A stretch of DNA of 64,000 bases from the NCBI GenBank assembly GCA_051751285.1, contig JBNJKT010000010.1:20006-84005 (forward strand). Direction: 5' to 3'. A model generated the notes under the pieces. That model saw nothing but the letters and a program-made list of their open reading frames with translations. It searched no databases and was not told the DNA's origin. The translations under genes were made by a program, and so were the position numbers. Numbering within the stretch: position 1 is the first letter of the stretch; the number at the start of each line of letters is the position of its first letter. Shown piece after piece: positions 1 through 64,000 of this stretch. The DNA is from Pseudomonadota bacterium. GTDB taxonomy: Bacteria > Pseudomonadota > Gammaproteobacteria > Pseudomonadales > Halomonadaceae.

Positions 1-2
1 TC

Positions 3-200
3 AAGGCCCAGAGCCATCGTACCCAGGAGCGTAATCGCGCCGAGGCCCTTGCACGGCTCAAGGCGTTGATCAAGAGTGTGATGTATGCTCCGAAGAAGCG
101 CGTCGCCACCCGTCCCAGCAAGGGCGCCAAGCAGCGTCGGCTCGACAGCAAGAAGAAACGCGGCCGGCACAAGGCGTTGCGTGGCAAGGTCGAGACCTGA
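3..200 (+). CDS. arfB: 3' end of alternative ribosome-rescue factor ArfB (YaeJ-type peptidyl-tRNA hydrolase), partial
   Basis: Frame 3 reads ...YAPKKRVATRPSKGAKQRRLDSKKKRGRHKALRGKVET*, the basic C-terminal tail typical of ArfB. The N-terminus lies outside the window. Confidence 0.55.
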   Translation, partial: KAQSHRTQERNRAEALARLKALIKSVMYAPKKRVATRPSKGAKQRRLDSKKKRGRHKALRGKVET

Positions 201-322
201 CGTTGACTGAGAGGTAGTTGTTCGGGTGGCGACGTCTCACTGGGCGTGTATGCTGACAGTCGTGACGACGAAGGCTGGCCATCCTTGGCCGGCGACATCC
301 AACCACGTAGGGGGATACATCG

Positions 323-1519
323 ATGGCGGATACGTCGATGAGTGAGCTTTTCAAGGACAATCGCGTCAAGGGCCTGGCGGCCGTGGCGGTGATTGCCATT
401 ATCTGGGCCCTGGTTGCCCAGTCGAGCGTCAGTTCCAGCAACGAGGCCCGCGATTCGTTGCAGTCGCAATTCGAGAACACCCAGGCCGAGCTCGAGAATG
501 TCCAGGCCGAGAACGAGAGTGTCCGGGCCGAGAATGCTTCCTTGACCGAGCGCGTCGAGGAACTGCGTAGCACCGCCGGTAATGTCGACGACCTGGCAGA
601 GCAGCGCAGCGAGCTCGAGTCGCAACTGCAGGCCGCCGAGGCCGAGCTGCAGAGCACCCAGGACGAGATTGCTGCGGCTCGCACCGAGCAAGAGGAGGCC
701 CAGGCCTCGGTAGAGGCAACTCAGACTGACCTGGAAGCTCGTCAGAGCGAACTCGAAGCCGCCGAGGAGGCCCTCGCAACGACTCAAGAGGAGCGCCAGC
801 AGGCCGCCCAGGCTCGTGACGAGGCTCAAGCTTCGCGTCAGGAAGCAGAGGAGGCTCGCCGTGCCGCCGAGGAGGAGCGCCAGCAAGCCGAGGCGGCTCG
901 CCAAGAGGCCGAGCAGAAGCGTAGCGAGGCGATTGCTGCCCGCGATGAAGCCCGTGCCGAGCTCGAGGGGTTGCAGGAAGAGATCGCCTCGGCCGAGCAG
1001 AATCTGGCCGGCGTCAATGAGGAGATTTCCGCCAGGCAGGAGGAGCGTGATGCCCTCCAGCAGGAGATCAGCGAACTCGAGGCCAGCCGTAACGAGGCAA
1101 GTGAGGCGCTGGAGGCGACCCGCGGTGAGCTGGAAGGGGCCAGATCTGAGCTCGTCCAGGCTCGTGAGACGTTCAAGGACCTCGAACTCGCCATCCAGTT
1201 AGGCCGTGACGAGGTTGCCGAGATCGAGTCTCAGATCGAATCCCGCCAGTCCCAGCTCGAGCGTCTGGAAGGGCAGCTCGATAACTGGCGCAACGAGCTG
1301 TCACGTCTGGAGGAGAGCGTAGAGACCCAGGGCGGTAACAACGCTGCCGGCCAGCAGGAGGCCAGTGTCCAGCAAGATGGCACTAATGCTGCCGCTCAGC
1401 AGCAAGCCGATTCTCAGGAGAGTGGTGCGGATCAGCAGGAGGCCGATGCCCCACAAGAAGGCAATGGGGGTGCCTTGGAGCAACAGGCCGAAGTCATGGA
1501 AGACGGCAATACCGACTGA
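323..1519 (+). CDS. membrane-anchored coiled-coil protein (E/A/Q/R-rich), function unknown
   Basis: 398 aa ORF with an N-terminal hydrophobic helix (GLAAVAVIAIIWALVAQ). About 300 aa of heptad-like E/A/R/Q repeats follow, then an acidic Q/E-rich tail. Overlapping ORFs in other frames are low-complexity artefacts. Confidence 0.7.
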   Translation: MADTSMSELFKDNRVKGLAAVAVIAIIWALVAQSSVSSSNEARDSLQSQFENTQAELENVQAENESVRAENASLTERVEELRSTAGNVDDLAEQRSELESQLQAAEAELQSTQDEIAAARTEQEEAQASVEATQTDLEARQSELEAAEEALATTQEERQQAAQARDEAQASRQEAEEARRAAEEERQQAEAARQEAEQKRSEAIAARDEARAELEGLQEEIASAEQNLAGVNEEISARQEERDALQQEISELEASRNEASEALEATRGELEGARSELVQARETFKDLELAIQLGRDEVAEIESQIESRQSQLERLEGQLDNWRNELSRLEESVETQGGNNAAGQQEASVQQDGTNAAAQQQADSQESGADQQEADAPQEGNGGALEQQAEVMEDGNTD

Positions 1520-1542
1520 CCGTCACAGGACTTTCCATCAGC

Positions 1543-1580
1543 CACGACGGCGAGCCACTGGCTCGCCGTCGTGCGTTTGC
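1543..1580 (+). terminator. hairpin terminator after the coiled-coil gene
   Basis: 13-bp stem CACGACGGCGAGC / GCTCGCCGTCGTG with a 5-nt loop, followed by CGTTTGC (weak T tract). Confidence 0.45.
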
Positions 1581-1666
1581 AGGCATTGCATCGCAGGGCG
1601 ACTGGCCGGGTATACTGATGTTTCTTGCCGCTTGCGTGGCAACCCCAACTGGATAAGGAGCGAGTC

Positions 1667-2470
1667 GTGATCGAAGGGGTCAAGCATATTGTTGCCGTGG
1701 CATCCGGCAAGGGCGGGGTGGGCAAGTCCACCGTGACCGTCAACCTGGCACTGGCCATGGCAGCTGAAGGCTATCGGGTAGGCATCCTGGATGCCGACAT
1801 CTACGGTCCCAGCCAGGCACAGATGCTGGGGGTGGGCGAGGGCGTGCGTCCCCAGTCTGCAGGCGAGAACCGCTTCAAGCCGCTCGAGGCTCACGGCATC
1901 CAGGCCATGTCCATGGCCTTTCTGGTCGACATCCGCGAGCCCATGGTCTGGCGGGGACCCATGGTCGCCGGTGCCTTTCAGCAGATGCTCACCCAGACCG
2001 TCTGGGACAATCTCGACTATCTGTTCATCGACATGCCGCCGGGCACCGGCGACATCCAGTTGACCCTGGCCCAGAAGGTACCGGTGGATGGTGCGGTGAT
2101 TGTCACTACCCCCCAGGACATTGCCCTGCTGGACGCACGCAAGGGTATCGAGATGTTCCGCAAGGTCAATGTGCCGGTGCTGGGGGTCGTGGAGAACATG
2201 AGCCTGCACATCTGCTCCAACTGTGGCCACAGCGAGCCGATCTTCGGCGAAGGTGGAGGCGAGCGTATTGCCCACGAGTACGAGACTCAGGTGCTCGGTC
2301 GTCTGCCGCTGACCCTGTCGATCCGCGAACAGGTGGATGGCGGGCGGCCTACGGTGGTGGCTGAGCCTGAGGGTGAGGTGTCCGCCACCTTCCGCGACAT
2401 GGCGCGCCAGGTGGCCGAGCAGATTCGTGGTCAGGGTACCGAGGGGCCGGAGATCTCCTTCAGCGAGTGA
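1667..2470 (+). CDS. apbC: Mrp/ApbC-type iron-sulfur cluster carrier ATPase
   Basis: Deviant Walker A VASGKGGVGKSTVTVNLA, a DMPPGTGD motif and a CSNCGH cysteine pair. The GTG at 1667 sits 7 nt after AAGGAG, whereas the listed ORF starts at a TTG at 1625. Confidence 0.88.
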   Translation: MIEGVKHIVAVASGKGGVGKSTVTVNLALAMAAEGYRVGILDADIYGPSQAQMLGVGEGVRPQSAGENRFKPLEAHGIQAMSMAFLVDIREPMVWRGPMVAGAFQQMLTQTVWDNLDYLFIDMPPGTGDIQLTLAQKVPVDGAVIVTTPQDIALLDARKGIEMFRKVNVPVLGVVENMSLHICSNCGHSEPIFGEGGGERIAHEYETQVLGRLPLTLSIREQVDGGRPTVVAEPEGEVSATFRDMARQVAEQIRGQGTEGPEISFSE

Positions 2471-2570
2471 TCTGGCGACCCGATGCCTGCCGTGACCTTC
2501 CCTTCCGGGGCCGCTATGATGTGGCCCCGGTTTGTCGCCTGTTTACCCAGTTACAGTTCAGGACGCTTCG

Positions 2571-3137
2571 ATGAGCATCAAATCCGACAAGTGGATACGC
2601 CGCATGGCCGAGCGGGAAGGCATGATCGAGCCCTTCGAACCCGAGCAGGTCCGCTACGAGAATGAGCGGCGGGTGATCTCCTACGGGACGTCCAGTTACG
2701 GCTACGACGTGCGCTGCGCCGACGAGTTCAAGGTATTCACCAATATCCACTCGGCGGTAGTGGATCCCAAGGGTTTCGACGAGAAGAGCTTTGTCGACAT
2801 CAAGGGCGATGTCTGCGTGATCCCCCCCAACTCCTTTGCTCTGGCGCGCACCGTGGAGTACTTCCGTATCCCGCGCAGCGTGCTGACCATCTGCCTGGGC
2901 AAGTCCACCTATGCGCGGTGCGGCATCATCGTCAACGTCACGCCCCTGGAACCCGAATGGGAAGGGCATGTGACCCTGGAGTTCTCCAACACCACCAACC
3001 TCCCGGCGCGCATCTACGCCAACGAGGGGGTGGCGCAGATGCTGTTCCTGGAATCCGACGAGATCTGCGAGACGTCCTACAAGGACCGCGGTGGCAAGTA
3101 CATGGGGCAGCGGGGGGTCACCCTGCCGCGGACGTGA
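2571..3137 (+). CDS. dcd: dCTP deaminase
   Basis: [28 protein letters not shown]..., with full-length resemblance to Dcd. The ATG at 2571 is preferred over the upstream ORF start. Confidence 0.93.
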
Positions 3138-3164
3138 TCAAGTTGGAGAAATACGCCATGTACC

Positions 3165-3239
3165 TGTAGGAGCCTTGCTTGCAAGGCGAAAAGCGGCGTC
3201 TTCCGGCGCACTCATCGCGCTGCAAGCAGAGCTCCTACA
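3165..3239. repeat. REP-like inverted pair (TGTAGGAGC..GCTTGC family)
   Basis: TGTAGGAGCCTTGCTTGCAAGG ... GCTGCAAGCAGAGCTCCTACA in inverted orientation. The same family occurs at 31168-31338 and 41565-41684. Confidence 0.6.
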
Positions 3240-3281
3240 CGGCGAATTCCGAGACCACTTTATGCGCTCGGCGCTTAAAGC

Positions 3282-4013
3282 TTATTCCTCGTCCACTTCC
3301 TCGGCGGCATCCTGGTGCGAGAGCCGCATGCCGGTCGGTGGTAGGGCAACGCCGTCGATGGTGGCGCTGTCGCCCTTGAGCTGCAGGCGCCCCTCCAGGA
3401 ACCAGCGCACGGCGATTGGGTAGATAAGGTGCTCCCGGGCCTGCACTTTCGCCTGGAGGCTGTCTTCCGTGTCGTCCTCGGTGACGGCCACCTCGGCCTG
3501 CAGAGCGACGGGCCCACCATCCAGTTCCTCGGTGACGAAGTGCACACTGCAGCCATGCAGGGCTACCCCATCGGCCAGGGCGCGGGCATGGGTATGCAGT
3601 CCGGGATAGTCCGGCAGCAACGACGGGTGGATGTTGAGCATGCGCCCCAGGAAACGGTTGACGAAGCGCGGCGTGAGAATGCGCATGAAGCCGGCCAGCA
3701 CGATCAGATCGGGTTCGTGCCGCTCGATGACCTTGATCAGGGCGCCATCGTAGGCGTCGCGGCTGTCGTACTCGCGATGCGGCAGGGCCACGGCATCGAT
3801 GCTCGCGTCCCGGGCACGCTTGAGTCCGTAGGCATCCGCTTGATTGGAGATCACCGCGACGATCTCGCCGCCCAGGGCGTCATGACGCTGGGCGTCGATC
3901 AGCGCCTGCAGGTTGCTGCCGCTGCCGGAGATCAGCACCACCACCCGGCGCGTCTCGCTGGGCTCGGGAGTGAAGGCGTTCAGGGTGTCGCTCTGATAGT
4001 CGGTGACGCTCAT
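3282..4013 (-). CDS. purN: phosphoribosylglycinamide formyltransferase
   Basis: VVVLISGSGSNLQALIDA and NIHPSLLP motifs; 243 aa. Confidence 0.93.
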   Translation of the reverse strand: MSVTDYQSDTLNAFTPEPSETRRVVVLISGSGSNLQALIDAQRHDALGGEIVAVISNQADAYGLKRARDASIDAVALPHREYDSRDAYDGALIKVIERHEPDLIVLAGFMRILTPRFVNRFLGRMLNIHPSLLPDYPGLHTHARALADGVALHGCSVHFVTEELDGGPVALQAEVAVTEDDTEDSLQAKVQAREHLIYPIAVRWFLEGRLQLKGDSATIDGVALPPTGMRLSHQDAAEEVDEE

Positions 4014-4079
4014 CAGATTTGCGCGGGATACCCGGTACTTTTAGTGCCGGGAGGGATAGCGCGTCGCCCGCAGGGCGAC

Positions 4080-5450
4080 CTATGGCACCGCTCGTCCCGC
4101 TCCTCCTTTTACGTGGGTGGATGGTGTCTGATGATAGCCGTAGCCATCACCGCGTTGAATCAGGATGCAGTGGCGGTATGAGATACCCTGCACGGCCCCT
4201 TCGGGGGTCTGGATGTTGAAACTGCCCGTCTTGCGCACGGCTACACGGCCCGTATGCGTACCGGCCTTCTTGCCGGTGGGCACGATGGCTCGCACCATGT
4301 CGCCGGTCTGGAATCCCTTTACCTGCTTCTGGCGCGTCAGGTAGCCACGCGGAAAGCCGTGCCGGGTGAGACGGGTGCGCTGGTAGCTGCCACGCCCCAT
4401 GGCCTTGATGATCAGCGCGGGGCGACTTGCATCGTAGAGCCGGTCGAACGGGCCGACGCAGGCGGCATCCAGGGCATGGGTTTTCGGGAGGTCAAGTCGC
4501 TGGCGGTTGTACTTGGTCAGGCCGCCGCTACCCACGCTGACAGGCAATTCAGTCGCCTTAAGTGCCTGGAACAGTGCCCAGCGCGTGGTGTTGACGGCGG
4601 TGGCATCGCGTAGCGGCTGCTTGAGCTGGCGCTGTATGCGTTCCCGCCGGGCCTCCGCCGCCAGGCCATTGGCCTTGAGGCGCTTCTTGAGTCCGCTGTC
4701 CTGGCGGAAGAAGGCGTCCAGTGAGTTGTTGTCCTTGGCCTGGTTGCAGGTGTGGCAACTTAGCGTCAGGTTGCTGATGCAGTTCGAGCCACCACGCGAG
4801 CGCGGCAGTACATGCTCCACTTCCAGCGGCGTGTCCTTGTCGCCGCAGTAGGCACACTCGCGGCCCCATTTCGCCAGCAGGTACTCGCGGACCTCGTAGC
4901 CCAGAAGCGTGCCTTGCTGGTATTCGACGTCGGAGATGTCGGGATTGTCGAGCTTCTGGGTATCAAAGCGCACCAGCTCCTGGCTGACGGCGGTGATCGG
5001 CGTCAGGCGGGTCAGCCGGTTGACCCAGGCCAGGACGGTATCGATGCGGTGTTGGAGGCTTGGCGCCAGCCAGCCGTCGCGTCGCGTGCGATTGTCGAAG
5101 CGCGGCGCCCGGTAGCGCAGGTTCTGGCTGCGCCGCCGGCGGCGAAACGCCCGGCGCTGATCCAGCGCCTGGCGGATCTGGAGGCCGCGATGCATCAGCT
5201 CGAACAGGCACAGGATATGGCGCTGGCCATCGTCGCTTTCGCGCATCAGTGCCAGCCCGGTGGTGCGACTGCCGGGATCGAGGCCCAGGCGCAGTGGCTG
5301 TCTCTCGCCACCCGCCCGATGCTTGAGCCGGATCGTGAACGGGTAGCGGCGATGCACCACCGCACGGCCTCGCTGAAGCAGCAGCCTTGCGCGCTTTTCG
5401 CTGCAAGGCATCAACGGCTGCTTCTGTTTGTCCAGTACGAAAACCGCCAT
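4080..5450 (-). CDS. iscB: IscB-type RNA-guided nuclease (RRXRR/HNH/split RuvC)
   Basis: Domain order read from the translation: PLMP (KQKQPLMPC), RuvC-I (LGLDPGSRTTGLAL) and an Arg-rich bridge helix (RRAFRRRRRSQNLRYRAPRFDNR). Then RuvC-II (VSQELVRFD), HNH (CAYCG..EVEHVLPRSRGG..NLTLSCHTCNQAKDN) and RuvC-III (KTHALDAACVG). The C-terminus has a TID-like segment (GFQTGDMVRAIV..GRVAVRKTGSFNI). The ATG at 5450 lies 7 nt after a GGAG Shine-Dalgarno sequence. Confidence 0.88.
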   Translation of the reverse strand: MAVFVLDKQKQPLMPCSEKRARLLLQRGRAVVHRRYPFTIRLKHRAGGERQPLRLGLDPGSRTTGLALMRESDDGQRHILCLFELMHRGLQIRQALDQRRAFRRRRRSQNLRYRAPRFDNRTRRDGWLAPSLQHRIDTVLAWVNRLTRLTPITAVSQELVRFDTQKLDNPDISDVEYQQGTLLGYEVREYLLAKWGRECAYCGDKDTPLEVEHVLPRSRGGSNCISNLTLSCHTCNQAKDNNSLDAFFRQDSGLKKRLKANGLAAEARRERIQRQLKQPLRDATAVNTTRWALFQALKATELPVSVGSGGLTKYNRQRLDLPKTHALDAACVGPFDRLYDASRPALIIKAMGRGSYQRTRLTRHGFPRGYLTRQKQVKGFQTGDMVRAIVPTGKKAGTHTGRVAVRKTGSFNIQTPEGAVQGISYRHCILIQRGDGYGYHQTPSTHVKGGAGRAVP

Positions 5451-5733
5451 GGCGATCTCCTTCGTGTTAGCGCCCTTACGGGCCTGGTGACGCGGATCGT
5501 TCGATCCGTCTCCCCTCGGGAATGTCGGCAACCGGCTCCTGCGTTTGTGCAGCGATCAGAACCTTCGGCGTTTTACCTTGCGCCCGAGGCGGCATACCGC
5601 AGCATGATCCTGACCTTCCAGTGCCCACCGCTGAGGAAGCACGGTGGGGTGGGTCTTGGCGACCTGTTGCCAACTTAGCGGGCAAATGCCGCTCTCCCTG
5701 GTCAACCCAGCTTGCTTTAACAAGCTCCCGCCT
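5451..5733 (-). ncRNA. candidate omegaRNA (guide + scaffold) of the IscB element
   Basis: Non-coding, directly 5' of iscB on the same strand and dense in hairpins on the minus strand. Examples: CCCACCG-N11-CGGTGGG, GACGGATCG-AA-CGATCCGCGTC, GCCC-GTAA-GGGC (GNRA loop), AGCTTG-TTAAAG-CAAGCT and AGCGG-N7-CCGCT. Position and size match known IscB omegaRNAs. Confidence 0.5.
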
Positions 5734-6822
5734 TCAGGTGGGGGTAGTTGACGCCTTGAGGTTCTCCAGCTGGACCTGCTCATCGGCATTGCCCCGTGCG
5801 GTGATTTCACCGATGCGGTGAACCGTCTCGCCGAGGGCTTGCAGATGGGCACGGGCTTGATCGGCCTTTTCCGCCGGGACGACGATGACCATACCGATGC
5901 CGCAGTTGAGTACGCGGTGCATCTCCCTCTCATCGACGTTGCCCCGCGTCTGGAGCCAGTCGAACACCGCCGGGCGCGTCCAGCTGGACGTATCGATGCG
6001 CGCCGCCAGAGTCTCGGGTAGTACACGGGGGAGGTTCTCGAGCAGGCCGCCCCCGGTGATGTGCGAGAGAGCATGCACCGGGATGTCGGTCTCCTTGAGC
6101 AACGACAGCAGCGGCTTGACGTAAATTCGCGTGGGCGCGAGCAGGGCCTCGCCGAGCGACCGGCCGTCGATGGCGGTATCCAGCGCCGACTCGCTGACCT
6201 CAAGGATCTTGCGGATCAGCGAGTAGCCGTTAGAGTGGGGGCCGGAGGATGCCATGCCCAGCAGTACGTCACCCTCGCCGACCTGCTTGCCGTCGAGGAT
6301 CTTCGATTTTTCCACCACGCCAACGCAGAAGCCGGCGAGGTCATAGTCGCTGCCCTCGTACATGCCAGGCATCTCGGCCGTCTCGCCGCCCACCAGGGCG
6401 CAGCCGGCCCGCTCGCAGCCCTCACCGATACCGGTCACCACATCGGCGGCGATATCCACGTCCAGCTTGCCCGTGGCATAGTAGTCAAGGAAGAACAGTG
6501 GTTCCGCCCCGGCCACCACCAGATCGTTGACGCACATGGCCACCAGGTCGATGCCGATGGTGTCATGGCGGCCCAGGTCCATGGCCAGGCGCAGCTTGGT
6601 GCCGACGCCGTCGGTGCCGGAGACCAGCACGGGCTCCCGGTAGCCGGCCGGCAGTTCGCACAGCGCGCCGAAACCGCCCAGCCCGCCCATGACCTCGGGG
6701 CGGGATGTGCGTTTGGCGACGCCCTTGATGCGATCGACCAGGGCATTGCCGGCATCGATGTCGACGCCGGCATCCTTGTAACTGAGCGACGCCCCGCTAG
6801 GGCGATGGGTGGAATCGGTCAT
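5734..6822 (-). CDS. purM: phosphoribosylformylglycinamidine cyclo-ligase (AIR synthetase)
   Basis: [22 protein letters not shown]..., 362 aa. Confidence 0.95.
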
Positions 6823-6947
6823 GACGCTTCCTGTATGAAATGGCGGTCGCAGGACGACGCGCAGCGGTCAGATTGGGGCAGAGAATTGTAGCATCACGGC
6901 GCGCAGCTGGCAGCCGGTCCAGCCACGCCGCACACAGGGAGGAGACG

Positions 6948-8027
6948 ATGCACAGGCAGTGGTGGGTGGTGGCCGCAGTCGCGGCGATAGGGTTGTGGTT
7001 CGTGATCAGTATCGAGCCGGTGCTGATGCCTTTCTTCGTCAGCATGATCCTGGCCTATCTGGGCGATCCCCTGGCCGACCGCCTCGAGGCTCGCGGCCTC
7101 TCGCGTCGCCTTGCGGTTTCGCTGGTATTCCTGCTGCTTTCGCTTGCTATCGTGCTCACCTTGCTGTTGGTGGTGCCGATACTGGGCCGACAGCTTGGCC
7201 AGCTGATCGAATCGCTGCCGGCGGTGCTCAACTGGCTCCAGCAGACGGTGGTGCCACATATTCAGGCACTGACAGGCATGGACCTCTCCACCGATATCGA
7301 CCAGATGCGTCAGGCGATCGTCGACAACTGGAAGGAGACCGGGACCTTCGCCGCCACTGTGCTGGCGCAGGCCTCGCGTTCCGGCCTGGCGCTGGTCGCC
7401 TGGATCGGCAACCTGGCGCTGATCCCCGTGGTCACCTTCTACCTGCTGCTGGACTGGGACGTTCTGGTCGCTAAGCTGCGCGGCTTGCTCCCGCGCAGCT
7501 GGGAGCCGGCGGCGGCTCGCCTTGCCGGTGAATGTGACGAGGTGCTGTCCGCCTTCCTGCGCGGCCAGCTGATCGTCATGCTTTGCCTCGGCGTGATCTA
7601 TGCGGTGGGGTTGACCCTGCTCGGCGTACGTTTCGGCCTGCTGATCGGCCTGCTCGCGGGGCTGGCCAGTATCGTCCCCTACCTCGGGGTGATCGTGGGG
7701 ATCTCGGTGGCCGGGGTAGTGGCGTTCTTCCAGTTCGGCGACTGGTTGATACTGCTCGGCGTCGCGGGGGTGTTCGGTTTCGGTCAGCTGGTGGAGAGCG
7801 TGGTGCTGCAGCCCAAGTTGCTTGGTGACAAGATCGGTCTGCATCCGGTGGCCGTGATCTTTGCCGTGCTGGCCGGAGGACAGCTGTTCGGATTCACCGG
7901 GGTGTTGCTGGCGCTGCCCGTGGCCGCCGTGCTGATGGTAGTGTTGCGTTATCTCTTCGAGCACTACAAGAACAGCACCTTGTATGACGCCGGACGTGAA
8001 CGTGGCCACGACGAGGAGTCGCCATGA
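6948..8027 (+). CDS. AI-2E family (PerM-like) transporter
   Basis: Polytopic membrane protein. The ATG at 6948 is preceded by AGGGAGGAG. The position upstream of hda matches Pseudomonas-type synteny. Confidence 0.85.
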   Translation: MHRQWWVVAAVAAIGLWFVISIEPVLMPFFVSMILAYLGDPLADRLEARGLSRRLAVSLVFLLLSLAIVLTLLLVVPILGRQLGQLIESLPAVLNWLQQTVVPHIQALTGMDLSTDIDQMRQAIVDNWKETGTFAATVLAQASRSGLALVAWIGNLALIPVVTFYLLLDWDVLVAKLRGLLPRSWEPAAARLAGECDEVLSAFLRGQLIVMLCLGVIYAVGLTLLGVRFGLLIGLLAGLASIVPYLGVIVGISVAGVVAFFQFGDWLILLGVAGVFGFGQLVESVVLQPKLLGDKIGLHPVAVIFAVLAGGQLFGFTGVLLALPVAAVLMVVLRYLFEHYKNSTLYDAGRERGHDEESP

Positions 8028-8725
8028 GCCGAATACCCACGCAGTTGCCGCTGGGCGTGGGGTTACGCGACGATGCCACCTTCGGCAATTTCTACCCCGG
8101 GCCCAATGCCACCCTGGTCGACCGGTTGGTTCATCAACTCGACGACGACGGTGAACCCTTTCTCTATGTATGGGGGGCCTCCGGCACCGGGCGCAGCCAC
8201 CTTCTGCAGGCCGCTTGTCACGAGGCCTCCGATCGCGACTGTCGGGCGCTTTACCTGCCGTTGTCTGAACTCGGCCACTTCCCGCCGCTGATGCTCGAGG
8301 AGATCGAGCGCCTGGATCTGGTGGCAATCGATGACCTCGACCAGGTGGCGGGGCGCAAGCGCTGGGAGGAGGCGTTGTTCCACGCCTTCAACCGCCTGCG
8401 CGATGCCGGCAAGCGCCTGCTGATCGCTGCCGAGGCACCGCCACGCCAGCTACCCATAAAGCTGCCCGACCTGGCCTCGCGCCTCACCTGGGGCATGACC
8501 TTCCAGCTGCAGGGGCCCGATGATGCCGGTCGCCTGGCCGCGCTTCAACTGCGGGCTCGGAGACGTGGCATGCAATTGCCCGACGAGGTGGCCCGCTACA
8601 TACTGCATCGCGGGCCGCGCCGCCTGGACGCGCTTTTCGACACCCTGGCGGTTCTGGATCGGGCCTCGCTATCGGCCCAGCGCAAGCTGACCATTCCCTT
8701 CGTCAAGCAGGCGCTAGGCTGGTGA
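8024..8725 (+). CDS. hda: DnaA regulatory inactivator Hda
   Basis: MSRIPTQLPLGVGLRDDATFGNFYPGPN.., a Walker-like GASGTGRSHLL motif, 233 aa, and a 4-nt overlap with the upstream gene. Confidence 0.9.
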   Translation: MSRIPTQLPLGVGLRDDATFGNFYPGPNATLVDRLVHQLDDDGEPFLYVWGASGTGRSHLLQAACHEASDRDCRALYLPLSELGHFPPLMLEEIERLDLVAIDDLDQVAGRKRWEEALFHAFNRLRDAGKRLLIAAEAPPRQLPIKLPDLASRLTWGMTFQLQGPDDAGRLAALQLRARRRGMQLPDEVARYILHRGPRRLDALFDTLAVLDRASLSAQRKLTIPFVKQALGW

Positions 8726-8740
8726 GCGCATCACTCTTTG

Positions 8741-9337
8741 TCAACGATGTAATTGGATGTTGAGCTCCTGGCCATGACCCAGGCTGACCTGCTGAATGAC
8801 CACGCGAGTCTCGCCGGTGGACGGATCCCGGCCACTGCCCGACACATAAAACTCACCGGCCGGCAGACCAGTGATGCGGAAGTAGCCGTTGCCGTCAGTA
8901 CGTGTGGTGTGGGTGTACTCGCGAGCCCGGGGATCCGCACGCTCCACGGCGTTTCCCGCCAGGGCCTGCTCCGCGGCCTCGGCGGAATAGGTGGTCACCG
9001 GCGCCACGGCGACGCCTGCGTTTGCCACGGGGCGGCCACCCAGCAGCAGACGTCCGCTGATCACGCCGCTGCCGCTCTTCTCCAGGGCGCCATACTCATC
9101 GGCGGAGAAGGCCACCTGGCGGGTGACCCGCTTGGTAGTGGAGGGCGGCTCGGCCTCTGGTATCTCGCGTGGCGCTTGCGCCTCTGGTATCTCGCGTGTC
9201 TCGCCTGGCACCTCCGTGCCGCGCTCGATCACCTCGACGCGCTCGCGTTCACCGGCGGGATAGCGCGGCTCGATGATCTGGCAGCCGGCCAGCGAGAGCC
9301 CCAGCAGGGCCGGTAGAATCCAAGGTTTCATCTTCAT
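8741..9337 (-). CDS. lipoprotein with carboxypeptidase-regulatory-like beta-sandwich domain
   Basis: Signal peptide plus lipobox MKMKPWILPALLGLSLAGC, and an NGYFRITGLPAGEFYV motif. Contains a 27-bp tandem repeat (REIPEAQAP / REIPEAEPP). Confidence 0.7.
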   Translation of the reverse strand: MKMKPWILPALLGLSLAGCQIIEPRYPAGERERVEVIERGTEVPGETREIPEAQAPREIPEAEPPSTTKRVTRQVAFSADEYGALEKSGSGVISGRLLLGGRPVANAGVAVAPVTTYSAEAAEQALAGNAVERADPRAREYTHTTRTDGNGYFRITGLPAGEFYVSGSGRDPSTGETRVVIQQVSLGHGQELNIQLHR

Positions 9338-9397
9338 TCTCCCTGCAAGTGGAGGATGCCCCGGGCCGGGGAGCAAAGTACCCGGTGAGCATAACGC

Positions 9398-9464
9398 AAA
9401 AGGGCCGCCGATCATCGATCGGCGGCCCTTTTGTGATCAAGCTGGCGCCGGCATTGCCGGCGCC
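9398..9464 (-). terminator. two hairpins downstream of the phasin gene
   Basis: AAAAGGGCCGCCGATC/GATCGGCGGCCCTTTT palindrome flanked by A/T runs (9398-9432), plus GGCGCCGGC-ATT-GCCGGCGCC (9444-9464). Confidence 0.65.
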
Positions 9465-9471
9465 GTCAGGC

Positions 9472-9840
9472 TTACTTGGCTGCCTTGGTGGCAGTCTCGG
9501 TCGCCTGCTTGACGTTGTCTTCGGTGAGCTTCTGGCTCTGCTGCACGAAGTCCTGCTGCAGGGAGACGACCTTCTCGGTATCGCCCTTCAGGCGCTCGGT
9601 CAGGTCCTTGGCGACCTTCTGCTGGCCTTCCATGTAGGTGCGCAGGCCTTCGGCATCCTTGACGTTCAGCAGGCTGCGGAGCTGCGCCATGCCGGTGTCG
9701 GTGTAGGCCTTGCTGGCATCCAGCTGGGCATTGACCAGCTTCTCGGTGTAATCCACGGACAGGGCGGCGTAGGCGCGAGCCGGACCGAAGAACATGGATT
9801 CGAACTGTTCGGTGAACTGCTTGGTGTCGAAGTTTTGCAT
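9472..9840 (-). CDS. phaP: phasin family protein (PHA granule-associated)
   Basis: MQNFDTKQFTEQFESMFFGPARAYAALSVDYTEKLV..., 122 aa. The ATG at 9840 is preceded by GGGAGG. Confidence 0.82.
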   Translation of the reverse strand: MQNFDTKQFTEQFESMFFGPARAYAALSVDYTEKLVNAQLDASKAYTDTGMAQLRSLLNVKDAEGLRTYMEGQQKVAKDLTERLKGDTEKVVSLQQDFVQQSQKLTEDNVKQATETATKAAK

Positions 9841-10052
9841 CGTGAGTCCCTCCCGGGGATTTCGGATCAATTCGAAGGCCGTGGCGGTCTGCCGATGCCT
9901 TCTGCGTCTCTGTTGCGATGCACAATAGCAAAGTGATTGGTGCAGTGCAACATGCTTTCTTTCTTTTTCTCGTCGGGAGTGCTCTTGCAAGGCCGACCGC
10001 CTGACGCCATGTTGAGGAGAGCGTCATTCACGAAGAATACGAGGAGCGGGAC

Positions 10053-11432
<1,380 letters not shown>

Positions 11433-11504
11433 AGGTGAATTCGCTGGCGGCCCGGTCATCGCCTGGGCCGGTGGTCGTCTTTCGTGAATGCCTGCTTCGG
11501 ATGG

Positions 11505-12314
11505 TCAGAGCGCCTTGCGACGCAGCAGGCCGGTAATTCCCTCGCCGATCAGCACCAGTACGACGATGGCGATCAGGATGGTGGCGACCGTCTGCCAGGC
11601 GAAAGTGTCGATGGAGCCCTGCAGGATCACGCCGATACCGCCGGCCCCGACCAGCCCGAGTACCGTGGACTCGCGGATGTTGATGTCCCAGCGCAGGATA
11701 ACGATGGCGAAGAAGGCCGGCATCACCTGGGGGACGACGGCATAGGCGATCACCTTCGCCTTGGAGGCCCCCGTTGCTTCCATGGCTTCCACCGGGCGAC
11801 GGTCGATCTCCTCGATGGCTTCACCCATCAGCTTGCCGATGAAGCCCACCGAGCGGAACATGATGGCCAGTATCCCGGCCAGCACCCCGGGGCCGAATAT
11901 CGCCACGAAAAGCAGCGCCCAGATGATGGTGTTCACCGAGCGGCTGGAGACCAGGATGAAGCGCCCCAACCACAGGCAGGCACGATTGGGCGTGGTGTTC
12001 TGGGCGGCGATATAGGAGACCGGCAGGGCGATGAAGATGGTCAGCATGGTGGCAAGCGTGGCGATATGCACGGTCTCGATCATGGCATTGACTATCTCGC
12101 CGAGGCGGCTCGGGTCCGGCGGCCACATGCGTCCCCCCAGACTCGAGATCTGATTGGGGGCATCCCAGACCCAGGGCCAGAAGATGTCGATGTCGCGGAC
12201 TGCCCAGACAACCAGCATCAGCGTCACCAGCATCACGGCGTAGCGGATGAGTTGCTCTCTGGGATTGTGGCGTCGCCAGATGCGATCGGCGAGCAGGTCG
12301 GCATCCTTTACCAT
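11505..12314 (-). CDS. phnE: phosphonate ABC transporter permease
   Basis: PhnE-like polytopic protein, last gene of the phnDCEE cluster. Confidence 0.82.
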   Translation of the reverse strand: MVKDADLLADRIWRRHNPREQLIRYAVMLVTLMLVVWAVRDIDIFWPWVWDAPNQISSLGGRMWPPDPSRLGEIVNAMIETVHIATLATMLTIFIALPVSYIAAQNTTPNRACLWLGRFILVSSRSVNTIIWALLFVAIFGPGVLAGILAIMFRSVGFIGKLMGEAIEEIDRRPVEAMEATGASKAKVIAYAVVPQVMPAFFAIVILRWDINIRESTVLGLVGAGGIGVILQGSIDTFAWQTVATILIAIVVLVLIGEGITGLLRRKAL

Positions 12315-13123
12315 ATCTTCTTCCTTACCCAGCCGCTGACGCCCTCGCTGATCAGGATCACGGCAATGATCACCAGCAGGATGGCGAAGGCGAAATCATA
12401 GTCATAGCGCCCGAAGGCATTCATCAGGGTGCTGCCGATGCCGCCTGCGCCAACGATACCCACCACCGCGGAGGCGCGCAGGTTGCTGTCGAGCTGGTAC
12501 ATGGAGAGCCCCACCTGACGCGGCAGGATCTGCGGGAAGACGGCATAGTAGAGCGTGGCCAGATAGCCGGCGCCCGTGGCGCGCATGGCCTCGACCTGGC
12601 CCCAGTCGATCTCCTCGATCTCCTCGGCGAGCAGCTTGCCGACGAAGCCGATGGAGTAGAGGGTCAGGGTCAAAATTCCCGCCAAGGGGCCGAAGCCCAC
12701 CGCGGCGACGAAGAGGATAGCGACGATTACCGGATGGAAGCTGCGCGAGACGATGATCACCGATCGCCCCAGTAGGTAGACGGGCAAGGGCGCGATGTTG
12801 CGTGCCGCCATCACCGCAAAGGGGATCGACAGCAGCACCCCGAGCAGAGTAGCGAGGATGGCGATCTGCAGGCTCTCCGTGAAGCCGGTCAGCAGCAGGT
12901 CGAAGCGCGAGAAGCTTGGCGGGAAGCCGCCGCCGAAGATACGCGCCGCCCGGGGCAGCCCTTCGCTGATGCGTTCCCAGTTGAAGGGCAGGGTGGCGAA
13001 GGCCCACACCAGATAGAACGCCAGCACTGCCAATAGACCATAGCGCAGCAGGGGATTGGCGATGAAGGGCGGCTTGCGCCAGGTCCGCGGCGTTGACGTG
13101 GTGGTACTGTCAGGTCGCGTCAT
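12308..13123 (-). CDS. phnE: phosphonate ABC transporter permease
   Basis: Second PhnE paralog. The ATG at 13123 (MTRPDSTT..) overlaps the phnC stop. The longer listed ORF start was rejected. Confidence 0.78.
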   Translation of the reverse strand: MTRPDSTTTSTPRTWRKPPFIANPLLRYGLLAVLAFYLVWAFATLPFNWERISEGLPRAARIFGGGFPPSFSRFDLLLTGFTESLQIAILATLLGVLLSIPFAVMAARNIAPLPVYLLGRSVIIVSRSFHPVIVAILFVAAVGFGPLAGILTLTLYSIGFVGKLLAEEIEEIDWGQVEAMRATGAGYLATLYYAVFPQILPRQVGLSMYQLDSNLRASAVVGIVGAGGIGSTLMNAFGRYDYDFAFAILLVIIAVILISEGVSGWVRKKIW

Positions 13124-13925
13124 GGCGGACCTCTTCTCCGGATGCTTGCGAGCCGTCCTGCGGGGTGGCGGTCTCGTCCTCCGGCGATTCGATACCACCG
13201 TAGATGGCGTCCAGTGCCTCCTGGTCGAAGTCGGCGGGGGCGCCATCGAAGATCATGGTGCCGTGTCGCAGACCGACGATACGGTCGGTATAGGCCCTGG
13301 CCTGGGCCACGTTGTGAATGTTGATCAGCACCGGCAGCGACAGCTCGCTGGCCAGGCTCTGCAGCAGCACCATGATCTGTTCTGAGGTACGCGGGTCCAG
13401 GGAGGCCGTGGGCTCGTCGGCCAGCAGCACCTCCGGTTCCTGCATCAGGGCGCGCACCACGCCAACCCGCTGGCGCTCGCCGCCGGAGAGTTCATCGGCG
13501 CGCTTGTTGGCGTAGTGGGCGATACCCACCCGCTCCATCAGCTTGAAGGCGCGCTCGATATCCGTGGCAGGGTAGCGGCGGCTGATGGCCTGGAAGAGGC
13601 TGACATAGCCCAGTCGGCCGGAGAGCACGTTCTCCATCACGGTAAGGCGATCGATCAGATTGAAGCCCTGGAAGACCATGCCGATCTTGCGTCGGGCACG
13701 TCGCAGTTCGCCATGCCTGAGATCGACGAGTTCGGTGCCGTTGAGCTTGATCGAGCCCGAGGTAGGCTCGACGAGTCGATTGATGCAACGGAGCATGGTG
13801 CTCTTGCCGGCGCCAGAGGCACCGACGATGGCCACCACGCTGTTGTCCTCTACGCTCAGATCGAGCCCCTTGAGTACGGGCTCGTCGTGTCCGTAGCGCT
13901 TGATCAGGTTGGATATCTCTAGCAT
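13110..13925 (-). CDS. phnC: phosphonate ABC transporter ATP-binding protein
   Basis: Walker A GASGAGKST, LSGGERQRV signature, and the MLEISNLIKRYG N-terminus typical of PhnC. Confidence 0.88.
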   Translation of the reverse strand: MLEISNLIKRYGHDEPVLKGLDLSVEDNSVVAIVGASGAGKSTMLRCINRLVEPTSGSIKLNGTELVDLRHGELRRARRKIGMVFQGFNLIDRLTVMENVLSGRLGYVSLFQAISRRYPATDIERAFKLMERVGIAHYANKRADELSGGERQRVGVVRALMQEPEVLLADEPTASLDPRTSEQIMVLLQSLASELSLPVLINIHNVAQARAYTDRIVGLRHGTMIFDGAPADFDQEALDAIYGGIESPEDETATPQDGSQASGEEVRHDAT

Positions 13926-14008
13926 CGGCGGGTCCGGGCGGGCGAAGGGTCAACGAGACAGCGACGCCGACCTCGTCGGGAAGGCCGGCGTCGAGGAGTC
14001 AGTGAAGC

Positions 14009-15016
14009 TTACTGGAGATTGTCGGGGGTGTATTCGACCCCGTTGGCATTCTGGATGGTGCGAATGACCTTCCAGTCTTCCTGATAATTGATGGGGATGA
14101 ACTTCTCGACCCCTTCGAACTCCTCGCCGAGCTCGGTACCGGCGAACTCGAAGCTGAAGAAGGCCTCCTCGATCTTGTCGACCAGATCGGGATGCAGGTT
14201 ATGGGCATGGTTGTAGGACGTCGTCGGGAAGCGGTCGGACTCGTAGATGATCTTGACGTCTTCCGGGTCATAGAGGTCGCGGGCCGCCATGCGCTCCACC
14301 ACTTCCGAGGCCACCGGGGCGGCGTCGTAGTCCTGAGCCACCACGCCGAGCATGGACTGGTCGTGGCTGCCGGAGTAGACCACCTCGTAGTCCTCGCCGG
14401 GCACGATGCCCATCTCGGGAAATAGGGCGCGCGGCGCCTGGTTGCCCGAGTTGGAGGTCGGCGAGGTGTGGGCGACTCGCTTGCCCTCGAGGTCCGTTAT
14501 TTCGTCGATGCCGGAATCCACGTGGGTATACAACTGCAGGGTATAGCCGAAGCGACCATCGTCGGAGCCCATCAGGGCGAAGGGCACGGCACCGGCCAGG
14601 TTGACGGCGAAGGGGGTCGGACCCGTCGAGAAGCCGGCGATGTGCAGGCGGCCGCTGCGCATGGCCTCGACCTGGGCCGAGTTGGACTGTACGGCAAAGA
14701 AACGCACGTCACGTTCCGTCACCTCCTCGAGATGATCGATGAAGGGTTGCCAGATGTCCGAGTAGATGGCGGGGTCTTCCACCGGCGTATAGGCAAAGAT
14801 CAGGGTGTCGGGGTTGGCCCACTCCGACTCGTCCTGCGGGAGGTCGGCTACCATGTCGCCGTTCCTGTCACAGTAGAGATCGGCCAGGGCGCCGCGCTCA
14901 CAGTCCTCCTGAGCATGGGCCTGGTTGGCGGCCAACAGGGCAAGGGGCAGCAGCGAAGAAGAGAGGGCCAGCTTGGCCAACGAGCGCTTTCCAGATCGGT
15001 TGGGATGATGAATCAT
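14009..15016 (-). CDS. phnD: phosphate/phosphite/phosphonate ABC transporter substrate-binding protein
   Basis: Signal peptide, PhnD-like core (LIFAYTPVEDP..., RLHIAGFSTGP), and operon context. Confidence 0.82.
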   Translation of the reverse strand: MIHHPNRSGKRSLAKLALSSSLLPLALLAANQAHAQEDCERGALADLYCDRNGDMVADLPQDESEWANPDTLIFAYTPVEDPAIYSDIWQPFIDHLEEVTERDVRFFAVQSNSAQVEAMRSGRLHIAGFSTGPTPFAVNLAGAVPFALMGSDDGRFGYTLQLYTHVDSGIDEITDLEGKRVAHTSPTSNSGNQAPRALFPEMGIVPGEDYEVVYSGSHDQSMLGVVAQDYDAAPVASEVVERMAARDLYDPEDVKIIYESDRFPTTSYNHAHNLHPDLVDKIEEAFFSFEFAGTELGEEFEGVEKFIPINYQEDWKVIRTIQNANGVEYTPDNLQ

Positions 15017-15118
15017 GGCGTGTCTCCTGAGATTATTGTTGTACAGCGCGTTCGGTTTTCGACATATCGACGATCGATTCCGAACAGCTCTTTCTAATCT
15101 AGAGTTTGTGACAAAACC

Positions 15119-15706
15119 ATGTCAAACACTTTCCCGCCCGCGTCGCGTCATCGATGTAACCGCTACCTGCTGATGCGCCACGGTCATAGCCAGGCCAACC
15201 AGCAGGGGCTGATCATCAGTTCGCCGGAACGCGGTCTAGCCGGTTTCGGACTCTCGCCCATTGGCCGTGACCAACTCGATGAACTCCTGGCCGAGTGGCG
15301 CTGGGATCCCCCCAGCCGAATTCTGCACTCGGATTTTCGGCGCACCACCGAGACGGCAGAGCGCGTGGCGCGCCACTTTGGGCTGCGTCTGGAGCCCGAA
15401 CGACGACTTCGCGAGCGACACTTCGGTGACTTCGAGGGGGAAGGGGATGCGCGTTACGCCGAGGTGTGGGCTCACGACGCCCGCGACCCGGCCCACACTC
15501 ACGCCGGGGTGGAGGCCGTCACCGAGGTGGCCGCTCGCACCACGGGCCTGATCGCCGAGCTGGAACAGCGCCACCGGGGAGAGACGTTTCTGCTGGTCAG
15601 CCACGGCGACCCCTTGCAGATTCTGTTGACCGCCCTGGAAGGCGGGGATCTGAAACGGCACCGCGAGCGGGTGTCGCTTGCGCCGGCCAGCATCACGCTA
15701 TTGTGA
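15119..15706 (+). CDS. histidine phosphatase (phosphoglycerate mutase) family protein
   Basis: RHGHS catalytic motif (LLMRHGHSQAN) and a C-terminal SHGD motif. Confidence 0.8.
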   Translation: MSNTFPPASRHRCNRYLLMRHGHSQANQQGLIISSPERGLAGFGLSPIGRDQLDELLAEWRWDPPSRILHSDFRRTTETAERVARHFGLRLEPERRLRERHFGDFEGEGDARYAEVWAHDARDPAHTHAGVEAVTEVAARTTGLIAELEQRHRGETFLLVSHGDPLQILLTALEGGDLKRHRERVSLAPASITLL

Positions 15707-15726
15707 TGGCGCCATGGGGCAGCGCG

Positions 15727-17295
15727 TCAGGCACTGCGTAGCGACCGCGACGGGTCCCGAGCAGCGCCGACACGCTCGGCAGGAGGGAGCGGGCTGTCCT
15801 CGCCCAGGCCAAGGCGATCGTTCAGGTAGTTGGCCAGGCGCCGGGTCTGGACGGCATTGAGGTGCAGCGCCAGCTTGGTCCGCCGCCACAGGATGTCCTC
15901 CAGCGACCGTGCCCACTCCTGTTCGACCAGGTAATCCACCTCAGCAGCGGTCAGGCCGGCGCCGAAGGCCGGCCCCAGGGCGGACTGGGACCCCTTGTCG
16001 TCGAGGAAGATGCGGCACAGCGACCCGTAGGTGCGCGCATAGCGGCGCGCCTGGAAGGCATCCAGGAACGGATACTCCTCGAGCAACTGCGCCGCGAAGG
16101 TGGCCTGGTCACCGATATCGCCACCGGGCAGCGGCGTCTCCTCCGTCCAGGGGGCGGTCATCGCCGGCAAGTGAGGCGCGAGCATTTCTAGCACCGCTTC
16201 GGCCAGCTTGCGATAGGTGGTGATCTTGCCGCCGAACACCGAGAGCAGCGGCGCGCCCCGGGTATCGAGGTCCAGGGTGTAGTCGCGCGTCATGGCCGAG
16301 GGGGCGGTGGATTCGTCATCGCACAGCGGGCGCACCCCGGAGAAGGTGCGGATCACGGCGCTGCGCGCAAGCTGGGTGCGGAAGTGGGTGTTGACCACCG
16401 AGAGCAGGTAGTCGATCTCTTCCTCGCTGGCTTCGACGCGCGACGGGTCCCCTTCGTAGCGGCGATCGGTGGTGCCGATCAGGCTGAAGTCTTCCTCGTA
16501 GGGCAGCACGAAGACGATGCGCCGATCGCTGTTCTGCAGGATGTAGGCGCGGTCGTCGCGATTCAGGCGAGGCACGATGAGGTGGCTACCCTGGATCATG
16601 CGAACAGCGTAGCGCGACTGACGTTGCGCCTGGTGGCGTACCACCTGCTCGACCCAGGGACCAGCCGCGTTGACCAGCGTTCGACAGCGGCGAGTCAGGC
16701 GCTGGCCGGAGTCGATTTCCTCGAGGGCCACTTCCCACTCGCCGTCGACTTCCCGGGCGCCTGTACAGCGTGTGCGAACCCGAATCTCGGCCCCGTTGCG
16801 GCGGGCCTGGATGGCGTTGAGTACCACCATGCGGGCGTCCTCCACCCAGCAGTCCGAGTATTCGAAGCCGCGGGTAATGTCCGTGGCCAGGCCCTGATGC
16901 GCTGAGAGCCTGACACTGCGCGAGCCCGGTAACGTCTCGCGCTTGCCGAGATGGTCGTAAAGAAACAGACCGGCCCGAAGCATCCAGGCCGGTCGCAGGT
17001 GCGGACGATGCGGCAGGATGAAGCGCAGTGGCCAGATGATATGGGGCGCCTTGGCAAGCAGTACCTCGCGCTCGCGAAGGGCTTCGCGCACCAGCCGAAA
17101 TTCATGGTGCTCCAGGTAGCGAAGGCCACCGTGGATCAGCTTGCTGCTGGCCGAGGAGGTGGCGCCGGCGAGGTCCCCCTGTTCGCACAGTCCGACCGAC
17201 AGGCCGCGCCCGGCCGCATCATTGGCGATACCGGTGCCGTTGATGCCGCCGCCGATCACGAAGAGGTCGAGTACTTCATCTGATGTGTTATCCAT
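15727..17295 (-). CDS. glpD: aerobic glycerol-3-phosphate dehydrogenase
   Basis: FAD fold DLFVIGGGINGTGIANDAAGRG, 522 aa, downstream of glpR. Confidence 0.9.
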   Translation of the reverse strand: MDNTSDEVLDLFVIGGGINGTGIANDAAGRGLSVGLCEQGDLAGATSSASSKLIHGGLRYLEHHEFRLVREALREREVLLAKAPHIIWPLRFILPHRPHLRPAWMLRAGLFLYDHLGKRETLPGSRSVRLSAHQGLATDITRGFEYSDCWVEDARMVVLNAIQARRNGAEIRVRTRCTGAREVDGEWEVALEEIDSGQRLTRRCRTLVNAAGPWVEQVVRHQAQRQSRYAVRMIQGSHLIVPRLNRDDRAYILQNSDRRIVFVLPYEEDFSLIGTTDRRYEGDPSRVEASEEEIDYLLSVVNTHFRTQLARSAVIRTFSGVRPLCDDESTAPSAMTRDYTLDLDTRGAPLLSVFGGKITTYRKLAEAVLEMLAPHLPAMTAPWTEETPLPGGDIGDQATFAAQLLEEYPFLDAFQARRYARTYGSLCRIFLDDKGSQSALGPAFGAGLTAAEVDYLVEQEWARSLEDILWRRTKLALHLNAVQTRRLANYLNDRLGLGEDSPLPPAERVGAARDPSRSLRSA

Positions 17296-17330
17296 GGAAT
17301 CTCCCCCCGGCGCTGGCCCGGACCTCTAGG

Positions 17331-17369
17331 ATGTTTGAATTCGAAAATAGACGAAAATCAAACGAACAT
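17331..17369. promoter_or_regulatory. GlpR-operator-like sites upstream of glpD
   Basis: ATGTTTGAATTCGAAAAT and ACGAAAATCAAACGAACAT (reverse complement ATGTTCGTTTGATTTTCGT). These contain TGTTCG / CGAACA half-sites like enterobacterial GlpR operators. Confidence 0.45.
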
Positions 17370-17468
17370 CAAGGCGCGTCATGGCGCCCTGGTGTCTTGC
17401 CGAAGGGGGAGTGCAGGCGGATGTGCCGTATGTAGAGCGCAAGGAGTAAAGCGCTGTCAGGCGCGGCC

Positions 17469-18227
17469 TTAGGCGATATGCAGTGTCACATCGTGCTGCT
17501 TCAGGAGGCGCAGGATGGCCTCGGGCGGCTCGCGGTCAGTGAACAGGGCGTCGAGCTGTGCCAGGTTGCCCTGACGCACCACCGGGTTACGCTGGAACTT
17601 GGAGTGATCGGTGGCCAGGAAGATCTTTCGGGAATTGCGGATAATGGCCTGGGCGACGCGCACTTCCTGGTAGTCGAACTCCAGCAGGGAGCCATCCTCG
17701 TCGATGCCGCTGATGCCGATGATGCCGTAGTCGACCTTGAACTGATTGATGAAGTCGATAGTTGCCTCGCCGATGATGCCGCCATCCCGGGAGCGGACCT
17801 CGCCGCCGGCGATGATCACATTGAAGTCATCCTTGTGCTGGAGGATCGCCGCCACGTTGAGGTTGTTGGTGATCACCTCCAGTCCCTGGTGGTCCAGCAG
17901 CGCCTCGGCGATGACCTCGTTGCTGGTCCCGATGTTGATGAACAGCGACGAGTGGTCGGGAATATGTCGAGCGAGCAGCTCGGCGATTCGCTGCTTGGCC
18001 TCGAGGTTGAGGGTCTTGCGTGTCGAGTAGGCGGTATTGACGGTGCTCGACTCCAGGCCTGCGCCACCGTGAACCCGGCGAATGCGCCCTTCGGTAGAGA
18101 GCGTGTTGAGGTCGCGACGAATGGTCTGGGGCGTGACCGTAAAATGCTCGGTGAGCTGCTCGATGCTGGCATACCCCTGGCGGCGCACCAGCTCGATGAT
18201 GGCGTCCTGGCGTTGCTGCTGGTTCAT
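17469..18227 (-). CDS. glpR: DeoR-family glycerol-3-phosphate regulon repressor
   Basis: MNQQQRQDAIIELVRRQGYASIEQLTEHFTVTPQTIRRDLNTL (DeoR HTH) plus a sugar-phosphate-binding C-terminal domain. Confidence 0.85.
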   Translation of the reverse strand: MNQQQRQDAIIELVRRQGYASIEQLTEHFTVTPQTIRRDLNTLSTEGRIRRVHGGAGLESSTVNTAYSTRKTLNLEAKQRIAELLARHIPDHSSLFINIGTSNEVIAEALLDHQGLEVITNNLNVAAILQHKDDFNVIIAGGEVRSRDGGIIGEATIDFINQFKVDYGIIGISGIDEDGSLLEFDYQEVRVAQAIIRNSRKIFLATDHSKFQRNPVVRQGNLAQLDALFTDREPPEAILRLLKQHDVTLHIA

Positions 18228-18479
18228 GGCATCTCCTTGGTTAAGCATGATTCTACTGCATTTTCGCTGCTTGGGGGATGGTCATGCAGACGTGGAGTCG
18301 TTAACTGCGACGAGTCTTCCTGCTCTCTACAACCGCCATTGCGCCATGACCCTCTTTATCAGGATCTCGCGTTTACATGATTCGAGAACCTGTGAGCTCA
18401 GGCAGAGTGATCGAATGTGAAAAGAAGCGGCAATTTAAAGTTGCAAAAACAACACGGGGGCGTCACGATTCGGGTGGGG

Positions 18480-18497
18480 ATGTTCGATATCGATCAT
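18480..18497. promoter_or_regulatory. near-perfect GlpR-operator-like palindrome
   Basis: ATGTTCGATATCGATCAT, with 16 of 18 positions symmetric. It lies 46 nt upstream of the DJ-1 gene start, in the glpR-divergent region. Confidence 0.5.
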
Positions 18498-18542
18498 ATT
18501 GAGTGTTCTCTATCCTACAATGATTAACAAGGAGATGGCCCC

Positions 18543-19124
18543 ATGGCTGCAAAACGTATCCTGCTGTTGGTCGGCGACTTCGCCGAAGACTATGAGGTGA
18601 TGGTTCCCTTTCAGGCCCTTCAGATGGTGGGCCATCAGGTGGACGCCATCTGCCCCGGTAAAACGAAGGGCGAGAAGGTAAAGACCGCCATTCACGACTT
18701 CCAGGGCGACCAGACCTACACCGAGAAACCGGGGCATGAGTTTGCCCTCAACGCTACCTTCAAGGACGTCAAGGCGGCCGACTACGATGCCTTGGTGATT
18801 GCCGGCGGCCGGGCCCCGGAGTACCTGCGGCTCGATCCCGAGGTGATTGCGCTGGTGCGCCACTTCGCCGACGAGAACAAACCCCTGGCGGCCATCTGCC
18901 ACGGTGCTCAGGTGCTGGCTGCTGCGGAGGTCATCGAAGGTCGTCGCATTTCTGCCTATCCCGCCTGTGCCCCGGAAGTACGACTGGCCGGTGGCACTTA
19001 CGCCGACATCGCCATCGATGGCGCCGAAACCGACGGCAATCTGGTCACTGGACCGGCCTGGCCAGCGCACCCGGCCTGGCTGGCGCAATTCCTCGAGGTC
19101 CTGGGAACACGCATCACTCTCTAA
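18543..19124 (+). CDS. DJ-1/PfpI family protein (protease/glyoxalase III-type)
   Basis: [21 protein letters not shown].. and the nucleophile elbow [10 protein letters not shown]; 193 aa. Confidence 0.88.
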
Positions 19125-19148
19125 TCCCCTCTCCGGGCCAGCTGTCAC

Positions 19149-19173
19149 GAGAGCGCCGCCAGTCGGCGCTCTC
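19149..19173 (+). terminator. hairpin after the DJ-1 gene
   Basis: 10-bp stem GAGAGCGCCG / CGGCGCTCTC with loop CCAGT. There is no strong T tract. Confidence 0.4.
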
Positions 19174-19404
19174 TGCGTTGGGGGTGGTTCCTGGGTTGCC
19201 GTCGGAAGATTCAATAACGAACATTGTGAAGCGCTAATCGTATCGCCCCTGGCCAATCGACACGGTTGGAGCATGATGGATTTTTCATGATCTGGTGTGA
19301 TAGACAAAAGTATGATAGTAATAAAATCCATATAAAACAGTGTATTGTACACATCCCTGATGTTTTTGATACGGCCCTCTTGCTGCGTTCGGAAAGATAC
19401 ACTA

Positions 19405-19420
19405 ATGTTCGAAATCGAAC
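19405..19420. promoter_or_regulatory. GlpR-operator-like palindrome upstream of glpF'/glpK
   Basis: ATGTTCGAAATCGAAC (GTTCGA-AA-TCGAAC). An additional half-site AACGAACATT lies at about 19217-19226. Confidence 0.5.
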
Positions 19421-19513
19421 CTTGCCGTCGCGTTGTACTCCGCAAAGGCGTGCGGCACAGAGCCTCGGCAGGATACGGTTTTCCGTCAGACACTCAGATG
19501 TTGCGTTTTGTAA

Positions 19514-19657
19514 GTCATCAATCCCGCTCGCGACCTGGGACTACGCCTGGCGCATCATCTGCTGCCCGTTGCCGGCAATGGGGATCGAAGTGGGAAATAT
19601 GCCTGGGTGCCCATCGTGGGATTATTGATCGGCGGCGTTGTCGGTGGCCTCTTCTAA
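19514..19657 (+). pseudogene. glpF: glpF remnant (C-terminal ~47 codons of a glycerol facilitator/aquaglyceroporin)
   Basis: The frame reads *VINPARDLGLRLAHHLLPVAGNGDRSGKYAWVPIVGLLIGGVVGGLF*. This is the second NPA(RD) box and last TM helix of GlpF, bounded upstream by TAA, with no GlpF-like sequence further 5'. Confidence 0.65.
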
Positions 19658-19713
19658 CGCTATGTCTTTATCCCGGTACCCCGGATACCTCTGATGCCTC
19701 AGTAAGGGATTGA

Positions 19714-21291
<1,578 letters not shown>

Positions 21292-21407
21292 GACGTTTCG
21301 TCAGCACGTGTTTCCCCGGATCGTCCCGACGAGTATCAGGGGCGGCCTCCAGGCACCTGTCGGTGTCCGCCGGACAGGATCTTAGCCATCTGTGAAGGGA
21401 CCCCTTC

Positions 21408-23087
21408 ATGCAATTGCGCGACAGCAATATCGAGAAACTTTCCCGCGAGACCTTCGATGTCCTGATCATCGGTGGCGGCATCAATGGCGCCTCAGCCGCC
21501 GCCGCCCTGGCTGGCAAAGGCGTCAGGGTCGGCTTGATCGACCGCGGAGATTTCGCCGGCGAGACCAGCATGCACTCCTCCAATCTGGTATGGGGTGGCA
21601 TCAAGTACATGGAGAGCTACGACTTCCCGCTGGTTCGCAAGCTCTGCAAGAGCCGCAACCACCTGATCAAGAGCTTTCCTTCCACGGTCCAGGAGATCCG
21701 TTTCCTGACTACCATCGCCAGGGGCTTTCGCTATCATCCGCGCTATCTCTGGGCCGGCAGCTGGCTCTACTGGCTGATGGGCAATGCCTTCACGCGGATT
21801 CCGCGCTTCCTGAAACCGTCTGCCATCAAGGAGCGGGAGGGGATCATCGATACCCGGGACTCCATAGGCGGCTTCGAGTATTCCGATGCCTATCTGCACG
21901 ACAATGACGCCCGCTTCGTCTTCAATTTCGTGCGCACCGCGCTGAACTATGGGGCCATGGCGGCCAACTATGTCGAGTCCCGGGGCTCACGACGGGAGAA
22001 TGGTGTCTGGGTCACGCGTGCCCGCAACGTCATGAACGACGCCACCTTCGAGATTCGCTCAAGGGTGTTGATCAATGCCGCGGGGCCCTGGGTCGATCAG
22101 CACAATGAATCGACCGGGCAGAAGCCCGGCCACCATCACGTCTACTCCAAGGGCATCCACCTGATCGTGCCACGGCTGACCGACAGCAAGCGCGTGCTGG
22201 CGTTCTTTGCCGACGACGGACGGCTTTTCTTCGTTATCCCCATGGGGCAGCGCACCTGCATCGGTACCACCGACACTCGAGTGGAGATCCCCGAGGTGCA
22301 TGTTACCGACGAGGATACCCAGTTCGTGCTGGACAACATCAACAAGCGCCTGCAACTGGAAAGGCCGCTGGGCAGGGAGGATATCATCGCGACTCGCTGC
22401 GGGGTTCGGCCCCTAGCGGTCAAGGCCAGCGCGGGTGGAGGTCGCGACTTTCTGCAACTCTCGCGCAAGCATGCCATCGATACCGACGATGCCGAGGCGC
22501 ATATCAGCATCTTCGGCGGCAAGCTCACCGACTGCCTGAACGTCGGGGAAGAGATCGTCGGCGAGGTTAAGCGCCTCGGTGTCTCGGTGCCGTATCCGGA
22601 CTATCGCTGGTACGGCGAACCTTCCGAATCGGTCCGGAGGGAGTTTCTCCATCAGGCCGAATTGATGGAGCTTGACGTCATGACCTCGCCGGAGGCTTCC
22701 GAGCCGCTGACGGCGCGTCTGTGGCGGCGCTACGGCACTCACGCCCTCGACATGCTCGAGGAGATACGAGAAGACCCGCGGCAGGGTGAGTTGCTGATCG
22801 AGGGCACCGAATATCTGCGCTGCGAACTTGGCCAGGCACAGCGGCGCGAGATGATTACTCGGCTAGAGGATTTCCTGCGTCGTCGTTCGAAGATCTCCCT
22901 GGTGGTCAGCAATGCAAGGATCCGTCAGTCCCCGGGGCTCATGGAGGCCTGCGAGATCCTCTTCGGCGACCAGGCCAGGGAGCGTTTCGACGAGTACTTC
23001 GCCGAAACACCGGAATGGACCCCCGAGAAGCTCAGTCCCGAAGCCGAGGCCGACAATCCGGCGCACTCCGAGTCTCTGAACTGGTAG
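21408..23087 (+). CDS. FAD-dependent glycerol-3-phosphate dehydrogenase/oxidase-like protein (long GlpD paralog 1)
   Basis: FDVLIIGGGINGASAAAALAGKG FAD fold, 559 aa, immediately downstream of glpK. Close paralog of 38602-40212. Confidence 0.85.
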   Translation: MQLRDSNIEKLSRETFDVLIIGGGINGASAAAALAGKGVRVGLIDRGDFAGETSMHSSNLVWGGIKYMESYDFPLVRKLCKSRNHLIKSFPSTVQEIRFLTTIARGFRYHPRYLWAGSWLYWLMGNAFTRIPRFLKPSAIKEREGIIDTRDSIGGFEYSDAYLHDNDARFVFNFVRTALNYGAMAANYVESRGSRRENGVWVTRARNVMNDATFEIRSRVLINAAGPWVDQHNESTGQKPGHHHVYSKGIHLIVPRLTDSKRVLAFFADDGRLFFVIPMGQRTCIGTTDTRVEIPEVHVTDEDTQFVLDNINKRLQLERPLGREDIIATRCGVRPLAVKASAGGGRDFLQLSRKHAIDTDDAEAHISIFGGKLTDCLNVGEEIVGEVKRLGVSVPYPDYRWYGEPSESVRREFLHQAELMELDVMTSPEASEPLTARLWRRYGTHALDMLEEIREDPRQGELLIEGTEYLRCELGQAQRREMITRLEDFLRRRSKISLVVSNARIRQSPGLMEACEILFGDQARERFDEYFAETPEWTPEKLSPEAEADNPAHSESLNW

Positions 23088-23221
23088 CACAGGGGCTTTT
23101 TCCCCTGCCTGGGATCCTGTCGATACGATGGGGACTCGCAGCGGTCCGGCGCCTTGGTCATCAGAGCCAATTCACTGATCCCGCGGTGTTGCAGGATGCT
23201 GGTTGGGCGTCGTTTATTGAC

Positions 23222-23249
23222 TTGCATTTCCGGAGCGGATGGGTAGAAT
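23222..23249 (+). promoter_or_regulatory. putative sigma70 promoter for the tRNA-Val pair
   Basis: TTGCAT - 16 nt - TAGAAT, about 45 nt upstream of the first tRNA. An overlapping TTGACT sits at 23217. Confidence 0.35.
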
Positions 23250-23292
23250 ACGCATCCGTTGTCACGGCCAAGTTCGGCTGTCGCGGTGAAGC

Positions 23293-23369
23293 AGGACCAT
23301 AGCTCAGTTGGTTAGAGCGCCACGTTGACATCGTGGAGGTCGGCGGTTCAAATCCGCCTGGTCCTACCA
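23293..23369 (+). tRNA. tRNA-Val (anticodon GAC)
   Basis: Manual cloverleaf: AGGACCA/TGGTCCT acceptor, GCTC/GAGC D stem, CCACG/CGTGG anticodon stem with loop TTGACAT, GGCGG/CCGCC T stem with TTCAAAT, and encoded CCA. Confidence 0.93.
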
Positions 23370-23393
23370 GACCCGCCCGACGACGACAGCTTC

Positions 23394-23470
23394 AGGACCA
23401 TAGCTCAGTTGGTTAGAGCGCCACGTTGACATCGTGGAGGTCGGCGGTTCAAATCCGCCTGGTCCTACCA
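23394..23470 (+). tRNA. tRNA-Val (anticodon GAC), identical second copy
   Basis: Identical 77-nt sequence, 24 nt after the first copy. Confidence 0.93.
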
Positions 23471-23478
23471 GATACCGA

Positions 23479-23517
23479 AACGCCCCCGCTGCCATGCCTG
23501 GCCGCGGGGGCGTTTTT
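23479..23517. terminator. rho-independent terminator (possibly bidirectional)
   Basis: AACGCCCCCGC - N14 - GCGGGGGCGTT followed by TTT. It lies between the tRNA pair (+) and the convergent GAF gene (-). Confidence 0.8.
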
Positions 23518-23524
23518 CATTGGA

Positions 23525-23983
23525 TTATTGAATGTCGGTCTGCTCGACGAACACCGCGACCAGCCGCTCGATGCCTGACTGGTCGGCCTCGCTGAAGCGC
23601 TCCTTCATTGGGCTGTCCAGGTCCAGGATCCCCCACAGCCGGTCATTGGCCACGATGGGCACCACCAGCTCGGCTTGGGAGTCCGCATCACAGGCGATAT
23701 GGTCCGCCACGGCATGCACATCCGCCACTCGCTGGGTCTCGCGCGTGCGGGCAGCGGCGCCACAGACGCCCTTCGAGAAGGGGATGGGGTGGCAGGCCGG
23801 CTTGCCCTGGAAGGGTCCCAGCGAGAGCATCTCCGGCTGGCGCTGAAGGTAGAAGCCGACCCAGTTGAGGTCGGAGAGCTCCTGCATCAGGAAAGCGCAG
23901 GTCTGGGCACTGTTGGTCAGCCAGTCGCGGGTATCGAGCAGGGCCTCGAGCTGGCGGGCCAGCAGGGAGTAGTCGGATGTCAT
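23525..23983 (-). CDS. msrC: GAF-domain protein, free methionine-(R)-sulfoxide reductase type (YebR/MsrC-like)
   Basis: MTSDYSLLARQLEALL.., NWVGFYL, ACHPIPFSKGVCGAAA, and DHIACDADSQAELVVPI. Confidence 0.8.
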   Translation of the reverse strand: MTSDYSLLARQLEALLDTRDWLTNSAQTCAFLMQELSDLNWVGFYLQRQPEMLSLGPFQGKPACHPIPFSKGVCGAAARTRETQRVADVHAVADHIACDADSQAELVVPIVANDRLWGILDLDSPMKERFSEADQSGIERLVAVFVEQTDIQ

Positions 23984-24058
23984 AGCGGCTCCTTTAACGA
24001 AAGGGGCCGGCACAGCAGCCGGCCCCCAAACTCATCAAACCCGGGTAGGGCAGTTCAC

Positions 24059-24853
24059 TCACTTCCAGCCGGGAACCGCCTGCGGGCCAAACAGTTCTGC
24101 TGCCTTGGCCTCGACCTCCTCGGTCTGGTAGGCCTCGACCAGCTGCTGGATGGCCTTGCGATCCTCGTCACCGCCGCGCACCACGATCAGGTTGACGTAG
24201 GGAGACTCCGGCCCCTCCTTGATCAGGGCGTCGTCCAGGCTCAGTCCGGCCGGCTGGGCGAAGGTGTTGTTGATGAAGGCCATGTCAACGTCGGGCAGCA
24301 CGCGGGGCAGCTGGGCGGCCTCGATCTCGCGGAAGTCGAAGTCGCGGGGGTTCTCGGCGATATCCAGCGGCGTGGCTTCCAGGAACTCCGGATCCTCTAG
24401 CTCGATCAGCCCTTCGTTGTGCATCAGGATCAGGGAGCGTCCCTCGTTGGAGGGGTCGTTGGGCAGGGCGATGGTGGCCCCGTCCGGGAGCTCCTCGATG
24501 CTGTCGTACTTCTCCGAGTAGGCGCCGATCGGGTAGACGAAGGTGTAGCCGGCGATGGCGAAGTCGTAGCCGCGGTCCTCGACCATGGAGCGCATGTAGG
24601 GCTCGTGCTGGTAGGCGTTGGCATCGAGGCTGCCGTCGGCCAGGGCGGCGTTGGGTGTCACGTAGTCGGTGAATTCGATGATCTCGACCTCGAGACCATA
24701 CTCGCGCTCGGCAATCTCGGCGGCGACCTGCATGACGTCCGTCTCGGGGCCGGCCACGGTGCCGACCTTGATGGTGTGCTCGTCGGCCAGGGCGTTTCCG
24801 GCGCCGAGGGTCAGGGCGGAGGCCGCCAGGGTGCCGATCAGGCTCTTGCGCAT
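24059..24853 (-). CDS. metQ: methionine ABC transporter substrate-binding protein (NlpA/MetQ family)
   Basis: Signal peptide, MetQ-like core, downstream of metN-metI. Confidence 0.88.
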   Translation of the reverse strand: MRKSLIGTLAASALTLGAGNALADEHTIKVGTVAGPETDVMQVAAEIAEREYGLEVEIIEFTDYVTPNAALADGSLDANAYQHEPYMRSMVEDRGYDFAIAGYTFVYPIGAYSEKYDSIEELPDGATIALPNDPSNEGRSLILMHNEGLIELEDPEFLEATPLDIAENPRDFDFREIEAAQLPRVLPDVDMAFINNTFAQPAGLSLDDALIKEGPESPYVNLIVVRGGDEDRKAIQQLVEAYQTEEVEAKAAELFGPQAVPGWK

Positions 24854-24951
24854 ATCGTGGTTCTCCTTTCGTACTATTTTTACATGAAAAGCATAATAGA
24901 TTAATTTTTAATAGCTAAATACTATATTTCATTTCTATATTTGGGAAGGCG

Positions 24952-25076
24952 CTGATTTACGTCGCGAGCGAAGAGAGGCTGGCCGCCGGCGGTGCTCGCT
25001 CTCCTCATGTAGCAGGCTACACTCCGGGAGCTGTGCTCCGGCGGCGGCCAGGATATCGAGCGCAGCAGTAAATCAG
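24952..25076. repeat. long imperfect inverted repeat (REP/MITE-like) between metI and metQ
   Basis: CTGATTTAC..CTGGCCGCCGGCGG ... CCGGCGGCGGCCAG..GTAAATCAG. The arms are about 40-45 nt around a roughly 45-nt centre. Confidence 0.4.
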
Positions 25077-25085
25077 TGTCTTCAC

Positions 25086-25739
25086 TCACTTGTGATCGCT
25101 CTTGCGCACCAGATAATCCCCCAGACTCTGGAAGCCCTGGACCATCACCACCAGGATCACCACGGTGATCAGCATGATGGTGGGATTAAAGCGGTTGTAG
25201 CCGTAGCGGATGCCCAGGTCGCCCAGGCCGCCGCCGCCCACGGCGCCGGCCATGGCCGAGTAGCTGACGAGGGTGACGGCCGTCACAGTGAGCGCCGTGA
25301 AGATGCCGCCGCGCGCCTCGGGGACCAGCACCTTGGTGATGATCTGCCAAGGCGTGGCGCCCATGGACTGGGCGGCCTCGACCAGGCCCGGGGGGATCTC
25401 GTTGAGGGCGCCCTCGACAAGGCGCGCCACGAAGGGGATGGCGGCGATGGTCAGGGGAACGGCGGCGGCATTGGTGCCGATCGACGAACCGACCAGCATC
25501 CGCGTGAAGGGGATGATCGCCACCATCAGGATGATGAAGGGGATCGAGCGGCCGATGTTGGTGACCGCCCCCAGCACCCGGTTGAGCGTCGGCTCGGCGA
25601 GTATCTGTCGTGGCCGAGTGACGTAGAGCAGCACACCCAGCGGGATACCCACCAGGGCCGAGATCACTCCCGATACGCCTACCATGTAGAGCGTGTCCAG
25701 GGTGGCCTTGAGGATCAGATCAATCATCGCGCTGGACAT
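25086..25739 (-). CDS. metI: methionine ABC transporter permease
   Basis: MetI-like 5-TM permease. The start at MSSAMIDLIL overlaps the metN stop. Confidence 0.88.
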   Translation of the reverse strand: MSSAMIDLILKATLDTLYMVGVSGVISALVGIPLGVLLYVTRPRQILAEPTLNRVLGAVTNIGRSIPFIILMVAIIPFTRMLVGSSIGTNAAAVPLTIAAIPFVARLVEGALNEIPPGLVEAAQSMGATPWQIITKVLVPEARGGIFTALTVTAVTLVSYSAMAGAVGGGGLGDLGIRYGYNRFNPTIMLITVVILVVMVQGFQSLGDYLVRKSDHK

Positions 25740-26778
25740 GGCCGAGCACCTCCACCTGCAGGTCGTGGGATTCGAGATAGTCAAGGGCCTCGCGGGTCTT
25801 CTCTGCGGGGCCCATCAGTTCGGCGATCATCAGCCCCAGGGTGCGCTCCTGGATCGACTCCACCTTGGCCTGGAGGATGCTGACGTCCACGCTGCACTCC
25901 CTCGCCAGCCGCGAGATCAGCGGGGTCGAGACGGCATCGCCCGAGAAGGCCAGGCGAACCACCGGGTGGCTGTGTGGCCCGGGTGTCTCCTCGAGACGCT
26001 CGATCAGGGCGCGGGGCGGGTCGAGTTCCAGAAAGTCGTTGAGGAAGTCGCGCCCCAGTCGGGTATTCGGCGCGGTAAAGAAGTCGCCGACGTCGGCTTC
26101 CTCGACCAGTTCGCCATCGGAGATCAGGCTGACCCGGTGGCAGATCGACTTCACCACCTCCATCTCATGGGTGATCAGCAGGATGGTCAGGCCGAGCTTG
26201 GAGTTGATGTCGCGCAGCAGGTCCAGGATCGACCCGGTGGTATGGGGGTCAAGGGCCGAGGTGGCCTCGTCGCAGAGCAGCACCTTGGGCCGGCTGGCCA
26301 ATGCCCGGGCGATGGCCACCCGCTGCTTCTGGCCGCCCGAGAGCTGTGCCGGGTACTGCTTCGCCTTGTCGGCCAGGCCCACCAGTTCCAGCAGGGGGGT
26401 GACCCGCTCGCGGATCTCGCCGCGCTTCATTCCCATCAATTCCAGCGGCAGGGCCACGTTGGCAAACACCGTGCGCGAGGTCAGCAGGTTGAAGTGCTGG
26501 AAGATCATGCCGATGCGGTGGCGCGCCTGGTTGAGGGCCGCCCCGGAGAGGGCCGTCAGCTCCTGGCCGTCAACGGTGACGCTGCCTGTGGTGGGGCGTT
26601 CGAGCAGGTTGACGCAGCGGATCAGGGTGGACTTGCCGGCCCCGGAGAGGCCGATCACGCCATGGATCCGGCCCTGGGGGACGTGGAGGTCGGCATGCTT
26701 GAGCGCCGTCACGGCCGGCGTGCCGCTGCGCCGCCCCTTGGGGTAGTAGGTCTTGGAAACGTCGTGGAGTCGAATCAT
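25720..26778 (-). CDS. metN: methionine ABC transporter ATP-binding protein
   Basis: MIRLHDVSKTYY.., Walker A GLSGAGKST, LSGGQKQRVAIARAL, and a C-terminal NIL/ACT-like domain. The ATG at 26778 is preferred over the listed longer ORF. Confidence 0.9.
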   Translation of the reverse strand: MIRLHDVSKTYYPKGRRSGTPAVTALKHADLHVPQGRIHGVIGLSGAGKSTLIRCVNLLERPTTGSVTVDGQELTALSGAALNQARHRIGMIFQHFNLLTSRTVFANVALPLELMGMKRGEIRERVTPLLELVGLADKAKQYPAQLSGGQKQRVAIARALASRPKVLLCDEATSALDPHTTGSILDLLRDINSKLGLTILLITHEMEVVKSICHRVSLISDGELVEEADVGDFFTAPNTRLGRDFLNDFLELDPPRALIERLEETPGPHSHPVVRLAFSGDAVSTPLISRLARECSVDVSILQAKVESIQERTLGLMIAELMGPAEKTREALDYLESHDLQVEVLGHVQRDD

Positions 26779-26836
26779 TACAGCCGCCGGTGGGGCGCCG
26801 GTCGAGCGTGGGGCGGGCGGGGCAGCGGGCAGGCAC

Positions 26837-26861
26837 GAAAAAAGCCACCCTGGCGGGTGGC
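26837..26861 (-). terminator. intrinsic terminator inside the metNIQ leader
   Basis: Minus strand GCCACCC-GCCA-GGGTGGC followed by TTTTTTCG, about 60 nt upstream of the metN ATG. Confidence 0.7.
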
Positions 26862-26975
26862 CATCAACGCTGGACACACCCTTTTAGCTGCACTTCACGC
26901 CGTGGGCTGTCTCGGGGACGGTCCGCGACGTCGGCGCCCGCAATCCGGGGGTCAAATCGGCGCCTTCAAAATGTA
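26862..26975 (-). promoter_or_regulatory. structured metNIQ leader, possible SAM-II/SAM-V-like riboswitch aptamer
   Basis: Minus strand GGCGCC-GAUUUGACCCCCGGAUUGCG-GGCGCC hairpin, then a downstream ..GCAGCUAAAAGGG tail, then the terminator. Assignment to a riboswitch class is tentative. Confidence 0.35.
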
Positions 26976-26982
26976 GCCGAAT

Positions 26983-27011
26983 ATTCTAGGTTTCGAACGA
27001 GCGTATGTCAA
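26983..27011 (-). promoter_or_regulatory. sigma70 promoter of metNIQ
   Basis: Minus strand TTGACA - 17 nt - TAGAAT, a consensus -35 with a near-consensus -10. Confidence 0.65.
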
Positions 27012-27234
27012 TGAGAATGGGAGATGATGCGGTTATGAAAGCTTCACTCTGGTGGAATTTCCTGCGTGGAAGGGCATGACTGGAAGATATCGATGGTAAT
27101 GGCGCTCAGTGTGCCCCCTTCCCCCATATCACTCGACCCTCGCTCTTCCCCGTCGTGGACGTTGTCCCTGGGGTTTCCTAGACTGGCGATCTTTCTCTCG
27201 GCCCATTCGCGGCCGGCCAGCACGAGGAGCGTTC

Positions 27235-27864
27235 ATGTTCACTGGCATCGTACAGGGCACCGCCGAGGTGGTGGCCATCCATGAGGCCCAGGCCTTTCGT
27301 ACCCATGTGCTGGCGCTGCCGGCAGAGCTGCGCGAGGGCCTGTCGCTGGGTGCCTCGGTGGCCCACAACGGAGTCTGCCTCACGGTCACCGCCATCGAGG
27401 GCGAGAGGGTCAGCTTCGATCTGATGCGCGAGACCCTGCGGGTGACCAATCTCGGTGCAGTCAAGGAGGGAGATCGCGTCAATATCGAGCGCGCGGCGCG
27501 ATTCGGGGACGAGATCGGCGGTCATGCCATGTCCGGTCACGTGATGGCGTTAGCCGAACTGGTCGAACTCGACGAAGCCCCCAACAACCGACGCCTCTGG
27601 TTCGAGGTGCCTCACGCCTTGGGCCGCTTCCTGTTCGACAAGTGCTACATCGGAGTGGATGGCATCAGCCTGACCATTGGAGAGGTGCAAGCGGCCACCG
27701 CGGACCAGGGGCCGCGGTTCTGTGTTGACCTGATTCCCGAGACACTGGCCCGCACCATCCTGGTCGACCGGGTCCCGGGGGATGGTGTCAATATCGAGAT
27801 CGACCCCCAGACCCAGGCCATTGTCGAGACGGTGGAGCGAGTGCTTCAAGCGCGAGGCGCCTGA
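27235..27864 (+). CDS. ribE: riboflavin synthase (alpha subunit)
   Basis: MFTGIVQGTAEVVAI.. and an internal repeat with GGH..SGHV; 209 aa. Confidence 0.9.
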   Translation: MFTGIVQGTAEVVAIHEAQAFRTHVLALPAELREGLSLGASVAHNGVCLTVTAIEGERVSFDLMRETLRVTNLGAVKEGDRVNIERAARFGDEIGGHAMSGHVMALAELVELDEAPNNRRLWFEVPHALGRFLFDKCYIGVDGISLTIGEVQAATADQGPRFCVDLIPETLARTILVDRVPGDGVNIEIDPQTQAIVETVERVLQARGA

Positions 27865-27894
27865 TGCGCCATGGAAAACTTGACCGTTCCGTCA

Positions 27895-28030
27895 AGTCTT
27901 CGTTGGTCGGCCGGGTGGCGTATGGCCCGCAAGTTGCTTAACTAGGTGGAGCCGTGCTGCCTATGAGCCCCTGGGCGCCTCGCAACATCACGAGGCATTG
28001 GGTACCATAGGCGGCTTTTCTCGCACCCCG
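27895..28030 (+). promoter_or_regulatory. structured leader of the purine permease-apt-gpt operon with partial purine-riboswitch-like core
   Basis: CGGGUGGCGUAUGGCCCGCAAGUU .. GGAGCCGUGCUGCCUAUGAG resembles the P2/L2 and P3/J3-1 elements of RF00167. An alternative 9-bp hairpin pairs CUGCCUAUG with CAUAGGCGG, followed by CUUUUCUCG. No P1 or canonical J1/2 and J2/3 were found. Confidence 0.3.
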
Positions 28031-28066
28031 GACGCCACGACGTCACTGCGCGCAGGAACAATAACC

Positions 28067-29371
28067 ATGCTGAAACGCCTGATCGACAACCAGTTCAAGC
28101 TGGTCGAGCACAACACCGACGTGAAGACCGAGGTCATCGCCGGGATCACCACCTTCCTGACCATGGCCTACATCATCTTCGTCAACCCGAGCATCCTCTC
28201 CGAGGCAGGCATGGACTATGGCGCGGTGTTCGTCGCGACCTGTCTGGCCGCCGCGGTGGGCTGTCTGATCATGGGCCTGTGGGCCAACTATCCGATTGCC
28301 CAGGCACCCGGCATGGGTCTCAACGCCTTTTTCACCTATGGCGTGGTGCTGGGCATGGGGTATACCTGGGAGGCGGCGCTGGGGGCGGTCTTCTTCTCCG
28401 GCTTCATCTTCTTTCTGCTCAGCGTCTTCAAGATAAGGGAGTGGATCATCAACTCGATTCCGCTCTCCCTGCGCCTGGGGATCGCCGCGGGTATCGGGCT
28501 CTTCCTGGCGATGATTGCGCTGAAGAATGCCGGCATCGTGGTGGCCAACGAGGCGACCTTCGTTGCACTGGGGGATCTGTCCCAGCCGCCGGCTCTTTAT
28601 GCGCTGCTGGGCTTTTTCGTGATTACCGCGCTTGCCTATCTCAAGGTAACCGGCGCGGTGATGATCGGCATCCTCGGCGTCACCCTGCTGGCGATGCTCT
28701 TCGGTCATAACGAGTTCGGTGGCTTCATGTCCATGCCGCCCTCCATCGCCCCCACCTTCATGGCTCTCGATCTGGCCGGTGCCTTCGACGTGGCGATGCT
28801 CAGCGTGATCTTCGCCTTCCTGTTCGTCGATCTCTTCGATACGTCCGGTACGCTGGTTGGCGTGGCCCAGAAGGGCAAGTTGCTGGACAAGGACGGCAAG
28901 CTGCCACGCATCGGGCGCGCGATGATGGCCGACAGTGGCGCCTCCATGGCTGGCGCGGTACTGGGGACTTCCACCACCACCAGCTACATCGAGTCCACCG
29001 CCGGCATTGCCTCTGGCGGGCGTACCGGTCTGACCGCCGTGGTCGTGGCGGTGCTGTTCCTGATCAGCCTGTTCTTCGCGCCGCTGGCGGGCTCCATTCC
29101 TGCCTATGCCACCGCCGGGGCCCTGCTCTATGTAGCGGTGTTGATGGCCGGTAGCCTGGCCCATGCCAACTGGGACGATCCCACGGACGCTGCCCCGGTG
29201 CTGATCGCCGCCCTGGCCATGCCGCTGACGTTCTCGATTGCCGAAGGCATCGCGCTGGGCTTCATCAGCTATGCGGCTATCAAGGCGCTCTCAGGGCGTT
29301 TCAAGGACCTGAATCCCGCGGTTATCGTGCTGGCCCTGCTGTTTGCCGGCAAGTTCCTGTTCCTTGGCTGA
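28067..29371 (+). CDS. NCS2-family purine (adenine/guanine/hypoxanthine) permease, AzgA type
   Basis: MLKRLIDNQFKLVEHNTDVKTEVIAGITTFLTMAYIIFVNP.., a polytopic protein. Confidence 0.88.
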   Translation: MLKRLIDNQFKLVEHNTDVKTEVIAGITTFLTMAYIIFVNPSILSEAGMDYGAVFVATCLAAAVGCLIMGLWANYPIAQAPGMGLNAFFTYGVVLGMGYTWEAALGAVFFSGFIFFLLSVFKIREWIINSIPLSLRLGIAAGIGLFLAMIALKNAGIVVANEATFVALGDLSQPPALYALLGFFVITALAYLKVTGAVMIGILGVTLLAMLFGHNEFGGFMSMPPSIAPTFMALDLAGAFDVAMLSVIFAFLFVDLFDTSGTLVGVAQKGKLLDKDGKLPRIGRAMMADSGASMAGAVLGTSTTTSYIESTAGIASGGRTGLTAVVVAVLFLISLFFAPLAGSIPAYATAGALLYVAVLMAGSLAHANWDDPTDAAPVLIAALAMPLTFSIAEGIALGFISYAAIKALSGRFKDLNPAVIVLALLFAGKFLFLG

Positions 29372-29410
29372 TTCCTGTCTATCGATTGCATTCACTCACC
29401 GAGAGACCCG

Positions 29411-29956
29411 ATGAGCATCTACGGCGACTACATCAAGTCCGTGATCCGCACCGTCCCCGACTGGCCGCAGTCGGGGGTCAACTTTCGCGACATCACTCCG
29501 CTGCTGCAGAACAGGGCGGCCTTCCGCAAACTGATCGATAGCTTCGTGCATCGCTATCAGGAGATGGGCATCGATGCCGTCGCCGCCATCGACGCCCGGG
29601 GCTTCATCGTCGGCGCGCCCCTGGCCTATGAGCTGGGCTGCAGCTTCGTGCCGGTGCGCAAGAAGGGCAAGCTGCCGTTCCGCACCATCAGCGAAACCTA
29701 TACCCTGGAGTATGGTGAGGCCGAGGTGGAGCTGCACTCCGACGCCTTCAAGCAGGGTGACCGCATCCTCATCGTCGACGATCTGATCGCCACCGGCGGT
29801 ACCATGCTGGCTGCCGCCAAGCTGATAAGCCGCAGCGGCGGACAGGTGGTCGAGACCGCCACCATCGTCGACCTGCCCGACCTCGGCGGATCCCGGCGGA
29901 TCCGTGAGGCCGGGTATGGTGTCTTCGCCGTCTGCTCCTTCACCGAGGACGAGTGA
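29411..29956 (+). CDS. apt: adenine phosphoribosyltransferase
   Basis: [17 protein letters not shown] and [17 protein letters not shown] motifs. Confidence 0.95.
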
Positions 29957-29961
29957 GCCCC

Positions 29962-30441
29962 ATGAGCACCCATCGCTACCACCAGCATTTCACCGTCTCC
30001 TGGGACCAGCTGCACCGCGACGTGCGCGAGCTCTGCCACCGGCTGATCGAGCGTGACTTCAAGGGCATCATTGCCATCACCCGCGGTGGCCTGATCCCGG
30101 CGGCGCTGATTGCCCGTGAACTCAACGTGCGCCTGATCGACACCGTCTGCATCAAGAGCTACGAGCACATGGATCAGGGTGGTCTTGACGTCTTGAAGGG
30201 CGTCGACCATGACGGCGAGGGCTGGCTGCTGGTCGACGATCTTGTCGATACCGGCCGTACCGCCAAGGCCGTGAGTGAGATGTTGCCGAAGGCCCACTTC
30301 GTGACCATCTATGCCAAGCCCGAGGGCAAGCCGCTGGTGGATCAGTACCTCACCGAAGTGGCTCAGGATTGCTGGATCCAGTTTCCCTGGGACATGGGCG
30401 TGGCCTATGTCGAGCCGCTGGTCGATCAGGCGAAGCGCTGA
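29962..30441 (+). CDS. gpt: xanthine-guanine phosphoribosyltransferase
   Basis: [20 protein letters not shown].. and [13 protein letters not shown]. Confidence 0.9.
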
Positions 30442-30444
30442 GCC

Positions 30445-31128
30445 ATGGCCTGTCCGCTCCCTGACAGCTGGCAACAGTGGCTGGGCGACGAGTTCGAGGC
30501 GTCCTACATGCAGTCGCTGCGCGACTTCCTGGCGGCCGAGAAGGCGGCCAGGAAGGTGATCTATCCGCACTCGACGGACTGGTTTCGCGCCTTCGAGCTG
30601 ACGCCGTTGGATCGGGTGAAGGTAGTGATCCTTGGCCAGGACCCTTACCACGGGCCGAATCAGGCACACGGGCTCTGTTTCTCGGTGCGCCCCGGTGTGC
30701 GTGTCCCACCCTCGCTGGTCAATATCTACAAGGAACTGCAGGCGGACGTGGGCTTTCAGCCGGTGGACCACGGCAACCTCGAGCACTGGGCGCGCCAGGG
30801 GGTATTGCTGCTCAATACCTCCTTGACGGTGGAGCAGGGCAATGCCGGCTCGCATCGCGGCAAGGGTTGGGAGACCTTCACCGACCGTGCTATCGCCACG
30901 GTAAGCGAGCATGCCGAGCCATCGGTCTTTCTGTTGTGGGGAAGTCACGCCCGTCAGAAGAAGGCGCTGGTCGATACCTCGCGCCATCTGGTGCTGGAAT
31001 CCCCGCATCCGTCGCCGCTTTCGGCCCATCGCGGCTTTTTCGGCAACCACCATTTCTCTCGCGCCAACGCCTTTCTGGTCGAGCAGGGCCGCGAGCCCAT
31101 CGACTGGCAGCTTCCCGCTCAGCCTTAA
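30445..31128 (+). CDS. ung: uracil-DNA glycosylase
   Basis: [22 protein letters not shown] and HPSPLSA motifs. Confidence 0.95.
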
Positions 31129-31167
31129 CCTCGATGCGGGATGCGGTTAGAATGGCGAGCTAATTAT

Positions 31168-31338
31168 TGTGGGAGTCCTAGATTCGACGCTTCGACTTGC
31201 ATAGCGATGTATGGTTGGCGCCCTTCGCGGTGCCAGCACCGCTTCCACAACCCTATGTAGGCTCTTAACCCTTGTGGGAGCCGTGCTTGCACGGCGATGA
31301 GTGCCCGCCGCCTTTCGAGGTGCAAGTGGTGCTCCCAC
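31168..31338. repeat. cluster of REP-like units (TGTGGGAGC..GCTTGC family)
   Basis: TTGTGGGAGTCC.., ..CTTCCACAA, TGTAGGCTC, and TGTGGGAGCCGTGCTTGCACGG ... GTGCAAGTGGTGCTCCCAC. Confidence 0.5.
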
Positions 31339-31370
31339 CCGCTACCCACCGCCGTCCAAGAGGTTCCCCC

Positions 31371-32000
31371 ATGAGCGTCCACGCCATCCAGCATCCGCTG
31401 GTTCAGCACAAGGTTGGTCTGATGCGAGAAGCCGGCATCAGTACCAAGAGCTTCCGTGAACTGTCCGGCGAGTTGGCCAAGCTGCTCACCTACGAGGCGA
31501 CCAGCGACCTGGAGCTGCAGAATCAGGAGATCGATGGCTGGAGCGGCAACAAGATTGCGGTGCAGCTGCTCAAGGGCAAGAAGGTGACGATCGTTCCGAT
31601 CCTGCGCGCGGGGCTGGGCATGCTCGACGGCGTCACCGATCTGATTCCCAGTGCGCGGATCAGCGTGGTCGGTCTCTATCGCGACGAGGAAACGCTGGAG
31701 CCGGTGCCCTACTTCGCCAAATTCGCCAATGACCTGGACGAGCGCATGGCCATCGTCATCGACCCCATGCTGGCCACCGGCGGCACCATGGTCGCCACCC
31801 TGGACATGCTGCGTGACCGGGGTTGCAAGCACATGAAGGTCATCGTGCTGGTCGCTGCTCCCGAGGGCATCAAGCGTGTCCAGGATGCCTATCCGGATAT
31901 CGAGCTCTACACCGCCGCGGTGGATGACCACCTCGATGAGAACGGTTATATCGTCCCCGGCCTGGGGGATGCCGGCGACAAGATCTTCGGCACCCGCTGA
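31371..32000 (+). CDS. upp: uracil phosphoribosyltransferase
   Basis: [20 protein letters not shown].. and a C-terminal [10 protein letters not shown]. Confidence 0.95.
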
Positions 32001-32031
32001 GCGACATCCCACGACTCTCGATTCCCTTCCG

Positions 32032-32055
32032 CCCCGAGGACAGAAGACCTCGGGG
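32032..32055 (+). terminator. hairpin after upp
   Basis: CCCCGAGG-N8-CCTCGGGG, with no adjacent T tract. Confidence 0.35.
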
Positions 32056-32154
32056 CTAACCCTTCGTTATTCTTCCCTCCCTTCGTTTCACTTCTCCTTG
32101 TCACCTGGCTCCTGATTTTCGACTTTCGTCGCGCCATCCTTGTGATGTCGTGCA

Positions 32155-32172
32155 ATGTTCGTTTTCGATCAC
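32155..32172. promoter_or_regulatory. GlpR-operator-like site upstream of the glycerol-type ABC transporter
   Basis: ATGTTCGTTTTCGATCAC, in the AT-rich region about 240 nt upstream of 32411. Confidence 0.42.
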
Positions 32173-32410
32173 AAAGCAGCGTGAAGCCCAAGGTTCATCG
32201 TTCTGTCCATGTCCCGCCTCGCCCTAAGACAAAAGTTCAATGCTTGGCAATAAATATTTAATAACAATGACCTATGGAAATTTTAAGAAGGAAGTCAGGG
32301 TGATGATCACTATTTTCGGTTGACGACATTTGTGTTTGAAAGCGAATCTCGGCTACGTTGTATTCAGCTGTCCCTGAATCAACACATAACAACGAACCGT
32401 CGAGATCCGT

Positions 32411-33499
32411 ATGTCCTTGATCCTAGAAAACATCGATCACGTGGTAGGTGGTGACACCTACATCGCGGGCGTGAACCTGGAGCTCCAGCCCGGCTCCTTC
32501 AACGTCTTGCTGGGGCGAACCCTGGCCGGCAAGACCACCCTGATGCGACTGATGGCGGGGCTGGATACGCCGACTCGGGGGCGAATCCTGATGGATGGTG
32601 AAGACGTGACCGGTCGCTCCGTGCGCAAGCGCAACGTCTCCATGGTTTATCAGCAGTTCATCAACTATCCGGCGCTCTCCGTCTACGACAACATCGCTTC
32701 ACCCCTCAAGCTGGCCAAGGTCGATCGTGCTGAGATCGATCGGCGAGTGCGAGAGGTCGCCGAGATGTTGCATATCGAGCAGATGCTCGATCGCCTGCCC
32801 CTCGAGCTTTCCGGCGGCCAGCAGCAGCGGACTGCCATGGGGCGCGCGCTGGTAAAGGATGCCGATGTCGTGCTCTTCGATGAGCCACTGGTCAACCTCG
32901 ACTACAAGCTCCGCGAGGAATTCCGCGAAGAATTGCGCTCCGTGTTCAGCGAGCGTAACTGCATCGCCGTCTATGCCACCACTGAACCTGCCGAGGCGCT
33001 CGCACTGGGTGGAAACACGGCGGTACTTCATGAGGGTCGCCTGCTGCAGTACGGGCGTACCGAAGACGTCTATCATCGTCCGCGCGACATCCTGACCGCG
33101 GAGATGTTTTCCGAGCCCCCGATCAACATCGTGAAGGGCATCATCTCCGGCACCGAGGTGACCTTTGACAAGTCGCTGCATTTTCCCATCAACGAGGATC
33201 TGCGAACCCTGGCACCCGGTGAGTATCGCTTTGGTGTGCGTGCTTCGCACATCTCGCTCGTCCCGCGCGCCAAGGATGATATCGAGGTCAAGATGACCGT
33301 CGATCTGGCCGAGATCAGTGGCTCCGAAACCTTTCTGCACGTGCACAACGACCTCTTCCACATGACGGTTCACCTTGAGGGGGTTCACGAGTTTCCCGTC
33401 GATGCACCCGTGACGCTCTATTTCCCGACCCACAAGGTCTATGCCTTCGATCGCCAAGGGGCGGTGGTGCATATACCGACTCACCTGGGGGGCGTCTGA
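32411..33499 (+). CDS. ABC transporter ATP-binding protein 1 (rhizobial GlpS-like)
   Basis: Walker A GRTLAGKTT, LSGGQQQR, and a MalK-like C-terminal domain. Confidence 0.88.
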   Translation: MSLILENIDHVVGGDTYIAGVNLELQPGSFNVLLGRTLAGKTTLMRLMAGLDTPTRGRILMDGEDVTGRSVRKRNVSMVYQQFINYPALSVYDNIASPLKLAKVDRAEIDRRVREVAEMLHIEQMLDRLPLELSGGQQQRTAMGRALVKDADVVLFDEPLVNLDYKLREEFREELRSVFSERNCIAVYATTEPAEALALGGNTAVLHEGRLLQYGRTEDVYHRPRDILTAEMFSEPPINIVKGIISGTEVTFDKSLHFPINEDLRTLAPGEYRFGVRASHISLVPRAKDDIEVKMTVDLAEISGSETFLHVHNDLFHMTVHLEGVHEFPVDAPVTLYFPTHKVYAFDRQGAVVHIPTHLGGV

Positions 33500-33500
33500 T

Positions 33501-34593
33501 ATGGCCGAGATCACCCTGAAATCCCTGGCTCACACTTATCTGCCCGATCCAAAGTCGCCGGAAGACTACGCCATTCGCGAGATGAATCACGTCTGGCACC
33601 AGGGTGGGGCCTATGCGCTGCTCGGCCCTTCCGGCTGCGGCAAGTCGACCCTGCTCAATATCATCTCCGGCCTGTTGGAGCCCTCCAGCGGTGAAGTGCT
33701 GTTCGATGGCGAAGTGGTCAACGCCCTGCCGCCCGAGGCGCGCAATATTGCGCAGGTTTTCCAGTTCCCCGTCATCTACGACACCATGACGGTCTACGAT
33801 AACCTGGCCTTTCCGCTGCGCAATGTGCGCACGCCCGAGGCGCGCGTGCGAGAGCGCGTCATGGAAGTCGCCGACGTTCTGGAACTCACAGCCCAACTCA
33901 AGCGCAAGGCAAAAAACCTCACCGCCGATGAGAAGCAGAAGGTCTCCATGGGCCGGGGGCTGGTGCGCGAGGACGTCTCGGCGATTCTCTTCGACGAGCC
34001 GCTCACCGTCATCGACCCTCAGCTGAAGTGGAAGCTGCGCCGCAAGCTGAAGGAGATCCACCAGCGCTTCGAGATCACCATGGTCTATGTGACCCACGAC
34101 CAGCTCGAGGCCTCAACCTTCGCCGACAAGATTGCCGTCATGTACGAAGGGCAAGTGGTGCAGTTCGGCACTCCCAGAGAACTCTTCGAAAAGCCCAACC
34201 ACACCTTCGTCGGGTACTTCATTGGTAGCCCCGGGATGAATTTCCTGGATGTCACGACGCGTGACGGGAGGGTAATGGCCGGTGATACCCAGCTGACGGT
34301 AGGCAACAACGTGCACGATGCCGTTGCCAACGCCCGTTCCTCCAACGTCAAGCTCGGTATCCGTCCCGAGTTCATCGAGGTGCATGCCGAGCCCGTCGAG
34401 GGCGGCATGGAGGCGCGAGTGGAGCACGCCCAGGATCTGGGAACCTACTCTATCGTTTACCTGAAATTGGGCAACATTGCGCTCAAGGCACGCATCGAGG
34501 AGGACCAGAAGACGCCCTCGGGCAAGGCATGGCTGCGCTTCCCGGACGATCGAATTGGCCTTTACGTCGACGAATTTCGCGTGGAGATCGACC

Positions 34594-34601
<8 letters not shown>
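33501..34601 (+). CDS. ABC transporter ATP-binding protein 2 (rhizobial GlpT-like)
   Basis: MAEITLKSLAHTY.., Walker A GPSGCGKST. The ATG at 33501 follows the upstream stop directly. Confidence 0.88.
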
Positions 34602-35475
<874 letters not shown>

Positions 35476-35476
35476 C

Positions 35477-36370
<894 letters not shown>

Positions 36371-36381
36371 GGAGACGCGAC

Positions 36382-36654
36382 ATGGAATGGATGGTATGGA
36401 CCACGCCCACCACGATCTTCTTTGCGGTCATTGCCGTCATGCTGGCCGGCATGACCTCCTGGGAAGTCATCTCGCCAACGGTCGAGCGCAAGGGCTTCCT
36501 GCCGATCTCGACCACCCGCGGTGACCGGCTCTTCATCGGGCTTCTCTCCGCGGCCTACATCCACCTTGCGGTGGTGGGCTTTACCCCGTTCAGCATCTGG
36601 CTGGCTCTGGGTGCATCGGTACTCTGGCTACTCGTTCTGATGCGCTGGGGCTGA
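36382..36654 (+). CDS. small membrane protein, DUF2160-like (rhizobial GlpU-like)
   Basis: 90 aa, 3 predicted TM segments, at the conserved position between the permeases and the binding protein in glycerol ABC loci. Confidence 0.75.
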   Translation: MEWMVWTTPTTIFFAVIAVMLAGMTSWEVISPTVERKGFLPISTTRGDRLFIGLLSAAYIHLAVVGFTPFSIWLALGASVLWLLVLMRWG

Positions 36655-36711
36655 CAGAAACGCATGGAGCCGAATGTCCACGGACGGACTACCACAACTC
36701 AAGAGGTCAAT

Positions 36712-38454
<1,743 letters not shown>

Positions 38455-38601
38455 TGGTCGGGCGGGTCGTCTGACCCGCCCTCTCCTTTCCCCGGCGTTG
38501 CCGGGGCGACGTCAGTGCGTGTAACCGGTTGCCTGAACGGGACCCAGGGCCCCGCTCGGTGCAGTCCGAGCGGGGCCCGTTGCTTTGAAAAAGGGCCAGA
38601 C

Positions 38602-40212
38602 ATGCAACTCAGAGAGAACAATATCCGCAAGCTTCCCGATCAGACCTTTGATGTTCTGGTGATCGGAGGTGGCATCAATGGGGCGTCAGCGGCGGCAGCG
38701 TTGAGTGGGAAAGGGGCCAAGGTGGCCCTGATCGACCGCGGTGACTTCGCTGGCAGTACCAGCATGCACTCCTCCAACCTTGTCTGGGGAGGCATCAAGT
38801 ACATGGAAAGCGGTGACTTCAAGCTGGTGCGCAAGCTGTGCAAGAGCCGCAACCACCTGATCAGGAGTTATCCGTCCACGGTCCAGGAGATTCGTTTCCT
38901 GACCACCATCAACAAGGGCTTTCGCCACCATCCCCTCTATCCCTGGGCCGGCACCTGGCTCTACTGGCTGATGGGCAGCGCCTTCACGCGTATGCCCAAC
39001 TTTCTGCGTCCGTCAGGCATCAAGGCGCGTGAGCCGATCATCGATACCCGCAATGCCCAGGGAGGCTTCGAGTATTCCGATGCCTACCTGCACGATAACG
39101 ATGCGCGCTTCGTCTTCAACTTCGTACGCGGCGCCCTGGATTTTGGAACCGTGGCGGCGAATTACGTCGAATCCCTGGGCTCGCGCCGCGAGGGAGATCT
39201 CTGGATTACCCAGGTTCGGGATCGCACCGATGACAGCTCCTTCGAGATTCGCTCCAGGGTGCTCATCAATGCCGCTGGTCCCTGGGTCGATCAGCACAAC
39301 AGTCTATCGGGCCAGGATACCGACCATCGTCACGTCTTCTCCAAGGGCATCCACCTTATCGTGCCGCGGTTGACCGAGAGCAAGCGTGTGCTGGCCTTCT
39401 TTGCCGACGATGGTCGACTCTTCTTCGTCATCCCCATGGGACCCCGCACCTGCATCGGCACGACGGATACCCGGGTCGAGAAGCCCGAGGTCGGCGCAAC
39501 GGAGGAGGATATCCGGTTCGTGCTCGACAATATCAATACGCGCCTCGCACTCCAGACCCCTCTGGGCAAGGAGGACATCATCGCGACGCGCTGTGGCGTG
39601 CGTCCTCTGGCGGTCAAGCCCAGCAAGGGCGGCGATCGTGACTTCCTCAATCTGTCGCGCAAGCATGCCATCGATATCGACAGCGAAAAGCGTCACCTCA
39701 GCATCTTTGGTGGCAAGCTGACCGACTGCCTCAATGTCGGTGAAGAAGTCGTCGAGGAGGTGCGTCGTCTCGGCGTCGAGATCCCGTACCCGGATGTCCG
39801 CTGGTACGGAGAACCCGATGCCTCGGTGCGCGAGGCCTTCATGCACCAGGCGCGGCTGATGGATCTGGACGCCATGACCTGCGCGGAAGCCTCCGAGCCA
39901 TTGAGCACACGGCTATGGCGCCGCTATGGCGCTCAGGCACTGGAGATGCTCGAGGACATCCGCCAGGACCCGACTCAGGGTGAGGTGCTCATCGAGGGAA
40001 CGGAATACCTGCGCTGCGAACTCAAGCTGGCCAGGCGGCGCGAGATGGTGACCAAGCTGGAAGATTTCCTGAGGCGTCGTTCCAAGGTGTCACTGGTGGT
40101 TCCCGAGGAGAGCATTCGTCATTCGCCGGGTCTGCGCGAAGCCTGCAACATTCTCTTCGACGACCAGGCCGAGACACGTCTGCAGGAGTTCCTCGAGACA
40201 GAGGAAGGTTGA
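38602..40212 (+). CDS. FAD-dependent glycerol-3-phosphate dehydrogenase/oxidase-like protein (long GlpD paralog 2)
   Basis: MQLRENNIRKLPDQTFDVLVIGGGINGASAAAALSGKG... It shares long identical blocks with the 21408-23087 product. Confidence 0.85.
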   Translation: MQLRENNIRKLPDQTFDVLVIGGGINGASAAAALSGKGAKVALIDRGDFAGSTSMHSSNLVWGGIKYMESGDFKLVRKLCKSRNHLIRSYPSTVQEIRFLTTINKGFRHHPLYPWAGTWLYWLMGSAFTRMPNFLRPSGIKAREPIIDTRNAQGGFEYSDAYLHDNDARFVFNFVRGALDFGTVAANYVESLGSRREGDLWITQVRDRTDDSSFEIRSRVLINAAGPWVDQHNSLSGQDTDHRHVFSKGIHLIVPRLTESKRVLAFFADDGRLFFVIPMGPRTCIGTTDTRVEKPEVGATEEDIRFVLDNINTRLALQTPLGKEDIIATRCGVRPLAVKPSKGGDRDFLNLSRKHAIDIDSEKRHLSIFGGKLTDCLNVGEEVVEEVRRLGVEIPYPDVRWYGEPDASVREAFMHQARLMDLDAMTCAEASEPLSTRLWRRYGAQALEMLEDIRQDPTQGEVLIEGTEYLRCELKLARRREMVTKLEDFLRRRSKVSLVVPEESIRHSPGLREACNILFDDQAETRLQEFLETEEG

Positions 40213-40315
40213 AAGAGGGCAGAGGGCCCGCGGATCTACGGGGGACCCCTGCAAGCGCCTTGCTGTTAGAATGCCGCGCGATTCGTTCCCCTTGTTCTTT
40301 CTGGAGCTCTTGATC

Positions 40316-41557
40316 ATGTCTGACAGTACGGCGCCGGCCGCCACGCCCACCGACACCCCTTTGCGCACCCTGCTCACCGGCGCACAGATGCTTTTCGTGG
40401 CCTTTGGCGCCTTGGTGCTGGTGCCTCTGCTCACCGGGCTCGACCCCAATGTAGCCCTGTTCACGGCCGGGGTCGGCACCTTGATCTTTCATGGCGTCAC
40501 CCGGGTCAGCGTGCCGGTCTTCCTGGCTTCGTCATTCGCCTTCATTGCGCCTATCCAGGGCTCGGTGGCCAACTTCGGCATCCCCGCCACCCTGGGCGGG
40601 CTGATGGCCGCCGGCCTGGTCTACGTGGTGATCTCGCAGTTCGTGCGTCTCAAGGGCACCGCCTGGCTGCATCGACTGTTGCCCCCGGTGGTGGTGGGGC
40701 CGGTGATCATGGTGATCGGCCTGGCACTGGCGCCGGTCGCGGTAGACATGGCCACCGGCGAGACCAGCGACAACATCGGCTACGGGGCGGCCATCTTTCT
40801 CTCCATGTCCAGCCTGCTGGTGACGCTGGTGCTGGCGGTGTTCGGCCGCGGCTTGATCCGTCTGATTCCGATCATGGGCGGTATCGTGACAGGGTATGCC
40901 CTGGCGCTGGTGATGGGGGTGGTGGACTTCACGCCGGTGCAGTCGTCGGCCTGGCTGGCGCTGCCGTCCTTCACCGCGCCGAGCTTTCACTGGGCAGCCA
41001 TCCTCTTCATGATTCCGGTGGCCATCGCTCCCGCGGTGGAGCACATCGGCGACATGGTGGCGATCGGCTCGGTGACCCGCAGGAACTACCTGGAAAAGCC
41101 CGGCCTGCATCGCACCCTGTTGGGCGACGGCCTGGCCACCACCGCCGCGGCGCTCTTCGGCGGTCCCCCCAATACGACCTACTCGGAAGTCACCGGTGCC
41201 GTGACGCTGACCCGCGCGTTCAATCCCCGGATCATGGTGGTAGCCGCCTGCATCGCCATTCTCCTGGCCTTCGTCGGCAAGCTTGGTGCGCTGCTGCAGA
41301 CCATCCCCGGTCCGGTGATGGGTGGCATCATGACCCTGCTATTCGGCTCGATTGCCGTGATCGGCATGAACACCCTGGTGCGTGCCGGCAAGCCGCTGAC
41401 GGCGCCGCGCAATCTGGTGGTGGTGTCCCTGGTTCTGGTCTTCGGCATCGGCGGCATGCAGTTCGGCAATGGCCAGTTCACCCTGCAGGGGGTCAGCCTC
41501 GCCGCCCTGGTCGGCATTGTCCTCAACTGGGTGCTGCCTCGTGCCGAGGAGGAGTGA
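40316..41557 (+). CDS. uraA: uracil permease (NCS2 family)
   Basis: Alignable by eye to E. coli UraA along its length (LFVAFGALVLVPLLTG, FLASSFAFIAP, PNTTYSE, PGPVMGGI). Confidence 0.88.
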   Translation: MSDSTAPAATPTDTPLRTLLTGAQMLFVAFGALVLVPLLTGLDPNVALFTAGVGTLIFHGVTRVSVPVFLASSFAFIAPIQGSVANFGIPATLGGLMAAGLVYVVISQFVRLKGTAWLHRLLPPVVVGPVIMVIGLALAPVAVDMATGETSDNIGYGAAIFLSMSSLLVTLVLAVFGRGLIRLIPIMGGIVTGYALALVMGVVDFTPVQSSAWLALPSFTAPSFHWAAILFMIPVAIAPAVEHIGDMVAIGSVTRRNYLEKPGLHRTLLGDGLATTAAALFGGPPNTTYSEVTGAVTLTRAFNPRIMVVAACIAILLAFVGKLGALLQTIPGPVMGGIMTLLFGSIAVIGMNTLVRAGKPLTAPRNLVVVSLVLVFGIGGMQFGNGQFTLQGVSLAALVGIVLNWVLPRAEEE

Positions 41558-41564
41558 TTGTTCA

Positions 41565-41684
41565 CTGTAGGAGCGCTGCTTGCAGCGCGATAGGCGGAGT
41601 GCACACCATCGCCGTGCAAGCACGGCTCCCACAGGTTATGGCGGTGAGGGAACCGAATTTCTGTGCAAGCATGGCTCCTACAGG
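41565..41684. repeat. three REP-like units (TGTAGGAGC..GCTTGC family)
   Basis: CTGTAGGAGCGCTGCTTGCAGCG .. CGTGCAAGCACGGCTCCCACAGG .. CTGTGCAAGCATGGCTCCTACAGG. Confidence 0.6.
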
Positions 41685-41717
41685 TAATTCACCGCGGATG
41701 GCAACGGTCAGACCCTG

Positions 41718-42302
41718 TCAGGCGTGGTGCTGCTCCTGGCCAGCATCGGAGAAGGTCGGCGGGGTGCTGGCGCTGACGATCACGCACTCCTCGTCGCCGG
41801 GGTTGCGAAAGCGGTGGGGCAGGCGGGAGTCGAAGTAGTAGGCGTCGCCTGCGCTCAGCACATCCACCTCGCCGTTGACGGTGATCTCGATCTGCCCCGC
41901 GACCACCACGCCGCCTTCCTCGCCGTCATGCTCCAGCATCTCTTCGCCGCTATCGGCCCCGGGGGGGTAGCGCTCGTAGATGATCGACATGCGCCGGTCG
42001 GGTCGCCGCGCGGCCACGAGTTGCCAGGAGAGCTGGCCATCACCGATCTCGGTCAGCTCGCCCTGACGATAGAAGGACTGTGGTTGACTGGGCTCGTCTC
42101 CGGCAAAGAAGGTACTGATCGACACCGGCAGGGCGTCGAGTATCTTCTTCAATGAACTCACCGACGGGCTGACATTGTTCTGCTCGACCAGTGAGATGGT
42201 GCTGTTGGTCACCCCGGCCCGCTTGGCCAGTTCTCGCTGGGAAAGTCCGCGTGACAGTCTCAACTGCTTGAGCCGAGCGCCGACATCGAATGCCTCGTCC
42301 AT
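41718..42302 (-). CDS. XRE-family HTH plus cupin transcriptional regulator (PuuR-like architecture)
   Basis: VGARLKQLRLSRGLSQRELAKRAGVTNSTISLVEQN HTH and a C-terminal cupin (GGVVVAGQIEITVNGE..GDAYYFDSRLPHRFRN). Confidence 0.8.
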   Translation of the reverse strand: MDEAFDVGARLKQLRLSRGLSQRELAKRAGVTNSTISLVEQNNVSPSVSSLKKILDALPVSISTFFAGDEPSQPQSFYRQGELTEIGDGQLSWQLVAARRPDRRMSIIYERYPPGADSGEEMLEHDGEEGGVVVAGQIEITVNGEVDVLSAGDAYYFDSRLPHRFRNPGDEECVIVSASTPPTFSDAGQEQHHA

Positions 42303-42507
42303 GGGTCGATCCTTGACGCGGTTGTCGCCGCATTCGTGGAATATTTTCAACATAGTGTACCTCCTTGGAGGCACGGGGATAAGCCATGGCTTGACCGGCG
42401 TCAGGGCAGGGCGCCAGCGTGGACGGCCGGCATGGCACCCGCCGTTCGGCTAAGGCATCATGAGTCATGTTGTGACTCACAGTATGACCGATTCGTCAGG
42501 AGAGCCG

Positions 42508-43140
42508 ATGATCACCCGAGACGACCTCACTGGCCTGATCCTGGCCGGCGGCCAGGGACGCCGGATGGGCGGTCGCGACAAGGGGCTAGAATCCTTCGCG
42601 GGTCGTCCGCTGGTGGCTCATGTTCGCGAGCGCCTGGCAGGGCGTGTCGCTGAGGTGCTGATCAACGCCAATCGCAATGCCGAGGCCTATGCGCCGCTGG
42701 CCGACCGCGTGATCGTGGATGCCGAGGGCGGCTTCCAGGGCCCGCTGATGGGGATCTACAGCGGTTTGTGTGCCGCCAGGACGCCCTGGGTGCTGGTGGT
42801 GCCCTGTGACAGCCCGGCCTTGCCCCAGGATTTAGTGGATCGGATGGTGGTCGGTGTTGGCGAGGGCGATATTGCCGTGGCCTTCGACGGCGAGCGCCTC
42901 CATCCGGTGGTGGCGCTGATCCGCACCTCCCTCGCCGAGGACCTGGCGCTGGCCCTGGCCGACGGAGAACGCAAGATCGATCGCTGGTACGCCCGTCACG
43001 CCTGGTGTCGGGTGGACGTCAGCGATTGTCCCGATGCCTTCGCCAACCTCAATACCGACGACGACAAGCATCGGCTCGAGCGCGCCCTCAGTGGGGTGCC
43101 TTCAGCACCCGGAAGAGAGGAGCCAGCGGATTGGAAGTGA
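42508..43140 (+). CDS. mobA: molybdenum cofactor guanylyltransferase
   Basis: LTGLILAGGQGRRMGGRDKGL motif. The start is uncertain, with in-frame alternatives at 42460 and 42484. Confidence 0.8.
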   Translation: MITRDDLTGLILAGGQGRRMGGRDKGLESFAGRPLVAHVRERLAGRVAEVLINANRNAEAYAPLADRVIVDAEGGFQGPLMGIYSGLCAARTPWVLVVPCDSPALPQDLVDRMVVGVGEGDIAVAFDGERLHPVVALIRTSLAEDLALALADGERKIDRWYARHAWCRVDVSDCPDAFANLNTDDDKHRLERALSGVPSAPGREEPADWK

Positions 43141-43148
43141 CCGAACCC

Positions 43149-43745
43149 ATGAGCGATGGCGTACCCGAGTTCCTGTCGTTCGAAGAGGACCTGCCCCTGC
43201 TCGGCATTGCCGCCTGGAGCGGTACCGGCAAGACCACCCTGCTGGAGCAGCTGCTACCGCGCCTGGGCGAACGGGGGCTGCGCGTGGCGGTGATCAAGCA
43301 CGCCCACCACGCCTTCGACGTGGACCAGCCCGGCAAGGACAGCCATCGCCTGCGCCAGGCCGGCGCCTCGCCGATGCTGGTGGCGTCCCGTGCCCGGGTG
43401 GCGCTGATGATGGAAACGCCCGGGCGAGAGGAGGCCGACCTGGCCGAACTCATCGACATGGTGCGGCCCCAGCATCCCGACCTGGTGCTGGTGGAGGGCT
43501 TCAAGGCCTGGCCGCTGCCCAAGCTCGAGCTCTATCGTCCCGAGTTGGGCAAGTCGCTGCGCGTTGCCGAGGACCCCTGGGTGCGGGCCGTAGCCAGTGA
43601 CGCGAGTCTCGCGCTGCCCGCGGGCGTCGAGGCGCTGGACCTCAATGACCTCGAGGCCCTCAGTGACTGGATCGCGGCCTGGCCCGCCCGCTGGCCGGCC
43701 AGCCAACGGCCTCGCGAGCGCAAGCGTGAGGCGTCCGCGCCATGA
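43149..43745 (+). CDS. mobB: molybdopterin-guanine dinucleotide biosynthesis adapter protein
   Basis: LLGIAAWSGTGKTTLLEQLLP P-loop and VIKHAHH. Confidence 0.85.
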   Translation: MSDGVPEFLSFEEDLPLLGIAAWSGTGKTTLLEQLLPRLGERGLRVAVIKHAHHAFDVDQPGKDSHRLRQAGASPMLVASRARVALMMETPGREEADLAELIDMVRPQHPDLVLVEGFKAWPLPKLELYRPELGKSLRVAEDPWVRAVASDASLALPAGVEALDLNDLEALSDWIAAWPARWPASQRPRERKREASAP

Positions 43746-44995
43746 CGCTCTCCTGCTTTGATCTCGGCGAGCGCATGCTCCCGGTGTCGGAGGCACGCGC
43801 ACGCCTCGCCAGCCTTGTCGAAGCGCCACTGCCCGCTGAGCACGTGGCGTTGGCCGAGCTCTACGGCCGGGTACTGGCCGAGGCTCTCGTCTCGCCCATC
43901 GACGTACCCCAGAACACCAACGCCGCCATGGATGGCATCGCCCTCGCCTGGCCTCTTGCTGGGGTATTGCCCGGCGAGTGGCGAGTGGTGGGTGAGGTGC
44001 TTGCCGGCTGGTGCCTTGATGAGACGCTACGGGCTGGTGAGTGTGTTCGCATCACCACCGGGGCCCCCCTGCCGCCGGGGGCCGACACCGTGATCATGCT
44101 CGAACAGCTCGAGGAGCAAGGCGAAACGGTGGTGGTGCGCCAACCCGAGCGCGTCAGGCCTGGCCAGAATGTACGCCGGGCCGGCGAGGACATCTCCCGG
44201 GGCCAGACGGCGCTGCACGCCGGTACTCGGCTGGGCGCCGCCGAACTTGGCCTGCTGGCCTCGCTGGGCCTGCCCGAAGCCAAGGTGCACCGACGCCCGC
44301 GGGTGGCGATCTTCTCCACGGGAGACGAGGTCACGTCGCCCGGTGAGCCGCTGCCACCGGCGGGCATCTTTGATGCCAACCGCTACAGCCTGACCGGCCT
44401 GCTGGCCGAGCAGGGCGTCGAGCTGATCGACCTTGGCATCCTTCCCGATGACCGCGACGCCATGATTGTCGCCCTGAGCGATGCCGCCGGGCATGCCGAC
44501 ATGGTAATCACCAGCGGCGGCGTGTCCGTGGGGCACGCCGACTTCACCCGGGCTGCCTTGGAATCTGTGGGCCGCCTGGCGTTCTGGCGGATCGCCATCC
44601 GCCCCGGGCGCCCCCTGGCCTGCGGCCTGCTGGGCGAGCGGAGCGTGCCCTTCCTGGGATTGCCCGGCAACCCCGTGGCGGTCATGGTGACTTTCCTGCA
44701 ATTCGTGGTGCCGCTGCTGTCCAAGCTGCAGGGCAGGCCGGCATGCGAGCCCGAGCGGCTGATCGCCATCACCGACGAAGCCCTGAAGAGCCGCCCTGGG
44801 CGCACCGACTACCTGCGCGGTCGCTATTACGCTGATGCCGATGGCCGCCTGCACGTAGGCAGCACCGGGGCCCAGGGATCCGGGATCCTCTCCTCGATGG
44901 TGGCAGCCAACTGCCTGATCGAGCTCACCGACGACCTCGAGGGAGCTACCCTGGGTGAAACAGTGAGCATCCAACCCCTTCATCGACTGCCATGA
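43742..44995 (+). CDS. moeA: molybdopterin molybdotransferase
   Basis: MoeA-like over 417 aa ([20 protein letters not shown]), with a 4-nt overlap with mobB. Confidence 0.9.
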
Positions 44996-45008
44996 GACGC
45001 TGACTCCC

Positions 45009-45869
45009 ATGCCTCTGACCAACCAGCCCCTGACCCATCTCAATGCGCGCGGCGAGGCCCATATGGTCGACATCGCCGACAAGCCGGAGAGCTGCCGAGA
45101 GGCCGCTGCCTCGGGCTTCATCCGTATGCAGCCGGAGACCCTGGCGCTGCTCGCCGAGGGTGGTCTGCCCAAGGGCGACGTACTGGCCACGGCGCGTATT
45201 GCCGGCATCCAGGCCGCCAAGCGCACCCATGAACTGATTCCGCTCTGCCATGCCCTGGCGCTGTCCAAGGTTGCCATCGACTTCGACGTCGACGAGGCCG
45301 AGTCCTGTGTACACGTCATCGCCACCTGCCGCCTCACCGGGCGAACCGGGGTGGAGATGGAAGCGTTGACCGCCGTTTCGGTGGCCTGTCTGACCCTCTA
45401 CGACATGTGCAAGGCGGTGGACAAGGAGATGGAGATTGGCGGTATCCATCTCGATACCAAGACAGGCGGCAAGTCCGGCGACTATCGGCGTGACGAAGCC
45501 TGGGCATCGCGAGCGGTGGCGCCCTCCATCATCGAGTCCGCCCCGTCACCGATCGTCACCGGCGAGGGGGTATCCGGCGAGGTATCGGTGGGGCAGCGCT
45601 GCGACATTGCCGCTCCCTGCCTGCGCGTCAAGTGCCTGGCCGAATTGCGCGAGCGACTCGGGGTCGGCGATGTCTCGGTCCCCATCGAGCGTCTGCCCAG
45701 TTCCGATGTGGCGGGGCTCAAGACGGCCCTCAAGGCGCTCGATGCCCGTTTTGAAGGCCTCGACCAGGGGCGCGTCCTGTGTGCCGTCAATCAGGTGATG
45801 GCCAGCGATGCCACGCCGCTGACCGATAACGACGAAGTGGCCTTCTTTCCCCCCGTGACCGGAGGCTGA
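45009..45869 (+). CDS. moaC: cyclic pyranopterin monophosphate synthase MoaC fused in-frame to molybdopterin synthase sulfur carrier MoaD
   Basis: The N-terminal ~160 aa are MoaC ([18 protein letters not shown].., GGKSGDY). The C-terminal ~80 aa are MoaD, ending in [12 protein letters not shown]. No stop codon lies between them. Confidence 0.85.
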
Positions 45870-45872
45870 ACG

Positions 45873-46328
45873 ATGATTCGCGTGCAGGAAGGCGCCTTCG
45901 ATGCCGGCGTTGAGCAGCGAGCCTTGCTCGAGGGGCGCAGCGACATTGGCGCAGTGGTGAGCTTCACCGGCCTGGTGCGTGACTTCAACGAGCGCCCCGA
46001 GGTTCACGCCTTGACCCTGGAGCATTATCCGGGGATGACCGAAGCGGCCCTGGGCGAGATCGTCGAGCAGGCGAGGTCTCGCTGGGTGCTTCAGGGCGTG
46101 ACCGTGATCCATCGGATTGGACGCCTCGACCCCGCAGACCCTATCGTGTTGGTAGTGGTCGCCAGCGCTCATCGACGCGCCGCCTTCGATGCCTGCGATT
46201 TCATCATGGATTACCTCAAGACCCGCGCGCCTTTCTGGAAGAAGGAGCACACTGCCAGCGGGGACTACTGGGTTTCAGAACGCGACGGCGATCATCAGGA
46301 TGCCCGTCGCTGGGAGATGTCTACATGA
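45873..46328 (+). CDS. moaE: molybdopterin synthase catalytic subunit
   Basis: MoaE-like, 151 aa ([12 protein letters not shown].., APFWKKE). Confidence 0.9.
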
Positions 46329-47317
46329 CCGACGAGCTGATCGACGACTTCGGCAGGCGGGTGCGCTACGTGCGCATTTCGGTCACTGATCGCTGCGATT
46401 TTCGCTGTGTCTACTGCATGAGCGAGGAGATGACCTTCCTGCCGCGCGCCCAGGTGCTGACCCTGGAGGAGTTGGCGATGGTCGCCCGGGCCTTTACCGA
46501 AATGGGGGTGGAGAAGATCCGCCTGACCGGGGGCGAACCCCTGGTGCGGCGCGATATCGATCACCTGGTCGATGATATCGGGGCGCTGCCGGGACTCAAG
46601 GACTTTGCCATGACCACCAACGGTGCGAGCCTGCCCAAGTTCGCCGGGCGTCTGCGCGAGGGCGGCCTGCAGCGACTCAATATCAGCCTCGACTCCCTGG
46701 ACCCCGAGCGCTTTCGCCGGCTCACTCGTACCGGTGACCTGCACAAGGTCATCGATGGCATTCGTGCCGCTCGTGATGCCGGTTTCGAGCGTATCAAGCT
46801 CAACGCCGTCATCCTCAAGGGTCGCAATGATGACGAGGTGGTCGACCTCGTCGATTTCGCCCGCGATGAGGGGCTCGACATCAGCTTCATCGAGGAGATG
46901 CCGCTGGGCGATGTGTCGGACCACTCGCGTGCCGAGACCTTCTGTTCCAGCGACGAGGTCCAGGCGCGTATCGAGACACGTCACACCCTGATTCCCACCA
47001 CCGAATCGACCCTCGGCCCGTCGCGCTACTTCAAGATGCCCGACAGTGAGTCTCGCGTTGGCTTCATCTCTCCCCACAGCCACAACTTCTGCGACACCTG
47101 TAACCGGGTTCGGGTCACCGTGGAAGGGCGCCTGCTGCTGTGCCTCGGCAATGAGCACTCCGTGGACCTGCGCGCCGTTCTGCGTCGCCACCCCGGCGAT
47201 ATGGATGCGCTCAAGCACGCCATCGTGCGTGCCATGCCGCTCAAGCCAGAGCGTCATTACTTCACCACGGACGGTGACGTCCAGGTGGTGCGCTTCATGA
47301 ACATGACCGGCGGCTAA
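46325..47317 (+). CDS. moaA: GTP 3',8-cyclase (radical SAM)
   Basis: CDFRCVYCM radical-SAM cluster motif and a C-terminal [10 protein letters not shown]. Confidence 0.95.
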
Positions 47318-47357
47318 GCCGACACTATCGCTTGGCCGAGGCCGGCATCATGACATG

Positions 47358-47390
47358 GCGGGCGACATCTTGATGTCGCCCGCTATTTTT
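47358..47390 (+). terminator. rho-independent terminator of the moa operon
   Basis: GCGGGCGACATC / GATGTCGCCCGC stem followed by TATTTTT. Confidence 0.75.
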
Positions 47391-47578
47391 GTAGGCATAA
47401 GAAATCCTGCCCTGACACGGCGTTTCCCGCACGATTGCCTGGTTCAGGTGGCGTGAATCTTTCCTGTCTTTGTGCCACTTTTTCCCGCTGCTTTTCTTGC
47501 CAATATGGCGCAATTGCATATACTTTTGACGTGTCATTACGCAATACAACCGTCCAACATTCGGCATGGAGACCGCTA

Positions 47579-47869
47579 ATGTCCAGCGAATCCCTGGAGC
47601 GCATCGCCCGCAACAAGAACGTGGCCCGTGCCGCGGCACGCCAGTTGAGCATGGAGCAGCTTCGTAAGCTGGCCGAGGTCATCGGTGAAGTGATCGATCA
47701 GAAGAGGGACGAGGAAGTACAGCGCCAGGAAGAGGAAGCCGATAAAGCCAGAAAACTCGCCGAGATCCGTGAGCAGATCAACGAAGCCGGCCTCTCCCTG
47801 GATGATCTGGTAACCGAACAGCCCAAGCGCAAGCGCGGTCGTCCGCCGAAGAACGCCAACAAGGGTTGA
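47579..47869 (+). CDS. small H-NS-like protein: H-NS N-terminal oligomerisation domain plus C-terminal AT-hook
   Basis: 96 aa. LERIARNKNVARAAARQLSMEQLRKLAEVIGEVIDQKRDEE..ARKLAEIREQINEAGLSLDDL parallels H-NS residues ~5-80. The protein ends in KRKRGRPPKNANKG. GGAG lies 8 nt upstream of the ATG, and the upstream region is AT-rich. Confidence 0.7.
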   Translation: MSSESLERIARNKNVARAAARQLSMEQLRKLAEVIGEVIDQKRDEEVQRQEEEADKARKLAEIREQINEAGLSLDDLVTEQPKRKRGRPPKNANKG

Positions 47870-47892
47870 GGCATTTTTTGCCTCACCGCAGT

Positions 47893-47975
47893 GGGCGTGA
47901 AAACGGAGGGGATTTTGCGTAGGCCGGATAAGCCAAAGGCGCATCCGGCGTGACGATTGCGCCCTTTTCACGCCC
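47893..47975. repeat. nested hairpin element containing an enterobacterial-REP-like core
   Basis: The outer arms are GGGCGTGAAAA and the imperfect complement CTTTTCACGCCC. The inner core is GTAGGCCGGATAAGCCAAAGGCGCATCCGGC. Confidence 0.5.
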
Positions 47976-48067
47976 GATGCGCTAGCGCTTACCGGGCCTG
48001 AGGGGACTGGGTGGCCAGTCGGTGTCGTGCGATGAACCATCACGCCAGTCGGTGTGAAGAATTCGCT

Positions 48068-49795
48068 CTACTTCTCCAGCATCTCCGCTTCCACCGCCAG
48101 AATCTGCAGGTGTACCTCGGGCACCCGGTGCAGATGATCGGCGAGCCAGCCGAGCAGCCTGGGCTGCAGTGCCAGGCGCAATTCTGCCAGGGAATCCACC
48201 TCGATCCTGTCGAGGCAGTCATCCAGCCAGTCGGCAAAGGCGGTCTCGTCCATCGGGCTCGCCTGACTGGTATCGAGCATCAGCCTTCCGATACGGGTCC
48301 AGCCGGAGTCGGTGGCGGCCACCGAAATGGCCAGATACAGGCTCCCATGGCGTGAACGGTTGACGCCGTCGCCACTCCCCAGGCCGGGCAGGGCGGAGAC
48401 CGCATCCTGGCTGACGATGTGCGGCTGCTGGGGGTGACGCGCCTCCAGGGAAAGCCCCTCGGCATCCAGGCGAATCAGGTCACCATTCGTCGGCGCCAGT
48501 GGCGCTCGGATGCCGAGGGATTCGGCCAGTTCCCGATGGGCTTGCTGGTGGCGAGGCTCACCATGCACCGGCAGCAGGTGGCGTGGCCTTACCCAGCCGT
48601 AGAAGGTGCGCAATTCATCCTGGGCCGGGTGGCCCGAGGCGTGCAGTTCGGGGTGATTCTCGTCGTCGAGGATGGTCACGCAGAAGTGCTTGAGTCCCCG
48701 CTTGAGGCGGTCGATCAACCGTTCGTTGCCGGGAATGGCCTTGGCAGAGAAGATGACCGTGTCGCCGGCCATCAGCTCGAAATGGGCGTGGCGCCCCCGG
48801 GAGAGGCGTGAAAGCGCAGCGCGCGGTTCGCCCTGGCTACCGGTGGCGATCACCAGGACTTCCTCGGGAGGCAGGTAGCCAAGGTCGGTCACCGGCACCA
48901 GGGGTGGCAGGTCGTCCAGGTAACCAAGCCCGCGGGCCACGCCCACCATGCGTTCCATAGAGCGGCCCATCAGGCTGACGCGGCGCCCGCAGCGCTCGGC
49001 CGCGCGGCCGATGGCCAGGACCCGTGCCAGGTTGCTGGCAAAGCAGCTCACCACCACCCGCCCCTCACAACGGGCGATGGTGTGTGTCAGCGCCTCGGCG
49101 ACCTCGCCCTCGCTGCGCGAATGACCGGCTATCGGCGCGTTGGTGGAATCGCCCACCACCAGATCCACGGGGGCGATGGCGCGAAAGGTCTCGGCCGAGA
49201 TCGGGGAACCGATCAGCGGCTCGGGATCGAGCTTCCAGTCGCCGGTGTGCAGCACGCGATGGGCGCCGGCGGCAATCAACAGCGCACAGCTCTCCGGAAT
49301 CGAGTGGGTCAACGGCAGGTAGCGCAGCGTGAAGGGCCCGGTTTCCAGGGCTTCGCCTGGCTCGATGACCTGAATGGCGTCGGTGGCCAGGCCACGCTCG
49401 GCGAACTTGGCTCTCAGCAAACCGGCGGCCAGCGGCGTGGCGTGGATCGGGCAGCCCCACCTGGGCCAAAGCCAGGCGGCGGCGCCGATATGATCCTCGT
49501 GGCCGTGGGTGATGATCAGCGCTCGGGGCCGGATCGACAACGTTTCCAGGCTGGAGAGATCCGGCACCTGGAGGGGGTTGTCCGGCAGATCCTGGCGGAT
49601 CGTCATGCCGCAGTCCACCGCGATCCATTCATCTCCTTGGCCGCGCTCCCCATGTCCATAGAGGCTGAGGTTCATGCCGATCTCGCCGCAGCCGCCCAGC
49701 GGCAGGAAATACAGGGGAGGGCGGCGGCGAGGACGAATCTGGACGCGTGGCTGTGGCATCGAGGAAGGGGCGGGCCTGGAAATATGTGACAACAC
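48068..49795 (-). CDS. rnj: ribonuclease J-type metallo-beta-lactamase/beta-CASP RNase
   Basis: LGGCGEIGMNL, ITHGHEDHIGA and a beta-CASP region. The start is uncertain (GTG at 49795 or ATG at 49759). Confidence 0.78.
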   Translation of the reverse strand: MLSHISRPAPSSMPQPRVQIRPRRRPPLYFLPLGGCGEIGMNLSLYGHGERGQGDEWIAVDCGMTIRQDLPDNPLQVPDLSSLETLSIRPRALIITHGHEDHIGAAAWLWPRWGCPIHATPLAAGLLRAKFAERGLATDAIQVIEPGEALETGPFTLRYLPLTHSIPESCALLIAAGAHRVLHTGDWKLDPEPLIGSPISAETFRAIAPVDLVVGDSTNAPIAGHSRSEGEVAEALTHTIARCEGRVVVSCFASNLARVLAIGRAAERCGRRVSLMGRSMERMVGVARGLGYLDDLPPLVPVTDLGYLPPEEVLVIATGSQGEPRAALSRLSRGRHAHFELMAGDTVIFSAKAIPGNERLIDRLKRGLKHFCVTILDDENHPELHASGHPAQDELRTFYGWVRPRHLLPVHGEPRHQQAHRELAESLGIRAPLAPTNGDLIRLDAEGLSLEARHPQQPHIVSQDAVSALPGLGSGDGVNRSRHGSLYLAISVAATDSGWTRIGRLMLDTSQASPMDETAFADWLDDCLDRIEVDSLAELRLALQPRLLGWLADHLHRVPEVHLQILAVEAEMLEK

Positions 49796-49844
49796 TATAC
49801 GGGAAGCCCGCCGGGCCCCACAACGCGGCCGTAAGCCATTCGGC

Positions 49845-50606
49845 TCAGGTCGGAGTGTCCAGCGCGACCTGGGTCGCCAGTACCTTGCGCAGGAAGTCCC
49901 GGGTGCGGGGATCCTGCGGTGAACCGAAGAGCTGGCCGGGGGGCCCCTGTTCGACGATGCGACCGCCTTCCATGAAGATCACCCGGTCTGCCACGTCCCG
50001 GGCGAAGCTCATCTCGTGGGTGACCACCAGCATGGTCTGGCGCTCCCGGGCCAACTGCTTCATCAGGCCCAGCACCTCCTCGACCCATTCCGGGTCCAGC
50101 GAGGAGGTCGGCTCGTCGAAGAGGATCACCTCGGCCTTGGCCGCCATGGCGCGGCCTATGCCCACCCTCTGCTGCTGGCCGCCGGACAGGGAGGCGGGGT
50201 AGGCATCGGCCTTGTCGGCCAGGCCGATGCGCTCCAGGATCTCCCTGGCCCGCGCATGGGCCTTCTCCTTGGGCCAGCGGTTGACGACGATCAGCCCCTC
50301 GGCGATGTTCTCCAGCGCCGTCTTGTTGGCGAACAGTGCGTAGTTCTGGAACACGAAAGCCGTGCGCCGACGAGCCGTCAGGATGTCGGACCGGCTGGCC
50401 TTGGCGACGTCGACATCCAGGTCGCCGATGGTCAGCTGGCCGGCATCCGGTCGCTCAAGGAAATTGAGGCAGCGCAGCAGCGTCGATTTGCCGGTTCCCG
50501 AGGGGCCGATGACCACGATGATCTCGCCCTGTTCGATGGCCAGGTCGATGCCATCGAGCACGGCGGTTCCGCCAAAGCGCTTGATGAGTCCCTTTACCTT
50601 GATCAT
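49845..50606 (-). CDS. polar amino acid ABC transporter ATP-binding protein
   Basis: MIKVKGLIKRFGG.., GPSGTGKST, LSGGQQQRVGIGRA. An ATGA overlap with the permease stop shows the long listed ORF is a run-on artefact. Confidence 0.9.
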   Translation of the reverse strand: MIKVKGLIKRFGGTAVLDGIDLAIEQGEIIVVIGPSGTGKSTLLRCLNFLERPDAGQLTIGDLDVDVAKASRSDILTARRRTAFVFQNYALFANKTALENIAEGLIVVNRWPKEKAHARAREILERIGLADKADAYPASLSGGQQQRVGIGRAMAAKAEVILFDEPTSSLDPEWVEEVLGLMKQLARERQTMLVVTHEMSFARDVADRVIFMEGGRIVEQGPPGQLFGSPQDPRTRDFLRKVLATQVALDTPT

Positions 50607-51277
50607 CGGCGGTACGCCTCGTTGAGTCGGGTTTCCAGGCCCCGCTGGAACCAGGCCAGCAACTCGACGATGATCCAGTAGAAGATCGCCACGGTGATGA
50701 AGGCCTCGAAGTAGAGGAAACTGCCGGCGGCCTCCTTCTGGGTGGCACCCATCAGTTCGGTGACGCCCAGTGTAAAGGCCAGGGAGGTCGCCTTGATCAT
50801 GTCGATGAAGTAGTTCATCAGCGTTGGCACTGCCACCCGCGTGGCCTGGGGCAGCACGATGCGCCGCATCAGCTGGCCGTTGGTCATGCCGATGGACAGC
50901 GCCGCCTCCGTCTGGCTCCGATCGACGCCGACGATGGCAGCACGGATGGATTCCGCCATGTAGGCCGAGAAGTGCAGCGTCAGTCCCATGATGGTGGCGG
51001 TAACGCCGTTGATCTGGGTCAGGAAGGCCAGCAGCTGCGGCAACCCGTAATAGAACAGGAAGAGCTGCACCAGCAGCGGCGTGCCGCGAAAGAAGGAGAT
51101 GAACAGCAGGGTGGCCGCATTCAGCCCCGGGATGCGCAGCACACGAATCACGGCCAGGCCGCAGGCCAGAACCAGGGCCAGCGCCATGCCCACGGCGGCC
51201 ATCTGCAGGGTCAGCGGCAGGTAGCGCAGCAGGACGGGCACCAGCCCCAGCATGTAATCGAAATCGAGCACTTGCAT
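50603..51277 (-). CDS. polar amino acid ABC transporter permease
   Basis: HisM/YecS-type, 224 aa. Confidence 0.88.
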   Translation of the reverse strand: MQVLDFDYMLGLVPVLLRYLPLTLQMAAVGMALALVLACGLAVIRVLRIPGLNAATLLFISFFRGTPLLVQLFLFYYGLPQLLAFLTQINGVTATIMGLTLHFSAYMAESIRAAIVGVDRSQTEAALSIGMTNGQLMRRIVLPQATRVAVPTLMNYFIDMIKATSLAFTLGVTELMGATQKEAAGSFLYFEAFITVAIFYWIIVELLAWFQRGLETRLNEAYRR

Positions 51278-51294
51278 GGCAGCGACTCAGCCCC

Positions 51295-52053
51295 TCAGGG
51301 GCGAGTGATATCGGTGCCGAACCACTCTTCCGAGATCGCCTGCAACTCGCCCGACTCGCGCAGGCTGTCCAGAGCATTATCGACGCGGTCACGCAGGGCG
51401 CGATCCTCCTCGGTGTCCCGGAAGGGCAGGGCATTGCGAATCTTGGAGAACGGCTGGCCGGCCAGCGCAAGGGGTAGCGGCTTCTCCTTGATCACCTGGC
51501 TGGCACTCACCCGGTCCATGACGAAGGCATCGACGCGGCCCAGGGCGGTGTCCTGCTCGATGTTGCTCTCGTAGGTCTTGATGTCGATCTGGTCGGCGTA
51601 GGGCAGTTCGCGCAGCAGCTCCTCATAGTTGGAGCCGAGATTGACGGCCACCGTCCTGCCCTTGAGGTCCTCGACGCCCTGGATCTCCTCGTTGCCTTCC
51701 CGAACCACGACCTGGGCGCCGTCATAGACATAGGGCTCGGTGAAGGCGTACTTGGCGGCCCGCTCCTCGGTGATGGTGATCTGGTTGGCGATGGTGTCGA
51801 TCCGGCCGGATTCGAGCATGCCGAACAGGCCCGAGAAGTTCGCCGTGACGAACTCGACCTCGACGTCCAGCTCTTCGGCCACCGCCTCCATGACATCCAC
51901 CTCGAAGCCCTGGAGCTTGTCCTGCTCGACGAAGGTGAAGGGGAAGTAGCCACCGGACATGCCGACCTTGATCGCGTGATCGTCGGCCTGGGCCAGGCTG
52001 CCGGCGGTCATCAGGCCTGCGGCCAGAGTGGTCAAGGCAATGCGCTTGAGCAT
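51295..52053 (-). CDS. amino acid ABC transporter substrate-binding protein (cystine-binding FliY/TcyJ-like)
   Basis: Signal peptide. RIDTIANQITITEERAAKYAFTEPYVYDG resembles E. coli FliY. Confidence 0.82.
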   Translation of the reverse strand: MLKRIALTTLAAGLMTAGSLAQADDHAIKVGMSGGYFPFTFVEQDKLQGFEVDVMEAVAEELDVEVEFVTANFSGLFGMLESGRIDTIANQITITEERAAKYAFTEPYVYDGAQVVVREGNEEIQGVEDLKGRTVAVNLGSNYEELLRELPYADQIDIKTYESNIEQDTALGRVDAFVMDRVSASQVIKEKPLPLALAGQPFSKIRNALPFRDTEEDRALRDRVDNALDSLRESGELQAISEEWFGTDITRP

Positions 52054-52223
52054 GGGATTGCTCCTGTGTATTGGCGGGAACTAGAAAATTGGCACGGCGT
52101 GCCTGTCACTCATGGGAAAATACACTAAAGAATAAGGAAGGGTTTTTCCAATAGCCTTTGGTTATTAGGTGTATGGTGTCAAGCCGGCTATCCGTTCCGC
52201 GGCGGCTTTCCTGCAAGGCCCGG

Positions 52224-54206
52224 TCATTCGCCGACCACGCTGTTGCGCCCCAGTGACTTGGCTGCATAGCTCGCCGCGTCGGCACGCCCTGTCACGTCGT
52301 CGATGGTCTGGTCCGTCGGCTGGAAGCTACCCACCCCGATGCTGACCGTCACCCGCCACGTCTGCCCGTTCTGTTCCAGCCCATCGGCGGCAATCCTCGC
52401 CCGCAGCGACTCCGCGATACGCATGGCCTGTGAAAGCTCGCAGCCCGGCAGCAGGATGGCGAATTCGTCGCCCCCTTGACGAGCGGCATGATCACTGTTG
52501 CGTATTTCAGCACCCATCGCGGCGGACACCTGCTGCAGCATTCTGTCGCCCAGGGCGTGGCCGCCCGTATCGTTGACGCTCTTGAAGTGGTCCAGATCGA
52601 ATATCATCAGGGACGATGGAGTGCCGGCTTTTTCCCAGGCAGCAAAGGCCTCCTCCAGCCGGCGCTGGAAACCGCGACGATTGAGCAGGCCGGTCAGTGG
52701 ATCATGCTCTGCTTCCCAACGGAGAAGGGTGTCCTCGTTCTGGCGCTGGGTGATGTCGCGGACGATCCCCACCAGCCCGATGATCTCGCCGTCCACGCGG
52801 ATCGCGTTGGCGTGGACGTCGAGCCAGTAGAGTTCTCCCTCCTTGCCGCAATAACGGAACTGACGGACAAGGTCCTTTTGCTGGAGAAGGCACGCCTGCC
52901 AGGCGGCCACCAGCGGTTCGCGATCCTCCTCGTGGATACGCTTGGCCCAGGCCGGCAGATGGACTGGCGGTACGATCCCCAGCAGGTCTTTCAGTGCCCG
53001 GTTGACGAAGGTCAGACGTCCCCTGGTGTCGGTGACGAACATGCCCTGGGGTGACGCGGCCAGGGTTCCCTTGAGGAACGCCTTGCGCCGTTGCAGGTCG
53101 TCCATCGTCCTCGCACGGTCCTGTTCCACCTCATTGAAGACGTCGATGATGCGGCGCAGTTCGTGCATGCGGGTGGCTATCTGAAGAGAGCGCCGTTGGC
53201 CATGACCCAGTTCCTTGATCTGATGGGCCAGGCGCGTCAGTGGCCGCAACACCAGCCAGATCAAGGCTGCCATCACCGGCAGCAGCAGCCCCAGGACCCA
53301 CAAGGCCCGCAGAGCAATGCGCTCCATGACGTTTGTCAGGGGGGTATAGACCTGTTCGAGAGGCAGGTAGAGGCCCAGTATCCAGTCGGCGGGCCAGATC
53401 TGTCGATAGGCCGTCAGCGCCGAGCCGCCTTCTCGCAGTTGGCCACTGGCTTCGCCCTCCCAGCCATCCAGCGCCAGGTCCAGCCAGGGGTCTTCCCTCA
53501 GGCTATCCAGCGTCGGCAGGTTCTGCCTCTGCTCGGGATGATAGATCAGCCGGCCCGAGGCCGTGGCGATCACTACGTGGCCTTCTTCGCCCAGCCGGAG
53601 GCGATCGAATCCCGTGAACAGCTCGCTCTGGTCGAGTTCGACCAGCCCGCCCAGGAAACCGGCATAGCGGCCCCTCTCATCGTGGCGTGGAACGAGCATC
53701 ATGACCAGCAGCCTGCCCGAGACCTCCCCGACGAAGGGCTCGCTGACATGGGGGCGCTGGATATTACGCATGAAGCGCGCGTAGCTCCGGTGGCTAATGT
53801 CCCGGCCGATACGGCCCGTTATCGTGGGCCAGTCATCGATGACGGTATTCTCGGCATCGACCACGACCAGGCCCTCGAACAGCGCGAGCAAGGGATCGTG
53901 GTTTCCCTGGGCCAGAGATCCCGGCGAGGGATCCGGGAGCTGAGCGGCCAGGCGTTCCAGCACTTCCAGACGCTGCTCGATCTCATGCGTGATGTCGTTG
54001 CGTATCAGGTTCGCCTCATAGCGAAGGTGCACGCGGTTGGATTCCTCGACCAGCAGGGTGCCGGACTGCCAGCCAAGGGCCAGCAGTATCAGGCACAACA
54101 GTGTCCAGATCACCACGACCCCCAGCAGCAGGCGGCCCCGCAGCGAGAAGAGGTGGCGGTGGAGAGCATGTCTCAAGGGCTGGGCGAATTTCTGTTGAAA
54201 GGCCAC
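52224..54206 (-). CDS. sensor diguanylate cyclase (TM-Cache-like-TM-HAMP-PAS-GGDEF)
   Basis: Two TM segments flank a periplasmic domain. A PAS region and the RQGGDEFAILL active-site motif follow. Confidence 0.85.
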   Translation of the reverse strand: MAFQQKFAQPLRHALHRHLFSLRGRLLLGVVVIWTLLCLILLALGWQSGTLLVEESNRVHLRYEANLIRNDITHEIEQRLEVLERLAAQLPDPSPGSLAQGNHDPLLALFEGLVVVDAENTVIDDWPTITGRIGRDISHRSYARFMRNIQRPHVSEPFVGEVSGRLLVMMLVPRHDERGRYAGFLGGLVELDQSELFTGFDRLRLGEEGHVVIATASGRLIYHPEQRQNLPTLDSLREDPWLDLALDGWEGEASGQLREGGSALTAYRQIWPADWILGLYLPLEQVYTPLTNVMERIALRALWVLGLLLPVMAALIWLVLRPLTRLAHQIKELGHGQRRSLQIATRMHELRRIIDVFNEVEQDRARTMDDLQRRKAFLKGTLAASPQGMFVTDTRGRLTFVNRALKDLLGIVPPVHLPAWAKRIHEEDREPLVAAWQACLLQQKDLVRQFRYCGKEGELYWLDVHANAIRVDGEIIGLVGIVRDITQRQNEDTLLRWEAEHDPLTGLLNRRGFQRRLEEAFAAWEKAGTPSSLMIFDLDHFKSVNDTGGHALGDRMLQQVSAAMGAEIRNSDHAARQGGDEFAILLPGCELSQAMRIAESLRARIAADGLEQNGQTWRVTVSIGVGSFQPTDQTIDDVTGRADAASYAAKSLGRNSVVGE

Positions 54207-54327
54207 GGCTCTCCTTATGCCGTCGTCATGCTGGGTTCGCGTCGCAGTGTTTCCCTGTTTTCGCTACAGTTTACCCCCAAGGCGCCGTTGAAAGCAGGGC
54301 GCCCCCCTGGTCAACAAGGCTTGAACC

Positions 54328-54999
54328 ATGACCTCGACTGACACTGTCAACCGGACTCTGCGGTGTTGGGTGTCGCTACGCCTTCTGTCCGCTCTGGTGT
54401 TCCTCCCGTTGCTCCCGGGCTGTGCGATGCTGGCCCCGGCACCACCCGAGAACCCGTCGAACATCTGCGAGATCTTCCGCGAGCAGCCCGACTGGTACGA
54501 CTATGCACGGGACTCGCAGGAGAAATGGGGAACGCCCGTTGCGACCCAGATGGCGTTCATCCAGCGCGAATCCAGCTTCCGCAGCCATGTGAAGCCGCCC
54601 CGCGGCAAGCTGCTCGGCTTCATTCCCTGGACCCGGCCCTCCTCAGCCTACGGCTACGCCCAGGCCCAGGACCCGGTGTGGGACGAGTACGAGGAGGAGG
54701 CAGGGCAGCTGTTTTCGCGGCGGACCCACATGAAACACGCCACCGACTTCATCGGCTGGTACAACGCCCGCACCCGGCGCATGACCGGGGTGTCCTTGAA
54801 CAACCCCGAGCACCTTTATCTGGCCTACCACGAAGGGCAGGGCGGTTACCGACGCGGCTCCTGGCAAGCCAAGCCCGCCGTGCAGCGCACCGCTCGCCAG
54901 GTTGCGGCTACCGCCTCGCGCTACAGGCATCAGCTGGCCGCCTGTGAGGCGGAGTTCCGCTGCGATAGCCTGCTCGAAATATGGCCCTTCTGCCGCTGA
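54328..54999 (+). CDS. lipoprotein, transglycosylase SLT-like domain protein
   Basis: Lipobox LLPGC and a conserved IQRESSFR..AYGYAQA region. Confidence 0.65.
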   Translation: MTSTDTVNRTLRCWVSLRLLSALVFLPLLPGCAMLAPAPPENPSNICEIFREQPDWYDYARDSQEKWGTPVATQMAFIQRESSFRSHVKPPRGKLLGFIPWTRPSSAYGYAQAQDPVWDEYEEEAGQLFSRRTHMKHATDFIGWYNARTRRMTGVSLNNPEHLYLAYHEGQGGYRRGSWQAKPAVQRTARQVAATASRYRHQLAACEAEFRCDSLLEIWPFCR

Positions 55000-55148
55000 T
55001 CTCGCGCTGACTCATTGCCCTGGAGGGGATGAGCACGGAGACTGGCATCCGCGTTCGAAGCGCCGCATCATCCTGGGTATCACCACAAGGGCGTGACGGG
55101 CCGGCGGCTGCCCGGCACCGCGTCGATCATGTGCAGGGAGCAAGGTTC

Positions 55149-58100
55149 ATGCCGTTCAAGACCCGTGATATCGCCCTGGACAGCTGGCTGCTGATGGTGT
55201 CGGCCGCCTTCGTGCTGATGGGGCTGGCGGGGATGATGCAGTGGCTTGACGACGCCTTGCCGACGCTGCTGGCCACGGACGCCGCGCTGGCCATCTTGCT
55301 GTGCGGGGCTGGCCTGGTTGCCGTGGTGCAGTGCTGGCCGCGGTTACGCCTTCTGGCGGGTGGCGCCCTGCTGGCCTTGATGGGCTATATCCTGCTGTAC
55401 AACACCCTCATTGGCCCCGGTCAGTCGAGCCTCTACTGGCTGCCCGGGGAGCCGCGGGTATCCCCGCTGTCGGCCGTCTTGCTGGTGGGGGTGGCCAGCT
55501 GTCTGCTGTCAGGGCTCGATCGCCCAGGCCGGCGTCGGCTGTGGCAGCTGTGCGGCTGCCTGCTGCTCTTGATCGGGGCCCTGGTGCTGGGTGCCACGCT
55601 CTTGCTCCCGGCGGATGGCCCGGGCCTGGCGGACATGATCTCGTCTCCGCCGGGGGTCGCCCTGTTCACGCTGACGTATGGCAGTGCCATGGTCGCGGCG
55701 AGTGTCAGAACGCGCTACAGGAAGCTCCAGTTGGGAAGAGCGGCCGTGACGGCCGGCCTGGTCGGCGTGCTGGCCAGCAGTCTGGCGTGGTACCTGCTGG
55801 GCTGGCAACAGCAGCAACGGACGAATCAGCAGGCGGAATTCCTGCTCGACAACGTTCGTTTCAATGCCGAGCAGGTGATGGAGTCCCACCTGACGCTGAT
55901 GCAGCGCATGGCCGAGCGCCTGGATGCCTCCGCTTCGGGACTGGAACCCGCCGTACGCCAGCGCGATGTGGCCAATAATCTGCGCGATACGCCGAGTCTT
56001 GAGGTCATCGGCCTTTTGAGCCGCGACCAGGACTGGCTGTGGCGTCAGGCGCGCAGCCGTGAGGCTCAGGCGTGGCTGGCAGAATGGACGGATGCCGAGC
56101 GCGTGCAGGACTGGTTGAGCATGCCGTTTCCCGAGCCGCGCATGATGGTGCCGGATGACAGCACACCTGGCATGGCGATCATGGCGATCGCGGTACCGAG
56201 TCGTGACCAGCAGCTGGTGGCCGTGCTGGACATGGCGACCCTCCTCGAGCAAGGGCTGCGTATTCAACTGGTGGGTTTCCAGGTCAACCTCTCCCGTGAC
56301 GCCGAGCTGATCACCGCCCTGGCGGCGCGGGGCATGAGAGCGCGGGAGGTGAGTGACGCTTCCCGCCTTGCCGTTCGCCACATCGGCCTGCCGGGTGGCA
56401 CCATGCTCAGCCCTTCGGTGCACCCCGGTGGCGAGGCGAACTGGCTGCAGGCGGGGCTGGTGCCTTCAGCCGTTGGCCTGGGTGGGCTGACACTGAGCTA
56501 TCTGCTGGTCTTCAGCCTGGGGATGGTGCGCCTGGCCCTGGGGCATTCCCGGAACCTGATGGCTGCCCGGGAGCAGCTCGAGCAGCAGCAATCCATCCAG
56601 GCGATGATCGCCGAGGAGGTGCCGGTCGATCGGATCCTGGAGTCCATCTGCACCATGCTCGAGAGGCAGCTGCCGGGGGGGTTATGCTCGATCATGCTGG
56701 CTGACGACGAAGGCCACACCTTGCGCCTGGTGGCGGGTAACAGTCTGCCGGTCAGCTTCCGTGAGGCGCTCGGCTCGATTCCCATCGGGGCCGGCGTGGG
56801 GACCTGTGGCAGCTCGGCCCATGGCCGTGAAGTCGTGATCTGTGAGGATATCGAGCATGACCCGCGCTGGGAGGGGTTCAAGTCGCTGGCTACCGACGCG
56901 GGGCTCCTGGCCTGCTGGTCCTATCCGGTGATCGCCAGTGAGGGTCGCCTGTTGGGGACCTTTGCGACCTACTATCGCCGCCCGGGCAAGCCGGGAAATA
57001 CCGAGCTCGAAAGGACGCGACAGGCCGTGGATCTGGTGGCGCTGGCCGTGGAGCGTGAGCAGGACAGGCGTTCGTTGTGGGAGAGTGAGCAGCGCTACCG
57101 TTCGTTGTTTGTCTATAACCCGGATGCGGTGTTTTCACTCGACCTGCAGGGCCACTTTGTTTCCGCCAATGCGCATTGTGCCGAGTTTACCGGTTTCTCC
57201 GTCGAACAGATCATAGGTAAGCACTTTTCTCGATTCCTGAACCCGAACGACCTTGCCTACGTGCAACAGAAATTCGAGATCACGTTGGACGGTGAACCCT
57301 GCCGCTATGAGCTGCAGATTCCTCATCGGGACGGCAAGATGCGCCGTCTGGATCTCACCAATCTGCCGATCGTTGTCGGCCAGCGAATCAAGGGTGTCTA
57401 TGGCATCGCCAAGGATGTGACCCAGCGGCGCGAGCACGAGACCCGATTGCGGATTCTCGAGCGCAGCGTGCAAGCCAGCGTCAACGGAGTATTGATCGCT
57501 GATGCGGAACAGCCCGATCTGCCGATCATCTATGCCAATGACGCCTTCCAGCGCATGACCGGGTATTCGCGAGAGGAGGTCATCGGCCGCAATTGCCGTT
57601 TTCTGCAGGGCGCCGAGACCGATATGGCGGCGGTGCAGCAGATTCGCCAGCAGCTGGCCAGCCAGAGTGATGTGCATGTCACCCTGTGCAATTATCGCAA
57701 GGACGGCACCCCCTTCTGGAACGACCTCTTCATCGCGCCGGTGCGAGATGAAGCGGGTCGGGTCTCCCACTACGTGGGGATCCAGCATGATATCTCCGAG
57801 CACAAGGCCTATGAGGCCAGGCTGGCCTACCATGCCAGCCATGATGCCTTGACCGGGTTGCCGAACCGCTCGCTGCTGGAGGATCGACTTGTCCATGACT
57901 TTGCGCTGGCCAGGCGGCAGGGACACCTGCTGGCGGTGCTCTTCGTCGACCTCGACGAGTTCAAGCCGATCAACGACAGCCTGGGCCATGCCATAGGAGA
58001 CCAGCTGCTTAAGGGTGTTGCACAGCGACTCTCCGCGGCGATGCGTCCGGGCGATACGCTGGCGCGCCTGGGCGGCGACGAGTTCGTGATACTGCTGCCC

Positions 58101-59141
58101 GACCTGCACGACGAAGAGCAGGCGCTGCAGGTAGCCGAGCGGCTGCTGCCGATCATTGCCCGGCCCTATCGGATAGGTGAGCACGAGCTTTCGCTGTCGT
58201 GCAGTATCGGGATCGCGGTCAGCAACCCCGGGGTCTCCCAGGCCATCGAGCTTATCCAGCAGGCCGACATGGCCATGTACCGGGCCAAGCAGCAAGGGCG
58301 CAATGCCTACCAGTGGTTCACCCCCGAGATCACCCATCGGTTGGGGGATCGCGTCGCGTTGCGCAACGAGCTCCAGGAAGCGATCGATACCGAGGCCTTC
58401 GAGCTGCACTATCAGCCGTTGATCGATCGCCAGGGACGGGTCGCGAGCGTGGAGGCGCTGCTGCGCTGGTCCAACCCCTTACGCGGCGATGTCTCTCCCG
58501 CCCAGTTCATTCCCCTGGCCGAAGAGACCGGTCAGATCATTCCCATCAGCGAATGGGTGCTTTCCAGAGCCTGCCAGGACCTGCGCATGCTCGACCAGGC
58601 AGGACACGGCATCCTCAATGTCGCGGTCAACCTCTCGCCACTGCAGTTCCATCGTTCGAGCTTTCTCGGCAACCTGCGCCAGGCCCTGGCGGTGACCGGG
58701 CTGCCGGCGCCGAAGCTGTCACTGGAGCTGACCGAGGGCGTGCTGATGAACGATACGGAAAGTGCCATCGACATCTTGCATGCCCTCAGGGGCATGGGCG
58801 TGGGGGTGGCCATCGACGATTTCGGTACCGGCTTTTCCAGTCTCAGCTACCTCAAGAATCTGCCCGTCGACACGGTGAAGATCGACCGCAGCTTCGTCAG
58901 CGAAGTGACACGCAATGCGGAGGATGACGCCATCATCCAGGGCATCATCTCCATGGCGCATCACCTCGGGCTCAAGGTGGTCGCCGAAGGCATCGAGCAC
59001 GAAGCGCAGTACCGCCTGCTGATGGCCCATGGCTGCGACCTCTTTCAGGGCTTCCACCTTGCGCGGCCCATGCCGTTGGAGAGCCTCATCGAATTCATCG
59101 GCGCGTCACGCGCCCTCGACAGCATCGGACCGCGAGAATGA
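55149..59141 (+). CDS. multi-domain c-di-GMP signalling protein: N-terminal membrane sensor, GAF, PAS, LOV, GGDEF, EAL
   Basis: ATG at 55149 after GGGAG. GAF (..ACWSYPVIASEGRLLGTFATYY), LOV (IIYANDAFQRMTGYSREEVIGRNCRFLQGAETD), GGDEF (RLGGDEFVILL) and EAL (VEALLRW, DDFGTGFSSLSYL, KIDRSF). Confidence 0.85.
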   Translation: MPFKTRDIALDSWLLMVSAAFVLMGLAGMMQWLDDALPTLLATDAALAILLCGAGLVAVVQCWPRLRLLAGGALLALMGYILLYNTLIGPGQSSLYWLPGEPRVSPLSAVLLVGVASCLLSGLDRPGRRRLWQLCGCLLLLIGALVLGATLLLPADGPGLADMISSPPGVALFTLTYGSAMVAASVRTRYRKLQLGRAAVTAGLVGVLASSLAWYLLGWQQQQRTNQQAEFLLDNVRFNAEQVMESHLTLMQRMAERLDASASGLEPAVRQRDVANNLRDTPSLEVIGLLSRDQDWLWRQARSREAQAWLAEWTDAERVQDWLSMPFPEPRMMVPDDSTPGMAIMAIAVPSRDQQLVAVLDMATLLEQGLRIQLVGFQVNLSRDAELITALAARGMRAREVSDASRLAVRHIGLPGGTMLSPSVHPGGEANWLQAGLVPSAVGLGGLTLSYLLVFSLGMVRLALGHSRNLMAAREQLEQQQSIQAMIAEEVPVDRILESICTMLERQLPGGLCSIMLADDEGHTLRLVAGNSLPVSFREALGSIPIGAGVGTCGSSAHGREVVICEDIEHDPRWEGFKSLATDAGLLACWSYPVIASEGRLLGTFATYYRRPGKPGNTELERTRQAVDLVALAVEREQDRRSLWESEQRYRSLFVYNPDAVFSLDLQGHFVSANAHCAEFTGFSVEQIIGKHFSRFLNPNDLAYVQQKFEITLDGEPCRYELQIPHRDGKMRRLDLTNLPIVVGQRIKGVYGIAKDVTQRREHETRLRILERSVQASVNGVLIADAEQPDLPIIYANDAFQRMTGYSREEVIGRNCRFLQGAETDMAAVQQIRQQLASQSDVHVTLCNYRKDGTPFWNDLFIAPVRDEAGRVSHYVGIQHDISEHKAYEARLAYHASHDALTGLPNRSLLEDRLVHDFALARRQGHLLAVLFVDLDEFKPINDSLGHAIGDQLLKGVAQRLSAAMRPGDTLARLGGDEFVILLPDLHDEEQALQVAERLLPIIARPYRIGEHELSLSCSIGIAVSNPGVSQAIELIQQADMAMYRAKQQGRNAYQWFTPEITHRLGDRVALRNELQEAIDTEAFELHYQPLIDRQGRVASVEALLRWSNPLRGDVSPAQFIPLAEETGQIIPISEWVLSRACQDLRMLDQAGHGILNVAVNLSPLQFHRSSFLGNLRQALAVTGLPAPKLSLELTEGVLMNDTESAIDILHALRGMGVGVAIDDFGTGFSSLSYLKNLPVDTVKIDRSFVSEVTRNAEDDAIIQGIISMAHHLGLKVVAEGIEHEAQYRLLMAHGCDLFQGFHLARPMPLESLIEFIGASRALDSIGPRE

Positions 59142-59175
59142 TCCACTGCCGTCCGGACGGTGAGTGTCGTGCCGG

Positions 59176-59934
59176 TCACAGCTGCCGACGCCAGCGGCTT
59201 TCGATGGTCTCCAGCTCCGCCGGCCCGTAGAGGGCCTGGGGATGACCGCCGTAATGGGCCCATAGCTGGTCTCCCGCATCGTAGTGCCACCATTCGCTCG
59301 GCAGGTTGGTAAAGCCCTGTTCGCACATGGCGGCGAAGAGGCGACGTCGGTTGTCACGCGCCTGTCGCTGCCGGGCATTCGGGCGAGAGCTGGCTTCCAG
59401 GGCAGCGGTGTGGGATCCCGGCACGGCCTCGTCGAACAGGGTTCCCATGTCCAGCGGCAGCCCATCGGCATCGCTCAGGGTCACATCCACGGCGCCGCCG
59501 GTGAGGTGAGGGCTCGGCGAGCTCGGCTCGCGGCTGGGCACGGCGACGAATTCCCGCGTGCGCTCCAGCAGCGCCTCCTCGTCGAGCTCAGGGTGGTGCG
59601 ACCGGATGGCCTCCTGCAGGGTATCGAAGAGATACTGCTGCACGCGCCAGGGTCGCCAGCCGTCGAGGACAATCAGCCCATATTCCGCTGGCAGTGAACG
59701 TGCCACCTTCAGCAGCCGCCGATAGACCCCTTCTCGGACATAGCATTCGTTGATCGCGCCGGGAATGTCCTCCTTGGCATAGACCGGGAAGATCTTGATC
59801 GGCGAGGGCGCCAGGCTCAGCGGGACCAGCGGCTCGTCACTTCCGGTGATGGGGATGCGGCTCACCACCGACCAGTCAGGCTCAGGGTGGTGATCGATGG
59901 GCGATGACAGGGAGCGGTTCACAGGAGTCTCCAT
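59176..59934 (-). CDS. ddpX: D-alanyl-D-alanine dipeptidase (VanX/DdpX, peptidase M15D)
   Basis: LIVLDGWRPWRVQQYLF, SPHLTGGAVDVTL and WWHYD motifs. The ATG at 59934 lies 4 nt after the dctM stop. Confidence 0.82.
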   Translation of the reverse strand: METPVNRSLSSPIDHHPEPDWSVVSRIPITGSDEPLVPLSLAPSPIKIFPVYAKEDIPGAINECYVREGVYRRLLKVARSLPAEYGLIVLDGWRPWRVQQYLFDTLQEAIRSHHPELDEEALLERTREFVAVPSREPSSPSPHLTGGAVDVTLSDADGLPLDMGTLFDEAVPGSHTAALEASSRPNARQRQARDNRRRLFAAMCEQGFTNLPSEWWHYDAGDQLWAHYGGHPQALYGPAELETIESRWRRQL

Positions 59935-59938
59935 GGGG

Positions 59939-61216
59939 TCAACCAAGATGGGTCGGTAGCCAGAGCGTGAGGGAAGGAAACAGGATGAGAAGGATCAGTA
60001 CCAGGACCGCGGTCACCACGAACGGCCAGATCGTTCGAAACAGCAACGTGATCTCGAGCCGGCTCACCGCGGCCGCCACGAACACACAGGCGCCCATCGG
60101 CGGGGTGATCAGAGCAATGGTGATATTCAAGGTGATAATGATACCTAGATGCACTGGGTCAATACCCGCCATCATCGCTACGGGGGAGAAGATCGGCGTC
60201 AACAGCATCAGGGCCGAGACTTCCTCCATGAACATCCCCGTGACGAAGGTGATCAGGCTCAGCAGCAGCAGAATCACCACCGGTTGCTCGATGTAAGGGG
60301 CCAGCAGGGCGACGAACTGGTTGGGCACCTGGGCATAGGAGAGCAGCCAGCTGATGGTGGCCGAGGCGGCCATGATCAGGAAGATTGCTGAGGTCAGGCT
60401 CGTAGTATCGACCATGGCCTTCCAGAAGCCGGCGATTCGCAAGTTGCCCTGGGCCAGGCCGCAAAGCGCCACGTACAGCGCCGTCAGTGCCCCGGATTCG
60501 GTAGGTGTAACAAAGCCCATGACAATACCCGAGACAATGATGAACGGTGCTACCAGCGCGGGCAGGGCGCCCAGTGCCGTCACGGCCAGCTCCCGTCGTG
60601 AGGGGAGTCCGCCGCGCTTCTCCAGTCCCTTGTGCCAGGCATACCAGGCGTTCATGGTCATGAACGCTATACCCAGCACCAAGCCCGGGATCACCCCGGC
60701 GAGAAACAGGTCGCCGACCGAGGTGTTGGTCAGAGACGCGTAGAGGATCATGAAAATGCTGGGTGGGATGATCGGCCCGATCAACGAGCTCCCGGCCGTC
60801 AGGCCCGCAGCGAACGCTGTGGAGTAACCCTCCTTGCGCATGGGCGGTACAAGAAGTGATCCCAGCGCCGAAGTGTCGGCAACCGCGGAGCCGTTGACGC
60901 CAGCGAAGAAGACGCTGGACACCACGTTGACATGGCCCATGCCGCCACGCAGGTGACCGACCAGCAACTTGGCGAAGGCCATGAGTCGGTCCGTCAGCCG
61001 GGTCACGTTCATCAGGTTGCCGGCGAGAATGAACAACGGGATGGCCATCAAGGAGAAGGCATTGATGCCCCCGAAGAACTGCTGGGGCATCATGCGCGGG
61101 ATCATGGCGGGATCCACGAACATGAATCCCACTACCGCCGTGGTCAAAAGGGAGATGAACAGCGGCAAGCCCAGTAGCACGTGGACAAGAAATACCGCCA
61201 GCATGGTCAACGTCAT
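59939..61216 (-). CDS. dctM: TRAP transporter large permease
   Basis: MTLTMLAVFLVHVLLGLPLFISL.., 425 aa. An ATGA overlap with the dctQ stop shows the listed 594-aa ORF is a run-on artefact. Confidence 0.9.
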   Translation of the reverse strand: MTLTMLAVFLVHVLLGLPLFISLLTTAVVGFMFVDPAMIPRMMPQQFFGGINAFSLMAIPLFILAGNLMNVTRLTDRLMAFAKLLVGHLRGGMGHVNVVSSVFFAGVNGSAVADTSALGSLLVPPMRKEGYSTAFAAGLTAGSSLIGPIIPPSIFMILYASLTNTSVGDLFLAGVIPGLVLGIAFMTMNAWYAWHKGLEKRGGLPSRRELAVTALGALPALVAPFIIVSGIVMGFVTPTESGALTALYVALCGLAQGNLRIAGFWKAMVDTTSLTSAIFLIMAASATISWLLSYAQVPNQFVALLAPYIEQPVVILLLLSLITFVTGMFMEEVSALMLLTPIFSPVAMMAGIDPVHLGIIITLNITIALITPPMGACVFVAAAVSRLEITLLFRTIWPFVVTAVLVLILLILFPSLTLWLPTHLG

Positions 61217-61716
61217 GCGGGCTCCTCCGTGAGCGTCTTCAGGGGCGCCGGACCATATAACAGGGCATGCCATGCCAGCAGTGCGAAACCGACCGGCAGT
61301 GACAACATGGGAAGGGTTCTGCTGATCCCCAGCCCCTGGCTGGTGAACATCGAGACGGACATGGCGTAGCGATAACTGATAATGGCCGCCGCGATGGCAA
61401 TGCCCAGCGTCAAGAGCCACTGATAGACGTTGAGGATACGGCACAGCGGGGCAGGGAGGAGGCGCTCGATCAGCGCGACGCGCATGTGACCGCCTTCGAC
61501 CCAGACGGCACCGGCACCGAGCAGCACGCTGCCGATAATCAGAAAGCGGGCCAGCTCGTCCGTCCAGATGGGCGCCCCTCCGGCAAGATAACGCATGAAC
61601 ACGCCGAAAAGGATCACTGCCAGATCGATGAGCAGCAGGCTGCTGGAAATCGTAAGGGACACGGACCGGCTGATGGCCAGTACGCGAGTGTTGAGGAACG
61701 TCATAATGGACGCCAT
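61213..61716 (-). CDS. dctQ: TRAP transporter small permease
   Basis: 167 aa, 4 TM segments, in the position between dctP and dctM. Confidence 0.85.
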   Translation of the reverse strand: MASIMTFLNTRVLAISRSVSLTISSSLLLIDLAVILFGVFMRYLAGGAPIWTDELARFLIIGSVLLGAGAVWVEGGHMRVALIERLLPAPLCRILNVYQWLLTLGIAIAAAIISYRYAMSVSMFTSQGLGISRTLPMLSLPVGFALLAWHALLYGPAPLKTLTEEPA

Positions 61717-61781
61717 CTGTCATGGGGCAGGGGAATGTTACCCCCTGCCCGGATTGCAGGATGTCTCAATGAAAGTGGTGC

Positions 61782-62816
61782 TTATTCGGCGAGGTGGGTC
61801 ATCTCCGCATCCTCGAGCGCCATGTCGATGAAGGACGGATCGATGTCCTGCTCGCCGAGCCATTCCAGATAGGCCGGCTGGCCCTGCTCGCGGAACGCCG
61901 CCAGTTCTTCCTCGGACGGCCGGATCACCTCCATGCCCTCTTCCTTAAGGAAGGCGATGCGCTCGTCGACCCGGGACTCGTTGTGCTCGCGGGCCATCTG
62001 GTTGGCCTCCTCGACGGCCTCCATGAAGGCCTGGCGCAAGGTGTCGTCCCAGCCGTCAATCATGGCGCCGTTGCCGACCAGGAACTGGTCCGAGTACTGT
62101 ATGTTGGCCAGCGTCAGATAGTCCTGAACTTCATAGAGACTGCCCATGATGATGTACATCGGCGGGTTCATCTGACCATCGGCGACGCCAGTTTTCAGGG
62201 CCATGTAGACCTCGGTCCAGGGGATTGGCGTGCCTGATGCCCCGAAGGCTTCGTAGAGTGCTACCTGGCTTGGATCCATTGCGCGAAAGCGCAGGCCCTC
62301 GAAGTCGCTGGGTGAGGAGATCGGCTTTTGGTCGTTGGTGAAGGCCAGGAAACCGCCTTCTTCGACGACGGCCAGCAGCTCCACCCCGGTGCGCTCTCGC
62401 AGGGCATCCTCGACGGCCTGCCAGTACTGGCCTTCATCAAAGAAGGTGCGAGCCGATTCGAAGTCGTCAAAGAGGAAGGGGATGGCACTCACGAAGACTT
62501 CCGGCACCAGCGGCGACATGCCGGCGAAGGAGGCGATGTTCAGGTTGGCGCTGTTCATCGTCTGCTCCATGCGCTCCTGTTCCTCCCCCAGCATGCTGTT
62601 GGGGTAGAGCTTGAGCTCGAGTTCGCCTTCGGTCTTCTCCTCGACCAGCTCCTTGAGGTTGGTGGCGAAGACATGCACGGCATTCTTCTCGGGATCCGGG
62701 GCGCCGTTGTAGCTCAGGTTCACGGTTGTGGCGGCATATGCCTGGCTGGCAAAGGCGCCTGCGGCCAGCACAGCGGCAGCGAGGGAGGAAACGGCAAATG
62801 ATCGAGTAGGATTCAT
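61782..62816 (-). CDS. dctP: TRAP transporter substrate-binding protein
   Basis: Signal peptide, DctP-family length (344 aa) and operon context. Confidence 0.88.
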   Translation of the reverse strand: MNPTRSFAVSSLAAAVLAAGAFASQAYAATTVNLSYNGAPDPEKNAVHVFATNLKELVEEKTEGELELKLYPNSMLGEEQERMEQTMNSANLNIASFAGMSPLVPEVFVSAIPFLFDDFESARTFFDEGQYWQAVEDALRERTGVELLAVVEEGGFLAFTNDQKPISSPSDFEGLRFRAMDPSQVALYEAFGASGTPIPWTEVYMALKTGVADGQMNPPMYIIMGSLYEVQDYLTLANIQYSDQFLVGNGAMIDGWDDTLRQAFMEAVEEANQMAREHNESRVDERIAFLKEEGMEVIRPSEEELAAFREQGQPAYLEWLGEQDIDPSFIDMALEDAEMTHLAE

Positions 62817-62927
62817 GCTTGCACTCCGAACGTTGTTGTTGGCGGAACTTCCGGCCTGTCGACCGGCATATCAGCAGACTAGGCGTTGATGTGTTGACTA
62901 ATCAAACCCGTCAGTGTTGTTTTTACA

Positions 62928-63863
62928 TCAACGCGCAGCACTCAGAAGGCGAGGGGCATCGGCATTGAAAAAGCGCATACCACTGCAGAGGTGTTCCAGA
63001 CAGGCATTCGTGGCCACCGTGAGCTCGCGGCCGGTTAGGCTTACGATCTGGGCTCGCGCATCACTGAGTAGCCCATACGCCATGGGGAGCACGGCGATAT
63101 CCCCTTGCTGGACCTCTTCGGCCACGGTCAACTCGGGCATGAAGGTTACGCCGATGCCCGAGCGCACGAAATTCTTCAGCACGGCCACGGAGTTGGTATG
63201 CAAGCGGGCATTCAGAAAGATGCGTTCCTGATGGGCCACGGCATTGATCATCTGGCGCATGCCGAAGGGGTTGTCCATCAGGCCGATCGGCCATCGCACC
63301 AGGTCCTGCAGGGCAACCGGCCGCGGTAAATGGGCTAGTTCGTGGTCGGTGGGGACGATCAGGTCCAGCGGTTGGCGCGTCTCCACATGGCAGGTCAGTT
63401 GCGGGTCGACGGGCGGCGCGTAGAGGAGGGCGAGCTCGACCTCGCGATCCTTGACCAGCGCCTTGGCTTCGTTGACGCCGGCCATCACCACCTCCAGTTC
63501 GATACCGGGATAGGTGGTCATGAAAGACTGCAGGGGTGCCGATATCAAATCGGCAATGAAGCCTTCGCCCACCGCTATCCGGACCTGGCCGCTGACCAGT
63601 CCCTGCAGCGCTGACAGGCGGGAGACCACGGCATCTTCAGCCGCCTGCTGGCGATGGTAATGGTCGACGAGCAGGCGCCCCGCCTCGGTCACCTTGATAC
63701 CGCCGGCATGGCGTTCCAGCAGCCGAATGTCGAGATTTTCCTCGAGAGAACGTATCTGCCGACTGATGGCCGAGACATCGATACCGAGGTAGGTGGCCGC
63801 CTTGCGTAGTGAGCCGCGACGAATCACTTCGCTCAGGTAGGAAAGGGCGCGGGTGTTGAGCAT
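62928..63863 (-). CDS. LysR-family transcriptional regulator
   Basis: MLNTRALSYLSEVIRRGSLRKAATYLGIDVSAISRQIRSLEE HTH plus a LysR substrate-binding domain. Confidence 0.85.
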   Translation of the reverse strand: MLNTRALSYLSEVIRRGSLRKAATYLGIDVSAISRQIRSLEENLDIRLLERHAGGIKVTEAGRLLVDHYHRQQAAEDAVVSRLSALQGLVSGQVRIAVGEGFIADLISAPLQSFMTTYPGIELEVVMAGVNEAKALVKDREVELALLYAPPVDPQLTCHVETRQPLDLIVPTDHELAHLPRPVALQDLVRWPIGLMDNPFGMRQMINAVAHQERIFLNARLHTNSVAVLKNFVRSGIGVTFMPELTVAEEVQQGDIAVLPMAYGLLSDARAQIVSLTGRELTVATNACLEHLCSGMRFFNADAPRLLSAAR

Positions 63864-64000
63864 CGGCCTTATTTCCTCGTGTCGGTCTTGAAGGGGGAGT
63901 CGGCGTCCGGAGGAGTTCACCATACCTCGGCGCAGCAGGCACCGCAGAGTCGCATGGATCCTCATGGCGGCGTCGACGGACCTGAGAAGGCCCTTCGCCC

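Follow-up and report, generated by a model that had tools for sequence, protein, structure and literature searches.

What lies between purM and purN in this genome, and how did it come to be there? Both host genes are readily recognized on the minus strand of the 64,000-nucleotide stretch of DNA that was analyzed (hereafter, the window). The AIR synthetase gene purM is at 6822..5734 (TIGR00878, 475 bits) and the GAR transformylase gene purN is at 4013..3282 (TIGR00639, 247 bits). Both matches exceed the cut-offs of their models, and so the gene identities given in an earlier note on this DNA stand. That note also claimed that the interval holds an intact IscB, inserted precisely between the two genes and oriented with their operon. 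Profile, structure and RNA-family comparisons agree on the intact IscB, and the orientation is as claimed since everything is on the minus strand. Our answer is that minus-strand positions 5752..4014 (1739 nt) are very probably an intact, non-autonomous IS200/IS605-type (ISC/OMEGA) element consisting of iscB and its omegaRNA, inserted at a TCAT that reads ATGA on the coding strand.

The iscB coding sequence occupies 5450..4080 of the minus strand and encodes 456 amino acids plus a stop codon. It starts with the ATG at 5450, which follows a ribosome-binding site (AAGGAG, 5462..5457), and MAVFVLDK opens every one of the homologs. An ORF finder had called an upstream TTG at 5531 as the start. This candidate was rejected because of the homolog starts and the ribosome-binding site before 5450, and also because the stretch from 5531 to 5450 is conserved omegaRNA. 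The motifs quoted in the earlier note (KQKQPLMPC, LGLDPGS, an Arg-rich stretch, SQELVRFD, two CxxC pairs, EVEH and THALDAACVG) are all present in the translation of this minus-strand ORF. A profile search matched residues 3-333 to the NCBIfam IscB equivalog NF040563 with 444.4 bits (cut-off 175), and the Pfam RRXRR profile (PF14239) was matched over positions 1-174 of its 174 with E = 5.5e-72. HNH-type profiles (PF01844, PF14279 and PF13395) match residues 199-250, between the RuvC halves; the Pfam HNH match has an E value of 9e-11, and this value and that for RRXRR exclude a chance match.

The residues needed for catalysis are in place. In the sequence alignment, D58, E158, H213, H325 and D328 of the window protein correspond to OgeuIscB D61, E193, H247, H340 and D343, and all five are unchanged across 45 homologs. 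D58, E158, H325 and D328 are the catalytic D/E/H/D residues of the split RuvC, and H213 is the HNH catalytic histidine, the feature that separates IscB from IsrB. The four Zn-binding cysteines (C199, C202, C232 and C235) and N227 are also invariant in these homologs. The PLMP motif (P12-L13-M14-P15) aligns with the PLMP at OgeuIscB residues 14-17, with M14 and P15 invariant and P12 and L13 conserved in at least 90% of the 45 proteins. R99-R121 form an Arg-rich helix, the bridge helix between RuvC-I and RuvC-II. The dN/dS value of iscB compared with its nearest homolog is 0.19; the gene is under purifying selection and, with its catalytic residues intact, its product is predicted from sequence to function as a nuclease.

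Structure comparison leads to the same family. The phmmer matches in the PDB were TbaIscB, OgeuIscB and HfmIscB, and a Foldseek search with an AF2 model returned IscB or IsrB as the top nine matches (E values down to 3e-16), the top matches overall being IscB, IsrB and Cas9. With a pLDDT of 68.7, the AF2 model is of moderate quality, and its TM score to IscB structures is about 0.35 owing to domain placement, because the RNA-free model sets the domains differently; the structural assignment rests on the Foldseek ranking, the E values and the residue-level sequence alignment and not on global superposition. C-terminal residues 334-456, where a WED/TAM-interaction domain would be expected, are conserved in the family and are beta-rich in the AF2 model (strands at 385-432) with patchy pLDDT; the profiles and PDB alignments end near residue 343, and no sequence profile matched such a domain.

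Several databases label homologs of this protein "5-methylcytosine-specific restriction endonuclease McrA" or "HNH endonuclease", as would be expected if an unrelated HNH enzyme, either an McrA-type restriction enzyme or a homing nuclease, had come to lie between purM and purN by chance. We give this explanation almost no weight. The protein scores 444 bits with the IscB equivalog model, RRXRR/RuvC halves are on both sides of the HNH domain, IscB, IsrB and Cas9 head the matches by PDB search and by fold, and the cognate HEARO RNA is located upstream (see below). The protein falls in IscB both by profile and by structure comparison, with no RuvC D/E/H/D or HNH residue substituted. The earlier note expected generic annotation to get no further than an HNH or RRXRR label, and this is outdated: NF040563 names the protein, and many homologs are labeled "RNA-guided endonuclease IscB".

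Directly upstream of iscB, and on the same strand, is the omegaRNA scaffold, a HEARO RNA at 5752..5472. Rfam model RF02033 matches 5752..5504 over its full length (1-211 of 211) with 100.7 bits (gathering score 83; E = 7.5e-21), and the match ends 53 nt before the iscB start codon. The family alignment adds two conserved 3' hairpins past the Rfam model, which extend the scaffold to 5472. In a 19-sequence alignment, 43 of the 73 predicted pairs keep pairing through two-sided changes. Adjoining position 1 of the HEARO model on its 5' side is the predicted 16-nt guide, UGGAGAACCUCAAGGC (minus strand 5768..5753), which belongs to the 3' coding part of purM and borders the element. Among 23 related loci, the corresponding flank shows no conservation (about 0.1 bit per column, as against 1-2 bits inside the element). 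The guide length of 16 nt is an assumption, and the guide and the TAM are both deduced from the flanks; for comparison, OgeuIscB has a 27-nt guide, of which 17 nt were resolved (Kato 2022).

The exact ends of the element come from relatives that do not have it. The empty purM/purN junction in four of them (L001-L004) reads ...GGC/ATGAGC (the slash marks the junction) with the purM stop codon overlapping the purN start codon, and this fixes the ends at 5752 and 4014; the nearest four relatives share GGC/ATGAGC or GGC/ATGACC. In all 77 related genomes that yielded both genes, purM and purN are neighbors with no iscB between them, which bears out the claim that the two are normally adjacent, and every relative examined has an empty site instead of the same gene at this position. 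Conservation among about 20 related elements breaks at both element boundaries. Comparison of the empty GGC/ATGAGC with the occupied GGC/GTCAAC...TCTG/ATGAGC reveals no target-site duplication. The insertion is as precise as the earlier note had it. Of the extent that it proposed (5733..4014), the 4014 end is exact and the 5733 end is not; the true end is at 5752, 19 nt into the present purM.

Those first 19 nt of the element (5752..5734) now serve as the 3' end of purM, where they supply the G of an Ala codon and then S-T-T-P-T-stop (...A-S-T-T-P-T-stop), and they reach into the first omegaRNA stem. In the relatives, PurM ends ...LEN(L/V)(E/P/S)A-stop at the ATGA overlap, and so the purM in the window is five codons longer. 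At the other end, the predicted TAM, or target motif, is ATGA (minus strand 4013..4010; TCAT on the plus strand). The empty sites have it too, as part of the host sequence, and it is invariant beside the TAM-proximal end in all related elements with that end located. Its first three letters are the purN start codon, and in the ancestral state the purM stop codon, TGA, lay in it as well.

The TAM-proximal end itself (4079..4014) has two hairpins, 4079..4063 and 4051..4031, with a DNA fold of -19.4 kcal/mol (z = -4.1). This end is the "LE" of Meers et al. (10.1101/2023.03.14.532601); elsewhere in the literature LE and RE are used the other way round. Over 13 loci this end averages 86% identity, and its stems show compensatory changes. 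The omegaRNA-side end folds as a branched hairpin (z = -2.4), also with compensatory stem changes, and thus IS200/IS605-type subterminal hairpins are present at both ends of the element. No second copy of either end was found in the 64-kb window.

The earlier note described a stand-alone OMEGA module, and a survey of the window agrees, since no CRISPR array, cas1/cas2 or tnpA was found in it. Of the 52 genes called by GC3, 50 were searched against Pfam together with two gap ORFs, and none matched Y1 transposase, Cas1 or Cas2. A 1,371-aa ORF at 55029..59141 and several high-GC3 gap ORFs were covered only by a crude six-frame regex for the HUH motif, which none of them matched. The one match to this regex, antisense to a cupin-XRE gene, was judged spurious. 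Searches of the window for CRISPR repeat families and interspaced repeats gave nothing, and the Cas9 models scored 34-36 bits, far under their cut-offs of 100-375; the hallmarks of type II CRISPR-Cas (array, cas1/cas2) were not seen. The only gene in the element is iscB. Without tnpA, the element is non-autonomous, as are most iscB elements; only about 1.5% of iscB genes are linked to tnpA (Meers et al. 2023, 10.1101/2023.03.14.532601).

CRISPR-associated IscBs and nuclease-dead regulators derived from TnpB are known from the literature, and by analogy the protein could be a CRISPR-associated effector of the IscB/Cas9 kind, or it could be nuclease-dead and regulate the pur operon through an RNA guide. 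Either role is extremely improbable here, with no CRISPR repeats, cas1 or cas2 found in the window, with every catalytic residue kept, and with a guide whose sole match is the very junction split by the element.

How the element and purN are expressed is suggested by the few signals around them. The sole promoter-like site in 3200..7200 is on the minus strand at 6913..6885, upstream of purM, and purM is the probable source of transcription for what follows. Neither promoter-like nor terminator-like sites were found inside the element, and no T-run follows either of the TAM-proximal hairpins, in line with the earlier claim that the element does not terminate transcription before purN. Translation is another matter. 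In the relatives, a GGAG is located 11-15 nt ahead of the purN ATG, within the tail of purM, and in the window purN is now 1.74 kb away from this Shine-Dalgarno sequence and from the former ATGA coupling site. No replacement Shine-Dalgarno sequence was found in the element end (anti-Shine-Dalgarno complementarity of -3.3 kcal/mol versus a background of -3.7).

What is published on the mechanism of IscB (Altae-Tran 2021; Meers 2023; Kato 2022) suggests how such an element would work. Insertion was very probably at TCAT/ATGA, here the ATGA in which the purM stop and purN start overlap. Transcription of the omegaRNA would start outside the element, at the purM promoter, and read through into it; the RNA would therefore have at its 5' end a guide made up of some 16 nt of purM, UGGAGAACCUCAAGGC. 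The IscB-omegaRNA complex would then recognize and cut the element-free junction, TGGAGAACCTCAAGGC/ATGA..., which could arise by excision through a TnpA encoded elsewhere or could exist in a sister chromosome. Cutting would force repair from the occupied copy, and the element would be retained in place. The occupied locus would be immune because GTCAAC, and not the TAM, follows the guide match. As for the host, PurM would gain the five-residue tail STTPT, and purN would presumably still be co-transcribed but without its ATGA coupling and Shine-Dalgarno sequence.

Related elements indicate that this family moves. The closest homolog of the window IscB is 83% identical, and the IscB elements of the Halomonadaceae have 77-83% protein identity. 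For example, the elements in GCA_001564335.1 (P0002, L081) and Vreelandella zhuhanensis (P0020, L083) are, like the one in the window, 1.72-1.75 kb long, and the Halomonadaceae elements have the same ends as the window element, GTCAAC... and ...CGCGCAAA(A)TCTG/ATGA. Many of the homologs in this family already bear the RNA-guided endonuclease IscB name. These elements occupy other loci, among them positions before lipA, cobO and an FAD oxidase gene, and none was retrieved at purM-purN. V. zhuhanensis has an empty purM-purN site (L003), yet it carries its 77%-identical IscB element elsewhere. Halomonas vilamensis has at least five paralogs with 85-92% mutual identity, at least 14 distinct insertion sites are known for the family, and related copies also occur on plasmids and phages.

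The copy between purM and purN could nevertheless be old in its lineage, because no relative closer than 83% identity is known and no empty allele was retrieved at the strain level; exact-sequence look-ups of the window IscB and PurN for strain-level alleles gave no matches. An old copy might be a stranded or domesticated one, which arrived by transposition, became immobile without a partner TnpA and is now kept either passively or by a host that has come to need it, for instance to express purN or for some RNA-guided function of its own. The absence of tnpA from the window, the single copy in 64 kb, the distance to the closest relative and the host-like GC3 (0.79) are all consistent with this, and a related insertion common to two species (L084 and L085) indicates that long-term retention does occur in the family. 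We still consider this history improbable. The nuclease residues are intact and the dN/dS value is low, every sister species examined has an empty site, and having no adjacent tnpA is normal for active iscB elements. In addition, the TAM-proximal end is 98.5% identical to that of the nearest homolog, whereas the coding sequence has diverged to 83%, which implies continuing selection on the end sequence itself, probably for a role in transposition. An intact element that was inserted at ATGA thus remains the preferred reading.

The positions of the related elements display a pattern of their own: most often, the element separates the Shine-Dalgarno sequence of a gene on its own strand from that gene's start codon. 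At 12 of 16 sites, the flanking ATG begins an ORF with 100 or more codons (background 26.5%; p = 7e-5), and a Shine-Dalgarno-like motif is inside the guide at nine of the 16 (background 14%; p = 1e-4). The start-codon pattern was seen in one of three plasmid neighborhoods inspected, and so it is frequent and not universal. A 2009 study of HEARO is said to have possibly noted this positional bias already.

One speculative explanation, which we regard as doubtful, is that this IscB lineage is a "start-codon wedge". Such elements would mostly be found between a Shine-Dalgarno sequence and the ATG of a same-strand gene because their TAM is ATGA and their guide needs transcription from outside. The very highly conserved TAM-proximal end, which has no Shine-Dalgarno sequence, might then tune translation of the displaced host gene, and in the window translation of purN could be allowed or tuned, for example by re-initiation after iscB. 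If this were true, the element would rewire the expression of host operons instead of being neutral cargo.

As an intact element, the purM/purN insertion is an ordinary member of a well-described family whose protein is already named by databases. It changes little for the field, as IscB/omegaRNA elements, HEARO RNA, the logic of the TAM, the absence of tnpA and the same-strand bias have all been published. Its value is that of a clean textbook case, with an empty site in sister species, ends known to the base and a legible guide and TAM, in which the target of insertion was the ATGA stop/start overlap of a conserved operon. This makes the locus a handy natural test of whether an omegaRNA is made by read-through of a host operon and of what happens to a downstream gene that is cut off from its ribosome-binding site. 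A compact IscB of 456 aa with a simple predicted 4-nt TAM may also hold some minor interest for tool development.

The window RNA matches the HEARO model RF02033 over its full length and, as in HEARO, is located directly upstream of an HNH ORF on the same strand; the Rfam model does not include the two extra 3' hairpins that are conserved in the family of the window element. HEARO elements were reportedly described by Weinberg and colleagues in 2009 as integrating just upstream of ATGA or GTGA. An extension of the omegaRNA beyond the 3' end of the Rfam model was noted by Meers et al. (10.1101/2023.03.14.532601).

The best fold matches of the window protein are to OgeuIscB-omegaRNA (PDB 7XHT, 7UTN and 8CSZ; Kato 2022; Schuler 2022). 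OgeuIscB has the same domain order, namely PLMP, RuvC-I, bridge helix, RuvC-II, HNH and RuvC-III, followed by a C-terminus that is modeled as beta-rich in the window protein, and it also has a HEARO-type omegaRNA that is encoded upstream with the guide at its 5' end. It differs in sequence, with about 20% identity over the structural alignment, and in length (496 aa versus 456 aa). The TAM differs as well: the ATGA deduced for the window is immediately 3' of the target, and the published TAM of OgeuIscB is NWRRNA.

GstIscB of ISGst5 (10.1101/2023.03.14.532601) is from a Firmicute host and has a demonstrated partner TnpA, whereas none is known for the window element. In other respects, the two are much alike. 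Both are non-autonomous IS200/IS605-type elements, and the bias of iscB toward the strand of its upstream gene is published (Meers et al. 2023, 10.1101/2023.03.14.532601), so that same-strand insertion and a missing tnpA are the norm for iscB and not a peculiarity of the window element. The GstIscB omegaRNA spans the element boundary, which turns flanking DNA into the guide, as we predict in the window. Its experimentally determined TAM, TTCAT, lies beside the opposite end, which is the side of the predicted TAM in the window too, and reads ATGAA on the iscB sense strand, which fits the ATGA in the window. The donor-joint cleavage model for GstIscB is directly applicable to the element between purM and purN.

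The purM (6822..5734; NCBIfam TIGR00878, 475 bits) and purN (4013..3282; TIGR00639, 247 bits) genes, both on the minus strand and both with the expected Pfam domains, are separated in the window by 1.7 kb containing one real ORF. In a PurM scan with one genome per species, purM and purN were both found in 77 of 80 loci; purN lies 0-250 nt after purM in all 77, and none of them has iscB between the two genes, in agreement with the view of the earlier note that these genes are normally adjacent. In the nearest relatives, Halomonas heilongjiangensis (88% PurM identity), Billgrantia antri, Vreelandella zhuhanensis and a Halomonas MAG, the purM TGA stop overlaps the purN ATG start and the empty junction reads …CTGGAGAAC(C/G)TC(G/C/T)(A/C)GGC|ATGA(G/C)C…. 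The occupied junction in the window reads …CTGGAGAACCTCAAGGC|GTCAACTACC…[element]…GCGCAAATCTG|ATGAGCGTC…. Comparison of the two therefore bounds the element at 5752..4014 (1739 nt, minus strand), with no target duplication at its ends. The call of an IscB element at this position was correct except for one boundary: the end at 4014 is exact, and the other had been placed 19 nt short of the true one at 5752, which is also position 1 of the HEARO model. These first 19 nt of the element finish an Ala codon and then append S-T-T-P-T-stop to PurM.

The identity of the protein is clear from several directions. The iscB product scores 444 bits against NCBIfam NF040563 ('RNA-guided endonuclease IscB', an equivalog model with a cut-off of 175), covers the whole Pfam RRXRR model (E = 5.5e-72) and matches three Pfam HNH models. 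All of the IscB motifs quoted earlier from the sequence are present in its 456-aa translation. In a sequence search of the PDB, TbaIscB, several OgeuIscB entries and HfmIscB were the best matches, with IsrB and small Cas9s after them. When an AlphaFold2 model (45 family sequences as input, mean pLDDT 68.7) was compared with the PDB by Foldseek, the predicted fold ranked closest to IscB or IsrB complexes (the top nine matches, E from 3e-16), with Cas9s next. Superposition was weak, however, with TM-scores to the IscB/IsrB structures of only ~0.35; this was attributed to domain placement, the model being RNA-free, and we therefore rely on the ranking.

Catalytic residues have been described for OgeuIscB (D61, E193, H340 and D343 in RuvC, H247 in HNH), as has its PLMP motif at residues 14-17 (Kato et al.). 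A residue-level alignment with this protein (7XHT) places them at D58, E158, H325, D328, H213 and P12-P15, respectively, in the window IscB. Across 45 homologues that have 66-83% identity to the window protein, there is no variation at any of the five catalytic residues or at the four Zn-binding cysteines (C199, C202, C232 and C235); in the PLMP motif M14 and P15 do not vary either, and P12 and L13 are at least 90% conserved. Because these residues are invariant and the dN/dS of iscB against its nearest homologue is 0.19, we judge the gene to be intact and under purifying selection. The C-terminal region, a putative TAM-interaction domain, is conserved and appears beta-rich in the model.

The iscB gene starts at ATG 5450 (minus strand). 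The start chosen by the ORF finder, TTG 5531, was rejected because an AAGGAG ribosome-binding site lies 6 nt 5' of the ATG, MAVFVLDK is the N-terminus in 44 of 44 aligned IscB homologues and the 5531-5450 stretch is conserved, structured, non-coding RNA. A full-length match to HEARO RNA (Rfam RF02033), now called the IscB omegaRNA, occupies 5752..5504 on the minus strand (100.7 bits, gathering score 83, E = 7.5e-21) and is the only one within the 64-kb window. When 19 related loci are aligned over the stretch between the start of HEARO and that of iscB, the consensus fold has 73 pairs, and 43 of them retain pairing despite two-sided changes. Two extra conserved hairpins, the last ending at 5472, lie 3' of the Rfam model, which agrees with the finding of Meers et al. 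that RF02033 is without downstream elements.

The window IscB has thousands of homologues, with a highest known identity of 83%; Halomonas, Vreelandella and related marine gammaproteobacteria supply most of the best 120. Many of these 120 already carry the name 'RNA-guided endonuclease IscB' and NF040563 covers the protein, so the suggestion that annotation would supply only an HNH or RRXRR label is out of date. As a member of a family already described and annotated, the element is routine. Among the related loci retrieved (five genomic and about 30 metagenomic), a HEARO match above the gathering score precedes iscB in 22 of the 22 scanned with Rfam. Conservation starts exactly at GTCAAC; the preceding 30 nt carry ~0.1 bit per column, versus 1-2 bits inside the element, as would be expected of a guide drawn from flanking DNA.

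Since LE/RE naming differs between authors, we name the element ends by their neighbours. The TAM-proximal end, …CGCGCAAA(A)TCTG, has a mean identity of 86% in 13 loci and folds into two hairpins whose stems show compensatory changes. This end, which spans 66-85 nt across the window (4014-4079) and L081-L098, is conserved much more strongly than the iscB coding sequence: between the window and the locus of the closest homologue (GCA_001564335.1) it is 98.5% identical, versus 83% for the coding sequence. ATGA directly follows this end in every element with the end located, and the sequences beyond are unrelated; the 2009 HEARO paper reportedly described integration before ATGA or GTGA. An invariant, anti-Shine-Dalgarno-like TCCCTCC in this end, and a GGAGGAG near the iscB 3' end, were also seen in the window and L081-L098. 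Two metagenome contigs (L094:1-1837 and L095:1596-3432) share 1837 nt at 100% identity, made up of the complete IscB element, the 123 nt upstream of it and the ATGAAAA that follows it, and diverge completely thereafter. The two contigs thus have different sequences downstream of a shared element and guide flank and part immediately after the TAM; either the assembly is chimeric at a repeat, or a genuine rearrangement has occurred at the TAM-proximal end.

V. zhuhanensis, whose purM-purN site is empty, carries a 77%-identical element elsewhere, and Halomonas vilamensis has at least five IscB paralogues with 85-92% identity among themselves. Relatives with 56-65% identity occur on plasmids (PGAP name iscB) and Ralstonia phages. 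IscB elements of H. vilamensis (L084:2713-4440) and Vreelandella massiliensis (L085:2713-4449) share one gene order: S1 protein, MvaT, AraC-type regulator, iscB, 119-aa ORF, YacG and CoaE. The identical context in both species indicates an old insertion of which each would have inherited a copy.

Like most iscB elements, the window element is non-autonomous; tnpA adjoins iscB in only ~1.5% of cases (Meers et al.). Of 52 genes called by GC3 in the window, 50 were scanned with Pfam together with two gap ORFs; a 1,371-aa ORF (55029..59141) and several high-GC3 gap ORFs (e.g., 12308..13252 and 25086..25814) lie outside that scan. As the earlier note had stated, no Y1 transposase, Cas1 or Cas2 was found in the scanned set and no CRISPR-like repeats within the 64-kb window, nor does the window have a second copy of either element end. 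The GC3 of iscB (0.79) is host-like. The scanned genes are ordinary chromosomal ones, including mrp/apbC, dcd, an AI-2E family transporter, hda, fumarase, glp, moa/moe, ABC and TRAP transporters and GGDEF/EAL proteins.

Some other features of the window deserve mention. Identical tRNA-Val(GAC) genes lie in tandem at 23293-23369 and 23394-23470, with starts 101 nt apart. Three FAD-dependent glycerol-3-phosphate-dehydrogenase-like paralogues (DAO + DAO_C) occur within 25 kb (15727-17295, minus; 21408-23087 and 38515-40212, plus), near glpK (19786-21291), a DeoR regulator (17469-18248) and a sugar-type ABC transporter (32411-38454). ORF 45009-45869 fuses MoaC to a ThiS/MoaD-like domain in the cluster mobB-moeA-moaC/D-moaE-moaA. 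An H-NS-like ORF (47354-47869) between moaA and an RNase J-like gene has a GC3 of 0.60, far under its neighbours (0.75-0.9). The Glu/Ala/Gln-rich, coiled-coil type ORF 323-1519, with a sub-threshold Pfam match only, has tandem repeats of 21 and 42 nt at 471-534 and 835-921.

The insertion would lengthen PurM by five residues and deprive purN of both the ATGA stop/start overlap and the GGAG found 11-15 nt before the ATG in empty sites. The final 20 nt of the element have anti-Shine-Dalgarno complementarity no better than background, and neither in the window nor at the equivalent ends in L081-L098 does the TAM-proximal end supply a Shine-Dalgarno for the displaced downstream gene. The term essential, applied earlier to this operon, may overstate matters should the genome carry purT.

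Start codons were surveyed at 16 element-bearing loci, which include no fewer than 14 different insertion sites (the upstream flank is shared by L094 and L095). In 12 of the 16, the ORF begun by the flanking ATG is at least 100 codons long or reaches the contig edge, compared with 26.5% of all ATGA sites in the window (binomial p = 7e-5). Nine of the 16 have an SD-like motif inside the guide, at -16..-4 of the reconstructed site (background 14%, p = 1e-4), and anti-Shine-Dalgarno pairing is stronger at reconstructed sites than for background (-5.5 versus -3.7 kcal/mol, p = 0.004). By these three measures, this lineage usually occupies a site between the Shine-Dalgarno and start codon of a same-strand gene. 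The simplest explanation is that three constraints act together: the target is ATGA, transcription has to come in from outside, and insertions that disrupt genes are selected against. A conjugative IncP plasmid of Pseudomonas veronii (NZ_CP142043.1 152709-157037) has a 61%-identical iscB in its transfer-gene region, between traU and the next same-strand gene, which starts 52 nt past the iscB stop. Two other plasmid IscB copies lack the start-codon pattern.

Outside transcription must enter the element, because its guide is host sequence. Between 3200 and 7200 the only promoter-like site (6913..6885) is upstream of purM, the minus strand has no terminator-like site and T-runs are absent after the hairpins of both element ends; transcription that continues from purM through the omegaRNA and iscB to purN is therefore plausible from the sequence. 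The orientation of iscB is known to be biased toward that of the upstream gene (Meers et al.).

What makes this locus valuable is its great clarity as an example: the ends are exact to the base, the predicted guide and TAM can be read directly, and sister species have the site empty. In GstIscB, the omegaRNA extends across the transposon boundary, the nuclease cleaves the 'donor joint' created by TnpA excision and the TAM, TTCAT, is the motif flanking the opposite transposon end (Meers et al.). By analogy, we predict that the window omegaRNA has a guide of ~16 nt, UGGAGAACCUCAAGGC (5768..5753), that its target would be the empty purM|purN junction with ATGA as the TAM, and that the occupied site would be protected by having GTCAAC in place of the TAM. 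These predictions follow from the GstIscB mechanism and from the match between the two motifs: TTCAT corresponds to ATGAA in the iscB sense orientation, in keeping with the invariant ATGA of the window element and its relatives.

Follow-up and report, generated by a model that had tools for sequence, protein, structure and literature searches.

The original description of the HEARO RNA is said to be that of Weinberg in 2009, a work reportedly to be named together with those of Altae-Tran in 2021 and Meers in 2023 for HEARO as the omegaRNA of IscB. HEARO is the IscB omegaRNA (Meers 2023; review PMC13565253), and its Rfam model, RF02033, does not comprise the downstream omegaRNA elements (Meers 2023). 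The RNA is bounded by a transposon end, its guide lies outside the element, and TnpA and IscB share one TAM, which in the case of GstIscB is TTCAT, i.e., ATGAA on the iscB strand (Meers 2023). With an external guide, transcription has to read in from a co-oriented upstream gene, and about 1.5% of iscB genes are found near tnpA (Meers 2023). The ISC2 elements of Halomonas meridiana and Marinobacter ELB17 insert at N↓ATGA (the arrow marking the junction) and exhibit a 5'-GT terminus and subterminal hairpins (Kapitonov 2016, PMC4810608).

In the window, namely the whole stretch of 64,000 nucleotides that was analysed, the sequence upstream of iscB, rich in hairpins, constitutes the omegaRNA gene of a small IscB transposon, and the omegaRNA is an ordinary, unremarkable member of a well-described class. 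The features of the locus are the following:

5753-5768, minus strand: predicted omegaRNA guide of about 16 nt, UGGAGAACCUCAAGGC, made of host purM 3' coding sequence directly outside the transposon end
5504-5752, minus strand: Rfam-modelled part of the omegaRNA scaffold, with guide-adaptor hairpins, central and nexus stems and an AGGGA/UUCCC pseudoknot-type pairing
5734-5752, minus strand: first 19 nt of the scaffold, read as the new PurM C-terminus (A)STTPT plus stop, from PurM length and empty-site alignment
5585-5600, minus strand: 16-nt lineage-specific insert in a variable loop of the scaffold, a GCGG-UAUG-CCGC hairpin
5472-5503, minus strand: 3' extension of the omegaRNA outside the Rfam model, with the hairpins GACGGAUCG/CGAUCCGCGUC and GCCC-GUAA-GGGC
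5457-5462, minus strand: iscB Shine-Dalgarno sequence AAGGAG, read from the sequence, at a position conserved in the alignment
4080-5450, minus strand: iscB, RNA-guided endonuclease of 456 aa, from Pfam RRXRR (241.7 bits) and HNH and from its catalytic residues
4014-4079, minus strand: TAM-proximal end of the element ("LE" in the IS200/IS605 convention), conserved in 36 loci
4010-4013, minus strand: ATGA target site/TAM, outside the element, its ATG being the start codon of purN

A covariance-model search, which the preliminary description of this DNA had called for, gives a HEARO (RF02033) match at 5504-5752 of the minus strand, which scores 100.7 bits where the gathering threshold is 83 (cmscan, E = 1.6e-19) and spans the full model (positions 1-211). 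The match is on the iscB strand, the 3' end of the scaffold lies about 22 nt 5' of the iscB ATG (5450), and the whole constant scaffold can be placed at about 5752-5472, i.e., about 281 nt. The interval 5451-5733 had been proposed as a candidate omegaRNA, and this proposal is borne out by the HEARO score, by the adjoining ORF with RRXRR and HNH domains and by covariation in 38 loci. The location of the RNA stands, as does the end of the interval at the iscB Shine-Dalgarno sequence (5462-5457), 6 nt 5' of the ATG; the 5' limit has to be corrected, with the scaffold running 19 nt further, to 5752, into the purM ORF. HEARO is the single non-tRNA match over threshold in an Rfam scan of the whole 64-kb window, where it occurs as a single copy. 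Weak matches to pRNA, mgtE and IRES_Bip between 3900 and 6000 remain below threshold and were put down to chance. Two tandem tRNA-Val(GAC) genes with equal Rfam scores can be found at 23293-23369 and 23394-23470 of the plus strand, 24 nt apart.

The six helices named in the preliminary description are all present on the minus strand, namely AGCTTG 5726/CAAGCT 5714, CCCACCG 5648/CGGTGGG 5630, GGCG 5584/CGCC 5570, CTGC 5552/GCAG 5542, GACGGATCG 5510/CGATCCGCGTC 5499 and GCCC 5483-GTAA-GGGC 5475. The minimum free energy of 5451-5780 in this GC-rich sequence is close to that of shuffled sequences (z = -1.57; 6/100 shuffles as low), so that hairpin density alone is no proof and was not used as evidence either way; more-than-chance structure is instead indicated by the covariance-model match and by covariation. 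Sixty-three related iscB loci were fetched; 40 were scanned for HEARO, and 38 were aligned over the region between the first base of the scaffold and the iscB ATG. HEARO can be found at the same position in all 40 scanned loci, with 84.7-157 bits. RNAalifold on the 38 loci yields 66 pairs, 43 of which keep pairing with changes on both sides, as where CCCACCG/CGGUGGG is replaced by CGCCGAA/UUCGGCG or CAGUGGA/UCCGCUG. A conserved covarying structure, on whose presence in homologous loci the proposal had been made to depend, is accordingly found in 38 of them. The two iscB-proximal hairpins outside the Rfam model (5510-5489 and 5483-5472) are kept in 38/38 loci, each pair of the former showing 9-20 double compensatory changes and the latter, with its GUAA loop, being nearly invariant. 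The 16-nt insert at 5600-5585 is present, among the 38 aligned loci, only in the window and in L005, a Halomonas MAG whose IscB is 80% and whose scaffold is 88% identical; it folds alone, in a loop whose length varies across the family.

The same alignment bears on the idea that the interval codes for protein, either as an N-terminal extension of IscB from TTG 5531 or as a 69-aa ORF at 5476-5685. Both are contained in the ORF listing, and this 69-aa TTG ORF and the TTG-started 5' extension of iscB are the only ORFs of the interval on that strand. Yet substitutions track base-pairing without codon periodicity, indels are not multiples of three, and the ATG with its Shine-Dalgarno sequence and the MAVFVLDK N-terminus is conserved in all relatives, in every one of which this N-terminus begins at the ATG corresponding to 5450. 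Coding by the interval is therefore given next to no credence, and the two TTG ORFs were rejected, as the earlier statement that the interval holds no credible ORF had anticipated.

The protein downstream displays the complete residue set of a split RuvC with an inserted HNH. Aligned to the motifs of OgeuIscB and TbaIscB, it keeps D58, E158, H213, N236, H325 and D328; the N-terminal KQPLMPC agrees with a PLMP/RRXRR N-terminus, and the protein resembles the IscB structures solved in the PDB. Its homologues number in the thousands, the nearest (78-83% identical) being from Halomonas and Vreelandella and annotated as "RNA-guided endonuclease IscB". About 110 residues at the C-terminus, where a TAM-interacting domain would be expected, are likewise conserved in the close homologues. 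When the window IscB was looked up by exact protein match, no other contig was returned, and the ends of the element were therefore defined from relatives and empty sites instead of same-genome copies.

In 41 copies, similarity begins exactly at GTCAAC (GTCAAT in 3), while the preceding 30-40 nt show no relationship between copies. At the other end, 36 loci are conserved up to a final ...G, which is followed by an invariant ATGA. From this shared start and the shared end ...G↓ATGA, the element can be delimited as 4014-5752. The ATGA adjoins 36/36 elements, with A as fifth base in 25/36, and it is also present at the empty sites L064, L066 and L067. Empty sites read ...GGAGAACCTCAAGG[G/C/A]↓ATGAGCG and the occupied site ...GGAGAACCTCAAGGC[GTCAAC...AAATCTG]ATGAGCG; the comparison of AAGGC↓ATGAGCG (empty) with AAGGC[GTCAAC...CTG]ATGAGCG (occupied) leaves no target-site duplication. 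Insertion at a specific target of 4-5 bp and the lack of terminal inverted repeats are both features of ISC2 and IS200/IS605 transposons, and the present element displays them as well. The TAM-proximal end comprises hairpin A (4063-4079), the linker GCGCTATCCCT, hairpin B (4031-4051), which is subterminal and of the TnpA type, and a tail of 17 nt whose last base is G, a layout that agrees with the published one (Kapitonov 2016, PMC4810608); the Marinobacter sp. ELB17 copy is among the loci compared here (L018). Imperfect subterminal hairpins of the kind bound by a Y1 transposase are present at both ends, CCCGGCAC-UAAAA-GUACCGGG at 17 nt from the TAM end and CCCCCACC-UGAA-GGCGGG at 9 nt from the opposite one; in relatives both subterminal hairpins can be found with a CUGAAG loop.

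The only gene of the element is iscB. A tblastn search of the 64-kb window for TnpA (Y1) with approximate queries, which is a weak test, returned noise only and no obvious candidate; mobility would thus depend on a transposase encoded elsewhere, if any. With about 1.5% of iscB genes near tnpA, such a non-autonomous state is normal and the missing TnpA is no argument against ISC2 membership. By its sequence, the segment 4014-5752 of the minus strand (1739 bp) is a non-autonomous ISC2-type IS200/IS605 insertion composed of an omegaRNA, IscB and a hairpin end.

The empty sites also settle how the structured sequence relates to the host operon. Lying as it does between two purine-biosynthesis genes, a structured non-coding sequence might be taken for a cis-regulatory leader or attenuator of the purM-purN operon, controlling purN for instance. 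In H. lysinitropha, H. sp. 11-S5 and H. daqiaonensis, however, whose PurM proteins are 92-98% identical, purM and purN share a 4-base ATGA overlap with no spacer, which refutes a host leader, and the same RNA is found beside iscB in 40 unrelated genomic contexts; this possibility can practically be discarded. The preliminary description had envisaged that the region might be kept as a purM-purN spacer in genomes lacking iscB, and these overlapping genes indicate that it is not. PurM is 357 aa long in the three relatives and 362 aa here, its tail changing from ...LKG-stop to ...LKASTTPT-stop, so that G357 is replaced by ASTTPT. Columns 17-19 of the alignment, in the loop of the first scaffold hairpin, read U[G/A]A without exception, and in the frame of the ATGA overlap this triplet ends an upstream ORF six codons into the element, the PurM stop being an example. 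It was further observed that the insertion removed the translational coupling between purM and purN, and the purN ATG now follows ...GCAAATCTG, with no nearby Shine-Dalgarno sequence. Between 3200 and 7100 on this strand, a promoter-like site is present only upstream of purM, and purM, the omegaRNA, iscB and purN are not separated by any terminator-like site. As regards annotation, the "purM-purN intergenic region" is a mobile element, the PurM tail is element-encoded and the coupling of purN to purM is lost.

With the scaffold starting at 5752, the guide (about 5768-5753) falls inside the purM coding sequence. Its length of about 16-17 nt is taken by analogy with OgeuIscB (Kato 2022), and its exact 5' end is an estimate on that basis. 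A guide near the purM stop had been anticipated; it does adjoin the stop, although it lies within purM coding sequence and the stop codon itself (5736-5734) is supplied by the scaffold. In the occupied allele, the sequence after the guide match is GTCAA, not ATGAA. Perfect 16-nt matches followed by ATGAG can be found in the empty allele of Halomonas sp. 11-S5 (L066) and at five metagenome purM/purN junctions (L069, L070, L071, L079 and L092). The empty site of H. lysinitropha, the nearest relative with an empty site, has a mismatch at the TAM-proximal guide base, G for C (...AAGGG↓ATGAG). In OgeuIscB a mismatch at this base abolishes cutting (Kato 2022), and by this analogy the H. lysinitropha allele would not be cut. 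No second occupied purM/purN allele was found in the metagenomes.

The RNA family, its covarying structure, the element boundaries, the empty site, the TAM/target motif and the intact catalytic set of IscB were established in this analysis. It is very probable, from these features together, that the locus represents an ISC2-type insertion 5' of the purM/purN ATGA and that the interval is an omegaRNA gene taking its guide from purM, with a mechanism proposed by homology. Transcription, processing, RNP formation, cleavage and present-day mobility are what we infer in this way. The element inserted directly 5' of the ATGA in which the purM stop and the purN start overlap. Since the guide is outside the element, transcription would read in from the purM promoter, and the transcript would be processed to an omegaRNA and bound by IscB. 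The RNP would then recognise DNA in which the ATGA(A) TAM comes after a match to the guide. The purM/purN junction, when empty or after excision, is such a site, the matching target being TGGAGAACCTCAAGGC followed by ATGAG. Cleavage by the HNH and RuvC of IscB, followed by recombination with the occupied copy, would restore or spread the element. The occupied locus would itself be immune, self-targeting being precluded because GTCAA, not ATGAA, follows the guide match there.

Whether such a cycle operates depends on the element being functional, and a dead or fossil insertion, in which an omegaRNA-like sequence and iscB persist unexpressed or inactive and nothing is guided, has to be weighed against it. 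The one copy in 64 kb, the lack of a further occupied allele, the absence of TnpA from the window (in a weak tblastn test), a HEARO score (100.7) below the midpoint of the span seen in relatives (84.7-157) and the lineage-specific 16-nt scaffold insert would all fit a fossil. They are set against an iscB ORF of full length with every catalytic residue kept, intact ends and an intact flanking TAM, and a scaffold that retains all its stems and accommodates the insert as a separate hairpin in a length-variable loop; a fossil is accordingly regarded as unlikely. Far less probable still is a domesticated RNA-guided regulator, the RNP of which would bind the purM/purN junction and control the purine genes instead of serving the transposon. 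While the guide does match a host operon junction, and nuclease-dead TnpB relatives, domesticated as regulators according to PMC10705468, provide a precedent there, the nuclease residues are intact here, the guide is the mere flank of a canonical insertion, the target at the occupied locus is without a TAM, and an identical architecture is found at dozens of unrelated sites. With an ISC2-type insertion as the preferred reading, the locus adds one more apparently intact IscB/omegaRNA pair with a native guide, an ATGAA-like TAM and natural target alleles, and these defined components make a direct homing test in Halomonas easy. The current understanding of OMEGA systems is unchanged.

The related insertions also allow the position of the ATGA relative to host genes to be considered. 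Of 39 such insertions, 28 have an ORF of 100 codons or more starting at the ATG of the adjoining ATGA, and in 23 of those 28 an in-frame stop is present at most 60 codons upstream, while random ATGA sites give 20-26% for the former property and 8-12% with the upstream in-frame stop; the enrichment in start codons has a binomial p of 4e-9, with the loci partly dependent. The downstream co-oriented gene starts at the TAM ATG in about 59-72% of insertions versus about 4-26% in the background. By crude GC3-based gene calls, about 4% of the ATGA sites in the window serve as start codons, a caller that undercalled genes (65% coding), so that the start-codon background is only approximate. All ten ORFs tested are real genes, with Pfam domains beginning at profile positions 1-5 near residue 1, and the downstream genes tested include a moaA-like gene, yicC (twice), lysine decarboxylase, an Rnf/Nqr subunit, UDP-GlcNAc 2-epimerase and ABC ATPases. 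Stop/start ATGA overlaps like that of purM/purN account for 7/39 insertions. Many upstream flanks have a Shine-Dalgarno sequence 9-13 nt before the junction; the insertion leaves this native sequence in the guide flank, 1.7 kb away from its ATG. Part of the start-codon enrichment is surely explained by purifying selection against intragenic insertions. Start codons are not discussed in Kapitonov 2016, Meers 2023, the review PMC13565253 or Goltsman 2022.

A further motif lies at the end of iscB:

4095-4107, minus strand: AGGAGG (4107-4102) and GCGGGA (4100-4095), which is the 5' arm of a long-range helix and has TCCCGC (4028-4023) as its partner

An AGGAGG-like motif 77-99 nt before the flanking ATG is present in all gammaproteobacterial and Cupriavidus loci, not in the cyanobacterial ones; in the window and 35 loci it is near the iscB stop, before the stop codon in some and after it in others. 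In the same set, the TAM-proximal end (4014-4107 in the window) contains the invariant linker GCGCTATCCCTCC and two hairpins. The helix arm UCCCGC is found 8-9 nt before the host ATG (9 nt in the case of purN). The helix covaries (GCGAGA/UCUCGC, GGGAAAC/GUUUCCC, GGGAGAC/GUCUCCC), and cognate arms pair better than permuted ones, with 39/5000 permutations reaching the observed value. As MAFFT misaligned the AGGAGG region, these values come from a manual register and a permutation test and not from a formal pair count, and single-sequence folds of the TAM-proximal end are inconsistent between loci.

It can be hypothesized, with considerable doubt, that this IscB clade is adapted to translation starts, the ATGA(A) TAM typically being a host start codon and AGGAGG with the GCGGGA/UCCCGC helix constituting a portable, structure-bridged ribosome-binding site. 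With the TAM as the start codon of a co-oriented gene, the guide would be the ribosome-binding region of that gene. The helix would enclose two hairpins and bring AGGAGG within about 10 nt of the host ATG, so that the element would offset the 1.7-kb displacement of the native Shine-Dalgarno sequence and insertions would be nearly neutral. If true, the portable site would keep purN translated after the loss of its coupling to purM, and a start-codon lifestyle would explain how elements can reside inside operons without killing downstream genes. AGGAGG and the helix could equally be part of an end recognised by the transposase or part of iscB mRNA metabolism, and AGGAGG could pair with CCUCC instead.

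Several of the related insertions deserve mention in their own right. Vreelandella rituensis (L011) and a Thiopseudomonas MAG (L013) both have an element at the start codon of yicC, with different guide flanks; from their sequences, these two insertions into the same gene in different genera appear independent. At least 17 iscB loci, many of them at contig ends, are present in Vreelandella rituensis TQ8S (L011, L012, L014, L015, L019, L021, L029, L042, L047, L049, L050, L054, L055, L057, L058, L061 and L062), which suggests a recent burst of the element family. The Oceanisphaera litoralis locus (L016) is without the ...G↓ATGA end and has the similar sequence GTGAATATAGT in both flanks, at about 2198-2211 and downstream of iscB, while that of Burkholderia anthina (L034) has no recognisable TAM-proximal end.

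Compared with RF02033, the RNA described here has in common the full-length match above the gathering score, the position and strand relative to iscB, the stems, the AGGGA/UUCCC pairing and a variable guide 5' of an invariant GUCAAC start. The 16-nt extra hairpin in the variable loop (5585-5600) is a feature of its own, whereas the two additional 3' hairpins (5472-5510), outside the model, can likewise be found in the relatives of Meers 2023. The OgeuIscB-omegaRNA RNP (PDB 7XHT/7UTN; Kato 2022, Schuler 2022) is built on the same protein family (phmmer E = 2e-29), with RuvC and HNH motifs that align, and its omegaRNA combines a guide of some 16 nt with a scaffold of several stems and a pseudoknot. 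In contrast, its sequence identity to the protein considered here is low, its reported TAM is NNRR and not ATGA(A), and its scaffold measures 206 nt versus about 281 nt.

The nearest described elements, ISC2-1_HM (Halomonas meridiana) and ISC2-1_MS (Marinobacter sp. ELB17), come from the same host group, measure about 1.7 kb and harbor iscB as their sole gene. The present element differs from them in its IscB, at most 83% identical to any database protein, and in its insertion site, the purM/purN overlap, which was not seen elsewhere in the metagenomes; the 5'-GT terminus, the insertion at N↓ATGA without target duplication and the subterminal hairpins are common to all. GstIscB and ISGst (Geobacillus stearothermophilus, Meers 2023) belong to another phylum, the protein is distant, and activity has been demonstrated for Gst whereas it is inferred here. 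Nevertheless, the TAM TTCAT 5' of the LE corresponds to the ATGAA consensus found here, and in both systems the guide lies beyond the omegaRNA-proximal end, with purM as the co-oriented upstream gene in the present case.
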